A stretch of DNA of 61,875 nucleotides, the filler included. It is 9 parts of 9 records of this genome, joined end to end, with 100 filler letters (N's around TTAATTAATTAA, not from the genome) between each part and the next. Parts side by side here need not be neighbours in the genome. Positions count along the whole stretch, not along the records: positions 1 to 9,747 come from SRR31147125_68484; 8 more parts are not named here. One strand, written 5' to 3'. A program made the translations under genes and the position numbers. Below the pieces are notes generated by a model. The model did no database searches. It had not been told where the DNA came from and saw only the letters and a program-made list of their open reading frames with translations. Of the stretch, positions 1 to 61,875 are shown piece by piece (the first letter of the stretch is position 1; each line of letters opens with the position of its first letter).

Positions 1-1846
1 CCCTCCAACCCCTTCCACGGGGTTTCCGACAGCCACATGGGCGGTCATTTTGCCGTGGAGATGAAGTATGCCGGTTACGATGCCATCATCATCCAGGGGA
101 AGGCTTCCTACCCCGTCTGGCTGCGGATCGAAGATCAGGAGGTCAGTCTTGAGGACGCCTCTGCCTACTGGGGCAAGGGAACCTTTGCCACCATCGCCGG
201 AATTACAGACGAACTGGATGGTGAAGGGCAGGTGGCCGCCATCGGTCAGGCCGGTGAAAACCAGGTCAACCTTTCAGTCATCCGGACCGGGGTCAGCCAC
301 TCGGCCGGCGGACACGGCGGTATCATGGGAGCCAAGAACCTCAAGGCCGTCGGAATCCGGGGCACCGGTTCTGTAAAGATTGCCGGCAACAACCTCGAAT
401 GGCATGAACTCAACAAGAGTGCTTTCGCCGTTGTCGGAGCCAACAACCAGCATGTTGTTCCCTCCACCCCCCAGCCCTGGGCCGAGTATCACTCCAAGGG
501 GAGCCGCTGGACCGCCCAGAAGGGTCTTAAATGGGAATCGGCCGAGTATCCCATCGAAACCGGTGAAATCCCACCGGGGAATCCCAATACCATCGGCTAC
601 CGGACCATGAAGGCGATCAAGGACCTCGGTAAGGCCGGTCCCCAGTACACCGTTCGTATGGGCGGTTGTGCCTCCTGTCCCGTCCGCTGTCACTCCCACC
701 TGAAGGTGCCCGAGCTGGAACAGTACGGGGTCAGCCCCCATGTTTCCAACACCTGTATGGGGTTTTTCTCTCCCTGGATGGTCATGGGCAAGTACAATGT
801 CGAAGGGAAGACCCCGGATGAAGCGACGGTTATCGGACGTTCCATGGGTGCCCAGATGGCCGACGACTACGGTGTCTGGTGTAACTATGGTCAGCTCGGT
901 CGTGATTTCAACTGGATCTGGTCTCACGGTCTTTTTGAGAATATCCTCTCCAAAGAGGAGTTCGATTCCATCCCCTGGGATAAGCATGTTGCAGGAGATG
1001 TCAGTTTCTTCCAGGATTTCTACCGGCGAATTGCCATGAAAGAGGGAGAGCTCTCCCGACTTGGTGAAGGCGCCTGGTACATCGACCAGGCCTGGAATCT
1101 GGGAGACGATTACTGGACAGACAAGAAAAACAAACTCTGGACCAGGGTCGGTTTTCCTGTTCACCACTCCAGTGAATCCGGTGGTCTGGTCGGTGCGATC
1201 ATCTCTACCCAGTTCAACCGGGACGCCCAGTGCCACACCCACCAGAACCTCCTTCAGCGGGCTGCCTAATGAGCTTGTCAAAGAGATTGGAGCGGAACAC
1301 TGGGGCGAAGGGGCGATTGAGGCTCCGGCTCACTACACACCGGCGAATGAAGCAAAGGCGAAGTTCACAAAGTGGAGCATCGTCCGGAACGTTCTCCATG
1401 ACTCCCTGACCCTCTGCAACTGGATGTGGCCCATGACCACCTCTCCCCTCAAAGAGAAGGGATACCGGGGTGATACGGGGCTCGAGGCAAAGTTCTTCTC
1501 CATGGCCACCGGCTACAATGTCCAGGAGGCGACCCTTGATGAGCACGCCGAACGGATTTTCACCCTCCACAGGGCGATGATGGCCCGGTCGATGAACTCG
1601 AAAGACCTGAGAAACGATCACGATCAGCTGACCGGATGGCAGTTTACGATGGATCCCGACAAGAAACCCTTTGACGCCGGAACTATCAAGCTCGATCCCG
1701 ATGACTTCCAGAACGGACTGACCCTCTTTTACAGAGAGATGGGCTGGGATGAAGTGACGGGTGTTCCCACCCGGGCAACCCTGGAGCATCTGAAACTCGC
1801 CGATGTCGCCGATGAGCTCGAGAGACTGGGACTCTTAACCGCATAA
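1..1846 (+). CDS. ydhV: Aldehyde:ferredoxin oxidoreductase, YdhV-like (5'-truncated; apparent frameshift near 1258)
   Basis: Open from base 1. AOR motifs SHMGGHFAVEMKYAGYDAIII, GGIMGAKNLKAVG, GCASCPVRCH, DSLTLCNW and GWDEVTGVPTRATLEHL. ORFs 37-1269 and 1061-1846 join with one frame change. Confidence 0.85.
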
Positions 1847-1849
1847 CCT

Positions 1850-2407
1850 ATGATTGAATACTGCAAGGCCGTCCTTATTGATGAAATAACCAAAGCCGGT
1901 AAGGACGGCCGGCTTGTAAAAGAGGACTACCTGCTCGCCCGCGGGCGGGAAGTTCTGGACACTATAGAAGACCTCCCCGATGCGGCGGAAACCCTGGTGG
2001 ATGAACTCCCCGGGCTCGCCGATGAGGACGGGATCCGATCTGTGACCGGGAAAAAGGGAATGTACTTCTACTCCTCTGAGCATATTGCCGACAATTACGC
2101 CGCGATGAAGGTGAAAATCGACGAGGAGGATTTTCTCGCCCTTGTGGCCCAGCAGGTACGTCATGAATCAAAGATATACCCCCGGCCGACGATCGTCGAT
2201 CAGTTTGCCGCCCACCCTTACAGCATCGGAAGAGAGGAGTTGGCCTTTATCCTGGAGACCATTGAGAGAGACCCGGAGTTCAGTGACATTCGAAAGATAT
2301 CCGCCTCCAACGGAGACCTCTACCTCTATTCGAAAAACTTTCTGGACGACGGTATCGCCGCGTACCAGGCCGAATGGGAATCGGTCGACAGTGTGGAGAA
2401 TCAATGA
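1850..2407 (+). CDS. YdhW-like accessory protein of the YdhV oxidoreductase system
   Basis: Directly follows ydhV. Motifs YFYSSEHIADNYA, VRHESKIYPRPT and NGDLYLYS resemble YdhW. Confidence 0.6.
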   Translation: MIEYCKAVLIDEITKAGKDGRLVKEDYLLARGREVLDTIEDLPDAAETLVDELPGLADEDGIRSVTGKKGMYFYSSEHIADNYAAMKVKIDEEDFLALVAQQVRHESKIYPRPTIVDQFAAHPYSIGREELAFILETIERDPEFSDIRKISASNGDLYLYSKNFLDDGIAAYQAEWESVDSVENQ

Positions 2408-3084
2408 TGACCTGTACTGCAGCCATGCCGCTGGTGGAAGAGGAAGAGGTGAGTCTCTTTGTAAACCACCACCCGGTAAAGAGATTTCTCTGTACTCCCG
2501 AGGCTCTGGGCGAACTGGCCGCCGGTCATCTCCTTCTCAAGGAGGGGCTGAAAAGCCCGGCTTCCCTTACCATTGAATCGATTGATGAGGAGAGGCTTGA
2601 GATCCATGCGACTCTCAGGCCGGAGTGGCCCGGAGATCCTCTGCCGTGCCCGGGGAAAGAGAGAGTCATCAGCCGTTTGGACCTCCCGGATACAGATGTT
2701 CTTCGTAATTTGGCGGTGCTGATGTTTGAACGGGCGGTGAAGTATAAAACCCATCGGGGTATTCACTGCGGCGCCTTAAGCGATGGCAGGGAGATTACCT
2801 CATTCTATGAGGATGTGGGGCGTCATAACGTCCTGGATAAAGTCATCGGCGATGCCTTTTTGAAAGGGACTCCACTGGATTCTTTGATATACTTTACCTC
2901 GGGGCGGGTCTCTTCGACAATTGCAGAGAAGGCGGCGGCCTGCGGGATTCCCTGTATCGTTGCCCGCAGCCTGCCCACCACCAGGGCCCTGGCTATTGCC
3001 GAGGAGAATGGTCTGGGTATTATCGGTCGGATAGAGTCGGCTTCACCGCTGATCTATCGTCTGCCCGGGAAGGATAGGAAATGA
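2404..3084 (+). CDS. fdhD: Formate dehydrogenase accessory sulfurtransferase FdhD
   Basis: CTPEAL, THRGIHCGAL, EDVGRHNVLDKVIG and TSGRVSS motifs. ATG overlaps the upstream stop. Confidence 0.9.
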   Translation: MMTCTAAMPLVEEEEVSLFVNHHPVKRFLCTPEALGELAAGHLLLKEGLKSPASLTIESIDEERLEIHATLRPEWPGDPLPCPGKERVISRLDLPDTDVLRNLAVLMFERAVKYKTHRGIHCGALSDGREITSFYEDVGRHNVLDKVIGDAFLKGTPLDSLIYFTSGRVSSTIAEKAAACGIPCIVARSLPTTRALAIAEENGLGIIGRIESASPLIYRLPGKDRK

Positions 3085-3848
3085 GTAGAAAAAACAGGGT
3101 GGAGGAGAAGCCTTTGAAGACCTCTCCCGTCCGTGAGCATCTGAAAGCCTTGAGGAATGTAATCTTTGTCTCCCTGATTTCTCTGATCGTCACCTCTGTG
3201 GTGAGCAGCTTTTTCTTCGAGGAGATCGTCCAGTTTCTCTTCGAACCCTTTACCCGGATCGAGGGGCTGAAGACCGAAGATACTCTTTTCGCCAATATGG
3301 TTTTCGAAGGATTTCTGACCAAACTCAAGATTTCGATCATGAGCGGGCTCATCGTTTCCGCCCCGGTGATCACCTTTATGATCATCCGGTTTGTCCTGCC
3401 GGCCCTGACCGGGAAGGAGCGGAGGGTCTTGTTCCTCACTTTGATTGTCAGTTCCATCCTGCTGCTGGTCGGCTTCTACTACGGTTACTATTACATACTG
3501 CCGATAACCATTGAGTTTTTTACAAACAATGATTTTTTACCGACCAATGTGACCTTCCTCCTCAGCTACCAGAAAAATATCCTCTACATATTTCGGTTTA
3601 TATTGATGAGTATGCTCAGTTTTCTTTTTCCGGTTGTTCTTGAGGTGTTGATGGTTCTGAATGTGGTCGGGCGAAAAACCATTTTCCGTTCCAGCCGGTT
3701 TGTGATCATTCTGATATTTGTCCTGTCGGCCTTTATAACGCCGCCGGATATGATCTCCCAGTGCATTATCGCAGCCCCCTTGATCGGATTGTATTTTTTA
3801 GCGATATTGGTGGCAAAAATATTCCGCTTCGGTGAGGAGGAGATATGA
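3081..3848 (+). CDS. tatC: Twin-arginine translocase subunit TatC
   Basis: EHLKALR, FVLPALTGKER and AFITPPDMISQ motifs, with about six hydrophobic helices. Confidence 0.92.
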   Translation: MSRKNRVEEKPLKTSPVREHLKALRNVIFVSLISLIVTSVVSSFFFEEIVQFLFEPFTRIEGLKTEDTLFANMVFEGFLTKLKISIMSGLIVSAPVITFMIIRFVLPALTGKERRVLFLTLIVSSILLLVGFYYGYYYILPITIEFFTNNDFLPTNVTFLLSYQKNILYIFRFILMSMLSFLFPVVLEVLMVLNVVGRKTIFRSSRFVIILIFVLSAFITPPDMISQCIIAAPLIGLYFLAILVAKIFRFGEEEI

Positions 3849-4183
3849 GTACACCGGGACTCGGTTTTCAGGAGTTCCTCCTGATCGCTGTTCTCCTTCT
3901 GGTTTTTGTCAGGCCCGATGAGGTTCCTGTGATTTTCAGGAAAGTCGGGAAAGTCTGGGCAAAGATTTACTACTATTACACAATGGCTAAACGGGAACTC
4001 CATTCGATGGAGAAGGAAATCGGTATCGAGGATGAAATGAAGGAGATCCGCAAGATCAATGCAAGAATGAACAGCGAGATCGCAAACTTTGATAAGGTTT
4101 TTACTGATCAAGACGGGCCTCCCCAGAAGCCTTCGGCTGATCAGAATAAAATTATAGACGAAACAAATTCTAAGGAGATATAA
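3845..4183 (+). CDS. tatB: Twin-arginine translocase subunit TatB-like
   Basis: GLGFQEFLLIAVLLLVFVRPDEVP N-terminal TM helix plus hinge. Lies between tatC and tatA. Confidence 0.75.
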   Translation: MSTPGLGFQEFLLIAVLLLVFVRPDEVPVIFRKVGKVWAKIYYYYTMAKRELHSMEKEIGIEDEMKEIRKINARMNSEIANFDKVFTDQDGPPQKPSADQNKIIDETNSKEI

Positions 4184-4185
4184 CT

Positions 4186-4353
4186 ATGATGGGTTCAACT
4201 GAGGTTCTGGTCATCGGGGGCGTTGTCGTCCTCCTTTTCGGCGCCAGTGCCATACCGAAATTTGCAAAGTCCCTGGGTAAGGCGAAAAAGGAGTTCAAGG
4301 AAGGGCTCGCCGAGGGTGAAGATGACTTAAACGAAGAAAAGGGTTCAAAGTAG
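4186..4353 (+). CDS. tatA: Twin-arginine translocase subunit TatA (55 aa, not in ORF track)
   Basis: Manual translation gives MMGSTEVLVIGGVVVLLFGASAIPKFAKSLGKAKKEFKEG.... RBS AAGGAG lies upstream. Confidence 0.88.
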   Translation: MMGSTEVLVIGGVVVLLFGASAIPKFAKSLGKAKKEFKEGLAEGEDDLNEEKGSK

Positions 4354-4467
4354 ACCAATTAACTATTATTCCATAAATCTCTATAATAGAATCAGGACTT
4401 TCCGTTGCGGGAGGTGCCTGTACCTGCGGAGAGAGGTCCCGGGTAAATATACAATAAGGAAGGCACA

Positions 4468-6663
4468 ATGAAGCGAATTGTGATTTTGGGCGGAGGATAT
4501 GCCGGTGTTCATGCGGCAAAGATTCTCCATAAGGCCTTTAAAAAAGATGAGGGGGTTTCGGTCACCCTGATCGACAAGAATCCGTATCACACTCTGATGA
4601 CGGAACTCCATGAGGTGGCAGGTAACCGGGTTGAAAATGATTCTGTCCGTGTCAGCTACGACAGGATCTTCGCCAATAAAACTGTCGATGTGGTCCTGGA
4701 TAAAATTACCGGTCTTGATCCGGTGAAGCAGGAATTGAAATCGGAAACCGAAACCTATCCCTACGATTACCTGATTATGGGTGTCGGTGCGGAGCCTACG
4801 GACTTCGGTATCCCCGGTGTCAAAGAGCACTCCCTTCCCCTCTGGAGCTATGAACACGCCCTTCAGATCAAGGAACACATCATTGAAAAATTTACCGCCG
4901 CATCCCGTGAAAGGGATGAGGAAAAACGGCGGAAGATGCTGACCTTCGTTGTGGCCGGTGCCGGTTTTACGGGGATCGAGATGGTAGGAGAGCTGATTGA
5001 ATGGCTTCCGATCCTCTGTGAAGATTACGGGATCAACAAGGACGAGTATTCTCTGATCAATGTGGAAGGACTCTGCCATATTCTGAATATGATCCCCGAA
5101 GGACCCCGAAAAAAAGCCTACCGGTATATGGAGAGGAATGGGGTCAAGTTTATCCTTAACTCCTTTATAACCGAAGCCCGGGAGGGGTCCTTCACCCTCA
5201 AGGACGGGACGATCGTGGAATGTGACACCCTCATCTGGACCTGCGGTGTCAAGGGAAGCGGTCAGGGACGTGCGTGGGGGCTTACTGTTGCTCATGTGGA
5301 CAGGCTCAAAGTCGATGATCAGATGAGAACCCCTGAATACAAGAACGTTTTCATCGTCGGCGACAGTCAGTGGTTTATGGAAGATGATAACCCCATACCC
5401 CAGATCGTAGAGGCTGCGGAGCAGACTGCGGCTGTGGCGGCAAAAAACATCATCCACGAGATAACCGGAAAGGGCAAACCTGTCTCTTTCAAATCCAACT
5501 TCCACGGTTTCATGGTCTCCATCGGCGGCCGTTATGGCGTCAGCCACACCATGGGTATTTCCATGAGCTGGATCTTTGCCATGGGTGTGAAGCACCTTAT
5601 CAACTGTGTTTACCTCCATTCAATCTGCGGGCTGAACGGCTGGGCCAAATACCTGCGGCATGAAATTTTTTCCATTAAGAATAAACGCTCCCTGTTCGGC
5701 GGTCTGATTGCCGGAACGGTTCAGGGGCTCTGGGCTGTTCCCTTGCGGATGTGGCTGGGAGTTATGTGGTTCTTCGAAGGTCTGAACAAGGTCGGCGAAG
5801 GCTGGCTGAACCGGGCCAAGGGCTCCAGCTCCTCCTGGATGTACAGCTCCGGAGTGATTCAGAAAGGCCTCCCCGGATACGGTGAAGAAGCTGCTGCCGA
5901 TGCTGTAAGTGCGGCCAGCGGAGCCGAAGCCGCCGTTGAGGCAGCACCCGCTGCCGCCGATGCCGTAAGCGCCGCCAGCGGCGCCGCCGGAGATGCGGTT
6001 GCGGCAACCGCCCAGGCCGGGTACACTGCCGCCGACGCGGTCACTGCAGCCAGCGGTGTGGCCGAGGCCGTCGTTGCGGCTCCCGCTGCGATTGATGCTG
6101 TCAGCGCTTCCAGCGGAGTTGCGGAACCGGCCGCTCAGGCCGTGGCAGAGACCGCCTACGCCGCTGCCGATGCGGTCAGTGCTGCCAGTGCCGCAGGAAC
6201 CGAGGCCGTTGCCCATGCCGATGCCTGGGGACCCGTCTGGGATCTGACGAAGCCTGTTCTCTCCTGGACCAACCCTGTGGTTACCTGGTTCCGGGAAACC
6301 TTTATGGACGGCCTGGCCGCCCATATCGATTTCGGATTTTTCCAGGGAATGGTCGTCGCCGTGGAGATACTCATCGGTCTGGCCCTGCTGGGAGGTCTTT
6401 TTACCTTCCCCGCCGCCGGTGTTTCTATCATCATGTGTTTTGTCTTCATCCTTTCCGGCCTGTTCAGCTGGTCTCAGGTCTGGTTTATCTTTGCCGCTTT
6501 TCTAATCCTCGGCGGAACCGGACGGACTCTGGGTCTTGATTACTGGGTTATGCCCTGGCTGAAGAAGGGCTGGAACCGGACGGGTCTGGCCAAGTCCACC
6601 TACCTCTACACCGGAGAACCCCGGTTTGGGAAGGGCGCCCGAAAATACGGTAAAAAGAGGTAG
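4468..6663 (+). CDS. ndh2: Type II NADH dehydrogenase fused to a C-terminal DoxX-like membrane domain (Listeria EET Ndh2-type) with an Ala-rich repeat insert
   Basis: Two Rossmann motifs (ILGGGYAG, VAGAGFTGIE). C-terminal TM domain WAVPLRMWLGVMWFFEGLNK...GRTLGLDYWVMP. Confidence 0.85.
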   Translation: MKRIVILGGGYAGVHAAKILHKAFKKDEGVSVTLIDKNPYHTLMTELHEVAGNRVENDSVRVSYDRIFANKTVDVVLDKITGLDPVKQELKSETETYPYDYLIMGVGAEPTDFGIPGVKEHSLPLWSYEHALQIKEHIIEKFTAASRERDEEKRRKMLTFVVAGAGFTGIEMVGELIEWLPILCEDYGINKDEYSLINVEGLCHILNMIPEGPRKKAYRYMERNGVKFILNSFITEAREGSFTLKDGTIVECDTLIWTCGVKGSGQGRAWGLTVAHVDRLKVDDQMRTPEYKNVFIVGDSQWFMEDDNPIPQIVEAAEQTAAVAAKNIIHEITGKGKPVSFKSNFHGFMVSIGGRYGVSHTMGISMSWIFAMGVKHLINCVYLHSICGLNGWAKYLRHEIFSIKNKRSLFGGLIAGTVQGLWAVPLRMWLGVMWFFEGLNKVGEGWLNRAKGSSSSWMYSSGVIQKGLPGYGEEAAADAVSAASGAEAAVEAAPAAADAVSAASGAAGDAVAATAQAGYTAADAVTAASGVAEAVVAAPAAIDAVSASSGVAEPAAQAVAETAYAAADAVSAASAAGTEAVAHADAWGPVWDLTKPVLSWTNPVVTWFRETFMDGLAAHIDFGFFQGMVVAVEILIGLALLGGLFTFPAAGVSIIMCFVFILSGLFSWSQVWFIFAAFLILGGTGRTLGLDYWVMPWLKKGWNRTGLAKSTYLYTGEPRFGKGARKYGKKR
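5899..6189 (+). repeat. Intragenic protein repeat: five D-A-V-[ST]-A-[AS]-S motifs plus one degenerate copy
   Basis: Asp codons at 5899, 5959, 6034, 6094 and 6169 (spacing 20/25/20/25 aa). Degenerate DAVAATA at 5992. Confidence 0.9.
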
Positions 6664-6669
6664 GAACGT

Positions 6670-7635
6670 TTGAAACTCCATCCATTTTGGGATGATTTCC
6701 CCTCCATGAGGGGGCCCCTGATGAAGGTCGCCGGCTTCATCCAGACCGTTCTGGATGAAAGCCCCGGCTTTCTTAAAAAAGACCTGGATCCTCTTTTCAG
6801 TTCTCCCGGAAAGATGCTGCGGCCGGCATTTACCCTGCTGGCCGCTACCTCTGGTGATGATGAGTCACCCTATCTTTATCAGACTGCAGCCGCCATTGAA
6901 CTGCTTCATACGGCTACTCTGGTTCATGATGATGTTATCGACAAGGCTGTCGAACGCCGGGGCGTACCCACGATCAACTCCCAGGCAGGGGTGAAGAGGG
7001 CTGTTCTGGCGGGAGATTTTCTTCTGCTTATGGCCCTCGAGCTTGCTTCGGCGGCCCATGAAAAACGGTTGATTGATGCAATGAACAGTGCGGCCCGTAA
7101 AATCTGTCTGGGCGAGATTGAACAGGATGGAAAGAAGGGCGGTTTCCTTATCACCAGGGAGGCCTACTTCGACAGAATCAATGGTAAGACGGCGGAGCTC
7201 TTCGCCCTGGCGGCCAAGGCCGGGGCTCTCCTGGGAGGCTCTTCGGATAAAGCGGCCGAAGCCATGTACAGGGTCGGCCAGAATTTCGGTCTGGCCTTCC
7301 AGATTGAGGATGATATTCTGGACTACTCCGGGAAGGCCGGTGATATGGGAAAGGCTTCGGGTAAAGACCTGAAGGAAGGGATCCCGACCCTGCCGCTGAT
7401 CCTGGCGGCGGAGGACGAGACCTCGGGAATTGCCCGCCTCTGCCGATCTCCTCTGAGGCCTCTCTACAACCGGACAATACGGCGCCGGATTGTCTCCGGC
7501 GGATTTACTGACGCCGCCGGAAAAATCGGTGAAGCCTACCGGAATGAAAGCCTCTCGCTTCTGTCAGAGTCGAAAGCCGAGGGTGGTGATCTTTTTGCCG
7601 GTATCATTACCCGTCTGAAATCCCGTGACCGCTAA
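6670..7635 (+). CDS. Polyprenyl diphosphate synthase (HepT/DmkB-like)
   Basis: GKMLRP, HTATLVHDDVID...RRG, KTAELF and AFQIEDDILD motifs. Confidence 0.92.
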   Translation: MKLHPFWDDFPSMRGPLMKVAGFIQTVLDESPGFLKKDLDPLFSSPGKMLRPAFTLLAATSGDDESPYLYQTAAAIELLHTATLVHDDVIDKAVERRGVPTINSQAGVKRAVLAGDFLLLMALELASAAHEKRLIDAMNSAARKICLGEIEQDGKKGGFLITREAYFDRINGKTAELFALAAKAGALLGGSSDKAAEAMYRVGQNFGLAFQIEDDILDYSGKAGDMGKASGKDLKEGIPTLPLILAAEDETSGIARLCRSPLRPLYNRTIRRRIVSGGFTDAAGKIGEAYRNESLSLLSESKAEGGDLFAGIITRLKSRDR

Positions 7636-7659
7636 TCTTACCCTGATACTTGCATTTTA

Positions 7660-7678
7660 CCGGGGTCTTTGACCCCGG
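7660..7678. terminator. GC-rich hairpin after the ndh2-synthase pair, possible terminator
   Basis: CCGGGGTC-TTT-GACCCCGG forms a perfect 8-bp stem. The U-tract is weak. Confidence 0.45.
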
Positions 7679-7796
7679 CACCCCCTCCTTTGCTTCCAAA
7701 GTAAATAAAAACAGATAAAAAAGTATTGATCCCTCTAAATATGACCTTATAATTAAAGTTAACGTGTATTTCAAATATAAATCATCGGAGATTGAT

Positions 7797-9747
7797 ATGA
7801 AATTAAGAACAATTTTGCTGTCCGCCTTTCTAGGGATGGCTGCCATTACTCTGGCTATTGGATTAACAGCCTTTCTGATGAGTAGTGTCACTCTCAAAGC
7901 TAAAGGGGAGGTTATCGCTCTGGGCGATGTGGAGGCCGATCTGCTGAATGCCGTTTCGGCCCATCACAAGTGGAAAGGGGATCTGGAAGGAGCCTTCATT
8001 GAGAATACGGAAAACATCGCAGTTCAGTTTGACGGCCATGCCTGCGGATTCGGCACCTGGTTCTATGAGGGCGGCCTGGACGAGCTGAGGGCCCTCTCTC
8101 CTGATGCCGCCGATATGATTTCCAGACTTGAATCGGACCACCTCAGCCTTCATACAACGGCTCAAAGGATGGATGAATCCTGGAGCATGATCCATCCGGG
8201 GCTGGGAGAGGAACTCTTCCGCCGTCTGAGCGATCATAATTCCTGGGCTACGACTCTGATGGAAGATATTCTGCAGGGACAGAGTTCGGATGTTGAGACC
8301 GATCACACCCGATGCGGCTTCGGCGAGTTCCTCAGCAGTGACTGGAACCGGGAACTCGAGGAGAGCTGGCCTGAGTACAGAAGTCTGATGACGCCGATCC
8401 GGGAGCACCATGAAAATCTTCATAAGGCTGTTATCGAAATCAACGCTGTTGAAGACCCCGGTGAAAAATACCGGATTTTCAACCTGACCGTTGCTCCGGA
8501 ACTGGAATATATTGGAGAGAGTTTTCATGAAATTATCAGTCTGGAAGAGAAACTTGTTCAGGGACAGGCGGTGGCAAAGAGTATTTTCAATACCGAAACG
8601 GTGCAGTACCTTCACAACGTTGAATCCGGTATCAATGGTACTATCGGACTTCTGGGAGAAGAGAAGACGGCTCTGGAGGCCCGCTCCGACGAGCTGAACA
8701 CGATTCAGAACTTCGTTATCTGGATTGGAATCGTGGTCGGGGTTTTGATTGAGATTCTTATCGCCATTCTTATCACCCGTTCGATCTCCCGGAAACTTGG
8801 TGGAGAACCGGCAGAGATCTCTGTTATTGCCGAGAATATCGCCAAAGGTAATCTGGACCTGGAATTTGATGAGAGAGAGGCTCTCGGCGTCTTCGAATCG
8901 ATGAAAGAGATGACCAACAGTCTGACGGAGATTGTCAGTTCCGTACTCTCCGGCAGTGAGCAGATTGCGACCGCCAGTGAGCAGATTGCCTCGGGAAACC
9001 AGGACCTCTCCAACAGGACGGAGCAGCAGGCTTCAGCCCTGGAGGAAACTTCAGCGGCGATTGAAGAGATGAACGCTTCTATCAAATCAAATGCCGATAA
9101 TACACAGACCGCCGATCAGCTTTCCAGGGAGGCGGTTAACAAAACCGAAGAGGGATCGGATACTATCCGGGAGATGGTTACCTCGATGGATGAGATAAAT
9201 ATATCCAGTAACCGGATAAGCGATATTATTGAGGTTATTACCAATATCGCCTTCCAGACTAATCTTCTGGCTTTAAACGCTTCTATTGAGGCCGCCCGGG
9301 CAGGAGAGCAGGGGAAGGGATTTGCTGTGGTCGCCGTGGAGGTGCGAAAACTGGCGAAGCGTTCGGATAAGGCCGCCAATGAGATCACCGAGATTATCAA
9401 GAACTCCAGCCAGAAGGTCACCGAAGGGGTGGATATTGCCAACAAAGCCGGGGTGGTTCTGAATGAAATCAATGATGCGGTCAGAAAAGTAACGGCTTTG
9501 GTTGGAGAGATTTCCGCCGCCTCTCAGGAACAGCTTTCCAGTGCTTCGGAAATCGATAAAACCCTGGCGTCTCTGGATGAGAACACCCAGAAAAATGCCG
9601 CTCTTGTCGAGGAAGCTGCCTCTTCCACCGAAGAGCTGTCGGCTCAGGCCCAGGAACTTAACTCGAGTATGCGGTTCTTCAAGATCAAGTCCTCTTCCGC
9701 TGGTTTTAAGAATCAGGAGGTAAAACTGCCTTCCGAAAAACACCCCC
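7797..9747 (+). CDS. Methyl-accepting chemotaxis protein with two CZB domains (3'-truncated)
   Basis: TM1, then HHKW...HACGFGTW...HLSLH and HNSW...HTRCGFGEF...HENLH, then TM2 and the signalling domain [30 protein letters not shown]. Confidence 0.92.
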
Positions 9748-9847
9748 NNNNNNNNNNNNNNNNNNNNNNNNNNNNNNNNNNNNNNNNNNNNTTAATTAAT
9801 TAANNNNNNNNNNNNNNNNNNNNNNNNNNNNNNNNNNNNNNNNNNNN
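9748..9847. other. Artificial contig linker (first of eight; others at 17755-17854, 23787-23886, 29329-29428, 35699-35798, 43068-43167, 49221-49320, 55807-55906)
   Basis: 100-nt N runs with a central TTAATTAATTAA (stops in all six frames). GC and gene content change at each linker. Confidence 0.98.
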
Positions 9848-9877
9848 TAGCGCGTCTACCAATTCCGCCACTTCGGC
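9848..9877 (-). tRNA. tRNA-Leu, 5' part only (anticodon lost at contig edge)
   Basis: Reverse complement GCCGAAGTGGCGGAATTGGTAGACGCGCTA matches the acceptor and D-arm of bacterial tRNA-Leu. Confidence 0.8.
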
Positions 9878-9990
9878 TCACCCGTCAAAAACACCCCATA
9901 AAAAGGATTGCTTTGAACTGATAGGTGGTTTATATATATGTGTTTATGGACGTTGTCAAGTCAAATTATTTGAAAAACATAAAGGGTATT

Positions 9991-10941
9991 ATGGAACTGA
10001 TAGAAGACATTGATAAGATTACAAAACCCTATGAAAAAGCAGTGGTTACCATCGGTAATTTCGATGGCGTGCACAAAGGGCACCAGATGCTTTTTCATAG
10101 GGTGATAGAAGAGGCAAGGGCCATTGACGGCACCTCCGTTGCCATTACATTCGAGCCTCATCCATTACGCGTTCTTGGAAAAACCGGTCCTGCTTTGATT
10201 ACCAGAAGAGATCAAAAATTTGAGCTCATCACAGCGTCCGGGATCGATACCCTGATCTGCATCCCTTTTACTCCCGAATTTGCCGCCATGTCGGCAACTG
10301 ATTTCATCGACGTCCTTCTCATTGAAAAACTTGGAATGAAAGCCATTGTGGTAGGGCCGGATTATACTTTTGGAAAAAACCGGGAAGGAAACATCGATTC
10401 CCTTATCCATGCCGGAGAAGAGAAAGGGTTTCGAGTCATTATACCGGAATGGCTCAGCTCTTCGGGTACGCCCGGCGGTTCGGTGAAGGACCGTATCAGC
10501 AGCACCATGATCCGTCATCTTGTCGAAGAAGGCCGGGTGGATGAAGTGCCCGAGTATCTCAGCCGCTACTATCAAATTCGCGGAAAAGTGATCAAAGGCA
10601 GAGAACGCGGTGGCAGTCAGCTGGGATTTCCAACGGCCAATATCAAACTGCATGACGAACTTTGCCCTCAAATGGGGGTTTATGCGGTCTCAGTAGAAAC
10701 GGAAAAAGGGAACTTCAACGGGGTGGCCAACATTGGATACAGCCCCACATTCGACGACAATCTCTTTACCATAGAGGTCCATATCCTTGATTTCTCGGAT
10801 GACCTGTATGGAACCCGAATTCGTGTCAATATGATCAAACGGCTTCGGACGGAAAAAAAATTTTCCGGTATCAAAGAGTTGTCTGCACAGATTCAGTCGG
10901 ATATCGAAACGGCAAGAACACTTTTCAAAGAAATTCAATAA
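9991..10941 (+). CDS. ribF: Bifunctional riboflavin kinase/FAD synthetase
   Basis: TIGNFDGVHKGH, ISSTMIR, LGFPTANI and IEVHILDF motifs. Confidence 0.96.
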   Translation: MELIEDIDKITKPYEKAVVTIGNFDGVHKGHQMLFHRVIEEARAIDGTSVAITFEPHPLRVLGKTGPALITRRDQKFELITASGIDTLICIPFTPEFAAMSATDFIDVLLIEKLGMKAIVVGPDYTFGKNREGNIDSLIHAGEEKGFRVIIPEWLSSSGTPGGSVKDRISSTMIRHLVEEGRVDEVPEYLSRYYQIRGKVIKGRERGGSQLGFPTANIKLHDELCPQMGVYAVSVETEKGNFNGVANIGYSPTFDDNLFTIEVHILDFSDDLYGTRIRVNMIKRLRTEKKFSGIKELSAQIQSDIETARTLFKEIQ

Positions 10942-11097
10942 CAAATTGCAACAACATTTTTTACGCATTTCATAAACTGAGACATCAACGGTGTTGCCAC
11001 GTTCATCTACGTCCTTAGCGGACATTGATTCAAAACGTGGCATTTCCTTTTTTATGGATCTAAACCGGATGTCTTAAATTAAGGTTAAGACAAGAAA

Positions 11098-11691
11098 ATG
11101 GCAATTTTAAAAATTTTGGAATATCCGGATCCGTTTTTATATGAAACAGCAGTTCCGGTGGAAGAAATAGACCACAAGATACGGACCTTGATCGATGACA
11201 TGATAGAGACCATGTTTGACGCTCCGGGCGTGGGGCTTGCAGCTCCCCAGATCGGCAGCGACAAACGAATCATTGTCTATAACCCTTCTGCAGGACTTGA
11301 AGAAGCGTCTGAGAACGAACAAGAAGTCGATGAAAATAATGGTGACGATGGTGAGAATGAAGAAGAAACATCGCCATCAGGATTGAAAGCAGATGCTCGC
11401 GCCATCATCAATCCGGAAATCATCTCGGCATCCGGCAGTCTCATCTCTGAAAGTGAAGCTTGCTTAAGCGTTCCGGACTTCAGTGCCAATGTCAAACGGT
11501 TCAGCAATATCACGGTAAGAGGTCTCAATGTGGACGGCAAAAAAATCGAATTTGATGCCGATGACATTCAAGCCGTCATTTTACAGCATGAAATCGACCA
11601 TCTGGACGGCGTCCTCTACATCGAACGGATCAGTGCACTCAAACGAAACATGTATAAGAAGAAGATGAAAAAAAGGTTGAAACAGAAATGA
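11098..11691 (+). CDS. def: Peptide deformylase with an acidic loop insertion
   Basis: [17 protein letters not shown] and QHEIDHLDG motifs. Confidence 0.96.
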
Positions 11692-12624
11692 CAAGAAAAT
11701 ACTCCATTGTCTTTATGGGAACACCGGATTTTTCCGTTCCTCCCTGAAAGCTCTGGCTCGACAGCATCATATTTCATTGGTGCTGACCCAGCCGGATCGC
11801 CGCAAGGGGCGGGGACGAAAACTGATGCCCCCGCCGGTCAAAGAGGCGGCTTTGGAGCTGGGCCTCGATGTGCTTCAACCGGAGAGCATGAAAGGCGGTG
11901 AGATCCGGGAAAAATTGGCAGCCCTGAAGCCCGACTTTTTCGTGGTCGTGGCCTACGGCCATAAGCTGAATCGGGAGATCCTGGATATTCCGACCATCTA
12001 CCCCATCAACATCCATGCTTCCCTGCTGCCGGCCTATCGGGGCTCTTCCCCCATTCAAGCGGCCATCATGAATATGGACAAGGAATCCGGCATCACCACC
12101 ATGATCATGGATACCGACCTGGACACCGGTGATATGCTACTGAAAGCCGCCACCCCCATAGCCGCCGACGAAACCGGACAAACCCTCCACGACCGCCTCT
12201 CGAAAATGGGCGCGACGCTCATCATGGAAACCCTTGACGGTATTGCAGAGGGCCGCATTGTACCGGAACCCCAGGATCACTCCAAAGCCACCTATGCCCC
12301 CATGTTGAAAAAAATGACGGCCGGATCGACTGGTGCAGGGAACCTGAAGAAATTTCAGCTCAAGTTCGTGCCATGACCCCATGGCCCGGTGCGTTCACCT
12401 TTATCAACGATAAACGGATCAAGGTTGTGGAAGTCCGTCCCATGGATCATCAACCAGACGTTCCTGCCGGAACGGTATTTGATTGCACCTGCGACGAAAT
12501 TCATGTGGCTGCCGGCAACAGGTCTCTGGCCATCCTTCAGCTTCAAGGCGCCTCGGGAAAATGCCTTTGCTCCGAAGAGTATCTTCGGGGGAACCGACTG
12601 GATACCGGAGAATGTTTTTTATAA
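11688..12624 (+). CDS. fmt: Methionyl-tRNA formyltransferase (apparent frameshifts near 11742 and 12315)
   Basis: [36 protein letters not shown] and MTPWPGA motifs across three frames. Lies between def and rsmB. Confidence 0.92.
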
Positions 12625-14036
12625 TGGTCAAGTCGAAACGTCCCACCCAATCCCGCCCCAAACCGGGTAATCCCCGGTTGACGGCATTGAAGATTTTACT
12701 GGAAAATCGTAAGACCCGCCGTCCTTTGGACGCGGTTCTGGAAGACTTTTCAGCCGAAATGGAGACCCTCTCCCGAAAGGACCGGTCCCTGGCCAATGCC
12801 TTGATCTACGGCACTCTGAGATGGCAACTCTACCTGGACTGGCTGATTCAGCCCTTTTCCAATCGAAAGCTGCCCACCCTTGCACCGGACATTCTTTATA
12901 TTATGCGCCTGGCGATGTTCCAGGTGGTCTTCATGGATCGAATCCCCATATCGGCAGCGGTCAATACGGCGGTGGAAGCGGCAAGGGAGCGCTCCCATAA
13001 AGGCACCGCCGGATTTGTCAATGCGGTGCTGCGAAAGGCGACATCCGAATACACCACCGTTATGTTACCGAACGCGACCTCGGATCCCGAACGGATGCTA
13101 TCGATCTCGACTTCCATGCCCATCACCCTTGTCCGTAAATGGATCAATCGATTCGGCTTCGATCGTACTGCGGAACTTTGCAAAAGCATCAATGACATTC
13201 CGCCCATCACCATCAGAACCAATACTCTGAACACCGATCGGGAAAAGCTATTGTCGCTGTACGCCGATGAAGCGGAGTCCCTTTTTCCCACCCGCGTTTC
13301 AGATGTGGGGATCTCATTTACCAAACCTGTCCGCCCCATCCACGAAACAGCGGCATTCAAATCCGGTGCATTTCAAGTGCAAGATGAAGCGGCCCAACTG
13401 GTGACGGAAATCCTGGCTCCCAAACCCGGTCAAACCGTGCTGGATGCCTGCGCCGGTCTGGGGGGGAAAACCGGTCACATGGCTCAACTCATGGAAAATC
13501 AAGGCACACTCATCGCCGCAGATACGGACAAGGCCAAATTGAGTCGGCTTGACGATGAGATGACGCGACTGGGCATCTCCATCGTTAAAACAAAGCAGTT
13601 GGATTTGGTCAAAACCCTTCCAGCCGACTTCAATGACATCCTTTTAGATCAGGATCTCTTTGATCGGGTACTGGTCGATGCGCCCTGTTCAGGCCTGGGA
13701 GTTCTCAGGCGTAATCCGGACTCAAAATGGAAACTGACGAAAAAAGACATTGCCCGATTGGCCATCCGGCAACAGAAAATGCTGTTGAGTGCCGCCGATC
13801 TTGTTAAGCCGGGCGGCAATCTTGTCTATGCGGTCTGTTCATGCGAAACCCGCGAAAATGAAGATGTCATGACAGGGTTTCTCAAAGAGCGACCGGACTT
13901 TACCATCACCCCCTTCACCGCTGGAGACGATCATCTGAAGTCAAAACTGGTTTCAAAGGAAGGCTTTCTACGAACCTATCCCGATCATCTTGAGATGGAT
14001 GGTTTTTTTGCCGTCTGCTTTACCCGAAAAAAATAG
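12624..14036 (+). CDS. rsmB: 16S rRNA m5C967 methyltransferase RsmB (Sun)
   Basis: NusB-like N-terminus (GFVNAVLR), QVQDEAAQL, LDACAGLGGKT and DAPCSGLG motifs. Confidence 0.95.
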   Translation: MVKSKRPTQSRPKPGNPRLTALKILLENRKTRRPLDAVLEDFSAEMETLSRKDRSLANALIYGTLRWQLYLDWLIQPFSNRKLPTLAPDILYIMRLAMFQVVFMDRIPISAAVNTAVEAARERSHKGTAGFVNAVLRKATSEYTTVMLPNATSDPERMLSISTSMPITLVRKWINRFGFDRTAELCKSINDIPPITIRTNTLNTDREKLLSLYADEAESLFPTRVSDVGISFTKPVRPIHETAAFKSGAFQVQDEAAQLVTEILAPKPGQTVLDACAGLGGKTGHMAQLMENQGTLIAADTDKAKLSRLDDEMTRLGISIVKTKQLDLVKTLPADFNDILLDQDLFDRVLVDAPCSGLGVLRRNPDSKWKLTKKDIARLAIRQQKMLLSAADLVKPGGNLVYAVCSCETRENEDVMTGFLKERPDFTITPFTAGDDHLKSKLVSKEGFLRTYPDHLEMDGFFAVCFTRKK

Positions 14037-14149
14037 CACCCAAAGCAGGATAAATTTTGCAGCGTTTTTTAAAAACGTGACATCGCAACGATTTCTTATC
14101 ACAAGGGCGCCAATGCGCACCGTGAGTCAGAAGAAAGGAACACTAATAA

Positions 14150-14839
14150 ATGACACTCATCGCCCCTTCCATACTCTCCGCAGACTTCACCAAACTGGGT
14201 CAGGAATTGAACGATATCGAGAAAGCCGGTGCCGACTGGATCCACATCGACGTCATGGACGGCCAGTTCGTTCCCAACATCAGCTACGGCCCCATCATTG
14301 TGGAAGCCTGCGCTAAAGCCTCATCCCTTATTCTGGATGTCCATCTCATGATCGAAAAACCGGACGTTTTGATTCCGGAGTTTGCCAAAGCAGGGGCGGA
14401 TTACATCTCCGTTCATGCCGAAGCATGCACCCATCTTCATCGAACCATTCAGCATATCAAAGGACAAAAAAAAGGCGACACCGACATTCCGGTGAAAGCA
14501 GGCGTGGCCCTCAATCCGGCCACCCCGTTAAGCAGCATCGAGTGGATCATTGAAGAGCTGGATTTTGTTTTGATCATGAGCGTCAATCCCGGATTCGGCG
14601 GGCAAAAGTTCATCACGTCCAGCCTTGAGAAAATCAAACGCTTGTCTGAGATGATCAACGCCAATAACGCCTCGACCATCATCCAGGTGGACGGTGGTGT
14701 CGGCCCTTCAACCATTGGACGGATCGCCAAATCCGGCGCCACATCTTTTGTGGCAGGATCCGCCATATTCAATACCCCGGATTACACCGAGACTATCCAG
14801 GGGCTGAGACAAAAAGTTACTGAAGCTGTGGGAAAGTAG
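14150..14839 (+). CDS. rpe: Ribulose-phosphate 3-epimerase
   Basis: IAPSILSADF, HIDVMDGQFVPN and MSVNPGFGGQ motifs. Confidence 0.97.
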   Translation: MTLIAPSILSADFTKLGQELNDIEKAGADWIHIDVMDGQFVPNISYGPIIVEACAKASSLILDVHLMIEKPDVLIPEFAKAGADYISVHAEACTHLHRTIQHIKGQKKGDTDIPVKAGVALNPATPLSSIEWIIEELDFVLIMSVNPGFGGQKFITSSLEKIKRLSEMINANNASTIIQVDGGVGPSTIGRIAKSGATSFVAGSAIFNTPDYTETIQGLRQKVTEAVGK

Positions 14840-15747
14840 TGACCCTAATCGCTTCCGTCAATCGTCTGAATCTCTTTGGACGCAACCCGTCAAGATTGTT
14901 GATCGTTGCCGCCACGGAACTGGAGGTCGCCCCCCTTTTGAAAGAGGCACGCCTCCACTCCGGGAACACAACCCGCACCGGCAGGCAAATCATGGAGATG
15001 AGGCTTGGGAGGCGTCACCAACTTGACCCAACGATAACGCCCAATTCCATGCCTATGGAAGGGGGTACAAAGACCGGCGCTATAAAATGCACAACCGAAA
15101 GTGCCGCCTTGCCGCAGCCATCTGAAATTGAAAATGAGATTACATTCACGCTTGCCATCACCGGTGTAGGTAGCATCAACGCGGCCCATGCCGTCACCCA
15201 GAGCATTGAGCAGTGTAGACCGGATCTCATCATACAGATCGGCATCGGCGGTGCATTTGAATCGGCCGGCCTCTCCGTCGGAGATATTGCCGTGGCCAAA
15301 AGTGATACCGATATCCATGTGGGGGTGGAACATCATCCCTATCCCCACTATCCACTTCCTTTCGATCTTATCCCCGATCAGCCCAACACTCGAAACGGCT
15401 ATTTTCAACTGGATCCCGAACTGTCCGAAAACGCCTTTAAACTCCTCATTCGCAATGTAAACATCAATCCTACCGCGCATCAAATCGTCAGGGGGGATTT
15501 TATCTCCGTCTCCACCATCACTGCCACCTCTCAACGGGCACGGACCCTTTCCCAAGCATTCTCTCCTTGCATGGAATCCATGGAAGGGGCTGCAGTTTCT
15601 CATGTGGCATCCTTATATGCCCTCCCCTTTCTCCAAATTCGAAGTGCCTCCAATATGGTCGGCGTCCGGGATAGATCACAATGGGATATTCCCTTGGCCG
15701 TGAATCGGGTCTGCGGTGCCTTGAAAGAACTATTGAGCCAATGGTGA
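14839..15747 (+). CDS. mqnB: Futalosine hydrolase
   Basis: LIVAATELE, TGVGSINAA, ESMEGAAV and IRSASNMVGVRDRSQWDIPLA motifs. Start codon uncertain. Confidence 0.85.
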   Translation: MTLIASVNRLNLFGRNPSRLLIVAATELEVAPLLKEARLHSGNTTRTGRQIMEMRLGRRHQLDPTITPNSMPMEGGTKTGAIKCTTESAALPQPSEIENEITFTLAITGVGSINAAHAVTQSIEQCRPDLIIQIGIGGAFESAGLSVGDIAVAKSDTDIHVGVEHHPYPHYPLPFDLIPDQPNTRNGYFQLDPELSENAFKLLIRNVNINPTAHQIVRGDFISVSTITATSQRARTLSQAFSPCMESMEGAAVSHVASLYALPFLQIRSASNMVGVRDRSQWDIPLAVNRVCGALKELLSQW

Positions 15748-15965
15748 GCCATCCAAACCTGAAGGCATTGTTTTTAAAGCATCAAGACCGAAATCGTTGA
15801 TAAGCGCATCACTTAGGGGCCCCTTCCAAAAAAATCATCCCTCTTCAAAAATTTTTTCTTTCCAAGTCCCCCCATTGGCTGATAGAATTTAAAAATACAT
15901 TCCAGCATAAAAACTGACAATTACGGATCAAAGACACCATAGAACAATGACATTGAGGTGAGCGT

Positions 15966-16349
15966 ATGGTTGAAAAAAAGAGATCGTTTCATACCCGTTC
16001 AAAAATCTGGTTGGAAGATGATGACGGCAATGTTGTTTTTGGATTGGGACGCTTTCGAATATTGACCGCCATCAAAGAGCAAGGATCGTTACACGCTGCA
16101 TCCAAGTCATTAAAAATGGGATATAAAGCGATTTGGTCTCGAGTCAAGGCCACGGAAGAGCGCCTGGGCGCCCCCCTTCTCATCAGACGAACGGGAGGAT
16201 CAAAAGGGGGAGGATCCAGTTTGACACCGTTGGCGGAAGCATTGCTTGAAGAGTTCAAACATGTGCATCAACGGATCGAAAAAATGACGGACAAACATCT
16301 GGAAGAAACCTTGGGAAAGCATCTTCAGATCAACACACCGGAAAAGTGA
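15966..16349 (+). CDS. Short ModE-type winged-helix regulator without molybdate-binding domain
   Basis: SKIWLE...VFGLGRFRILTAIKEQGSLHAASKSLKMGYKAIW...GGSKGGGSSLTP. Confidence 0.88.
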   Translation: MVEKKRSFHTRSKIWLEDDDGNVVFGLGRFRILTAIKEQGSLHAASKSLKMGYKAIWSRVKATEERLGAPLLIRRTGGSKGGGSSLTPLAEALLEEFKHVHQRIEKMTDKHLEETLGKHLQINTPEK

Positions 16350-16463
16350 TCCCGTCCCATTTTCCCAATGCCCCATCCACGTCCTCTTTTCACCCTACCT
16401 CTTTCATCATCGACACAATACTTGATACTTGACAATAATCACCATGTGATATAGAAATTTCTT

Positions 16464-16580
16464 CGTTATGCCTGATTTGGCATAATAAAAATCAAGACGA
16501 TATGAACTGTATAGAATAAAATAACGACGACGTAAAATATTGAATTTACAACACCTATCGTTATGCCTAATTTGATATAT
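16464..16580. promoter_or_regulatory. Two ModE-like operator boxes upstream of the formate dehydrogenase
   Basis: CGTTATGCC-TGATTT-GGCATAAT at 16464 (7-bp perfect arms) and a near copy CGTTATGCCTAATTTGATATAT at 16559. Confidence 0.7.
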
Positions 16581-16641
16581 TTAAATAGGGTTGACACTAT
16601 AACTCCAACACACCGAACCCCACAAAAAGGAATGATTCAGC

Positions 16642-17754
16642 ATGACCCGGAATAGCATTATGATCAATTGTCACCATTGTGACTTCGAGCCAGGACAAAC
16701 CATTTTAGAAGTGGCAATCGCTCACCAAATCGATATCCCCACTCTCTGCCATCTCAAAGGGACCACACCAACAGGGGCCTGCCGAATTTGCATTGTGGAA
16801 ATGGCAGGCGGCAATCTCGTCACATCCTGCTCGACACCTGCGGCCAAAGGCATGGTGATTCGAACCGAATCTCCCAAGGTCATCGCCCATAGAAAGGCGA
16901 TTCTGGAGCTGATGCTCAATTCCGGCAATCACAACTGTGCCATCGGCTCTTCCAAAGATGAGGAGTGGACCGCCTTCCAAATGACGACGTTGATCAATGA
17001 TCAAATGGATGACCGGCCTTCCGGAGAAGAACTTTGCCCGGCATGGGGTGATTGTGAACTCCAAAATCTGGCATACCGATATCAAGTCAAAGGACGTGCC
17101 ATGAGCTCTGCCCAACCTGCTTTGACGGAAACACCGGAGCTGGACAATCCCTTCATCGTCCGGGATTCCACCCGCTGCATTTTATGCGGACGCTGTGTGG
17201 CGGCTTGTAATCAGGTGCAGGTCAATCGCGCCATTGACTTCGGCTATCGCGGCAGTTCCGGGAAAATCATTGCCGGAACCGATGTCTCTCTCATGGAATC
17301 GGACTGCGTTTTCTGCGGCGAGTGTGTTCAGGTCTGTCCGGTGGGAGCGCTATTAGAGAAAAAAGCCATGGGTAAAGGGCGACCTTGGGAAACTAATACG
17401 GTACGAACCACCTGTCCCTACTGCGGTGTTGGGTGTCAGCTGAATCTCCATGTCAAGGATCAAAAGATCGTTAAAGTGACCGGTGTGGAAGATGGTGCTC
17501 CCAATAAAGGGCGACTATGCGTGAAAGGTCGATTCGGATATGATTTCATCTATTCCGAAGAACGATTACGCACCCCGCTGATTCGAGAGATCGATGAAAA
17601 CGGCACCAAAGGAGAACTTCGACCTGCCACCTGGGATGAAGCCCTTGATCTTGTAGTGAACAAATTCACCGAAATCATCGAAACCCACGGCCCCGATGCA
17701 TTGGCCGGGGTCAGCTGCGCACGCAGCATCAACGAAGATTCCTACCAAATGCAA
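16642..17754 (+). CDS. fdhF: Formate dehydrogenase alpha subunit with NuoG-like Fe-S N-terminus (3'-truncated)
   Basis: IPTLC...GACRIC, HNC, RCILCGRC, CVFCGECVQVCPVGAL and TTCPYCGVGC...LCVKGRFG motifs. Confidence 0.85.
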
Positions 17755-17854
17755 NNNNNNNNNNNNNNNNNNNNNNNNNNNNNNNNNNNNNNNNNNNNTT
17801 AATTAATTAANNNNNNNNNNNNNNNNNNNNNNNNNNNNNNNNNNNNNNNNNNNN

Positions 17855-19599
17855 GGTCTGGTGATTTTTATATTGGTGACGATTATGCACTGCTTAGTGC
17901 TGATGGATTATATGTGCAGGGTGTTATGGCTAATGATGGGGTTATCTCTGAAGTAGCTTCTACTGACGACATATACATTCCTATAGGGTCTACCTCAGAT
18001 GCTCATCAGACTACCGAAGTATCCTTTAGTGGAAATTTGGATGCTACAAATGAAGTAGCTGCAGGTTCTAAATTAATAAGTGGTGGTTCTCTTTCTCTGG
18101 ATGCAATTGATTATCTTGGAGAAACAACTACAGACAGTTCATGGAGTGCTCTTAACTCTACTACTGGTTCAGCGGAGTGTATTAATGGAGGTGCCGTACA
18201 GACGTCTGCAGCGTATTCTATTCTTAATCCTGCTTATAATCCAGCCGATCCGACTTCTCCGGAATATATTGCTGCTGATATTAATACTGATCTCGGGGAG
18301 TTATACTACCTTACAGGGAACAGCTGGGTAAAAGTGTTTGATGGTATTGATGATGGAAATACCATCTCAATTGAGTATTCAAAGGGTGGAGAAGATTACA
18401 ATGTAGACTTTACTTATAAAGCAGGGACTTCTGATACACTCGATCATTTTATGACTTTTCTTGCAGGTGATGTTGATAATACTGCAACTGTAGGGGATAT
18501 TGATGAGATAGAGTCTACTAGTAATACCGACCTTATTGGTGGAATTATGGGAACAGTCGATATTGCTGGTAACTGTGAGTCTGGAACGTATACTTCCGGA
18601 TCATATTCTTATGATGTACCTGTTGAAACGGGAGGGGCATTTACAAGATCATACTCTGATTCTGTTGATTATGGTAATGGGGTGTTGGCTGATTCATTCA
18701 ACCTTTCAATTGTAAGTAATCTTGGTGAGAATAATGCGATTACCAATGTTGGGGTATCATATAACAGTATTACATACAATGATATGTTTGAGAGTGATCT
18801 TGAGTATGGCGATGTGCAGGGGGGAGGTACCTCGACGGAAATACCGGTATATGATTCGTTGGGTAATGAATTGGAAGTTGATGTCTCACTGACTCTTGTC
18901 GAGCAGAATTCTAATTTTAGCGTCTACCGATGGGTTGCTGACAGTATGGATGATACAGATGCTACGTGGTCTATTGATCCTGTGACCAACCAGATTCAGG
19001 CAAACAGTAATGCCGGAACAGGAATTATTGTCTTTGATTCTGACGGGAATTATGTGGATGGTTCAGAGCGATCAGAAAGTAGTGGTATTGAAGTTACTCA
19101 GGAGAATAAAGGAGTTAGCTCTCCAATAACACTAGATGTCACTAACGGACTTACTACTGGTAAGCAGGATCTTGATTTTAGCAGTATGAGCTTTGTTTCG
19201 CTGGATTCAGTCTGTGTCCTTAAAGAACAGGATGGACATGCAGCAGGTACCATGGAATCTTTTACTGTTACAGAAGATGGGGTAATTCAAGGTGTTTATA
19301 GTAATGGGACAGTTGAGGATATTGCGCGTATGGTTGTGGCTCTTATCCCTAACGAAACTGGCCTTTTGAGTGCCGGGGATAGCCTGTATTATACTAGTTC
19401 AAGTTCAGGTGATGCGCAGATAGAATATGCTGGTGTAGGTGGAAGAGCAACTATAAAAGATGAAACTCTAGAAATGTCGAATGTTGATATGTCTACCGAA
19501 TTTACTGAAATGATCTCAATTCAGCGTGGCTTTCAGGCAAATTCATCAGTGATTACTACTGCTGATGAAATGCTGCAGGAACTTCTAAATATGAAATAA
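17855..19599 (+). CDS. flgE: Flagellar hook protein FlgE with large acidic insertion (5'-truncated)
   Basis: FSGNLDA, VYDSLG, GVIQGVYSNG and LEMSNVDMSTEFTEMISIQRGFQANS motifs. Confidence 0.93.
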
Positions 19600-19608
19600 T
19601 ATTAAAGG

Positions 19609-20037
19609 CTAATATTCTGGTGGTGGCGGTGGTGGTGGAAACTTGTGGAAGCTATTTTTTAGTGTATTGATATTTTCTTTCAACTGTGGGTAGGCAGACT
19701 TTGGAATCTGTTTTTTAATTTCTACTTCAAGTTGTACAAGGACGTTCTGAAACTCATTCTGCATAAGGTTAAATTTTTTCCTATTTTCCATATATAGATA
19801 GTTTCTTATAAACTGACGTAGTTTTGCCTCTTTTTCTGGTGTTTCGGCAAGTGAGGCTGTATTACCAATGAAAGTTCTTTTTGCTCTAACGATAGTATTA
19901 ATAGGATCAGAAAAACGAATTCTAAAAACTGAACCAATTCCGATACCAAAAATAGTTCCGGAAGAGAATATGAGAAGTGAGAGTATGATGAAGATATGTT
20001 TTTTTGATTTAATAATTTCTTTTGTAGATAGGTTCAT
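19609..20037 (-). CDS. Hypothetical membrane-anchored helical protein ending in poly-Pro
   Basis: Single N-terminal TM (IFIILSLLIFSSGTIFGIGIG). Translationally coupled to the upstream small gene. Confidence 0.6.
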   Translation of the reverse strand: MNLSTKEIIKSKKHIFIILSLLIFSSGTIFGIGIGSVFRIRFSDPINTIVRAKRTFIGNTASLAETPEKEAKLRQFIRNYLYMENRKKFNLMQNEFQNVLVQLEVEIKKQIPKSAYPQLKENINTLKNSFHKFPPPPPPPEY

Positions 20038-20312
20038 TAGTTTGATGCCAGTATGTTTAAAATGTCAAAAGAATAATCGGAGTAGAAATTAAAATACATA
20101 TTTAATCCTATACTAAATAATAGTGCAACAGCAATAGAAATACCGCTTGCCCAGTAGAAAGTATTAAAACTTTCCTGTTCAATTTCCTGAATATCGCTTT
20201 CGGAAAGTTTCTGATGGATTGATCTCATTACTCCGGCAGTAATATCAACAGTTCCTTCAGGGAGACTGCTGCTCTTTCTGACCAGCGTTTTGAGTAGTTC
20301 ATTCTCTGACAA
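20037..20312 (-). CDS. Small single-TM protein, anti-sigma-factor-like
   Basis: VDITAGVMRSI motif followed by a TM helix, as seen in ECF anti-sigma factors. Confidence 0.5.
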   Translation of the reverse strand: MSENELLKTLVRKSSSLPEGTVDITAGVMRSIHQKLSESDIQEIEQESFNTFYWASGISIAVALLFSIGLNMYFNFYSDYSFDILNILASN

Positions 20313-20750
20313 ATTCGTACTCCAGTTTAATTATATGTTAATTACCTTATTACTGTCATTATATACGTCATTCTTTCATGAAAATTTAGCCTTTTTTTGG
20401 AATTATCTCATTTTCAAAAGATTCAACCATTATTCTATCGTTTTTTTATAAACGTTGCAAGAAATTCCTCTTATTCAAAATGAGATGTTTTTCTAATTGT
20501 TTATGTCTGTTTTACGAGCTTGATCATTCGGTGTTTAAAATAAATCAGGCTGAATCCGGTAATTATTAAAAATTTGTTGTGCCATTTATATGAATATTTA
20601 GGGATTACCTAGGATTAAACTAATTCTGCATTACTCATCAATGATAAATGTGATTTTGTGGGATTATTATGAAATATTGTTTTTGTTAGGGGAAGCCATT
20701 CAAAAGGCTTTTCTGAATTTATTAATTAGCCCATTTAATGGAGAATAATA

Positions 20751-21209
20751 ATGATTTCTGATCTTTCTGCTTCCGCTCTAAGTTCTACTACAACATCAAC
20801 TAGTACCGCTGAAACTAGCAGTAATACTGATATTACTACGGAAGATTTTATCAATATTATGATTGAAGAATTGACCAATCAAGATCCTACAGAGCCGACT
20901 GATGCCAACTCGTATATTGATCAGCTGGTTCAGCTGGAGAGTATTGAAGCAACTTCTAAGCAGATTGACACAATGTCAGAGATGTCAGAGCAGATGAATT
21001 ATATGACAGATTTAATTTATAGCATGGCTTATGACTCATCTTTTCAGAATGCATGTGAACTTATTGGCTCTGAAGTGAGTGGTGAGGATAGTGATGGAAC
21101 TATGCTTACTGGGGTGGTAAGCAGTGTACAGGTTGAAGGGGAAAATGTCAGTCTTATATTGGATAATGGGTCTTCATTTGATTACTCTTCATTGAGTAAT
21201 GTTTCATAA
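20751..21209 (+). CDS. flgD: Flagellar hook capping protein FlgD
   Basis: EDFINIMIEELTNQDPTEPTD...QLVQLESIE and LIGSEV...GVVSSV motifs. RBS GGAG. Confidence 0.9.
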   Translation: MISDLSASALSSTTTSTSTAETSSNTDITTEDFINIMIEELTNQDPTEPTDANSYIDQLVQLESIEATSKQIDTMSEMSEQMNYMTDLIYSMAYDSSFQNACELIGSEVSGEDSDGTMLTGVVSSVQVEGENVSLILDNGSSFDYSSLSNVS

Positions 21210-21606
21210 TTGATTTCGATTAATATTACTCAACGAAATAGACAGATTCGTGAGTTAATTGAATAAGTGATATTTGACCAAAATGGTCAATTATTGTTAA
21301 TCAGTTGTATAATACCAAGTTGATTATGAAGGTTGGTCTATAGATGCATGGCTGAGAGAATGTTTGATTCTAGTTGTTAATATGCCGAAGCACAATGTTT
21401 GAGTGGTTGTTCTTTTCCTTGTTTTCTCATGAAGAAAGATGATTGATTGCGGATATTTATACTTCAGACCTGATAGTCACAATGTGTCGTTTTCCCCTAA
21501 TGGTATTTAGTAGAAACGATCGGCAGTACTGTCAATTTCGTTGGTTTATAAGGGGAGTTAAATGAGGTGTTGAGAGCGATAAACTGTAAGTGGTTGATAT
21601 AAAAGA

Positions 21607-21658
21607 AAGAACGTACTGGAATGAACCAGTACGTTCTTGAGTTTGGTACTCGCTCGCT
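21607..21658 (-). terminator. Intrinsic terminator preceded by a tRNA-like CCA 3' end (possible att scar)
   Basis: 13-bp perfect stem AAGAACGTACTGG/CCAGTACGTTCTT with a U-tract on the minus strand. Preceded by GCGAGCGAGTACCA. Confidence 0.55.
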
Positions 21659-21961
21659 GTAGATTTATGTTTGTGTAACTCTTTTGTTATCAGTATGTTG
21701 TTATGTATAAGTGCTATCTTTGTTCATTGCCCGCACCATTGTAATTGCCGGATTTGAATGTACTGCTCGGTTCGGTACCGGACTATGGTGGATTTTCCTG
21801 TTTAATCTTTTTCTACTGTATTCTTTTGGTGTAGTAGCAGGTCTTGGCTGTTGAGCTTTGCTATCTAGTTCTTTCTCACGCCAAGGTTCTTTGTAGATTA
21901 TGTATCAAGCAATTATGTTGGATCTATTTGTTGTAAACAAAGGTCAAGTAATATTAGACCA

Positions 21962-22546
21962 TTATAATTTCCCTTTAAATTTATAATTAGCAAAATTATA
22001 TGGAGTCATTCGAATTAGGTTTACATACCTATGAGGGTTAGTATACTTCTCTAAAAGGTATTTAGTAATATTCAAGTGATTATTATCAATTGCAATAATA
22101 AGACTACAGTATCCAGTCGTACCAGCAATTTTTTGGGCATCCGCTTTTCCGTTCTCTAAAAGGATTCTAACAACATCAAAATAACCGTTTTCTGATGCAT
22201 AATATAATGGAAAATATCTATTAATCGAATTCTGTTTGTTACCATCTGCACCAGCTTTAATGAGTATTTGTATAATTTCAAGGTGGCGATTCTGGACTGC
22301 TAGAAGTAATGGGAAGTCCCCCGTCAATAGATTAATTTGATTAATATCAACTTTTTCATTAATAAGTATGTTGACTATCTCTGTATGATTATTTTGTACC
22401 GAAATAAGCAGAGGGGAAGTTCCTGTTTTAATATTTTGTGCATTAATGTCAGCTTTTGCATCTAGAAGCATCTTGACAATTTCTGTGTGCCCATTTTGTG
22501 CGGCGAGAAGTAATGGGAAATCTCCATTTTTATTACGATAATTCAT
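21962..22546 (-). CDS. Ankyrin-repeat protein (possibly a degraded or truncated gene)
   Basis: About five G-x-[FS]PLLLA-x-x-NGH-x-EIV repeats. Confidence 0.85.
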   Translation of the reverse strand: MNYRNKNGDFPLLLAAQNGHTEIVKMLLDAKADINAQNIKTGTSPLLISVQNNHTEIVNILINEKVDINQINLLTGDFPLLLAVQNRHLEIIQILIKAGADGNKQNSINRYFPLYYASENGYFDVVRILLENGKADAQKIAGTTGYCSLIIAIDNNHLNITKYLLEKYTNPHRYVNLIRMTPYNFANYKFKGKL

Positions 22547-22648
22547 ACATTAATACTGTATGTGGTTATATAATACTTTATTAAATCACTAATATCATAA
22601 TATACCGCATAATTTAAATAGTATTGATACCCTTTATTAATTATATCC

Positions 22649-23786
22649 TTAACCTGCAGTGACATAAGTTTGGTGGACAACCAATTCAAGGATAGCTATA
22701 ATTAAGCAAAAGGAGTCCATCATGGCAAAGCAGAAAAAGTATTCACAGGAATTTAAAGAAGAAGCAGTAAAGCTTGTTACTAATCAAGGATATTCATATT
22801 CTCAAGCAGCTAGGGATGTTGGAGTTTCCAATGTTACAATGAGAGAATGGGTTCTAAAACTAAAAGCAAATCCTCAGAACCCATCTGCTCCACTCGTCAC
22901 ACCCGAAGCAGTAGAACTCGCAAAGTTACGTAAAGAGATGAAGATATTAAAAAAAGCAGCAGCGTTCTTTGCCAAGGAGAGCCTGTAAAGTACGCATGGA
23001 TTTATTCTCATAAAACAATATATTCAGTTGTGAGAATGTGTAAGGTTCTCAAAGTTAGTAAGAGCGGCTATTATAAACATCTTAATAAGAAGCCTTCAGT
23101 AACAGAGCAGAAACGGAAAACTCTGGCTTTTCACGCTAAGGTATTTCACAAACGTTCCAACGGCATCTACGGCTATAGAAAGGTATATAAAGATTTTACT
23201 GAAGAACTTCCAGAGATTTCATGTTCAATGGATTCAGTCCGTAAGATCATGCATGATACTAATTTATACAGTTGCGTAAAGAATAAATATCGGCATATTG
23301 CAGGTGATCCAGTCAATATGTTTGAGTATCCGGACAATCGTTTGAACCGAAATTACAATGCTTCTAAAATAGATCTTAAATGGGTTGGAGATATAACTCA
23401 GATAAGAACAAAGGAAGGCTGGCTATATCTTTGTGCAGTGATGAATTTGTTTTCCCGAAAGATAGTTGGCTGGTCAGTAAGTACAGAAGCAAATTCAGAT
23501 CTTGTCTGTAAATCAGTGAGAAATGCGCTTGATAGTCGTGGAGTATTCTGGTATATATTATTTCACAGTGATCGTGGTACTCAGTTCAGTAGCGATGAGA
23601 CCCAGGAATTTCTGCTTTCTCATAGTATCGAGAGCAGTATGAGTCCTAAGGGAGATCCATGGAGTAATGCTGTTCAGGAGAACTTCTTTCAGAAACTTAA
23701 ACATGAACTTGTTAAAGGTAGAATATATAGTACGATTGAAGAAGCTAAAAAAGAAATATTCTGGTATATTGAAATATTTTACAATA
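22649..23786 (+). mobile_element. IS3-family insertion sequence (orfA 22722-22988, orfB about 22985 to contig end)
   Basis: OrfA KKYSQEFKEEAV...ILKKAAAFFA. A7G slippery site at 22949-22956. OrfB DDE motifs WVGDIT, HSDRGTQF and QENFF. Left-end-like TTTGGTGGACA. Confidence 0.92.
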
Positions 23787-23886
23787 NNNNNNNNNNNNNN
23801 NNNNNNNNNNNNNNNNNNNNNNNNNNNNNNTTAATTAATTAANNNNNNNNNNNNNNNNNNNNNNNNNNNNNNNNNNNNNNNNNNNN

Positions 23887-24019
23887 TGACCGAATCCCGA
23901 TTGGTAGAATGGCAAAAGAAGATGAATACAATGGGGTTCTTGTATTTATGGCGTCTGATGCATCGAAATATATGACTGGTTCAAATGTTACTGTTGATGG
24001 AGGATGGACAGCTTGGTAA
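23887..24019 (+). CDS. SDR-family oxidoreductase, C-terminal fragment
   Basis: [12 protein letters not shown]...[22 protein letters not shown]. Confidence 0.88.
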
Positions 24020-24096
24020 AAAAACAACTTTGAATGAACTAAATTCATTATTGTAGCTTTGTGATATTTTAATTCTTAGAATACTATTAGGACAAG

Positions 24097-24120
24097 ATGA
24101 GCATCCATATGGATGCTCAT
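24097..24120. terminator. Perfect palindrome, probable terminator after the SDR gene
   Basis: ATGAGCATCCAT/ATGGATGCTCAT. Confidence 0.55.
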
Positions 24121-24147
24121 TTGCGTATTGAAAGATAGAATAATTGC

Positions 24148-25014
24148 TTAGGAGAGTATCATGAATATATATTTAAAGAAAGCAAAGAACCTAGTTAGAA
24201 GCGGCAAAACAATTTTAGCGGCACGTTTATGTTTTCCTTCAAGTTCTTTTTTGATAATGAAATTTAAAACAGCTGGATCATCTGAACTGTTATGTGATTT
24301 TAAACATCTCATAACCTCATATCCGATTTTTCTAAGGTTAGAAGAACCACGTTTTGAAATTTTACGTTCAGTGCCAATAAATTTCCCTGATTGAAATGGG
24401 GGAGCATCAATGCCGGCATATGCAACTAGAGCTTTGCTGCTGTGAAATCTTCTAATATCACTAATCTCAGCAATTAGCTTTGGTGCTTGTACATTACCTA
24501 CACCTCCCATAGCTCGAACAACAGGGTATTCGGGCAATTTTTTGGCTAACTCTTGCATTTGTGTTAAGATTTTAGTACTTTCTATTCTCGTACTCATATA
24601 GTGGCAATATTGTCGCCGTAATAGCTTTAGTTCTTCATAAATAGAAGAGGAAGACTCATAGTTGATTAAATGATACCAGGTATCTAACCTGAATTTAGAA
24701 ATCTCAATAGAATCTTGTTTATCTGTTTTAACTTTTCTAAGACCTTTACATCGATATTGCTTCATTTCAAATGGATTTATTACAGAAACAAAAATATTTT
24801 TATTCTGTAGATAATTCAAAACAGGTAAGTGATATACTCCAGTTGCTTCCATTACAACTCTTAATTCATCATCAAAACGTAATATCATACTTGCTAATTC
24901 TGATAAGTCATTCTCTGTATGTTCAACTTCAAAAGGTGAACTTATTATTTCTCCATATGGTTTTAGAATACATACTGTGTTTTTCCCTTTAGATACATCA
25001 ACTGCTACACTTAT
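24148..25014 (-). pseudogene. IS110-family transposase remnant (start codon lost, internal deletion)
   Basis: ISVAVDVSKGK, VVMEATGVYH, KTDKQDS, AYAGIDAPPFQSG and ISKRGSSNLR motifs. The middle helical region appears missing. Confidence 0.85.
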
Positions 25015-25319
25015 ATGGTGCTAAAGATGCACACCCCTCAAACCCAGTGTACGCAAGGTTGGGTGCGATGCCAACGGTAAAGAATGGGATGTTTAAACAA
25101 ATTACAGTGTGATAATTTATCATGCTACTTTTTTACATTAATTATGAAAGCCAACTATATAAAAATCAAGTAAAAATTGAAAAAATAAAAGATGGTACAA
25201 CAAAAAGAGATATAAATATATCGAAGCACATTGAAAGTTAATATGGTTTTTTGTTAATATGTATCTAAAAACTCAGTATCGTATTTAAGTATAGAAAAAA
25301 TTACATGAATAGGCTCTTT

Positions 25320-25480
25320 AGATGCATGATCAAGAGCTACAATCAGTTTCGTCCACACAGTTCCCTAGGGAACTTAATACCTCAAGACTATGCAGATCAG
25401 GTAACCAGTCAAAGATTATTAAACACTACATAGTCAAAATTTCTGACATTATGATTGGACACATTTTCGGGAAACCCTCA
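25320..25480 (+). mobile_element. IS3-family right-end remnant
   Basis: Translates YNQFRPHSSLGNLIPQDY. Ends in TGGACACATTTTCGGGAAACCCTCA, an IRR-like sequence ending in CA. Confidence 0.7.
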
Positions 25481-25958
25481 ATCTAGTTCAGCGCTAACTT
25501 TGGTTTTGGATCAATTAGTGAGGGCGCTCCACTTTCAACTTGGGCCAATTCTGTGGGGCGTGGTCATTTTATCCCGTCCAGCTTTGCCAATCTGCCTTCT
25601 TCCTCTTGCAGAACCAGCATTATTGACATCTTTTCTTGTCTCCTGTCGAGTTGCTTTCGATTTAAGCTTTTCGGAATCTATTGAAATCAGATATATTATC
25701 ATCTCTTAGTTTTTGTTCAAGCTAGAAAGCTCTTTTTCATCTACAAATAAATAGGCATGTAAGTTAATGGTTTACAAGAAAATTTTGTGTAATATACTTT
25801 CTCGGATACAATGTGTACTACAAGCTGGTTTGCCATGAGATTTATATGTTGAACAAATGAAATAATAAGTGAAGTGGTTTAAGTTTAAGATATTCAAAAT
25901 GGAGAGTTTCTTTATGCTTTTTGCACCAATACAATTAAAACAAATTTACGCTGAAACC

Positions 25959-26965
25959 TTAAATTTTCCTACATGTATCACCGATGATAAACTCGATTGG
26001 AACAACGTGACATCTGCTAGATTCATCTTTTTTTCCTTCGATTGCTTCTTTTATTATTAACTTAGCCATAGAATCGACGTCCTGCTTGATTGTAGTCAGT
26101 TTAGGGTAGAAATGCTCGCTTGCTGTCCCGTCGAATCCGATTATTGACAAGTCTCCAGGGATATTTATACCTAATGAGTTTGATTTATAAACGATACCTT
26201 TTGCAATTTGGTCGTTTGAACATATTATAGCTGTTGGAGGGGTGGGTAGACTTATATAGTATTCTAAAGCTTTAACTCCGGTGGCTATGTCGAAATCTCC
26301 GTAATATATATATTCGTCATATATCTTGTGTTTTTTTCTTCCATATAGTTTATAAAGGCGTTGTATCTGATTTTTCCTGTTCGCATATTTTGAGGACCTG
26401 CTATAAAAGCTATATTTTTGTGATTTAAATTTTCAAGATATGCAATAGCGGTTCTTATACCATTTTCATTATCTGATGTAATTAGCGGATAATTTTCATT
26501 ATCATGGATACGGTCAAAAAGTGTAATCCAAGTCGTATCTGAAGCCTGATTTAGTATGTCAGAAGAAGCTCCCTCTGTAAGTATAATGCAAGAGACTCTA
26601 GTGCTCTGGCAAAATCTCAGATATTCAAGTTCTCTTTCTAAGTTATTTTCTGTATCACAAATGATCAAATGCAGGTTGTGTTCGAAGGCTAATCTGTTTA
26701 ATGCAAAAATCATCTGTGAGAAAAATGGGTTGGTAATATCGTAAACAAATATAGCTAACGTATTGGAGGTTTTAGAAAAAATGTTTTTTGCTAGTTGATT
26801 TGGAACATAATTATTATCCTCAATTATTCTTAATATTTTTTCTCTTGCTTCTTTTGAGGTCTTTTCTGGTGTATTTATGACGCGTGAAACAGTAGCAGTT
26901 GAAACGTTTGCTAATTTCGCAATATCCCTTATAGTTGTTGTGTTGGTTCCACTTTTATATCCCAT
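25959..26965 (-). CDS. LacI-family repressor (apparent frameshift at a homopolymer near 26335)
   Basis: TIRDIAKLANVSTATVSRVIN HTH. The C-terminal IPGDLSIIGFDG...PKLTTIKQ continues in another frame. Confidence 0.92.
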
Positions 26966-27044
26966 TATATCTCCTAGTGCACTAAACTTTGCTCTTTATA
27001 ATATATTATACACAATTTAGCGCTTTCGAGCAATTGAAATTGTT

Positions 27045-27280
27045 ATGTAAACTGTTACATTTTGTTGTTAAAATAGATGAATAAAATGCTAATTGTAACA
27101 AATTAATCTAATAATATTGTAATTATAAATCAAAATACATACCCTTAATGTAACATGTTTCTCATAAAATTCCTTTAGAAAGCATTAAAATAAGCACAAA
27201 AAACGCCTATATTATTAAAAAGCAAAAAAACACTTGACATTTGGCTCGTAAATCAATATATTATAAGTAACAAGTTACAT
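27045..27280. promoter_or_regulatory. Sigma70 promoter of the GRE gene and three LacI-type operators
   Basis: TTGACA (27234), 17 bp, TATATT. Operators ATGTAAACTGTTACAT (27045), ATGTAACATGTTTCTCAT (27148) and AAGTAACAAGTTACAT (27265). Confidence 0.75.
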
Positions 27281-27304
27281 TGATTTAATGAAAGAGGGTA
27301 GAAT

Positions 27305-29328
27305 ATGAATTATAGAACGAGCAAACTTAGAAAAAGATTATTTGAAATCAAACCTCAAATATGTTCAGAGAGATGTAAAATATTTACTGAATCCATGAAG
27401 AAATCTGAGAGTTTGCCTATTGCTATAAGGAAAGCTCAAGGTTTTTATGATGTGTTAGACAAAATGACTATTAACATATTACCTGGAGAATTGATAATAG
27501 GTAATCAAGCAAGTGTTCCAAAAGCATCACCTATATATCCAGAATATTCGTATCAATGGCTTATTGATGAATTTAATGGTGATCCTTACTATATGCATGA
27601 AAGACCAGGCGACAAGTTTTATTATGAAGACAGTGTTCGTGATGAGATATTGGAATGTGTTGAATATTGGAAAGATAAAAGTTTATATGAAACGCTAAGA
27701 AAAACTTTGCCAGAAGAGTATAACAAAGCTTGGGAGGCAAGTATAATTGATGATACTTGGGTCTCAGCAGCAGGGCTTGGAAATGTTGTTGTTGATTACA
27801 ATAAAGTTCTTAAAGTGGGTCTCGAAGGTTATTTAAAAAGAATAGATGAAGCTATTGACAATCTTGATTTAACTGAGCCTGATACTATAAAGAAGCAATG
27901 GTTCTTGCAAGCAGCTAAAATAGGCAATGAGGCAGTTATCAATTTTTCCAGAAGAATATCAGAAAAATGCTCAGAACTTGCTAAAGGTGAGCAAAATGAA
28001 GCTTTAAAACAAGAGTTAATTGATTTAGCTGAAATAAGTAAGAGAGTTCCAGCTAAACCAGCAAGAAATTTCCACGAAGCGGTTCAATCAATTTGGATAT
28101 TATTATTAGCTGTTCACTTAGAATCAAATGGGCATGCTTTTTCATTAGGAAGATTTGACCAGTACGTGTATCCCTTTTACAAGCAAGATCTAAAAGACAA
28201 CAATATAACAAAAGATGAAGCTTTAGAGATTATTGAAGCATTCTTTATTAAGTGTAATGAGCTTAATAAACTTAGATCGTGGCCTGATTCAGCTTTCTTC
28301 TTAGGATATCAGATGTTTATCAATATTGCTGTTGGTGGTCAGACAAAAGATGGAATTGATGCAACTAATGAAGTTTCATTTCTATGTGTTGAAGCTTGTG
28401 CGAATGTAAAATTGTTTACACCATCAATTGCAATCAAATGGCATGAAAATATTGATGTTAACCTAATGGATGCTGCACTAAAAGCGGTTCATTTGCATCA
28501 AGGCGGTCAACCAGCTTTCTATAACGATATTATCTTTATGGAAATTATGGAGAACATGGGTATAGATAAAGACGATTGGTGTGACTGGGCTCCTGTTGGT
28601 TGTATAGAAGCTTCTATACCAGGCAAGTGGGATTTTGCTGCTAAGGGTCCTTGGATGAGTGTGGAAAAAGTTTTGGAAGTGACGCTTAATAATGGAACAG
28701 ACCCTTCTACTGGATATACTTTCCTTGAAACTACAAAGGAAATAAAAGATATTGAAAGCATTGATGAGTTGTTTAAGGAATACAAAAAACAGCTAAGATA
28801 CTTTATTGATATGCAAGTTAAGGTTGAGCATATTAATGATGCAATTCATGTAGAAAAAGATATAAATGCATTTAGAGCTTCCTTAATTGAGGATTGCATT
28901 GGAAGAGGAAAAGGGTTAATAGAGGGTGGATCAAAATATTCGGCTGATGGCGGTCCTACTGCTGGCATAATAAGTTCTGGGGATAGTCTAGCTGCTATAG
29001 AAGAGATTGTTTTCAAACAGAAGAAAATTACAATGCAACAAATGTTGCATGCATTAACAACAAATTATGAAGATAAAACAACAAATCCAACCGGAGAGCA
29101 AATTAGACAAATAATGAAAAATGTTGCTCCAAAGTTTGGTAACGATGAGGACAAGGCAGATAAATGGAGTATTGCTGTTGCAGATATTATTGGAAGTACT
29201 TATAGAAATGAATGCAAAAATTCAAGATATGGCAAAGGACCAGTTCCGGCATGTTACTCATTAAGTCAGAGTCCTGTTTCGGGCAATGTAGCATTTGGAT
29301 CTGGAGTTGGGGCGACTCCAGATGGGAG
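27305..29328 (+). CDS. Glycyl radical enzyme, YbiW/PFL2-related, substrate unknown (3'-truncated)
   Basis: ICSER, ELIIGNQ, ESNGHAFSLGRFDQY, Cys loop VGCIE, APKFGND and GATPDG motifs. Single Cys (no PFL CC pair). Confidence 0.92.
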
Positions 29329-29612
29329 NNNNNNNNNNNNNNNNNNNNNNNNNNNNNNNNNNNNNNNNNNNNTTAATTAATTAANNNNNNNNNNNNNNNN
29401 NNNNNNNNNNNNNNNNNNNNNNNNNNNNGAAGTTACAAACTTCGATTTTTTTTCGAAGTATCTTTCATCCACCACAACATTCAAAAGCAATAAAATGATT
29501 TTTGAATATCTAAGTATGTTTATGATTTATAGAGATATAATAGTGTGACAATTAAATATAATTGTGTTTATTTGTCAGATAAAAGCTATGTTAGGCTAAA
29601 AAAACTAAAATC

Positions 29613-30413
29613 ATGTTCAGGGGAAGTTTAATTATATTTTCGCTAGTTATTTTCTTTTGTTCTTGTGAGAAAAGTGAACAAAGTAATACCGATTCTAACT
29701 ATCCAACAACTATATATACCATTGATAGTTATAAGTTAACTGAGATGAGAAATAACTATTTTCATCGAAATCCTTATCTGGTATCAGATTTAAGTGAATT
29801 TGGTTTTTGTGATGTTGGTTCTCGAGATATAGATTTGCCGCCGCTATCTGATTCAATAAGTAGGGAAGGTGCAATTGAAATTTTTAGAATGTTTATTGAT
29901 TCCAATAAACTTGAAACGGGAATTAACTCTTATCAATACCTACAAATAAGTGAAGTAAATGAATATTCTACAACGCCAGAAATTAATTCTCATTGGTATA
30001 TTTTAACAAAAAATCAAAAGATAGACTCTTTAGAAGTTTTAAACACACAACTAGGAGTAAGGATTTATAATGGTCATGTCACAATTTGTACAGGACATCA
30101 ATACCCTGAAATTCATGTTCCTTCTGAATATAATTACAGTCTTGAAGATGTTAAACTTAGTTTACTAAATAAAACTGTTAGGCATTTTGGTGGGAGGTAT
30201 GAATATTTTTATACCATTGAACAAGAGGATTTAAGTATGAGTAGTTCAAGATTAATAATTGTACCAAAAATTATGGAAGAAATTATCGAAGTTAGAGTTT
30301 GTTGGGAGGTAAATTTTCCCGCTCCAATATATTATGAATTCTGTATTGATGTAATGGATGGTGAGATAGTAAAAGAACAACCAACAATTATTGTTGGTGA
30401 TTGGGGTGCTTGA
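29613..30413 (+). CDS. Hypothetical lipoprotein with PepSY-like C-terminus
   Basis: Lipobox-like FFCSC-EK. C-terminal CWEV...IDVMDGEIV. Confidence 0.65.
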   Translation: MFRGSLIIFSLVIFFCSCEKSEQSNTDSNYPTTIYTIDSYKLTEMRNNYFHRNPYLVSDLSEFGFCDVGSRDIDLPPLSDSISREGAIEIFRMFIDSNKLETGINSYQYLQISEVNEYSTTPEINSHWYILTKNQKIDSLEVLNTQLGVRIYNGHVTICTGHQYPEIHVPSEYNYSLEDVKLSLLNKTVRHFGGRYEYFYTIEQEDLSMSSSRLIIVPKIMEEIIEVRVCWEVNFPAPIYYEFCIDVMDGEIVKEQPTIIVGDWGA

Positions 30414-30500
30414 CAAAATAAATATTTAATTAACTAGTTTAGACGACAGAGTGGAAGATGAAACATTATAAAAATAGATAGAATCTGAGATAAGGTAACG

Positions 30501-31370
30501 ATGAATTTTTTAAACAAAGAATATTCGAAATACAATCCTGCTCATAAATCCTGGAAAAATGGTTTATTCTCAGCTATAGTCGTATTATTAATCTTGCTCT
30601 TATTTCAGCCATTTGGATTGCAAGATAAGGATGCTGCGTTAAAACTACTTTTATTTCCTGCATACTCTTTATCTGCTTTCTTTCATTGCACAACTACTTT
30701 CGTTGTTGTACGATATATTCTTAAAACAAAAAAAAGCTGGACTATAAAAAATGAGTTGTTAAGCTTTGTTCCGAGAATGATTATCCTAGCGCTAATAATT
30801 CACCTGATTTCTTTTTGGATTACAGGTGATATGCCCTTTAACTTATATTGGTATTTTAAATTGTTTTACCATTGTTTAAGTCTTTTTGTAATAATTTCTA
30901 TTCTCGAGTACTTATATTATAGCAATCAGTCAGCAGATGTTCGGATCGAGAATTTGTCTTCACAGATTAATATCTACTCACAGCGTATTGAAAATGCGAA
31001 AATCAAGAATAACAGCGAAAATGTTACCATTTCGTTAGAAAAAAATTCACTTGACATCAATAGAAATAAGGTTGCATATATTCAGTCGAGTGGCAACTAC
31101 CTAGAGATATTTTTGCTTGAAACGGGAGGCCAAATCAACAAATTAGTTAAAAGAGGTAGAATCCATCAGGTTGAAAAAGATTTAGAAAATTGGTTGGAAT
31201 TTTTTAGATGTCACCGGGCATTTATTGTAAATCTGAAATATGCTAAACAAATTAAAGGCAACAGCAAAAATGCAAGACTCATTATGGATGGCAATGTCGA
31301 TGAGATTCCTGTTTCCAGATCGACTTTCAAAACCCTAAAAGAACAACTACAAAAAATAATTGTAGAGTAA
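30501..31370 (+). CDS. Membrane-bound LytTR-domain regulator
   Basis: Four TM helices, then YIQSSGNYLEI, FFRCHRAFIVN and IPVSRS. Confidence 0.9.
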   Translation: MNFLNKEYSKYNPAHKSWKNGLFSAIVVLLILLLFQPFGLQDKDAALKLLLFPAYSLSAFFHCTTTFVVVRYILKTKKSWTIKNELLSFVPRMIILALIIHLISFWITGDMPFNLYWYFKLFYHCLSLFVIISILEYLYYSNQSADVRIENLSSQINIYSQRIENAKIKNNSENVTISLEKNSLDINRNKVAYIQSSGNYLEIFLLETGGQINKLVKRGRIHQVEKDLENWLEFFRCHRAFIVNLKYAKQIKGNSKNARLIMDGNVDEIPVSRSTFKTLKEQLQKIIVE

Positions 31371-31541
31371 ATTTCCACTTCATCACTTTTTAAGACAATA
31401 TGTACCTAATCGTTGGTATATGTTGGATTCGCTATTAGGTTTGTCCACATATAGAATGATATCACCAATCAATTTGCATGAATTGGATTGGGTGTGGGTG
31501 CCTCAAATTTCACCATGTATTTTAAAATTATAAACGAAAAG

Positions 31542-33145
31542 ATGAAAATAAAAAAAGTACTAATTATAGCGGGAATAATATTTTTAGTGTTGGGGATTTT
31601 TTCTGGTTTTGTTGTTTCAATCCGTGTAAAAAATCAAGTAAAAGAATTATTTAAAATGAACAAAGCCTTGCAAGAAGAGGGCTACTATATGGCCGAGTTT
31701 GAATTCCGTTTGCTTGGATTTGGATATTATCTTGATAAAGGTCAATATAGGAAATCACTGAAGCTGTTGTCTGATTATCAAACAAAACTAAGTAATAAAG
31801 AAGGATTGATTAAGATTCCGGAGTTTAAAAACAATCAGGAGGAAATAGACTTTTACCTCAACCTACAAAATCCGAAAACCGGAGCATTTATTGATGAAAC
31901 AGCTCCGTTCTGTGTCTATTATGAGGTATCTAAAAATATTATTGATCATATTGTTTCGTTGGTCGATTCATCAACAGCGCCTTTTAAATTAAAATACCCA
32001 ATAACTTTTCTCGATTCAATTAGCGCGCCGGACAACCTGGTTGCACATTTAGACGATATATCTTATGTTGGTTGGATCGCAGCACAATTTCCACAAACAA
32101 CATTTCATTTTGCCCGGAATATTCTGGGGGCAGCCAGGTCTGATAATACTTTTGAAGCATATAATCTGTACACGTTCTCACCCGAATGGAAACACACCAT
32201 GCTGCAATGGATGTACGATTTTCAGGATTCAACAACTGGAATGTGGGGGCCAAAAAACAGGCGAAATCATAAACTAATGTATCTTGATTTGAATAACACA
32301 AAATCAATTGTGAAAATTTCAGGGATAAGTCCGGGAATGACTTACACAAAGAATTTCCTTTAAAATATGGAAATAGGTTGTTTAAGACTGCGATTAATCA
32401 ATTGTCAGCATCATACCCGGCTGAAGATGATTTGGGTAATATTCATGAATGGAACCTGAGACAAGCAAAAGGATTATCGATGCTATTGGAATATTTGTGG
32501 GATGATGCTACAATGGAAGACAAGAAAAATATAAAGAATGTTATTGCGAGAAATATCGATATTTGTTTTGAGAATTATTATGTAAAAGAAGAAGGGGCAT
32601 TTAGTTATTACCCGGATTCAGAATCGGCATCACCTGATGGGATTTCAAATTTAATTTTTAAAGAGATAGGTGCCTATTCATCCAAAAAACAGAAGAAGCT
32701 GTGGGGCGATCCTTTTGAAAATATCAAAGATTTGGATGAGCATCATGTTAATGGTATGGATAGTATAAATTTGGGAATCATATTAAATATTTCGGGCATT
32801 AATTCTTTTAGGATTTATTCTTGTATGCCTGATTATGTAAATCTTACTGATAATGTATGGGCCGTATATTATCCGAAGAATACCCCTGTTCTTGATGTTA
32901 TGGAGCTAGTACCAAACATCGTTAATTGGACAGAAACATCTCCGCTTTCAATAGGAAATTGGAAATCCATGGCTGGCATCCAAACCAGATATTCAAAATA
33001 TAATATAGAGAAACCAGTAATTTTAAGAAGTGAGTATTTCATTCAAGAAATAAATGAAAAACTAAAAGAATCTTCAGAATTATATCTTATTGGGTTTGAT
33101 AAACTACAGATACCAAGGTGTAAAATCGGATATAAGCTTTTGTAG
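31542..33145 (+). CDS. Hypothetical membrane-anchored protein with prenyltransferase/cyclase-like repeats (apparent frameshift near 32315)
   Basis: N-terminal TM. Repeats LNLQNPKTGAF, YDFQDSTTGMWG and YVKEEGAFSYY. Two ORFs join across one frame change. Confidence 0.6.
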
Positions 33146-33441
33146 GTGAATGAAATCGTGTGAAATATAGTTAAAAAATCAACATCAATAAAAACAAATA
33201 GCACCATTCTAAAAAAGTCTATAAGGCGTTTTATATTCATTCTAACCAAAAGGCAAAAGCGATTATTAGCCTATTAAAATTTTATTTTGAATAAATGAAG
33301 TGTCGTCTCAGCTTTATGGGTTAGTAATTCAAATTATGTATTTTATTTACTTCGTTAGATATATAATTTATTTTGTTAAAAAAATAATATACAGGCAAAA
33401 TGAATAACATTGGAGATATAAACGAAGTTTTTTTGTTTTTA

Positions 33442-33460
33442 ATTAACATTAAGTGTTAAT
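33442..33460. promoter_or_regulatory. Palindromic operator upstream of higBA
   Basis: ATTAACA-TTAAG-TGTTAAT, about 20 nt before the toxin start. Confidence 0.6.
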
Positions 33461-33480
33461 AATTGTTTTATATTTGATTG

Positions 33481-33813
33481 ATGGATATTATCTTTGCAAA
33501 TAAGAAATTAGAAAAATGGGCCAATAATTTTGCTATTGCACAAAAGAAGTTAGGTAATGAAAGAGCTACTAAATATCATCAAAGACTTGGTGATATGCGA
33601 GATATTGAAAGTTTCAATGATTTACAATTTTTGCCAGGAAGCTTTCATAGTTTATCTGGCGACAGGAAAGGACAGTGGTCTTGCAGTTTAGACCACCCAT
33701 ATCGTTTAATATTTGAACCAGCTATAAAACCTGTTCCTACAAATGAACATGGAGTACCAATTTTATCAGTGATTAAGGTAGTTGAGATTATTGAGATTGT
33801 TGACTACCATTAA
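33481..33813 (+). CDS. higB: HigB/RelE-family toxin
   Basis: MDIIFANKKLEK...FHSLSGDRKGQWSCSLDHPYRLIFEP...IVDYH. Confidence 0.9.
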   Translation: MDIIFANKKLEKWANNFAIAQKKLGNERATKYHQRLGDMRDIESFNDLQFLPGSFHSLSGDRKGQWSCSLDHPYRLIFEPAIKPVPTNEHGVPILSVIKVVEIIEIVDYH

Positions 33814-33825
33814 AAATTAAGAATT

Positions 33826-34938
33826 ATGACACTTGCTAATAAATATACACCAGATATAGTTTTTCATCCTGCTATAACCTTAAATGAAAAGTTAAAAGAA
33901 ATGGGGATGAGCAGGAAAGAGTTTGCAATTAGAACAGGAAAGCCTGAAAAAACAATAATTGCAGTGTTAAAAGAAGAAAGTTCTTTGACACCTGAAATGG
34001 CAATTCTTTTTGAAAATGTAACAAAAATTCCCGCACAGTTCTGGATTAATAAACAAGCAAGATACAATGAATATGTTGCACGTAAAAAACACGAAGAAGC
34101 GATAGCCGAAGCGTCTGAATGGGCTATGCAATTTCCTTATGCTGAAATGGCTAAGCTTAATTGGGTTGTATCAACTCGTAATATAGAAGAAAAGACTATA
34201 AACCTGTTAAATTATTTTGGAGTTGCGTCATATCGGGCATGGGAAAAATTATATGTTGAAACAGAACTAAAAGTTGCAGCATATACATCGTTAAAACAAT
34301 CTCATCAACCACATGCAATTTCAGCATGGTTGCGACAAGGTGAAATACAAGCAAAAAATATTGATGCCCCGATTTTTGATTTGAAAAAGCTAAAGTGCAA
34401 TATTCCTGCAATGCGTAAGATAATGGTTGAACAGCCATTAGATTTTTTTAAGCAATTGCAAGCAATTTGTTTACAAGCAGGTGTAGTATTATTATTCACA
34501 CCAAAATTGCCTAAAGTTCCATTAAGTGGTTCTACTCGTTGGTTAAAGGATACACCATTAATTCAGTTAACTGCAAGGTATAAGAAGAATGATAGTTTTT
34601 GGTTTACATTTTTTCATGAGTTGGGACATATTATATTACATGGTAAAAAATACATTTCACTTGAAAATATAGATTTTGCAGTTGCTGATCCCGAAAAAGA
34701 AGAGGAAGCACACCAATTTGCAGTTAGCCATACTTTTACAAATGAACAAAAACAAGAAATATTGAAAAACAAATCAATTACAGAGCAAGATATAATAGAA
34801 TATGCTAAAAAGTTTAAAACCCATCCTGCAATGATAATTGGTCGATTACAATTCGATGGACACATTCAATACAATATAGGAAGACAATTTATTGAGCCAA
34901 TAGATTTAAATCCTGATTCACAGATTAATAATAACTGA
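33826..34938 (+). CDS. higA: HigA antitoxin fused to an ImmA/IrrE metallopeptidase domain
   Basis: FHPAITL...LTPEMAILFE...FWINKQ HTH, then AWLRQGE and FWFTFFHELGHI (HExxH). Confidence 0.9.
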   Translation: MTLANKYTPDIVFHPAITLNEKLKEMGMSRKEFAIRTGKPEKTIIAVLKEESSLTPEMAILFENVTKIPAQFWINKQARYNEYVARKKHEEAIAEASEWAMQFPYAEMAKLNWVVSTRNIEEKTINLLNYFGVASYRAWEKLYVETELKVAAYTSLKQSHQPHAISAWLRQGEIQAKNIDAPIFDLKKLKCNIPAMRKIMVEQPLDFFKQLQAICLQAGVVLLFTPKLPKVPLSGSTRWLKDTPLIQLTARYKKNDSFWFTFFHELGHIILHGKKYISLENIDFAVADPEKEEEAHQFAVSHTFTNEQKQEILKNKSITEQDIIEYAKKFKTHPAMIIGRLQFDGHIQYNIGRQFIEPIDLNPDSQINNN

Positions 34939-35037
34939 TCTTATTGAAATCTAGTTATTACTAGTAGACACAATATCATAAATCATTTTTATTGATAATT
35001 GCTTATAAAAATATTATAATTAGTCTCATTAATATAA

Positions 35038-35698
35038 ATGATAACTAAAGAACAAATTGATTTCTTTTCGTACAACCAAACTATCTACCCAATTCAATTA
35101 GATTTTTTGCCCCGCTTGCTTGTGCGCACAACCCGGTTATTAAAAACAAATACAACCGCTTATAAACTAGATTTTTTTGAAAAATGTTGAATTACATGCG
35201 GGCAATCGGATTGTTCGTTTTGTCGAAAAATCAGCATGTTTTACCAACAAAGTTGGATTTGTCAGAAACTATTAATGCAAATAGCAAGGATAGGATCAGC
35301 CAATCGCTTATTGAGTTTTTATTTCATTTCGGAATTATTGTGGAACGTGATTCTAAGCTTGCAGTAAATGGTGATTACACTCAGTTATTAGAAGAAAATA
35401 GAATTGGTAACCTGATAAAAAACAAAGGAGATTTATCGGAAGCATCTCTAACTGCAAAAGAAAAAACCATCATCAACGATTTTCGATTTGTTTACGACCT
35501 GGTTCAGAAATACAATAATCCTGACTTTGCGTTTAAATATATTTCAGGGAGAAAAACTTGGGTGTGGGAAAACTTGGTTTCAGAGCGAAAGCTGGATTAT
35601 GAAGTCCGACTGAGTGAAACATTATACAACCTGGTAGATTTAAACATTCCTCAAAAGATAAAAAGTCCGTTTAATGAGGATTATTATACAGAGTCCGG
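35038..35698 (+). CDS. Hypothetical protein (apparent frameshift near 35180; 3'-truncated)
   Basis: ATG at 35038 begins an open frame that continues into ORF 35184. No recognisable motif. Confidence 0.5.
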
Positions 35699-35798
35699 NN
35701 NNNNNNNNNNNNNNNNNNNNNNNNNNNNNNNNNNNNNNNNNNTTAATTAATTAANNNNNNNNNNNNNNNNNNNNNNNNNNNNNNNNNNNNNNNNNNNN

Positions 35799-36287
35799 TT
35801 TTTTTCTTTTTAGTTGAAGTTGTAGAGCTTCTCTTAAATCTCTAGCTCCTATGCCTGCAGGCTCAAATGAATGAATGACAGATATGACTTCCTCAACTCT
35901 ATTTATATTTGTATTAAACCTATTAACAATTTCAAGTATATTTAAGTCTAGATAGCCATTTGAATCAATGTTTCCAATAATAAACTTAGCTATCTCTTCT
36001 TCGATACTGTCTAGTTGAACCTCTCTTAACTGAGACTCCAAATGTTCTACTAAACCTATATCTTCAGATGATGCTACATTTTGATAAATATCACTTGCGC
36101 TATTTTCTCTAGAGCTTGAACGAAAATTACTCCTACTGATTAATGCAGGATTGTTTTGAAGCTCCTCATTGAGAAATTCATCTAACTCTTTTTGAGATAG
36201 TTTCAATATTTGTATAGATTGTTTTAAGGCAGGTGTAAGGCTGAGTTTTTGACTTTGCGTGACTCTTATTTCATTTCTTATCTTCAT
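35799..36287 (-). CDS. rpoN: RNA polymerase sigma-54 factor, N-terminal part
   Basis: QSQKLSLTPALKQSIQILKLS...NNPAL, IIGNIDSNGYL and FEPAGIGARDLREAL motifs. Confidence 0.95.
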
Positions 36288-36460
36288 TTTTCAACCTCAA
36301 CCCTTTATTTTAAGTAAAAATTGAAAGAATTAACTGAAGAATAAACCTTCTTTTTCACTTAAAATGGTACCTTTATTGACATAGTTAATCGAAATCTAAA
36401 AAAATATCCAGATATGATTTTCTTGTATCTCCATAACGTTGGTAGCTCTAGAATTGTTTC

Positions 36461-37150
36461 TTAGAAAATTACTCTGATAAGTATAGGCATAACAATAACA
36501 GTTCCAATCCCTGCTAAACCAATAGCAAGTCCGCTCATAGCACCTTCGATTTCACCCATCTCCATAGCTCTTGTAGTACCTAAGGCATGTGTAGTTGTTC
36601 CTATAGCTAAACCTTTTGCTATGCGATTGTTGATTCTAAACGTAGAGATAACTAAAGGTGAAAATATTGCTCCAAATGTACCTGTAATTGCAATTGCCAA
36701 AATTGTTAATGATACTTCACCGTTAAAAGTTTGTGATAAACTCATTCCAATAGGTGTTGTTATTGATTTAGGCATTAGAGATATTATTAATTTTTCCTCG
36801 AGACCAAAAGCCTTTGCTATTACAATAACGGACACAACTGATGTAGCCACTCCAGAAAAAATCCCCACTAATATTGGTAATAAATGCTTCTTAAGCAAAG
36901 TAGATTGTTTATATAGTGGTAGAGCCAGTGCAACAGTTGCTGGCCCAAGTAAGAATGTAATATACTGTCCTCCGTTATTAAAATCCTCAAATGGGATATC
37001 AAATTTAACTAAAAATGTGATTATTATTATTGTAGAAAGTAGTAAAGGGTTATAAATTGGCAATGGGAATTTTTTACATATTACTTTTCCAATTTGATAA
37101 GCTACAATTGAAGTAATAATTCCAAAACTCGGTTCTCTAAATATTTCCAT
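36461..37150 (-). CDS. lrgB: LrgB-family membrane protein
   Basis: LLGPATVALALPLY, PKSITTPIG and HALGTTRA motifs. Confidence 0.93.
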   Translation of the reverse strand: MEIFREPSFGIITSIVAYQIGKVICKKFPLPIYNPLLLSTIIIITFLVKFDIPFEDFNNGGQYITFLLGPATVALALPLYKQSTLLKKHLLPILVGIFSGVATSVVSVIVIAKAFGLEEKLIISLMPKSITTPIGMSLSQTFNGEVSLTILAIAITGTFGAIFSPLVISTFRINNRIAKGLAIGTTTHALGTTRAMEMGEIEGAMSGLAIGLAGIGTVIVMPILIRVIF

Positions 37151-37499
37151 TTTTTTCGCTCCTCTTTAACATTAGTTGTACAATCCAGCCAGTAACTCCC
37201 ATAGCTATTATTGTTGAAACTACGCAGATAAGTACAATCTGAATCCATGCATCTTTTAACAAATCAAAAGAGGTCATTAACGAGGTACTTGCAGGAACAA
37301 AAAGAAAAGCTAAATTTAGTAAAATTACTTTTATGACATCCTCTACATCTTGAATTTTTACTACTTTTAACGACAATAATAAAAAAAGTAAAACAAAACC
37401 TATAACGTTACCAGGTATAGGGATTCCTAATAAACTTTGGATTATCCCACCTGCATAATTTAAACCTAAAATTATTCCAAACTGCTTTAAAACATTCAT
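37137..37499 (-). CDS. cidA: CidA/LrgA-family protein
   Basis: IPIPGNVIG...LFVPA motifs. Overlaps the lrgB start. Confidence 0.9.
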   Translation of the reverse strand: MNVLKQFGIILGLNYAGGIIQSLLGIPIPGNVIGFVLLFLLLSLKVVKIQDVEDVIKVILLNLAFLFVPASTSLMTSFDLLKDAWIQIVLICVVSTIIAMGVTGWIVQLMLKRSEKNGNI

Positions 37500-37598
37500 G
37501 TATATTCCTCGTTTCTTTTTTACTCTAACCTTAAATTCCAACAAGCCACGCCATTTGAAGGCACGGCTTGTTAAACTATTCAATTTAATCAATAAGAA

Positions 37599-38531
37599 CT
37601 AAACTGGCATAGTTGGCTGTATAAAATCTTTGTATTTTTGAATACGCTGTTTGTATTCGTCAGTTTTCTTTATTTCCATTAATTCGCCTTCCATTCTCTT
37701 GATATCATCTCCGTGAATGAATTTACCGGATAATGTATTGTGAGCATGAGAAATTTGCTCCTCAGGAAATACAAATGTTGTTTTACCATCTGCGATAGTA
37801 ATTTCTCCTTCAATACCACATAAACAACAGACTGCGTGTGTTGAGTCAGTACTAAGATAGAAGTTTTTACTATGGCAATGTGGACATACTCCAGCTTCAC
37901 CTTTATATTCAGCAGTTTCAACATCTTTTGCAGCTTCAACAATGTTTTTTCCAACTTGATTTGCAATTGCTAATTTTTCGTCTTCTACGATGATTTTCTT
38001 TGACCATTGGAATTTTTCGTTATCGATAACTTTCCACATTGGTGTAAGTGCTAACATACCATGGTCACATTCGATTCTAGTTCCCCAATCAGAACCACCA
38101 ACACCCATAAATGATATAACTTTGTCTTTTAATATTCGTGGATCTGGAGCTTTACCATCAGTTGCAGCGGCGATTTTATTTGAGATTATGTTGTTTCCTC
38201 GATCCATTCTAGGACCAAATCTATCAGTAATAGTTCTAATTACCCCAGCAGTTCCTTTTTCAAATATTGGTGCTGCTAAAACGATTCCATCAGCATCAAG
38301 CATTTTATCAAGAAGCCAATCAAAGTCATCTTTTACTGCACACATATTTCCTCTACCTGTCATTAATGCTTTTACACATGCGATACAACCTGTACAGTGT
38401 TTTAAATCAAGGTCAAGAACTCTAACGAATTCAATTTCAGCCCCCATCTCTTGCGCAGCCATTAATGCTTCTTTACAGACAGCATCATTACTCCCATTTT
38501 TTGTTCCAGCAGAAATACCTAAAATCTTCAT
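37599..38531 (-). CDS. flr: Flavone/flavonol ene-reductase FLR (flavodoxin-like, Cys-rich)
   Basis: MKILGISAGTKNGSND, HCTGCIAC, DRFGPRMDRGNN, GGSDW and CPHCHS...CCLCG. From memory, this closely resembles Flavonifractor plautii FLR. Adjacent to phy. Confidence 0.8.
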   Translation of the reverse strand: MKILGISAGTKNGSNDAVCKEALMAAQEMGAEIEFVRVLDLDLKHCTGCIACVKALMTGRGNMCAVKDDFDWLLDKMLDADGIVLAAPIFEKGTAGVIRTITDRFGPRMDRGNNIISNKIAAATDGKAPDPRILKDKVISFMGVGGSDWGTRIECDHGMLALTPMWKVIDNEKFQWSKKIIVEDEKLAIANQVGKNIVEAAKDVETAEYKGEAGVCPHCHSKNFYLSTDSTHAVCCLCGIEGEITIADGKTTFVFPEEQISHAHNTLSGKFIHGDDIKRMEGELMEIKKTDEYKQRIQKYKDFIQPTMPV

Positions 38532-38618
38532 TTAAACCTCCAAATTTAATTAATTTTAATATAATAAATAGCTTTGCATAATAAATACGATTTTTTGATA
38601 CATACGTAAGCTATTTTT

Positions 38619-39410
38619 CTAGAAATTATCTTTTTCCTCAGTATAAACACTTGGTAATATTGCAGCTAAGTTCGAATACTCTTTGATATTATGTCCATAT
38701 AAAGTTTTAGGTACTATATCAGGAATTCTTACTCCTTCAGGTAATGTTTTAACAATCTTTCCATCTTTTTCGGCGAATCCAATCCAGAATCTAGATACAA
38801 ACATTACACCATCTTTATGTGGATACCACTTATGAGTCATTGCAGCAGCTACGTTACTTTCACCAATAGCGCAAGCCATAGATGAACATTTCTCTGTACC
38901 AACTATTTTTGCATCATAACCAAAATCAGTAGGACTTTTGAAGCAAAGCTTTAGGTACGTTGGACCTAAACCAATATCTTCAAGAATGTAGTGGTTTACT
39001 CCCCAAGTTTTCTCATTCATAGGTACATTAGGGTCACATACATAATCAACATTATCTGCTCTTGCAAAATAATGATCTTCTGGATCCCACATTTTATATC
39101 TCAAATCAGCTCCAACACTATGCCATGGGAACCACCAATCTAGCATCTCTGATGTAACTTCAGGCATATAAGTGGTGTTAGCTACGAATCCAGTTCCATC
39201 ATCTAAAACACCATATCCGTTTTGGCAATACTCTTCATCATTACCTGCTAAATATAAATCTTTTTGATCAAAACTTAATCCTTTTGCAGGATCGATTGAT
39301 CCAGCGTTAAAAACATCCCACTTCTCTTGTGGGATTTCTGCCATATCCATCTCATAATATTTGTAGTATGATAATTTTTTCTCTTCTTGACTTATTGCTA
39401 TTTTTTTCAT
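38619..39410 (-). CDS. phy: Phloretin hydrolase (PhlG/DAPG hydrolase family)
   Basis: EMLDWWFPWH, LRYKMWDPEDH, HYILEDIG, SRFWIG and HNIKEYSNLA motifs. Confidence 0.85.
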   Translation of the reverse strand: MKKIAISQEEKKLSYYKYYEMDMAEIPQEKWDVFNAGSIDPAKGLSFDQKDLYLAGNDEEYCQNGYGVLDDGTGFVANTTYMPEVTSEMLDWWFPWHSVGADLRYKMWDPEDHYFARADNVDYVCDPNVPMNEKTWGVNHYILEDIGLGPTYLKLCFKSPTDFGYDAKIVGTEKCSSMACAIGESNVAAAMTHKWYPHKDGVMFVSRFWIGFAEKDGKIVKTLPEGVRIPDIVPKTLYGHNIKEYSNLAAILPSVYTEEKDNF

Positions 39411-39704
39411 TTATTCATCCTTTCAATAATTGATTTTGTTAAACAATTCACCTTATAAAACATACTGCGTTAGTACAGTATATGAAAAAAACGTTTGAAA
39501 AAAAGACGTTTATTTCACGATTTAAATAATAGCATTCTTTACAAATTTATAAAAATAGATTAATATGATATATATTCATGAAATTTTTAGATGGATTTTA
39601 CATTGTTTAGTTAAAAATTGTTTTGAAAATTTTTTAGAAATCTGGCTTGATTTTGAAATTTAAGTATAAAAATCAAAGCCATTTTATATTTGGGAGTGTT
39701 GTAT

Positions 39705-40616
39705 GTGAATTATAATAAGTTGAAATATTTCTATGAAATAGCGAAAATAAAAAATCTCTCCAAAGCGGCAACGCAACTATATGTGAGTCAATCATCGCTA
39801 AGTAAAACTATCGCCGATTTAGAGAATGATTTTGGGAACAAGTTATTTTTTAGAAAAAATAGAAAAATAATATTAACTCCAGCTGGGGAAGAGCTACTTA
39901 AAAGTATTGACGATTTTTTTTCAAAAGAGCAGGAGATATATAACAAAATTAGATCAATTGAAAATTTAAGTGAAAGAGAGATAATCTCTGAAATAAAAGT
40001 TGGTTATATGCCAACGGAGGTTGGTTTAGGGATACATCAGTTCAAAAAGATATTTAATGAAAAATATCCAGGTACTAAATTACTAGTTAAAAGATTAAAT
40101 AAGTTAAACTTGAACACAGCGCTTAAAAATAAAGAGGTAGATTTGGTATGTGCAACTTTGGCAGCTGAAGATTTTACAGCCAATATGGAATTTGAACTAA
40201 TATATAAAAGTACTCCCAGCATCATTATGAATCGATCACATCCACTAGCCAAGTGGCAAAAATTATCTTTTGAAGATATAAAAGCTGAGAAGTTTATACT
40301 TATGGGGCATGATAAATCTTCTATGGATTATGTAGATCTATTACATTGGTTCAAGAAATTTAATTTTTACCCTAATATAGTTAATGTCTTTGATTATGTT
40401 GAAGTAATTCTCCTACAGGTACAAAACTCGAATTATTTAACTGTTTTGTCAGATAGTTGCCCGTTTAGAAGATATAGAGGTTTAATATCTGTTTCTTTGG
40501 AAGAATCAATAGAGTTGAAAGATGGATTTATGTGGTATAAGAAAAATTCGAATAAACATATATCTTTATTTGTAAAAGAGTACAAAAAATGGTACCTTGA
40601 AACACATCTAGATTAG
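39705..40616 (+). CDS. LysR-family regulator divergent from phy-flr
   Basis: LKYFYEIAK...KAATQLYVSQSSLSKTIADLE...LTPAG. Confidence 0.93.
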   Translation: MNYNKLKYFYEIAKIKNLSKAATQLYVSQSSLSKTIADLENDFGNKLFFRKNRKIILTPAGEELLKSIDDFFSKEQEIYNKIRSIENLSEREIISEIKVGYMPTEVGLGIHQFKKIFNEKYPGTKLLVKRLNKLNLNTALKNKEVDLVCATLAAEDFTANMEFELIYKSTPSIIMNRSHPLAKWQKLSFEDIKAEKFILMGHDKSSMDYVDLLHWFKKFNFYPNIVNVFDYVEVILLQVQNSNYLTVLSDSCPFRRYRGLISVSLEESIELKDGFMWYKKNSNKHISLFVKEYKKWYLETHLD

Positions 40617-40678
40617 GCGGAAAACTGAAGATGGATTTTATTAAAGTATTACTTAAAAGTTAGTGAGAGGAGTAAAGC

Positions 40679-42140
40679 GTGGCACCAAAAACTTCTGTAA
40701 AAGAGTTAAAAGAACAGCTAAAAGAAGCAAAGGATAGAATTGTAGAACTAGAAAGAGAAAATTTAACAGCATTTGCAATTGGTGATGCTGTAGTTGATGG
40801 AATAATCGTTGTAAATAAAGAAGGAATTGTTGTTAAAGTTAACGGTGGTTATACAGAGATTACTGAGATTAAACCAGAAGAGGTAATTGGGAAATCGATT
40901 AATAAAATAAAGGAGCAGAATCTCTTTACTCATTTTGTCTCTGATCAGGTTTTAAAAAACAAAAGAAAAACTAGTGCTATGGCCACGATTATAAAAAATA
41001 ATAAAAGAGTACTAATGGTTGGATCTCCAATTTTTGATAAAAGTGGTGAGTTTATAAAGATAGTTACAGTAATTAGGGATATCACCTCGCTAGTTAATCT
41101 AAAAGATAAGCTGGAGAAGGTTGAGGAAAAGAAAAGGTATATTCAAAATAAATTAGATAATTTAATAAATGCAGATGAGTGGAATAACTTTAGAGGGAGT
41201 TCGGCAAAAATATTAAGAATAAAAGAGTTGATAAAATATGCAGCTCCTACAGACGCTACGGTCTTTATTGTTGGGGAAACAGGAGTTGGAAAAGAGGTAG
41301 TAGCCAGGGAGGTTTACGAGAAAAGTGAAAGATCAGAAGGTGCCTATGTAAAGATAAATTGTGCAGCAATACCAGAAAACCTACTTGAGTCAGAGTTATT
41401 TGGTTATGCAAAAGGTGCTTTTACCGGTGCTGACAAAAAAGCGAAAAAGGGACTTTTTGAAATAGCAGATGGCGGAACTATCCTACTTGATGAGATAACG
41501 GAGATGCCTCTAAGTCTTCAACCAAAACTACTTAGAGTATTACAAGAAAGAGAGTTTACCCCTTTGGGAGGCGTAAAAAGTATAAAAGTGAATGTAAGGA
41601 TTATTGCATCATGTAACAAAGCCCCTGAAGAGTTAGTAAAAAAAGGTTTGTTCCGAGCAGACTTGTATTATAGATTAAATGTATTTCCTATTCAGATGCC
41701 AAGCCTTCGAGAGAGAAGAGAGGATGTAACTGATATTGCTATAACTTTTTTAGAGCGTTTCAATAAAAGTTATGAAAAAGATAAAGCCTTTGGGAGTACT
41801 GCTATATTTGCACTTTCAAATTATAATTGGCCAGGTAATGTTAGAGAACTTCAAAATGCTATTGAAAGAATGGTGATAGTGTCCACTAACAAAATTTTAA
41901 CTAACATAGACGTTAATTTGGCTATTGGGGTTACTGACGAAGAGAGCTATAGGGAGAAAAAAGCTATTTGGGAACCAAAAGTTTAAAAGAGGCAGTAAAG
42001 GAAACAGAGAAAGGCTTATAGTTGAGGCGCTTGAAAAGGGTGGTAGCACATATGCAGCTGCTGAACTGCTTAAAACTACACAACCAACAATAGTTAGAAA
42101 AGCAAAAGCCTTGAGAATAGATACAAGTAAACAAAAATAA
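40679..42140 (+). CDS. PAS-domain sigma54-dependent activator (apparent frameshift near 41980 before the HTH)
   Basis: GETGVGKE, ESELFGYAKGAFTGA, LLDEI and WPGNVREL motifs. The HTH STYAAAELLKTTQPTIVRK lies in the next frame. Confidence 0.93.
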
Positions 42141-42153
42141 TAGTTATTTGAAG

Positions 42154-42183
42154 AAGCACATCGAGTTTTTTGATGTGCTTTTT
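42154..42183 (+). terminator. Intrinsic terminator
   Basis: AAGCACATC...GATGTGCTT followed by T-run. Confidence 0.75.
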
Positions 42184-42322
42184 AATTTATATCTAAATAA
42201 ACTGCTAAAATTAATTTAAAGGGGAAGGTTATTTTTATTTTTCACAATATTAGCTTGAAATTATGTAGTTTTCTTAGTAATGATTGAGGAGAATGAATAC
42301 TGTTATAACTTTCTAGAACGCC

Positions 42323-42586
42323 TGATACGTTTTTGTATCAATGATTCAAAAACGTATTCATATAATTTTAGCCTTTAAAATAAAGGTGTCAGTACAAACA
42401 TAATTCAAATATATAGATATAATCAGAAAAAACGATTCATTTATGAATCGTTTTTTGGTTATGATTAAAACTAGTGGGAAATGTTTTGAAAAAAATACTA
42501 GTGTATTATTTTCATATTTTTCGTGCTTGAGAACAGATTTTTATAAATTAATTTAGTTTTTTTCATAACTTGGCACGAAAATTGCT
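42323..42586 (+). promoter_or_regulatory. Sigma54 -24/-12 promoter with upstream activator palindromes
   Basis: TGGCAC-GAAAA-TTGCT at 42571-42586. UAS-like TGATAC-N6-GTATCA (42323), TGATTC-N6-GTATTC (42342) and CGATTC-N6-GAATCG (within 42427-42456). Confidence 0.85.
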
Positions 42587-42614
42587 TTATACATAGTGTG
42601 AAGACGAAAGGACG

Positions 42615-42965
42615 GTGATCTATGTGAAAAAAGTTGAATTAAAAGATGTGAAAGCTTATAATCCTCCATTGCACAATGATATGAAGGCAATGAAACTTCA
42701 CGGAAAAGATGAAACTGGTTTAGAGAAATTCTGGATGGGAATGTCACATTTCCTACCTGGTGGAGGAGCTGAATGGGCTTATGAAGATTCTCCAACAGAA
42801 AAAGTATATTATGTTCTAGAAGGTGAAATTACTGTTAAGTCTAAAGATGAGGAGTTCATCCTTAGAAAAGGTGATTCAATAGCTATCTTGCCATTCGAAG
42901 GTAGAGAGATGATTAATCACACAAACAATGTAGCTACATGTTTAGTTATTATTACTAACGCGTAA
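42615..42965 (+). CDS. Cupin-domain protein (candidate dihydrophloroglucinol cyclohydrolase)
   Basis: SHFLPGGGA...TEKVYYVLEGE...LRKGDS cupin motifs. First gene after the sigma54 promoter. Confidence 0.8.
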   Translation: MIYVKKVELKDVKAYNPPLHNDMKAMKLHGKDETGLEKFWMGMSHFLPGGGAEWAYEDSPTEKVYYVLEGEITVKSKDEEFILRKGDSIAILPFEGREMINHTNNVATCLVIITNA

Positions 42966-43327
42966 GAGAATTTATAAGATTAGAGAAACTTTAAATTAGA
43001 AAAACAGTCTAAAAAATAGCTTATTTAAATCAGATTGTTTTTCTAAACAAAGTTGCAAAGAAACGCTNNNNNNNNNNNNNNNNNNNNNNNNNNNNNNNNN
43101 NNNNNNNNNNNTTAATTAATTAANNNNNNNNNNNNNNNNNNNNNNNNNNNNNNNNNNNNNNNNNNNNTTTTTCAAAAGCGGGTAAGTTATATTTTAGTGA
43201 ACGCCCCTATACCTCGATCTTCAACAGTCCCGTAGTTTGAAATGAGTAAAGTTATTTAAACCGATTCCTAAATCGAGACGTCTCCATTTTTTGAACAAGA
43301 CCGTTTGTCGGCAGAGAGGGCCATGAA

Positions 43328-46300
43328 ATGAAATTGACTAAAGACGCGTGGGAACAGTTAGATTCCAATCATCACCCCATTTTAGTGGCGGCGGCCCTTA
43401 TTCCCCCTCCGATTTCTCTAGATATATGGGCCAAGGCGACATCTCTTTCTTCCGTAACCATACTTCAATCGGCTGAAAAATTCGTGTCCAAGAGGCTCAT
43501 GACTGTCTATGAACCGTTGGGGATCGGGTATTATTACTTTAATGATCCCACCATGGTTGACACGATATTGAAATGGACCGACTCAGAAAAGACAACGGCC
43601 ATTGCAACGCGGTTGGTTCATCTCTTTGAATCGGAATATCCCCAAGGGGCTTCCCGATGGATGGCATTGGCCTATCTCTACCAGACCGCCCGCATCGAAC
43701 CCTTGGACGCGTCTGTATTGATACAGGCTGCCGAGCATTGTTTACGCCAGCATCTTCAAGACGATGCGGCAGTCTATTATCAGTTGGTGATCGATTTAAC
43801 CTCCGCCCCCCGACGCAGTCCAAGGCCAAAGAGGCTTATGTCGATGCAGTTCTCGGACTATCCCGGCACAAAGGGAAAACCATCCCGTTGGAAGCGCAAC
43901 AAAGACTTCTGTCCACCGCACTGACCCATGCAAGATCGATGGGTGATACGGAGCGTACCGCCCTGGTGATGGCATATCTTGGAAAGGTGTATAAACGACT
44001 CGGCAATTATAAAAAGGCTGCCGTCATCTATGAGAACGCTTGGGGCAAGGCGTCTGAAACCGGTTCCAACAAGGTAAAAAAACATGTTGCATTGGCTTCC
44101 ACTGATTTTCTGTTCTGGCAGGGTCGTCTCTCCGATGCCATCAAACGCTATGAATATGTATTGGGCAATCTGGAAAAACTGCCGGAAGACGAACCCTCTT
44201 TGCTGGCATGTGCCCAGCTGGGTTGGATCTACGGGAAGTGCGGTCAGACCGGCCGGGGAATCGGACTTATCAATTCCGTATTGGAAAAGGCGAATGAGTT
44301 AAAACTGGAACGCCTCACCTACAGCTCAAAAGTGCTTGCCATCAATACCCTCCATGACGCCAGACGAAATGCAGAAGCAGAACCCATTATCGATGAGTTG
44401 CTGGAAATCCCCCATGAAAAGCTGGATCGTTGGATTTTGTGGCCGTTATATGCGGCCAAAGCCTATGTTCACTGTTACCGCGGGGAGTACGAGCAGAGCT
44501 TTACCATGCAAAGCAACGCGTATGACAATGCCAAAGGATTCGGCAATCTGCACCATCGCGGGCCGATTAACTTTGATTACATCGATATCCTTGAGAGAGA
44601 GGGATTTATTCATCCGCACATGAATTATGATGGAGAAGTGGCGCGGGTACTGAATTGGCCGGACATCTATATGCAGGGGTTGGATACTATTATCGCGCCA
44701 AAAGGGCTTTGAGGAAAACTGGACCGACCGGCAAGGTGCGCGATGATTTAAACCGGAGTATCCAACTGCTCACCCAATCCGGTGCCAAGCTGGACCTTGC
44801 CTATTCCCAGCTTCTGCTTGGGCAGGTACTGATTCGGATCAGTGAACATGAGCAGGCCGAGCCGTTATTAAAAGCGGCCTGGTCCGTGCTTCGGTATGTC
44901 AATGAAGCGCTTTTCCCGGATGACATGCGATCGATTGTATACGGAGAAGATCATGATGTGTTTCTGCTCAATCCCTTGATCGAAATCAGTGAAACATTGG
45001 GAAGAATTAGAAACCGTCGAAAACTTCTCAAACATATCATCACCTTGACTCTTCAACTCACCGGAGCGGAACGAGGGGCTTTTTTTGTCAAGTCAAAAGA
45101 GCAGACAATTGAAATGATCGCCAGTCGAAATTTCGATCCCAAACAGTTTCAATCCAAAGTCTATCACAAAGTGATGAAGAGCATTGAAGCGGTGATGGAG
45201 AGCGGAAATGACATCATCACCACCCAACGATCCAAAACCGCATCGGATACGAATAGCAGCGGCCATGGGTGGCAAATTGCCTATCCCGTGAAATTGCAGG
45301 GATCGCTTCTGGGCGCTTTTTTTCTGGAGCGGAATTTAGATGGGGCTGCCGTGTCCGATAGAACCCTTTCTCTGCTCAAGGCCATATCCACGCAGGTTGC
45401 CGTTGCATTGGACAATGTCCGGGCATACGAAGAGATCGCCAAATTAAAGGATCAATTGGAAGCGGAAGCGCTCTTTTACAGAAATCAGCCGTCCCGGTCA
45501 AATCAGGCAAAGGATATTATCGGAGAGTCGGAGAAAATCAAGGAGGTCATGGCCAAAATTTATGATGTCGCCCTTTCGGATACAACCGTACTGATTATTG
45601 GAGAGACCGGCGTGGGAAAAGAGCTGGTGGCAAAAGCCATACATCAACTGAGCCCAAGATCCGGCGGGCCGTTTATCCCCATCAGCATCACCTCTTTGAA
45701 TGAAAATCTCATCAGCAGTGAACTGTTCGGTCATGAAAAGGGGGCATTTACCAACGCCATGAGAACCCACCTCGGACGATTTGAATTGGCGAACAAAGGC
45801 ACCCTGTTTCTAGATGAGATCAACTCCCTTTCATTGGACGTCCAAAGTAAATTATTGCGGGTCCTTGAGGAGAAATCCTTTGAGCGAGTTGGCGGGTCAA
45901 CACCCATTAAAACCACCTTTCGCTTGATTGCCGCCACAAATGAACCCCTTGATGACGCCGTGAACAAGGGGAGGTTTCGGCCGGACCTCTACTATCGATT
46001 GAATGTCTATCCCATTCTTGTCCCCCCATTGCGGGAACGAAAAGAGGATATTCCAACCCTCATCTCCTTTTTTGTGGAACAATATAATCGGAAATTCAAC
46101 AAACAGTTCAAAAATATCAACAAGCACTCATTGCAGAGCCTGATGACCTATCACTGGCCGGGGAATGTCCGGGAGCTCAAACATACCGTGGAACGGGCGG
46201 TTCTCTCCTGCAAGCACAAACAACAACTGAGTTTTGAGAGTTTTAATGGAAATGTTTCAGCCCCAAGTGGAGCGGCAAAGATCATGACGTTGAAAGAGAT

Positions 46301-46460
46301 GGAGCGGCAATACATAATAGAGGCGCTATCACGATGCGATTGGAAAGTCAGCGGTGAAGGCGGCGCAGCAAAATCTCTGGATGTCCATCCCCAGACGCTG
46401 TTTTCGAAAATGAGACGATTGGGGATTAAAAAATCGAGTCAGGGACTCAGCAGCTCTTGA
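43328..46460 (+). CDS. Large TPR-GAF-AAA+-HTH sigma54-type activator (apparent frameshifts near 43810 and 44685)
   Basis: TPR-like helices, GAF (LTGAERGAFF), GETGVGKE, ELFGHEKGAFTNA, WPGNVREL and a Fis-type HTH. Confidence 0.88.
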
Positions 46461-46600
46461 TTTACCACAGCTGAACGCCCCTTCTCCATTCATGGAGTAA
46501 GAGATGAGGGTGAGGTGGGGTGTGAGTGGGAAATCAATAATCGCTGACTCCCATAATGAATTGAAAACGAGTATTTCAACACCTTAATCTAAAAAAACTA

Positions 46601-46655
46601 TTGACAAAACAAATTCAGACAAGTAAAGCAATAAATAAAGCGAGCGCTCTATTTA
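46601..46655 (+). promoter_or_regulatory. Sigma70-like promoter followed by a TetR-like palindromic operator
   Basis: TTGACA at 46601. TAAATAAAGCG-AG-CGCTCTATTTA (46632-46655), arms matching 10 of 11. Confidence 0.55.
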
Positions 46656-46875
46656 ATAATGCACAATCACTTGTGACCACACGACCCTCTACTCGCCTTT
46701 TTTTACTGTTGAACACATCGAATTTTTCAGACTGTCATATGCTTTACCGAAACCTGCAAGAAAGGATGGAAAAGCATAGCAACCAATAGACAGGCAAATC
46801 AGGCTCCACCCCGGATTTGACCCCATTGAAACCTAATCCGGGGAATAAGAAATTTTAATCATCGGGAGAAAAATC

Positions 46876-48438
46876 ATGACAATAGGTACATACGAAGACT
46901 ATAAAGACAGACTTCTCAAAATGAAACCCAACGTCTATTTAAATGGGAAAAAGATAGATCGTTCCGGTGACTGGATTGACGGCGGATGTTATGTCATGAA
47001 ACAAACATACGATTATGCCAACGATCCGGAGTATGAGGATGTCTGCACGGCAACCTCCCATCTCACCGGCAAGAAGATCAGCCGCTTTACCCATATCCAC
47101 CAGTCAAAGGAAGATCTTCTCAATAAGCAGATGATGACCCGCCTGCTGTGTCATCGTGTCGGCGGCTGTACCCAGCGCTGCATGGGAGTGGATGCCTTGA
47201 ACGCCCTTGCCGTTGTCACATACGACCTTGATCAGGCGTGCGGGACAAATTACCATGATCGCTTTAATAAATACCTTCTCTATTCCCAGGAAAACGATCT
47301 GGTGGCCAACTGTGCCCAAACCGATGTCAAAGGCTCGCGAAATCCCAAATACAAAAGAGCCCATATGCAGCCTGATCCGGATCAGTTCGTCCGTATCGTC
47401 AAAACGGATGTGGACGGCGTGGGTATCGATGGAAAGCCCTGTAAAGGAATTATCGTTCGCGGAGCCAAAATTTGTAATTCAAATGCCCCTTACGTGGATG
47501 AAATCATCGTCACGCCCACCAAATTCATGGGAAAAGGCGATGAGGCCTATGCGGTTTCATTCGCCCTACCGGGAGACTGGGACAACGTGAAATTGATGGC
47601 CCTTCCCGGAAAGCATCATAAAAGAAAACAGTTGAAAGCCCCCTTTGCCGAAGTCGGGGATGTAGAGTCCCTCACCATTTTCGATGACGTGTTTGTTCCT
47701 GAAGAACGGGTATTCCTGAACGGATATGATCATCCCGATGCATTCCAGTATGCCGGATATCTGGCCCTCATGTTCGCCCATTTTCACAGACACTCCTACA
47801 CGGGATGTAAAACTGCCGTTTCCGAAGTGATTGCGGCCCAGGCCGCTCTGGTTGCCGATGTCAACGACATTGCCAAGGAGCATCATGTCCGGGATAAAAT
47901 ATGCGATATCATCAGTACGGCAGAGCTTGTTTTTGCTTCGGGGCAGGCATCTGCATTTCGCGCAGTGGAGTTTCCTAACGGGTCCTGGGTTCCGGATGAA
48001 ATCTTAACCAATGCCGGGCGTAAACTGGCCGGACAGAAAATTTATCATGAATATGAGACATTGGCAGATCTCACCGGCGGTGTTTGTGCCTCATTGCCGA
48101 CGGAAGAGTCTTTCTACGATCCTGAGACTGCGGCGCTTTGCAATAAATACATTGTCCGTAATCCTGCATATACCCCTGAAGAGACCCACAGAGTGATGCG
48201 TATGATGGAAAACAAACTGTGTGACGCCTTTGAAGGCGCGCAGGCCGTTGCCGGTGTCCACGGAGGCGGTTCCCCTTTGATGGAAACCATTACCATGATG
48301 AGTCGGTACGACCTTGAACCATTGAAAAATATCGCAAAATTCCTTGCCGGATTTGACGATGTTAAATTGCCGCGGTTCGAGCGTGAAACCGCAACGCCCA
48401 GAGCGATGCTGGATCGATTCAAAAAAACCGAAAAATAA
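46876..48438 (+). CDS. abfD: 4-hydroxybutyryl-CoA dehydratase-like protein (HpaB/AbfD fold, FAD and 4Fe-4S)
   Basis: Fe-S ligand motifs GGCTQRCMG and HRHSYTGCK, plus QTDVKG and HGGGSP. Confidence 0.8.
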   Translation: MTIGTYEDYKDRLLKMKPNVYLNGKKIDRSGDWIDGGCYVMKQTYDYANDPEYEDVCTATSHLTGKKISRFTHIHQSKEDLLNKQMMTRLLCHRVGGCTQRCMGVDALNALAVVTYDLDQACGTNYHDRFNKYLLYSQENDLVANCAQTDVKGSRNPKYKRAHMQPDPDQFVRIVKTDVDGVGIDGKPCKGIIVRGAKICNSNAPYVDEIIVTPTKFMGKGDEAYAVSFALPGDWDNVKLMALPGKHHKRKQLKAPFAEVGDVESLTIFDDVFVPEERVFLNGYDHPDAFQYAGYLALMFAHFHRHSYTGCKTAVSEVIAAQAALVADVNDIAKEHHVRDKICDIISTAELVFASGQASAFRAVEFPNGSWVPDEILTNAGRKLAGQKIYHEYETLADLTGGVCASLPTEESFYDPETAALCNKYIVRNPAYTPEETHRVMRMMENKLCDAFEGAQAVAGVHGGGSPLMETITMMSRYDLEPLKNIAKFLAGFDDVKLPRFERETATPRAMLDRFKKTEK

Positions 48439-48640
48439 GATTAACCGAATTTGTCAAGTCTTGTCTCTAAGTTGCCTTGTAGAATGAACAAAAGCTAATG
48501 ACAGTGAAAAAGGATTGCCGTTTTTCGTAAACTCGGATAATGCAGAAAAATCCACAATCGATGTGCCCTCTTCTCAAATTATATGTTCTTCACGGAAAAT
48601 GAGAGAAAAGAGACAAACCAAAAGGGAGTTGAGTGCAAAA

Positions 48641-49162
48641 ATGATCAGAAAATTTAACAAAATTCTATTTGCCACCGATTTGTCAGCCAACTGTAAACAC
48701 GCGTTTACTTATGCATCCAGTCTGGCAGCTCATTATTGCGGCAGTATCACGCTACTCCATGTGATGGAAGAGGTAACGGAATCTCTGGACTCAAAACTGA
48801 AAGGGTTGCTAGGAAAAGAAAAATGGGAAATGATGCAGCAAAAGCAAAAACATGAGACCCGATCCATTCTCATCGGCAAGCAGAGCGAGCTGGGTCAAAT
48901 CCGGAAAGCCCTCTCCACATTTTCGGAAGGAGCCCTATCCAATGAATGCCAATTTTCTGTTGAAAACATCCTTGTCAAATCGGGAAATGTGGTTGACACC
49001 ATCATTGAAACCTCGGTGGAAGAGTCATGTGATCTTATCATCATCGGGTCCAATAAAAAGATGTTCACCGACACCATTTCACTTGGAAAACGGGCACAAC
49101 TGTTGTTGAAGCGCTCACGAATTCCGATAATGATGGTGCCGCCCGTTGAGAATGATGAATAA
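48641..49162 (+). CDS. Universal stress protein
   Basis: KILFATDLS, TLLHVME, CDLIIIGS and IPIMMVP motifs. Confidence 0.92.
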   Translation: MIRKFNKILFATDLSANCKHAFTYASSLAAHYCGSITLLHVMEEVTESLDSKLKGLLGKEKWEMMQQKQKHETRSILIGKQSELGQIRKALSTFSEGALSNECQFSVENILVKSGNVVDTIIETSVEESCDLIIIGSNKKMFTDTISLGKRAQLLLKRSRIPIMMVPPVENDE

Positions 49163-49320
49163 AATCATTTTCAGACAAAAGCACCAAAACGTTTATATGA
49201 AAGTCTGCGTAAACCGCAGANNNNNNNNNNNNNNNNNNNNNNNNNNNNNNNNNNNNNNNNNNNNTTAATTAATTAANNNNNNNNNNNNNNNNNNNNNNNN
49301 NNNNNNNNNNNNNNNNNNNN

Positions 49321-49625
49321 GGTACGGTTTTTCGGTAATAAGTAGAGGAGGAATAATCGACGGCTTCAAGTTGGTGGAAGGACGCTCTGTGCGGAAATAC
49401 ACCGATGAACAAGACGCTGCACAGGCAGTACAGGATGAAGGTTTTGATCCCTATGCTCACAAGGTCCTTGGGATAACTGCCATGTCAAAACTGCTGGGAA
49501 GATCACGTTTCAATGAAATCTTGGGTTCGTTCATTTACAAGCCCAAAGGCAAACCAACGCTTGTGCCGGAGAGCGATAGAAGACCGGCAATTATAACAAC
49601 AGACTTTAACGACAAGGAGAACTAA
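49321..49625 (+). CDS. DUF2800 (Cas4-like phage exonuclease), C-terminal fragment
   Basis: GFKLVEGRSVRKY...GITAMSKLLG...KPKGKPTLVPESDRRPA. Confidence 0.8.
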
Positions 49626-49627
49626 TT

Positions 49628-50179
49628 ATGTCTACAACAAAAGTAATCACCGGAAAAGAGACCAGATGGTCATATGCAAATATATGGGAACCAAAATCCA
49701 TTAATGGGAGCACCCCGAAGTATTCAGTCTCTCTTATCATCCCTAAAAGTGATAAGGCAGCTGTCGGTAAAATCAAGACAGCAATTGAAGCTGCTTACAA
49801 GGAAGGTGAAGCCAAGCTGAAAGGTAATGGAAAATCTGTTCCAGCTTTTAAATCTTTAAAGAAACCCCTGCGTGATGGTGATATCGAACGCCCGGATGAT
49901 GAGGCATATGAGAACGCATTTTTCATTAATGCCAACAGCACCACAGCTCCTGGCATCGTTGATAAGGATGTAAACCCGATACTAAATCGAAGTGATGTGT
50001 ACTCAGGAGTGTATGGAAGAGCATCTATCAACTTCTATGCCTTTAACTCGAATGGGAACAAGGGCATTGCCTGTGGTCTGCAGAACCTGCAACTCATAAA
50101 AGCAGGTGAGCCTCTAGGTGGCAAGGCAAGCGCTGAGAGTGACTTTGCCACCATCGATGATGATGACTTTCTATTCTAA
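49628..50179 (+). CDS. DUF2815 phage single-stranded DNA-binding protein (T7 gp2.5-like)
   Basis: RWSYANIWEP, KYSVSLIIPK, PLRDGD and GNKGIACGL motifs, with an acidic tail ending in F. Confidence 0.88.
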   Translation: MSTTKVITGKETRWSYANIWEPKSINGSTPKYSVSLIIPKSDKAAVGKIKTAIEAAYKEGEAKLKGNGKSVPAFKSLKKPLRDGDIERPDDEAYENAFFINANSTTAPGIVDKDVNPILNRSDVYSGVYGRASINFYAFNSNGNKGIACGLQNLQLIKAGEPLGGKASAESDFATIDDDDFLF

Positions 50180-50258
50180 ATATTTTTCATAAGTCCTCCT
50201 CCGGGAGAGCGGCAGTCTGTTAGGCTGCTACTCTCCCACCTTTATAAGGAAAAACAAC

Positions 50259-52196
50259 ATGAAATACATCAGCGTGGATTTAGAGACGTATTCCTCGGTG
50301 AATCTGGCAAAGAGCGGAGTTTATCGGTACTGCGAGGCAGATGATTTTGAGATTCTGCTATTCGGATACTCCATAGACGGTGGAGAGGTACAAGTCATTG
50401 ATTTTGCTCAAGGTGAGAGAATACTAAAAGAGATCATTGAAGCTTTAACTGATAAGAAAATTATTAAATGGGCATTCAATGCAGCATTCGAGCGTATTTG
50501 TCTTTCCAGGTTTCTCGGGCTTCCTACTGGAACCTACCTTCCCCTGAATCATGGCGCTGTACGATGATCTGGTCTGCATATCTTGGGCTTCCATTATCCC
50601 TAAAGGGAGTTGGAGCAGTACTGGGTTTAGAACAGCAGAAATTAACTGAAGGTAAGAGGCTTATCAAGTATTTTTGCATGCCCTGTAAACCGACCAAGGT
50701 GAATGGAGGGAGAACAAGGAATCATCCTGATGATGCCTATGATAAGTGGGAGCTCTTTATTGAGTATAACCAACGCGATGTAGAGGTTGAGTTGGGAATT
50801 CACAAACGTCTATCAAGATTCCCGGTCCCTGAAGAGATCTGGGAAGAATATCATCTGGACCAGAGAATCAATGACCATGGGGTGCTCATCGATAGGGATC
50901 TGGTTACAAGTGCCATCACAATGGACAAGAAATCTCGGGAAGAGTTAATCTCCCGCATGAAGGCAATCACCGCTTTAAGTAATCCGAATTCTGTTCAGCA
51001 GCTGAAGAAATGGCTTGATGATAACGGATTAGAAGTTGAATCCCTGGGCAAGAAAGATGTAAAAGAGCTCCTTAAAACGGCTCCTCGGCCTTTTCAGGAA
51101 GTGCTGGAACTTAGGTTACAGCTTGCTAAATCCTCTGTGAAGAAATATCAGGCAATGGAGAACGCAGTCTGTAGTGATGGTAGAGCTCGAGGAATGTTCC
51201 AATTCTACGGGGCCAATCGTACAGGGAGATGGTCTGGGAGATTAATTCAATTACAGAATCTTCCACAGAATCATTTTGATGATCTCGAATCTGCTAGAGC
51301 TCTGGTGAAAATCGGGAATCATAAAGCTGTAAAGATACTCTATGAAGATGTACCCGATACACTTTCCCAGCTTATTCGCACAGCCTTTATCCCTAGGAAA
51401 GGATATAGATTCATTGTCTCCGACTTCTCTGCTATTGAAGCACGGGTACTTTCCTGGCTTGCAGGAGAGACCTGGAGAATGGATATTTTCAGGGATAATG
51501 GTGATATCTACTGTGCTTCAGCATCCCAGATGTTCAGGAAACCTGTAGTTAAATATGGGGAAAATGGTCACCTAAGGAAGAAAGGTAAGATAGCCGAACT
51601 GGCTCTTGGGTATGGCGGCTCTGTTGGGGCTCTTAAGGCTATGGGAGCTTTGGAATCAGGTATGCATGAGGATGAGCTCAAACCCCTTGTTGATGCATGG
51701 AGACAATCTAATCCAAATATCGTGAAGTTCTGGTGGGCCGTTGATAAGGCAGCAATGAAGGCTTTAAGGGGTAAGACATCAACGAGTACTCATGGTATCC
51801 GATTCTCCTATGAAAGCGGATTTCTCTTCATTACCCTCCTCCGGACGAAAACTTGCATATGTAAAACCTCGTATTGGTATTAATCAATTCGGAAGGGACT
51901 GTGTCACTTATGAAGGTATTGGAGGAACAAAGAAATGGGATCGTATTCATACATATGGCCCAAAGTTGGTGGAAAATATTGTTCAAGGAATCAGTCGTGA
52001 TCTGCTCAGTTTCTCGATGAGCAAGCTCAAAAAATATCACATTTGCATGCATGTTCACGATGAGGTAGTAATTGAAGCGCCTTTAGATTTGGATCTAAAA
52101 ACCATAACAAATCACATGTCAATTACACCGCCGTGGGCAGATGGACTAGAGCTTAATGCTGATGGCTATGAAACACTATTTTACCGAAAGGATTAA
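50259..52196 (+). CDS. Phage-type family A DNA polymerase (apparent frameshifts near 50545 and 51835)
   Basis: Exo I DLETYS, RTGRWSG, motif A SDFSAIEARV, motif B RKKGKIAELALGYGG and motif C HVHDEV. Confidence 0.92.
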
Positions 52197-52198
52197 AC

Positions 52199-52594
52199 AT
52201 GAACATACGCAACCATGAAGGATATCTTGATCCAACACCTTACAAAGCAATCAAAGCTCTCGAGAAAAAGAAACGACCACATTTCGATTTTCACCCTCTT
52301 GTGTATATCTGTTCTCCCTACGCTGGGAACATTTCTGAAAACATCAGAAACGCTAGACGTTACAGTAGATTTGCTGTCCAAAAGGGATATCTTCCCATTA
52401 CCCCTCACCTGCTCTTCCCACAGTTTCTTAATGATGCAATGCAAAGGGAACGAGATCTCGGGATGTTTTTCGGCATCGTACTCATGAGCAAATGTTCTGA
52501 AGTCTGGGTATTCGGGGATTACATCAGTCCGGGGATGAAAACAGAAATTGAATATGCTGACCGGAAAGGATATCGGGTGAAGCATTATTGTTAG
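52199..52594 (+). CDS. DUF4406/DUF7768-like nucleoside deoxyribosyltransferase-fold protein
   Basis: NHEGYLDPT, VYICSPYAG, PHLLFPQF and CSEVWVFGDYISPGMKTEI motifs. Confidence 0.75.
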   Translation: MNIRNHEGYLDPTPYKAIKALEKKKRPHFDFHPLVYICSPYAGNISENIRNARRYSRFAVQKGYLPITPHLLFPQFLNDAMQRERDLGMFFGIVLMSKCSEVWVFGDYISPGMKTEIEYADRKGYRVKHYC

Positions 52595-52706
52595 TGCTTT
52601 TCAGAAATAGAAAACTAATAAATATTAATGATTTTTACTCATCATTATCATGATATCATTAACGAGTAGTAAAGTGCATAAGTTAATAAATCAAGGAATA
52701 AAAATC

Positions 52707-53744
52707 ATGCCAATAGATTTATTTGTGTTGCAAGTAGAAGAAAATAAACTTCACCAGAACTTTAAACAGCTATTGCAGCCTAAATTTGAACCAGCTAGAA
52801 TTCTATTAAATCAATGGGCTGAAAATTTTATAGATCGAGATAATAAACTTGTAAAAGAATTTCAAACTACTTTCAACTCTGTTTTCTGGGAAATATACTT
52901 ATGTAATTTATTTACTGAATGGGGGTTATCAATCGATTTCACCCATCAGTCTCCTGATTTCAATGTAAATGAGTATGGTGGGATTAGTGTTGAAGCTACA
53001 ATAGCAAATAATGCTATAAACACGCAGCCAGAATGGACATACTCGGGGAAGAACCTTGAAGTTTATGATTTCTCATCTCCTGATAAATTTGATGAATTCA
53101 TCAACGCTTCAATAATTAGACTTTCAAACGCTTTTAAAAGTAAATTATCAAAATATAGGTGTTCTTATTCTAACCTCCAGCATGTACAAAGAAAACCTTT
53201 CGTTATTGCAATGGCACCTTTTGATCGGCCCTTTTTTTCATGCAAAATGAAAATGCTATTGGGCAATTGCTTTATGCTCAAAGACTAAGAAAAGACAAAA
53301 AAAGAAGCCTATTACATGGAAGAAATTAATTTCATTGAAAAAGATAATGGGGCTCAAATAGATCTTGGATTATTCACTGATGATAGATGTTCAGAAATTA
53401 GTGCTGTGATTTTCTCAAATGTTGCTACTTTTGGTAAAGTTGAGGCTTTAGCAAATTCTATTAAACCATTTCCAATAAATTTCCTTTGGGTAAGATATAA
53501 TAAGGATGGTTTTGATCAACCTCATAAAGGATTTTCACCTGGATCAGAGTATCATGAAACCATTGATGATGGGATAAGTATTTTCTTAAATCCATTTGCA
53601 CGGCACTCGGTGCCTAAAGAATTCTCAAGCCTATTCCAAACCGTAAACAAGGGTCCTTTCGACACAGAATCCGACAATAATTCATTGCTTTTCAGGCAAT
53701 CTTATAGAATAAGATTTGGAAACGATAAACTAACCAGTGTTTAA
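52707..53744 (+). CDS. Hypothetical PD-(D/E)xK-like protein (apparent frameshift near 53240)
   Basis: FQTTFNSVFWEIYL...SPDF...VEATIA, KPFVIA and ISAVIFS motifs. Lower GC than the upstream module. Confidence 0.6.
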
Positions 53745-53955
53745 CAGCTAATAACGATACAAGGTGATACGGGCGAAGATTGCATCCAGAACCAAATAAA
53801 CACCTTCAACGCAAAGTCTATTTTATAATCATATTATAGTTATTAAGACAAGTTATGCGAAGCTTATTAGTAAGCCTTTTCACAACTTTTATCTACTTGG
53901 CACTTGACTATCTATGCCATGCCATTTATATTTATTTATATTAGAAGAGGTGCTT

Positions 53956-54351
53956 ATGAATAAAATTGACTTAGGGAATTTCACAACATACATTTTAACC
54001 ACTGGAGAGCCGAGTGTTTCGATTACAAAAAATGGAGTAACTTTCAACAAGGCAGCTATTATCAAGCTGGAAAAACCTGAATTTGTAAGGGTACTATTCG
54101 ATTACGAACACAAACTTATGGTTATCATAGGAAGCGAGAAAGATGAAGAAGGTGCAACACTTTTCCTCTCCCCTACAAAAAAAGTAATTAGTGTTCGTTG
54201 GAATAATCAAGATCTCCTAAATTCGATATGCGAGATGATGGATTGGAAAATCAGTGAGTTCACATACCGAGTAAATGCACAACATGATAAAGATCAAAAC
54301 TTATTATTATTTAATTTTGCAGATGCAAAATTAAATAATAATGAAAAATAA
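53956..54351 (+). CDS. Hypothetical small beta-rich protein with its own promoter
   Basis: RBS GAGG. TTGACT (53904), 17 bp, TATATT. Sequence PSVSITKNGVTFNKAAI...VRWNNQDLL. Confidence 0.75.
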   Translation: MNKIDLGNFTTYILTTGEPSVSITKNGVTFNKAAIIKLEKPEFVRVLFDYEHKLMVIIGSEKDEEGATLFLSPTKKVISVRWNNQDLLNSICEMMDWKISEFTYRVNAQHDKDQNLLLFNFADAKLNNNEK

Positions 54352-54486
54352 AAAGCAAATGCCACAGAACAACTGCAATTGTATCCGTGGCATTTATAAG
54401 GTTTGACATTTTGGTGGAAACTGTCAAACATCGACTCGACTGAGTTTGTGTAACAGATCTTAAATGTCAATGCTGTATATTTAGCA
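54350..54486 (-). ncRNA. Candidate small RNA, about 135-140 nt
   Basis: Minus-strand TTGACA (54520-54515), 17 bp, TATTAT. Internal hairpin, then a long terminal hairpin with G-U pairs and a U-tract. No RBS-supported ORF. Confidence 0.55.
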
Positions 54487-54746
54487 TTAAAATAATACGT
54501 CGTTGATAGCTTTTTGTCAAGTTTGCATTATCTCAGAATAAAATGAGGAATTTAATAATGAGAATTATTATTAAAAGAACAATACGCCCTTATTATGTGC
54601 GTATTCGTATCACTAGAATTGTTCGATACTAATAATCGAGCATAAATCCCTTTGTCTGAAGATGCTTTGCATTCACTTTGTCTAGAAGTTATTATACACC
54701 CTCTGGTTTCTTCTAGACACGATTTTCCATAGAGGAGTTATAAACG

Positions 54747-54989
54747 ATGTCAAAAAAGAAGGACAGGACAATTTACTGGAAGCCTGAAAAAGGTTGGGCG
54801 GATAAAAGAAATGGCGCTAGTAGGCCTGATAAATATTATCCAACCCAAAAAGAAGCTTATGATGCTGGGAAAAGTCATCTAGGGAACCAAGGTGGTGGTG
54901 AAATTTCAATTAAGAGAAAAGATACTGGTCAAATACGTGAGAAAAATACAATCTCTCCAGGAAATGATCCATACCCACCAAAAGGTTAG
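54747..54989 (+). CDS. DUF2188 family protein
   Basis: GWADKRNGASR...TQKEA...GEISIKRKDTGQIREKNT...GNDPYPPKG. Confidence 0.85.
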   Translation: MSKKKDRTIYWKPEKGWADKRNGASRPDKYYPTQKEAYDAGKSHLGNQGGGEISIKRKDTGQIREKNTISPGNDPYPPKG

Positions 54990-55008
54990 TAAACAATAAT
55001 TCAATTCT

Positions 55009-55039
55009 ACCAAGATCTACAGCAGATCTTGGTTTTTTT
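55009..55039 (+). terminator. Intrinsic terminator
   Basis: ACCAAGATCT...AGATCTTGGT followed by T-run. Confidence 0.8.
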
Positions 55040-55412
55040 AGCTTCATTACTTAAAAACCTGTGTAAGCTTAGCCCTTCCCAACATGCATGATATTTGATT
55101 TATAATACAACTTGTTTCTTGTGTCATTGTATTGTCATATTTCACGTATATCATACTCATCTTTATACATTATACTAACCATTAATATTTTTTATCTTTA
55201 TGACAAATGTAGAAATTGTCAATTTCTACACATTATAAATAGCTTCATTTTTCAAATACTCAAGTCGTTGGAAATATTTATTATCAATGACTTCTATCGC
55301 CTCTCTAAAATCTCCATTCAAATAAATTAGGAATTCCTGAATAACCACTAATTAAATTCGTATTTACACCCCTCTAGCTTATCAGCTAGATTGATTATTA
55401 TATCTCATATGG

Positions 55413-55806
55413 CTATCGAGACTTGCGCTTCCCAATTCTCTCAGCGCCATGTACAGTTTTGTTTAACTCCTTCAATTTCTTTATTGTAATCGAGTGGAGA
55501 TGATTTTTAGGTATGGTTTTTCTATTTTTAAGGGCTTCAACTTTTATAATCTGCCCAGGTCCATTGAACACCTCTTCGACCTTACCATCTTCGTGTACCT
55601 TTATTCCGAGAAAATAATCCGGAACATGATCAGCGGGAAAGGTGAGATTTTCCTGCATAGTAGTTTTTATTTGTACTTGCCAATCATTACTTGTCACTCC
55701 ATCATAATGTTTTGGTAAGCCTGGAAGTAATGCAACATCATAAATTTCAGAACAAAGGACCTCTCCTATATCCCCAACCAAACGTCCATCAAGCGTAAAA
55801 CGCTTA
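55413..55806 (-). CDS. DUF6998-like restriction-endonuclease-fold protein (5'-truncated)
   Basis: RFTLDGRLVGDIGE...HYDG...VQIKTT...EEVFNGPG. Confidence 0.65.
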
Positions 55807-55906
55807 NNNNNNNNNNNNNNNNNNNNNNNNNNNNNNNNNNNNNNNNNNNNTTAATTAATTAANNNNNNNNNNNNNNNNNNNNNNNNNNNNNNNNNNNNNN
55901 NNNNNN

Positions 55907-58127
55907 TCATGCCGTAGATGATGCCGAAGTTGATGGCCTTGGCCTGGCGCCTTAAATCGTCGGTAATCATCTGGGGAAACACCTGAAAAACCTCGGCGGC
56001 CGTGCGGCTGTGAATGTCCTCGTCTTGCTGGAAAGACTGAATCAGGATCGGATCCTCTGAGCAGTGGGCCAGGATGCGCAGTTCGATCTGGGAGTAGTCG
56101 GCCGAGAGGAATTGCCAGCCCTCGCGGGGGATGAATGCTTTCCTGATCTCGCGTCCCTCCTCGGTGCGAATGGGGATATTCTGCAGGTTGGGGTCGCTGC
56201 TGCTCAGCCGGCCAGTGGCGGCCACGGTCTGGTTGAAAGAGGTATGGATGCGTCCCGTCTCCGGGTGAATCATCTCCAGGAGGGCGTCGGCGTAGGTGGA
56301 CTTGAGCTTGGCCAGAGACCGGTGACGCAGCACAAGGGCCGGCAGTTCGTGATTGCGGGCCAGGGTGGTGAGTACTTCCACATCGGTGGAGTAGCCGGTT
56401 TTTTTCTTGGTTTTTTTCTGAACCGGCAACTTCAGCTTTTCAAACAGGATATGCCCCAGTTGCTGGGATGATTTGATGTTGAACGGTTCGCCGGCCAGAT
56501 GATGAATCTCTTTTTCCAGTTGCTCCAGTTGGCCGGCAAATAATTTGGACAGATCGTGAAGCTTGGCCTGATCCACACACACGCCGGCCATCTCCATCTG
56601 CAGCAGGACTGGCAGGAGAGGCATTTCCACATCCTTCATCAGGTCGGTCAACCCGCCTTCCCCAAGCAGCGGCGCGAACACCGCATGGGCCGATAGCGTG
56701 ATGTCGGCATCCTCACAGGCGTACGGCACCGCTTTTTCAACCATCACCTGATCAAAGGTAACGGCGTTTTTACCTTTGCCGGCGACCTCTTCATATTTGA
56801 TATTCTTGTGGCCCAGATAATCCAGGGCGATCTGGTCCAGGCCGTGGGCGTGTTTGCCGGGATTGAGCAGGTAGGAGGCGATCATGGTATCGAAGGCCAC
56901 CCCCTTGAGGTCCGTCCCGTGACGGCGCAGCACCATCCAGTCGTACTTGATGTTCTGACCGATTTTCTCGATTTTCGGGTCGCTGAGTACCGGCTGAAGA
57001 CGATCCAGGACCGTTTTCAGGGCAAGTTGGTCGGGCGCCCCCAGGTAGTTGTGGGCCACCGGGATGTACCAGGCCTGGCCGGGAATGACGGAAAAAGAGA
57101 GGCCCACCAGCCGTGCCTGCATGGGGTCCTGGGAGGTGGTCTCCGTGTCCAGGGCGAAGCACCCGGTTTCTTTCAGGCGTGCCACCAGCTCGTCCAGCCC
57201 CTTATCATTCATGATCGCCTGGTAATCACGTTCGATGGATTTGTCTTTTTGCGCATACTCCTGCTGAAGTTGCCTGAATTCCAGCTCGGCGAACAGGCGG
57301 CCCAGGGTATCCTCGTCCGGCCCCTGGCTTTTCAGCTGGTGCGCATCGAATTGGATCGGCGCGTGCCGGTCGATGGTCACCAGCTCCCGACTGAGCAATG
57401 CCTGCTTTTTGTTGGCGATCAGATTCTCACGTTGTTTTTTGGCGGTGATCGTGTCGATGCCATCATATACGGCGTCCATGCCGCCGAAGGTCTTGATGAG
57501 TTTGACCGCCGTTTTCTGGCCGATGCCGGGCACGCCGGGGATGTTGTCCGCGGTGTCGCCGGACAGGCCCATGACCTCGATCATCTGACGAGGCGTCAGC
57601 TCGAAGCTTTCTTTGACGAAGACGGGATCGATGATCTTGTCCTTCATGGGGTCCCAGATGGTGCATTGATCGGTGACCAGTTGCATGAAATCCTTGTCAC
57701 CGGTGACCATGATGACGTGAAAGCCGTTTTCTTCGGCTTGCCGGGCCAGGGTTCCGATCAGGTCGTCGGCCTCGTACCCCTGCATCTCGAAGATAGGGAT
57801 GTTGAACGCTTCGGTGACTTTGTGAATCCAGGGCAGCTGGGACACCAGGTCATCGGGCATGGGGGGCCGGTTGGCCTTGTATTCCGCATAGCGCTCATGA
57901 CGGAACGTGGGGCCTTTGGCGTCGAAGAACATGGCCACATGACTGGGGGTGCGGTCGGCCATCAATTTGATCAGCATGCGGGTGAATCCAAAGGTGGCGT
58001 TGGTGGGCAGGCCGCTGCTGTTGGACAACCCCCTGACCGCATGGTAGGCACGGTAGATATACGCACTGCCGTCGACCAGATACAAGGTTGGGGATGCCTT
58101 GGCGATTTCTTCCATTGACGTTGACAC
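55907..58127 (-). CDS. polA: DNA polymerase I (3'-truncated)
   Basis: 5'-3' exonuclease (LVDGSAYIYRAYH, EADD, GDTADNIPGV), 3'-5' exonuclease DTETT, and polymerase ADYSQIELR and RRQAKAINFG. Confidence 0.98.
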
Positions 58128-58226
58128 GGTTACGCTCCTGCATTAAAAAGCTTTGTTCGGTTTTTTTCGCGCATGGTAACATTAACCCTAATAAACAACA
58201 AGGTGCCAGCCGGCTGCCATTAGACT

Positions 58227-58450
58227 ATGAACGAAGAAGCGCCAATAAAAAAGCGTCGATCCCGGAGACGCAAGAAGGGGCCCAGAATCTGCCACCGTTG
58301 CAAAAAAGAATTCCCTTTTGCTGGACCTGCCGTTGCGGCTTCATGATGTGCCAGGAGTGCATGTATGATAATGTTTGGGGGTTATCCTGCAACGGCATCA
58401 CCTGGCAGTGCCCGGACTGCGGCGACTTGAACGGATTCGGCAACCAATAA
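58227..58450 (+). CDS. Small Cys-rich zinc-finger-like protein, about 74 aa (apparent frameshift near 58318)
   Basis: Reconstructed MNEEAPIKKRRSRRRKKGPRICHRCKKEFPFCWTCRCGFMMCQEC...CNGITWQCPDCG. Confidence 0.65.
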
Positions 58451-59368
58451 TGAAGCGCCAGCACCTCAAATCCGACCTCTTATTCCTGCTCAGCGCCACC
58501 ATCTGGGGCTTTGCCTTCGTGGCTCAGCGACTGGGCATGGAGCATGTGGGACCATACACCTTCAACGGCATCCGTTTTTTTCTGGGCGCCCTGGTACTGC
58601 TCCCGTTTATCTATCGCAACCGTAAAAAACAGGTCTCGTCAAACACCACTTTGGGTCCAGCCAATGCCAAAAGCGTGATCGTCTATGGGGGCTGGCCGGT
58701 ATCGCCCTTTTTAGCGCCGCATCGCTTCAGCAGGTCGGGCTGATTTACACCACCGCCGGGAAGGCAGGCTTCATCACCGGGTTGTACGTGGTCATCGTGC
58801 CTATCATGGGGCTGTTGTGGGGGCAGCGTACCCATGCGGGCACCTGGATCGGGGCCCTGTTGGCTGCCGGGGGTATGTACCTGCTCAGTATAAACGAGAA
58901 TTTAACAATAAGTTTCGGTGATTTACTCGAATTGATCGGGGCGGTGCTCTGGGCCACCCACATTCACTTGATCGGCTGGATGTCACCCAAGACAGACGCC
59001 TTGCCGCTGGCCTTCACCCAGTTTATGACCTGTGCCTAGCCAGCCTGGGGACGGCCGTGGTGACCGAAACCGCCGGCATCAGTGATATCGTTGCCGCCGC
59101 CCTGCCGATTCTATACGGTGGAGTTCTGTCCGTGGGGGTGGCCTACACCCTGCAGGTGGTGGCCCAGCGGCATGCCCACCCGGCCCATGCCGCCATCCTG
59201 CTCAGCCTGGAATCGGTCTTCGCCGCCGTGGGCGGCTGGCTGATCCTGAGCGAAATCATGACCGGCCGGGCCATGTTGGGATGTTTGCTGATGTTTGGCG
59301 GAATGCTGGTATCGCAGCTGTATGGATTGGTGGCTAAAGGAAAGCCTGCGGCGGGGTTGGTGGAATGA
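58450..59368 (+). CDS. DMT/EamA family transporter (apparent frameshifts near 58690 and 59035)
   Basis: ATIWGFAFVAQ, TTAGKAGFITGLYVVIVP and AILLSLESVFAA motifs. Confidence 0.88.
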
Positions 59369-59692
59369 GCGAATATCACAGCTCTACCCAAACCAGTGCT
59401 GAGTATTGGTATCTGCAAGCCAGTCTGAAACGATTTTCGTAAAAGGATTGTGGATATCTGTGATCGGCGCTGGCCTGTGGCTAGTTGGAGAAAGGTGAAA
59501 TAACCAAAATGTGACTGGGTGTTGATTTAGACGCTACGTATCTGCCGTTGAAACGGATTTCGATATTAAAAGGACGACTACCAGATATTGTAGCTGGCTT
59601 TTTTCTTTGGATATTTCGCCTTAATAACAGCATGCATGGGATGTTTATCGAAAACTGGGGACCACTTCATAATTTAGCCAAGAAAGAATCCT

Positions 59693-59986
59693 TTATGGTA
59701 GAGCACTAATGATATCTTTATATTCATCTTCGTTGAAAACACGAAAAGTTTCAGTTTTTACAGCTCCTCCAGATCCTATAGCAAGAGCTGCCTTTGCAAC
59801 CGCTTCATCATTAGGCGCTTCGGAAATTAAAACGATGTCATAGCGTCCCATTGCCAGATAGAATTGTTTCATTTCGGCACCGAACGCCTTAAAAACCCCT
59901 TTCGCGGCATCAAGTCTGGCGGGGCTCTCCTTTATTTTGGTGATTCCCTGCTTGGTATAATTAACCAAGGTAACGTATGTCGCCAT
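59693..59986 (-). CDS. GYD domain protein
   Basis: YVTLVNYTKQG...MGRYDIV...EAPND. Confidence 0.88.
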   Translation of the reverse strand: MATYVTLVNYTKQGITKIKESPARLDAAKGVFKAFGAEMKQFYLAMGRYDIVLISEAPNDEAVAKAALAIGSGGAVKTETFRVFNEDEYKDIISALP

Positions 59987-60302
59987 GATACAACCTCCTT
60001 ATTATTGTTTTGTGGTCCCCAGAATCTATAAAAAAAATTAGGCTGATCCGTACAGTATGAAATGTGATAAAGCGTCTACGCGGTTCTGCAATAAGTACAG
60101 GGAAGGGAAATTGTATTGAGTGAATAAGCGCAAGGTTGTGCAACTTTTCTATACATACACGGTTGATGGTGGTTGTTCAAGAAATTACATTGAAGGCAAA
60201 GGTTCCCATGCAAGGCTGCCGGACAGCATTCAGCAGTAGCTATCGATGATAGACGGAAACACAATCGCTATGAATCCGAATTATCGCTTTGTTGGCCAGT
60301 CG

Positions 60303-60956
60303 TCAACTGACCGCGCTGCAAATGGCGGCTGCCGCCGACTCAATGGATAGCGTCCCTGTATTTAACACAATATCATAATTCGCCGGATCGGCAATGTCGC
60401 TATGAAAATATTTTCGGATAAAGGCCCGGCGATCGGATTCGGTACGCATGACCCGGCGTTTGGCCTCATCTTTGGAGACACCAAAGGATTCGGCGACACA
60501 ACTCACCCGTCGGTCCATGGGAGCGATTATTCGCGCGCGGAAGCGGTTTTCCGGCGGTAGCACGAAATTAGCACCCCGACCCACGATAATCGCCGTGCCG
60601 TGTTTGCCTATCGCGCCAATCACGCGCATCAGTACCTGGGACATTTCGTCCGGCCAGAGATGCCGGTCACTGATGGCGGCCGACACCCAGTCTTCGATCA
60701 TGGATACCCCTCGTTCATCCAAGCTCCGGATGACGCGCGCTGTGGTGTCCGCATTTTCAGCCATGGCAGTGATTATTTCCTGATGAAATAGATCCAGGCC
60801 CAGGCGGTCAGCCACGGCCTGGGCTACCAGTTTGCCGCCACTGCCGGGCTGGCGGGAGAGGGTGATGACGGGCAACGGCTTGAGATCTTTCTTTTCCTGT
60901 CTGAGGATCTCCCAGCGCCGCACCTGCTCCTCGATGATTTGATGGATGGCTTTCAT
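60303..60956 (-). CDS. Cytidylate kinase-like family protein
   Basis: VITLSRQPGSGG, IIVGRGAN and YDIVLNT motifs. Confidence 0.88.
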   Translation of the reverse strand: MKAIHQIIEEQVRRWEILRQEKKDLKPLPVITLSRQPGSGGKLVAQAVADRLGLDLFHQEIITAMAENADTTARVIRSLDERGVSMIEDWVSAAISDRHLWPDEMSQVLMRVIGAIGKHGTAIIVGRGANFVLPPENRFRARIIAPMDRRVSCVAESFGVSKDEAKRRVMRTESDRRAFIRKYFHSDIADPANYDIVLNTGTLSIESAAAAICSAVS

Positions 60957-61226
60957 GGCGCCTCCTTCCTATTTGTGGGTTAATACCACCTGAACCGAGC
61001 GTTTCAACCGCTTTGCGGATGAAACGCGATATGATGGCGCCCGCTGACGGCTATTCACCGGGAGTGGAAGGAGCTCTTGAAAACCGACCGTGAGAGGGCT
61101 GAATCCGGACCGTGGCGTGTGTGCTGGACCAATCCATGGAGCGTGGACCAAAAAGGGGAAAAGGAACGACCAATGTGCAATCAGGTGCCGTTGACTCACC
61201 GGTAAAACTACCGACTATTTAAAAAA

Positions 61227-61255
61227 ACTATAGTCAACAACGGATTTTGTGTCAA
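61227..61255 (-). promoter_or_regulatory. Sigma70 promoter giving a leader of about 260 nt to the cytidylate-kinase-like gene
   Basis: Minus-strand TTGACA, 17 bp, TATAGT. Confidence 0.65.
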
Positions 61256-61257
61256 CT

Positions 61258-61297
61258 AAAAGCCCGAAGCCGTAATACTACGGTTTCGGGCTTTTTT
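61258..61297. terminator. Bidirectional intrinsic terminator after proX
   Basis: AAAAGCCCGAAGCCGTA-ATAC-TACGGTTTCGGGCTTTTTT. Confidence 0.85.
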
Positions 61298-61324
61298 CAG
61301 ACGGACATCAACCTACTGGATGCG

Positions 61325-61875
61325 TTATTTGGCCGCCTTGCGGGCTTCCGCCAACCAGCCGCTCCACGTATCCGTGTTGTTGGCAATCCATTCATCCACA
61401 TGTTTTTTAATGTCTTTTTCGGATTTTTCACCTTCGTTCATGCGGGTGTTTTGTGCACTGATGTCTTCCAGCGGGAGGGAGAATATCTCGAAAAACTTTT
61501 TGGCGGCCGGGTTGCTTTCCGCGAACTTTTTGTTGGCCACGATGCGAATGTCGTTAACCACGAATCCCATTTTGAGTGGACTACTGACCGCACCTTTCAC
61601 GTTCTCAACGATCATACGGTCTTCGGATCCTATTTGAGCCTCGCTGGCATTGATTTCGGGTACGTTGATCCACATCACATCCTCACCCGGTTTCAGCTTG
61701 AAGATGGTCCAGTTGGGCGTCCAGGTGTAGAAAAGGGCAGGTCCCCCACTCTTGAATGTGCCAATCGTTGATGCCATGCCGGCTTCATAGGCTGCTTTGA
61801 CCGGATTGATATGGTCATCGAGACCATAGACGTCCATATGGTGCGCAATCACTTTTTCACAGCCCCATCCCGGGG
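61325..61875 (-). CDS. proX: Glycine betaine/proline ABC transporter substrate-binding protein (5'-truncated)
   Basis: PGWGC, FYTWTPNW, IVANKKFAESNPAA and DISAQN motifs. Confidence 0.88.
   Translation of the reverse strand, partial: PGWGCEKVIAHHMDVYGLDDHINPVKAAYEAGMASTIGTFKSGGPALFYTWTPNWTIFKLKPGEDVMWINVPEINASEAQIGSEDRMIVENVKGAVSSPLKMGFVVNDIRIVANKKFAESNPAAKKFFEIFSLPLEDISAQNTRMNEGEKSEKDIKKHVDEWIANNTDTWSGWLAEARKAAK

Follow-up and report, generated by a model that had tools for sequence, protein, structure and literature searches.

We propose that P0001, the product of an ndh2-type gene, is an enzyme that may bear a built-in series of flavins, since five peptides in one of its loops closely resemble the bacterial flavin-attachment site. 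The gene (4468-6663, plus strand, as are all features described here) lies in a 62-kb window, which is the whole stretch of DNA that was analyzed, and in its translation (4468-6660, 731 aa), an NDH-2 enzyme is joined to a membrane domain of DoxX/DoxD-like type. The account that we favor, at somewhat better than an even chance, is that P0001 is a spirochaete EET Ndh2 whose loop heptads are ApbE substrates, which would make it a multi-FMN enzyme.

The cytoplasmic NDH-2 catalytic domain (4468-5670, residues 1-401) includes a C-terminal amphipathic helix at residues 368-401. Pfam Pyr_redox_2 matched residues 3-319 (E 2e-35), and sequence matches in the PDB (4nwz, 5na1, and 9pxk) spanned residues 3-390, with a phmmer E-value of 5e-56 to 4nwz. 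AlphaFold modeled this domain with pLDDT >95, Foldseek aligned it to 4nwz (TMt 0.95, rmsd 1.6), and the P0001 translation contains the dinucleotide-binding motifs GGGYAG and GAGFTG. By its Rossmann domains, both GxGxxG motifs, and its anchor helix, P0001 is a type II NADH:quinone oxidoreductase. It shares 61% identity over 728 aa with a homologue from an Oceanispirochaeta MAG and, by BLASTP, 46% identity over 443 aa with Listeria monocytogenes Ndh2, in an alignment that runs through TM1.

TM1 of the DoxX-like domain (5725-5796, residues 420-443; an AlphaFold helix) is immediately preceded by three Lys/Arg and contains R427, G431, W434, and K441, which are invariant in a 134-sequence alignment. 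The TM1-TM2 loop (5797-6330, residues 444-621) is followed by TM2-TM4 of the DoxX/DoxD-like domain (6331-6531, residues 622-688; AlphaFold helices 622-642, 646-662, and 668-681, pLDDT 90-97) and by a basic, cytoplasmic C-terminal tail (6532-6660, residues 689-731) with 11 Lys/Arg versus 2 Asp/Glu. The loop itself has 5 Lys/Arg versus 20 Asp/Glu. A single helix leads from the cytoplasmic domain into the loop; from this count and the positive-inside rule, we infer that the loop is extracytoplasmic. An earlier note on this DNA had assumed this location, which agrees with the AlphaFold helix count and with the charge distribution (no Lys/Arg in the loop insert described below and 11 in the tail).

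The Pfam matches of P0001 itself fell short of significance in the membrane domain (DoxX, E 0.37; DoxD, E 0.48), and among 53 family members, 37 (Listeria Ndh2 being one of them) matched DoxX, DoxD, or both at E ≤1e-3. In the ESM Atlas, the closest clusters were labeled DoxX (score 0.84), which we take as a lead only, and a Foldseek comparison of the membrane domain with solved structures returned no match at E ≤1e-3. The C-terminal TM domain has a homologous counterpart in the Listeria Ndh2 whose gene lies between pplA and eetA, with 37% identity over 109 aa in helices TM2-TM4 (BLASTP, E 2e-17). Judged from these alignments, P0001 has the same two-domain architecture as the L. monocytogenes EET Ndh2. 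The identification of an EET-type Ndh2 in the earlier note thus stands, based on the NDH-2 domain (Pfam and Foldseek) and on the homologous membrane domain.

The loop flanks (residues 444-470 and 586-621) are conserved and confidently modeled (pLDDT about 91-96), and a variable insert lies between them. In P0001, this insert (5878-6222, residues 471-585, 115 aa) is Ala-rich and acidic (43 Ala in the counted stretch of 115, 15 Asp/Glu, and 0 Lys/Arg) and consists of two 45-aa units and an incomplete third one. It contains five heptads: DAVSAAS at 5899-5919 (residues 478-484, with Ser484 as the predicted FMN acceptor) and again at 5959-5979 (residues 498-504); DAVTAAS at 6034-6054 (residues 523-529); DAVSASS at 6094-6114 (residues 543-549), which has Ser for Ala at -1 and is farthest from consensus; and DAVSAAS at 6169-6189 (residues 568-574). 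Their successive spacings are 20, 25, 20, and 25 aa. The 45-aa units at residues 478-522 and 523-567 are identical at 28 of 45 residues (62%) and 86 of 135 bases, and pairwise comparison of the codons of the five heptads (70 pairs) gave 35 synonymous versus 8 non-synonymous differences. Tandem Repeats Finder detected no DNA array across the five motifs; its sole row was a 26-base hexamer run (6200-6225) in the insert, downstream of motif 5. The synonymous excess and the lack of a DNA array imply that the peptide was kept while the DNA drifted. When either the insert (115 aa) or the loop (181 aa) was shuffled 20,000 times, the pattern D..[ST]A[AS]S occurred on average 0.014-0.021 times and at most twice, such that none of the 20,000 reached the observed five. 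These results confirm what the earlier note had described by eye as five heptads alternating at 20 and 25 aa in an Ala-rich insert of about 100 aa (115 aa as measured here) and as a 45-aa higher-order repeat. Its claim of selection on the peptide is likewise supported by the diverged codons and spacers and by the family-wide ApbE register considered next.

We searched the loops of 121 spirochaete homologues, 105 of which had a parsable loop, for the pattern [DE]xx[ST][GAS]A[ST]. At least one site was present in 96 of the 105 loops, in 1-7 copies each, and the 247 sites observed compare with 4.4 expected from shuffles of the same composition. Beyond the loop, a single site was present in 57,259 aa. 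When sites were chosen by the 4-mer [ST][GAS]A[ST] alone, Asp was found at -6 in 61% of them versus a background of 5.8%, and in ≈0% at -5, -7, and -8. The periods of the arrays were 11, 14, 18, 22, 25, and 20/25 aa in different homologues, and by these differing periods the expansions in copy number look independent.

These data bear on whether the insert is a mere low-complexity, Ala-rich acidic spacer that provides loop length or flexibility, with the heptads as remnants of recent duplication. Such a spacer would fit the low AlphaFold confidence throughout the insert (pLDDT mostly <60 for residues 476-585), the wide range of loop lengths among homologues (65 to 189 aa), the 9 of 105 parsed spirochaete homologues that have no site, and the 62% identity of the 45-aa units, which indicates that the array arose by duplication. 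However, a spacer does not account for the excess of sites over same-composition shuffled loops, for a heptad that is kept while spacers and codons diverge, or for its recurrence, both in arrays of differing period across lineages and singly in Bacillota. We regard this explanation as highly improbable.

At position -2 of the site, Ala is present in 92% of spirochaete sites. Gly forms occur in spirochaete loci L059, L023, and L075, and the DAVSGAS of L059 is the single site in a 69-aa loop. In Clostridia, this position is Gly in 50%, Ser in 30%, and Ala in 20%, and [ST]GA[ST] is present in 45 of 106 parsed loops. The corresponding loop contains TSGAS in Listeria Ndh2 and TTGAS in Enterococcus gilvus, and the sites of Clostridia, Listeria, and Enterococcus are mostly single, canonical [ST]GA[ST] at the same loop position. 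Hence, the alignment of orthologues recommended in the earlier note did place a single [ST]GA[ST]-like site in the same loop of Ndh2 from Listeria, Enterococcus, and many Clostridia. The built-in site is not an innovation replacing PplA, because the Listeria, Enterococcus, and Clostridia Ndh2 proteins that have the site coexist with PplA. Across the aligned loops, the distinctive features of P0001 are the spirochaete-wide retuning of Gly to Ala and the amplification to five copies.

The gene for P0002 (6670-7635, 321 aa, TTG start) begins 7 bases past the ndh2 stop codon and is probably translationally coupled to ndh2. P0002 matched Pfam polyprenyl_synt (E 5e-60) and has the aspartate-rich motifs HDDVID and EDDILD. 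Its best NCBIfam match was heptaprenyl diphosphate synthase component II (E 5e-49, below cut-off), and none of the NCBIfam equivalog models reached its cut-off. P0002 and the synthase encoded after eetB in Listeria share 38% identity over 248 aa (E 2e-56), and a synthase homologue is directly downstream of ndh2 in 68 of the best 80 related loci. By domain, its two DDxxD motifs, and position, P0002 can be assigned as a DmkB-like long-chain polyprenyl diphosphate synthase. The DmkB-like partner predicted in the earlier note is thereby substantiated by the identity to the Listeria synthase and the recurrent adjacency, and so is the predicted spirochaete-like source, as 77 of the best 80 related loci bear spirochaete names.

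ApbE (PF02424, E 8e-91) is encoded within 10 kb of ndh2 in 19 of the best 80 related loci and is the divergent neighbor of ndh2 in 17 of these 19. Other partners among the best 80 loci are a PplA-like protein (26), an EetB-position protein (19), NusG_II (14), and UbiA (6). The conserved block comprises a PplA-like protein, NusG_II (EetA-like), an EetB-position membrane protein, ApbE, Ndh2, and the polyprenyl synthase; the EetB-position protein, in one or two copies, had no significant Pfam or NCBIfam match. The full block is conserved in Sphaerochaetaceae, and the annotated Listeria locus (NZ_LR134400.1) has the same gene set. ApbE is abundant in spirochaete records, and the N-termini of the related ApbE proteins are of signal or lipobox type.

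The genuine neighborhood of ndh2 in the window is the first contig only (9.7 kb), which ends 3.1 kb downstream of ndh2. The dmkB-like synthase gene is the sole EET-locus partner next to ndh2 in the window; a Pfam scan of its 53 ORFs found no homologues of apbE, pplA, eetA, eetB, or ubiA/dmkA, and tblastn of all cluster members against the 62 kb gave 0 matches. P0001 might instead be an ordinary respiratory NDH-2 with a DoxX-type anchor that passes electrons into a menaquinone pool used in conventional anaerobic respiration and, in this organism, is unconnected with flavin-based electron transfer outside the cytosol. Consistent with this possibility, the contig has ndh2 and the synthase gene only, flanked by tatA/tatC and a chemoreceptor gene, the EET accessory genes are absent from the 62-kb window, and the closest loci (L001-L036) mostly contain Ndh2, the synthase, and MntP alone. 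Yet the two-domain architecture and the gene pair match the Listeria EET locus, Sphaerochaetaceae and Bacillota relatives retain the full accessory set alongside, and the closest locus of all, L001, has EetB-position and NusG_II genes shortly downstream. An ordinary NDH-2 would also leave the loop motif unexplained, and we consider it less probable still than a mere spacer.

The ApbE consensus is given as D-x-x-[S/T]-G-A-[S/T] in excerpts of PMC12052999, where seven residues are described as sufficient for a 'flavin-tag', loops included. According to the same excerpts, a Gly-to-Ala change at -2 retained ≈50% flavinylation in one model protein and an Asp-to-Ala change had minor effects, and the Asp is described in this review as strictly conserved in the flavinylation site. 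The P0001 heptads depart from the strict consensus by Ala at -2 in all five sites and match it outside -2, save for Ser at -1 in site 4. A spirochaete, Treponema pallidum, has a periplasmic flavin transferase and protein flavinylation (excerpts of PMC4436053). In the literature searched, we found no published report of a flavinylated Ndh2. The best reading of the motif, in our view, is a predicted flavinylation of these loop serines by ApbE.

The heptads could instead be a selected peptide element that is not flavinylated. They might dock a partner (a PplA-like protein, EetA, or ApbE, with the heptad as a non-modified pseudo-substrate), make non-covalent flavin or quinone contacts, or undergo another modification, such as Ser/Thr O-glycosylation or phosphorylation. 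To our knowledge, natural ApbE substrates hold their flavin inside a folded domain. In P0001, position-specific conservation is strong, yet the AlphaFold model contains no FMN-binding fold around the heptad sites. The replacement of the canonical Gly by Ala in most spirochaete sites, the Glu (21%) or Ala (13%) found at -6, and the ETVASASQ-type repeats of Sphaerochaeta loops, which fit the ApbE consensus poorly, also argue for such an element. Moreover, Gly is retained at -2 in the PplA-like proteins whose genes neighbor spirochaete ApbE genes (HTDDI[SA]G[AV][TS]IH), and these proteins therefore give no direct sign of an Ala preference by spirochaete transferases. On the other hand, the heptads follow exactly the register of the ApbE site (Asp at -6, a small residue at -2, Ala at -1, and Ser/Thr at 0), canonical SGAS, TGAS, or SGAT stands at the same place in orthologues, and in related loci the conserved adjacent gene encodes a flavin transferase. 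No recurrent glycosyltransferase or kinase gene was found in the best 80 related loci. Overall, a non-flavinylated element seems unlikely, but it deserves far more weight than the spacer or the ordinary NDH-2.

We therefore return to ApbE flavinylation as the preferred reading and propose the following path, which builds on the architecture, the homology to Listeria Ndh2, the selected motif, and the gene linkage in relatives. The cytoplasmic NDH-2 domain would oxidize NADH and reduce a demethylmenaquinone-type quinone, whose side chain would be supplied by the neighboring polyprenyl synthase. The DoxX/DoxD-like four-helix domain would sit in the inner membrane and expose the long acidic loop to the periplasm, where an ApbE/Ftp flavin transferase would esterify FMN to the last Ser of each DAV[ST]A[AS]S heptad, giving up to five tethered FMN per enzyme. 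These FMN could accept electrons from quinol on the outer side of the DoxX-like domain and pass them on within the periplasm, for example to PplA-like lipoproteins, free flavins, or reductases. A bolder version holds that the loop of the whole EET Ndh2 family, Listeria and Enterococcus included, is an overlooked ApbE substrate, that Ndh2 is the first covalent-flavin station after quinone, and that the spirochaete site, retuned from Gly to Ala, was amplified again and again (up to 7 copies; five here) into a domain-less, tethered poly-FMN arm on a membrane enzyme, which would be a structurally new class of flavinylation substrate. We view this version as plausible, at somewhat less than an even chance.

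In excerpts of PMC9888254, the models leave open the electron route from the quinone pool to PplA or free flavins and invoke EetA and EetB without a mechanism. If our reading is correct, covalent flavin on the outward loop of Ndh2 would be the missing step of exit from the quinone pool, and the presence of a DoxX-like domain on this NDH-2 would be explained. It would also widen the range of ApbE substrates beyond folded FMN-binding domains, to bare tandem heptads in the loop of a membrane protein, and would mean that Ala is naturally tolerated at the 'Gly' position, which would be useful for flavin-tag engineering. The loci described here place a FLEET-type pathway in the diderm Spirochaetota, including the conserved Sphaerochaetaceae block; no published account of such a pathway in this phylum was found in the literature searched.

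P0001 most closely parallels the Ndh2 of the L. monocytogenes FLEET (flavin-based extracellular electron transfer) locus, reportedly described by Light and colleagues in 2018 and taken here from record NZ_LR134400.1. Both proteins join NDH-2 to a homologous C-terminal four-helix domain, show the pattern Ser/Thr-small-Ala-Ser/Thr in the loop between TM1 and TM2, and are encoded near a polyprenyl synthase. However, the Listeria protein is 628 aa long and has one TSGAS with no Asp at -6, whereas P0001, at 731 aa, has five DAV[ST]A[AS]S heptads, and the pplA, eetA, eetB, and fmnB genes adjacent in Listeria were not found in the P0001 window. Since the host is a diderm spirochaete, the P0001 loop would face the periplasm, and not the cell wall as in Listeria. 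The Listeria synthase, annotated as 'polyprenyl synthetase family protein' and presumably the DmkB of that locus, resembles P0002 in its polyprenyl_synt domain, 38% identity, both aspartate-rich motifs, and co-occurrence with ndh2; eetA and eetB separate it from ndh2, compared to a 7-base gap for P0002. The membrane domain of P0001 is a four-helix domain like DoxX/DoxD (PF07681, PF04173), but it is fused to NDH-2, is split by a long loop, and has its own match only at E 0.37.

With the substrates of ApbE/FmnB/Ftp (NqrC, RnfG, PplA, and the engineered 'flavin-tag'), the P0001 sites share Asp at -6, Ser/Thr at -3, Ala at -1, and Ser/Thr at 0, a predicted extracytosolic location, and, in relatives of P0001, linkage to apbE. 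They differ in having Ala instead of Gly at -2, in lying outside any FMN_bind, NqrB/RnfD, DUF2271, or DUF3570 fold, and in standing in tandem within a single loop of a polytopic membrane enzyme. Multi-flavinylated proteins have several predicted sites per extracytosolic polypeptide and are proposed to act in longer-distance electron transfer; in excerpts of PMC8238504 (Meheust et al., 2021) and PMC11334425 (Huang et al., 2024), they are strings of 2 to 13 folded FMN-bind domains and are mostly soluble or wall-bound and Gram-positive. The main texts of these two papers contain no occurrence of Ndh2 as a substrate or of spirochaetes. P0001 is like these proteins in having several predicted sites, but differs from them in that its sites are bare heptads, 20-25 aa apart, in a membrane enzyme.

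The ORF at 4468-6663 (+) translates into 731 aa, and its five heptads, DAVSAAS, DAVSAAS, DAVTAAS, DAVSASS, and DAVSAAS, begin at residues 478, 498, 523, 543, and 568, with spacings of 20, 25, 20, and 25 aa. Between the two 45-aa units, 28 of 45 residues and 86 of 135 bases are identical. Pairwise comparison of the codons of the five heptads (70 pairs) yields 35 synonymous and 8 non-synonymous differences. Translation and comparison showed the description of the heptads, their spacing, the 45-aa repeat, and the codon divergence in the earlier note to be right in each detail. Tandem Repeats Finder, run over 5700-6500, detected no DNA array over the heptads, only a hexamer run at 6200-6225; therefore, the repeat is apparent only at the peptide level. 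In 20,000 shuffles of the insert (residues 471-585) or the whole loop that contains it, chance matches averaged 0.014-0.021, and five were never reached. The insert is Ala-rich, with 15 Asp/Glu and no Lys/Arg residues. The reading that it is a plain linker is very improbable.

The array belongs to a type II NADH:quinone oxidoreductase (NDH-2). Residues 1-401 form this domain, as judged by a Pfam match, and phmmer matched residues 3-390 to PDB entries 4nwz, 5na1, and 9pxk. The AlphaFold model of the whole protein (mean pLDDT 87.4; pTM 0.79) superposed on the Caldalkalibacillus NDH-2 with a TMt of 0.95, and it places four helices in residues 420-688, with a long loop between helices one and two. 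The match of the window protein to Pfam DoxX was below significance (E 0.37), while DoxX and/or DoxD was matched at E<=1e-3 by 37 of the 53 homologues scanned, including the Listeria Ndh2; the closest ESM Atlas clusters, which serve as a lead only, carry a DoxX label (score 0.84). A PDB sequence search returned matches to the NDH-2 part and none to the four-helix domain, and Foldseek of this C-terminal domain alone against the PDB found nothing at E<=0.001, so that no solved quinone-binding fold was linked to it. The NDH-2 domain must be cytoplasmic, since NADH is its substrate. In the model, a single helix (420-443) separates this domain from the loop (444-621), and three further helices follow the loop. 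Three Lys/Arg residues stand immediately ahead of the first helix and 11 in the C-terminal tail, whereas the insert is strongly acidic. The cytoplasmic NDH-2 domain, the helix count, and the charge distribution together imply a predicted topology of N-in, loop-out, and C-in.

We used conserved anchors to delimit the loop in homologues; among 121 spirochaete proteins, 105 were parsable. One or more [DE]xx[ST][GAS]A[ST] sites were present in the loop of 96 of these 105, for a total of 247 sites compared to 4.4 expected when each loop was shuffled; outside the loop, a single site occurred in 57,259 residues. Copy number ranged widely, with 0 sites in 9 proteins, 1 in 31, 2 in 21, 3 in 19, 4 in 14, 5 in 6, 6 in 4, and 7 in 1. 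Array periods of 11, 14, 18, 22, and 25 aa were found among homologues, and these different periods point to independent, repeated expansion of the heptad arrays. When sites were chosen by the 4-mer [ST][GAS]A[ST] alone, with its last Ser/Thr numbered 0, position -6, which this choice leaves free, was Asp in 61% (background 5.8%) and Asp/Glu in 83% (background 10.2%), compared to about 0% Asp at -5, -7, and -8. The ApbE (FAD:protein FMN transferase) recognition sequence is given in a portion of PMC12052999 as D-x-x-[S/T]-G-A-[S/T], and judged by sequence, the loop sites share its register.

Ala occupies position -2 in 92% of the spirochaete sites, and among the 106 Clostridia homologues parsed, Gly takes this place in 50%, Ser in 30%, and Ala in 20%; these figures leave out DAVTNAT, which occurs in many further Clostridia. 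The Gly form also occurs in some spirochaete proteins, one of which (locus L059) has a 69-aa loop with DAVSGAS as its sole site. Some Treponema-type homologues (Breznakiella homolactica, L031; and L016) carry another repeated element, DDLFG[DS]F, which occurs two or three times in the Ndh2 loop alongside the Ser-Ala-Ala-Ser heptads.

We propose as the most likely working of the window protein a relay from NDH-2 through quinol to loop flavins. The NDH-2 domain would reduce a prenylated naphthoquinone, whose tail the coupled synthase would supply; the DoxX-like domain would provide an outward-facing membrane site; ApbE would FMNylate loop serines; and the tethered flavins would pass electrons from quinol to periplasmic acceptors. 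For this multi-flavin element, "wire" in the earlier note is too strong a word, and a flexible arm bearing several flavins is closer to the model than a fixed chain is. We lean slightly toward flavinylation of the candidate loop serines. Portions of PMC12052999 report that ApbE needs just seven residues, in loops too, and that in one model protein a Gly-to-Ala change kept about half of flavinylation and Asp-to-Ala changes had minor effects. Two observations argue against flavinylation. The insert has no folded pocket in the AlphaFold model (pLDDT mostly <60), and PplA-like ORFs located beside ApbE in spirochaetes retain Gly at -2, in a C-terminal FMN-site HTDDI[SA]G[AV][TS]IH (L021-L080; e.g., L043, 4665-5957). 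With these observations on its side and the shared ApbE register on the other, the alternative that the heptads are a selected element that is not flavinylated is possible but rather doubtful. In many of the spirochaete PplA-like FMN-sites, Ala stands at -3 and Val at -1 (DDIAGVS), which implies that these substrates are off the textbook motif too, at positions other than those of Ndh2.

A search with the C-terminal region as query returned 531 proteins at E<=1e-3, and every named protein in the best 120 of these 531 was from a spirochaete. An exhaustive HMMER search returned 767 representatives at E<=1e-30, many of two-domain length. Scanning one genome for each species confirmed 211 related loci; of the best 80 of these (L001-L080), 77 carry spirochaete names, including Oceanispirochaeta, Treponema, Breznakiella, Gracilinema, Salinispira, Sphaerochaeta, and Pleomorphochaeta, and 2 are from Bacillota. 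The nearest locus is an Oceanispirochaeta MAG (61% identity over 728 aa). We clustered 1,042 ORFs of the 80 loci and annotated the recurrent clusters; Ndh2 itself was under-counted by greedy ORF picking (70 of 80 loci). A 731-aa ORF in L013, of the same length as the window protein, was rejected, since it is a spurious reading of high-GC DNA in the wrong frame. A polyprenyl synthase gene lies directly downstream of ndh2 in 68 of the 80 loci, as does the ORF at 6670-7635 (E 5e-60) in the window. Two proposals of the earlier note, a spirochaete-like origin and the pairing of ndh2 with a DmkB-like synthase, were supported.

Other genes recurred less often: ApbE (PF02424, E 8e-91) in 19 of 80 loci, a PplA-like lipoprotein with a lipobox in 26 (NCBIfam PplA model E 3e-19, under its cut-off), a NusG_II protein of the EetA family in 14, a membrane protein in the EetB position without a family match in 19, and a MenA-type UbiA prenyltransferase in 6. 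Many of the loci are on short contigs, so that missing genes there carry little weight. In 17 loci, ApbE lies next to ndh2 in divergent orientation, within a conserved block of PplA-like, NusG_II, one or two EetB-position proteins, ApbE, Ndh2, and synthase. Spirochaetes of the Sphaerochaetaceae type keep such a block, resembling that of flavin-based extracellular electron transfer (FLEET), at about 4.5-11.8 kb (L037, L043, L051, L055, L058, L061, L068, L079, and similar loci). The ApbE proteins encoded in the related loci carry a signal or lipobox at the N-terminus, and a portion of PMC4436053 describes a periplasmic flavin transferase in Treponema pallidum. Genes for a multihaem cytochrome, ResB, and CcsA lie a few genes downstream in L047, L052, L053, L061, L076, and L079. 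The window-like loci (L001-L036) mostly have just Ndh2, synthase, and MntP, with additional EetB-position and NusG_II genes in L001, and no homologue of ApbE, PplA, EetA, EetB, or UbiA was found within the window. A conventional respiratory role without any link to extracellular electron transfer (EET), weighed between these sparse loci and the FLEET-like blocks, is highly unlikely. Loop sites averaged 1.19 in loci with PplA/ApbE nearby (n=21), 1.59 in loci without them and with flanks of at least 5 kb on each side (n=17), and 2.38 in short-flank loci (n=16), with nine loci unparsed; this weak trend toward more sites where PplA/ApbE is absent ignores kinship and was not used as evidence.

The 61,875-base window is not contiguous genome sequence; its nine contigs are joined by N44-TTAATTAATTAA-N44 spacers at 9748-9847, 17755-17854, 23787-23886, 29329-29428, 35699-35798, 43068-43167, 49221-49320, and 55807-55906. 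GC content varies from 31% to 57%: pieces 1 and 2 and the final piece have about 47-57%, against 30-39% for the segments at 18-43 kb and at 52-56 kb. The contigs may come from more than one organism. Because ndh2 is on piece 1-9747, only this piece counts as its real neighbourhood. The piece begins with an aldehyde:ferredoxin oxidoreductase gene (1-1846) whose two parts, at 1-1269 and 1061-1846, lie in different frames and each match AFOR_C; this split is a frameshift or assembly error. It also encodes FdhD, TatC, a small ORF in the TatA position without a Pfam match, and, directly downstream of the synthase, a methyl-accepting chemotaxis protein with a zinc-binding CZB domain (7764-9747) that reaches the contig end. 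Elsewhere, a methionyl-tRNA formyltransferase gene (11777-12624) appears to be split into two ORFs (11777-12376 and 12373-12624), with an N-terminus beginning at profile position 33, probably reflecting a frameshift or start problem. Contig 49321-55806 has phage-like genes for an Enc34-type ssDNA-binding protein, a family A DNA polymerase, and DUF7768.

The FLEET Ndh2 and flavinylation by ApbE are already known. Portions of PMC8238504 give the operational EET definition of Meheust et al., by which an NADH dehydrogenase bearing a transmembrane helix lies within a flavinylation-associated cluster, and a summary-table tally of 553 clusters in 547 genomes; by this definition, such clusters are already counted, and in those portions the NADH dehydrogenase is not treated as a substrate. 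Neither Ndh2 flavinylation nor the loop motif is mentioned in the portions available of PMC8238504, PMC11334425, PMC9888254, PMC9882099, PMC8837199, and PMC7074142. The full-text literature search, whose range lay outside Light et al. 2018/2019 and the large eLife supplementary table, yielded no flavinylated Ndh2 or loop motif, and no paper on FLEET-type transfer in spirochaetes or on ApbE in Sphaerochaeta. Relative to the literature searched, the candidate substrate class, its Gly-to-Ala form, and the tandem amplification are new.

The window protein can be compared directly to the EET loci of Listeria monocytogenes (L081) and Enterococcus gilvus (L082), records of which were met by tblastn against PLSDB. 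Two Listeria "plasmids" there, NZ_CP030101.1 (2.9 Mb) and NZ_LR134400.1 (0.59 Mb), bear the EET locus of the chromosome together with genes for ribosomal proteins, which shows that chromosomal sequence was deposited as plasmids. For genes of the EET locus, the names Ndh2, DmkA, and DmkB go back to Light et al. 2018. The Listeria locus is annotated in the order fmnA, FAD:protein FMN transferase, pplA, "FAD-dependent oxidoreductase" (628 aa), eetA, eetB, and polyprenyl synthetase, and the E. gilvus locus is equivalent. Identity between the window protein and the Listeria oxidoreductase is 46% over 443 aa, including the first helix, and 37% over the last three helices; the window synthase is 38% identical to the Listeria synthase located after eetB. 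At the place corresponding to the window heptads, between helices one and two of the C-terminal domain, the Listeria Ndh2 (L081, 6992-8878) has QTAATSGASQ and the E. gilvus Ndh2 (L082, 6992-8944) has EQVTTGASAA; no mention of this canonical site was found in the literature searched. The [ST]GA[ST] that the earlier note had considered for this loop in orthologues is present in Listeria (TSGAS), in E. gilvus (TTGAS), and in 45 of the 106 parsed Clostridia homologues.
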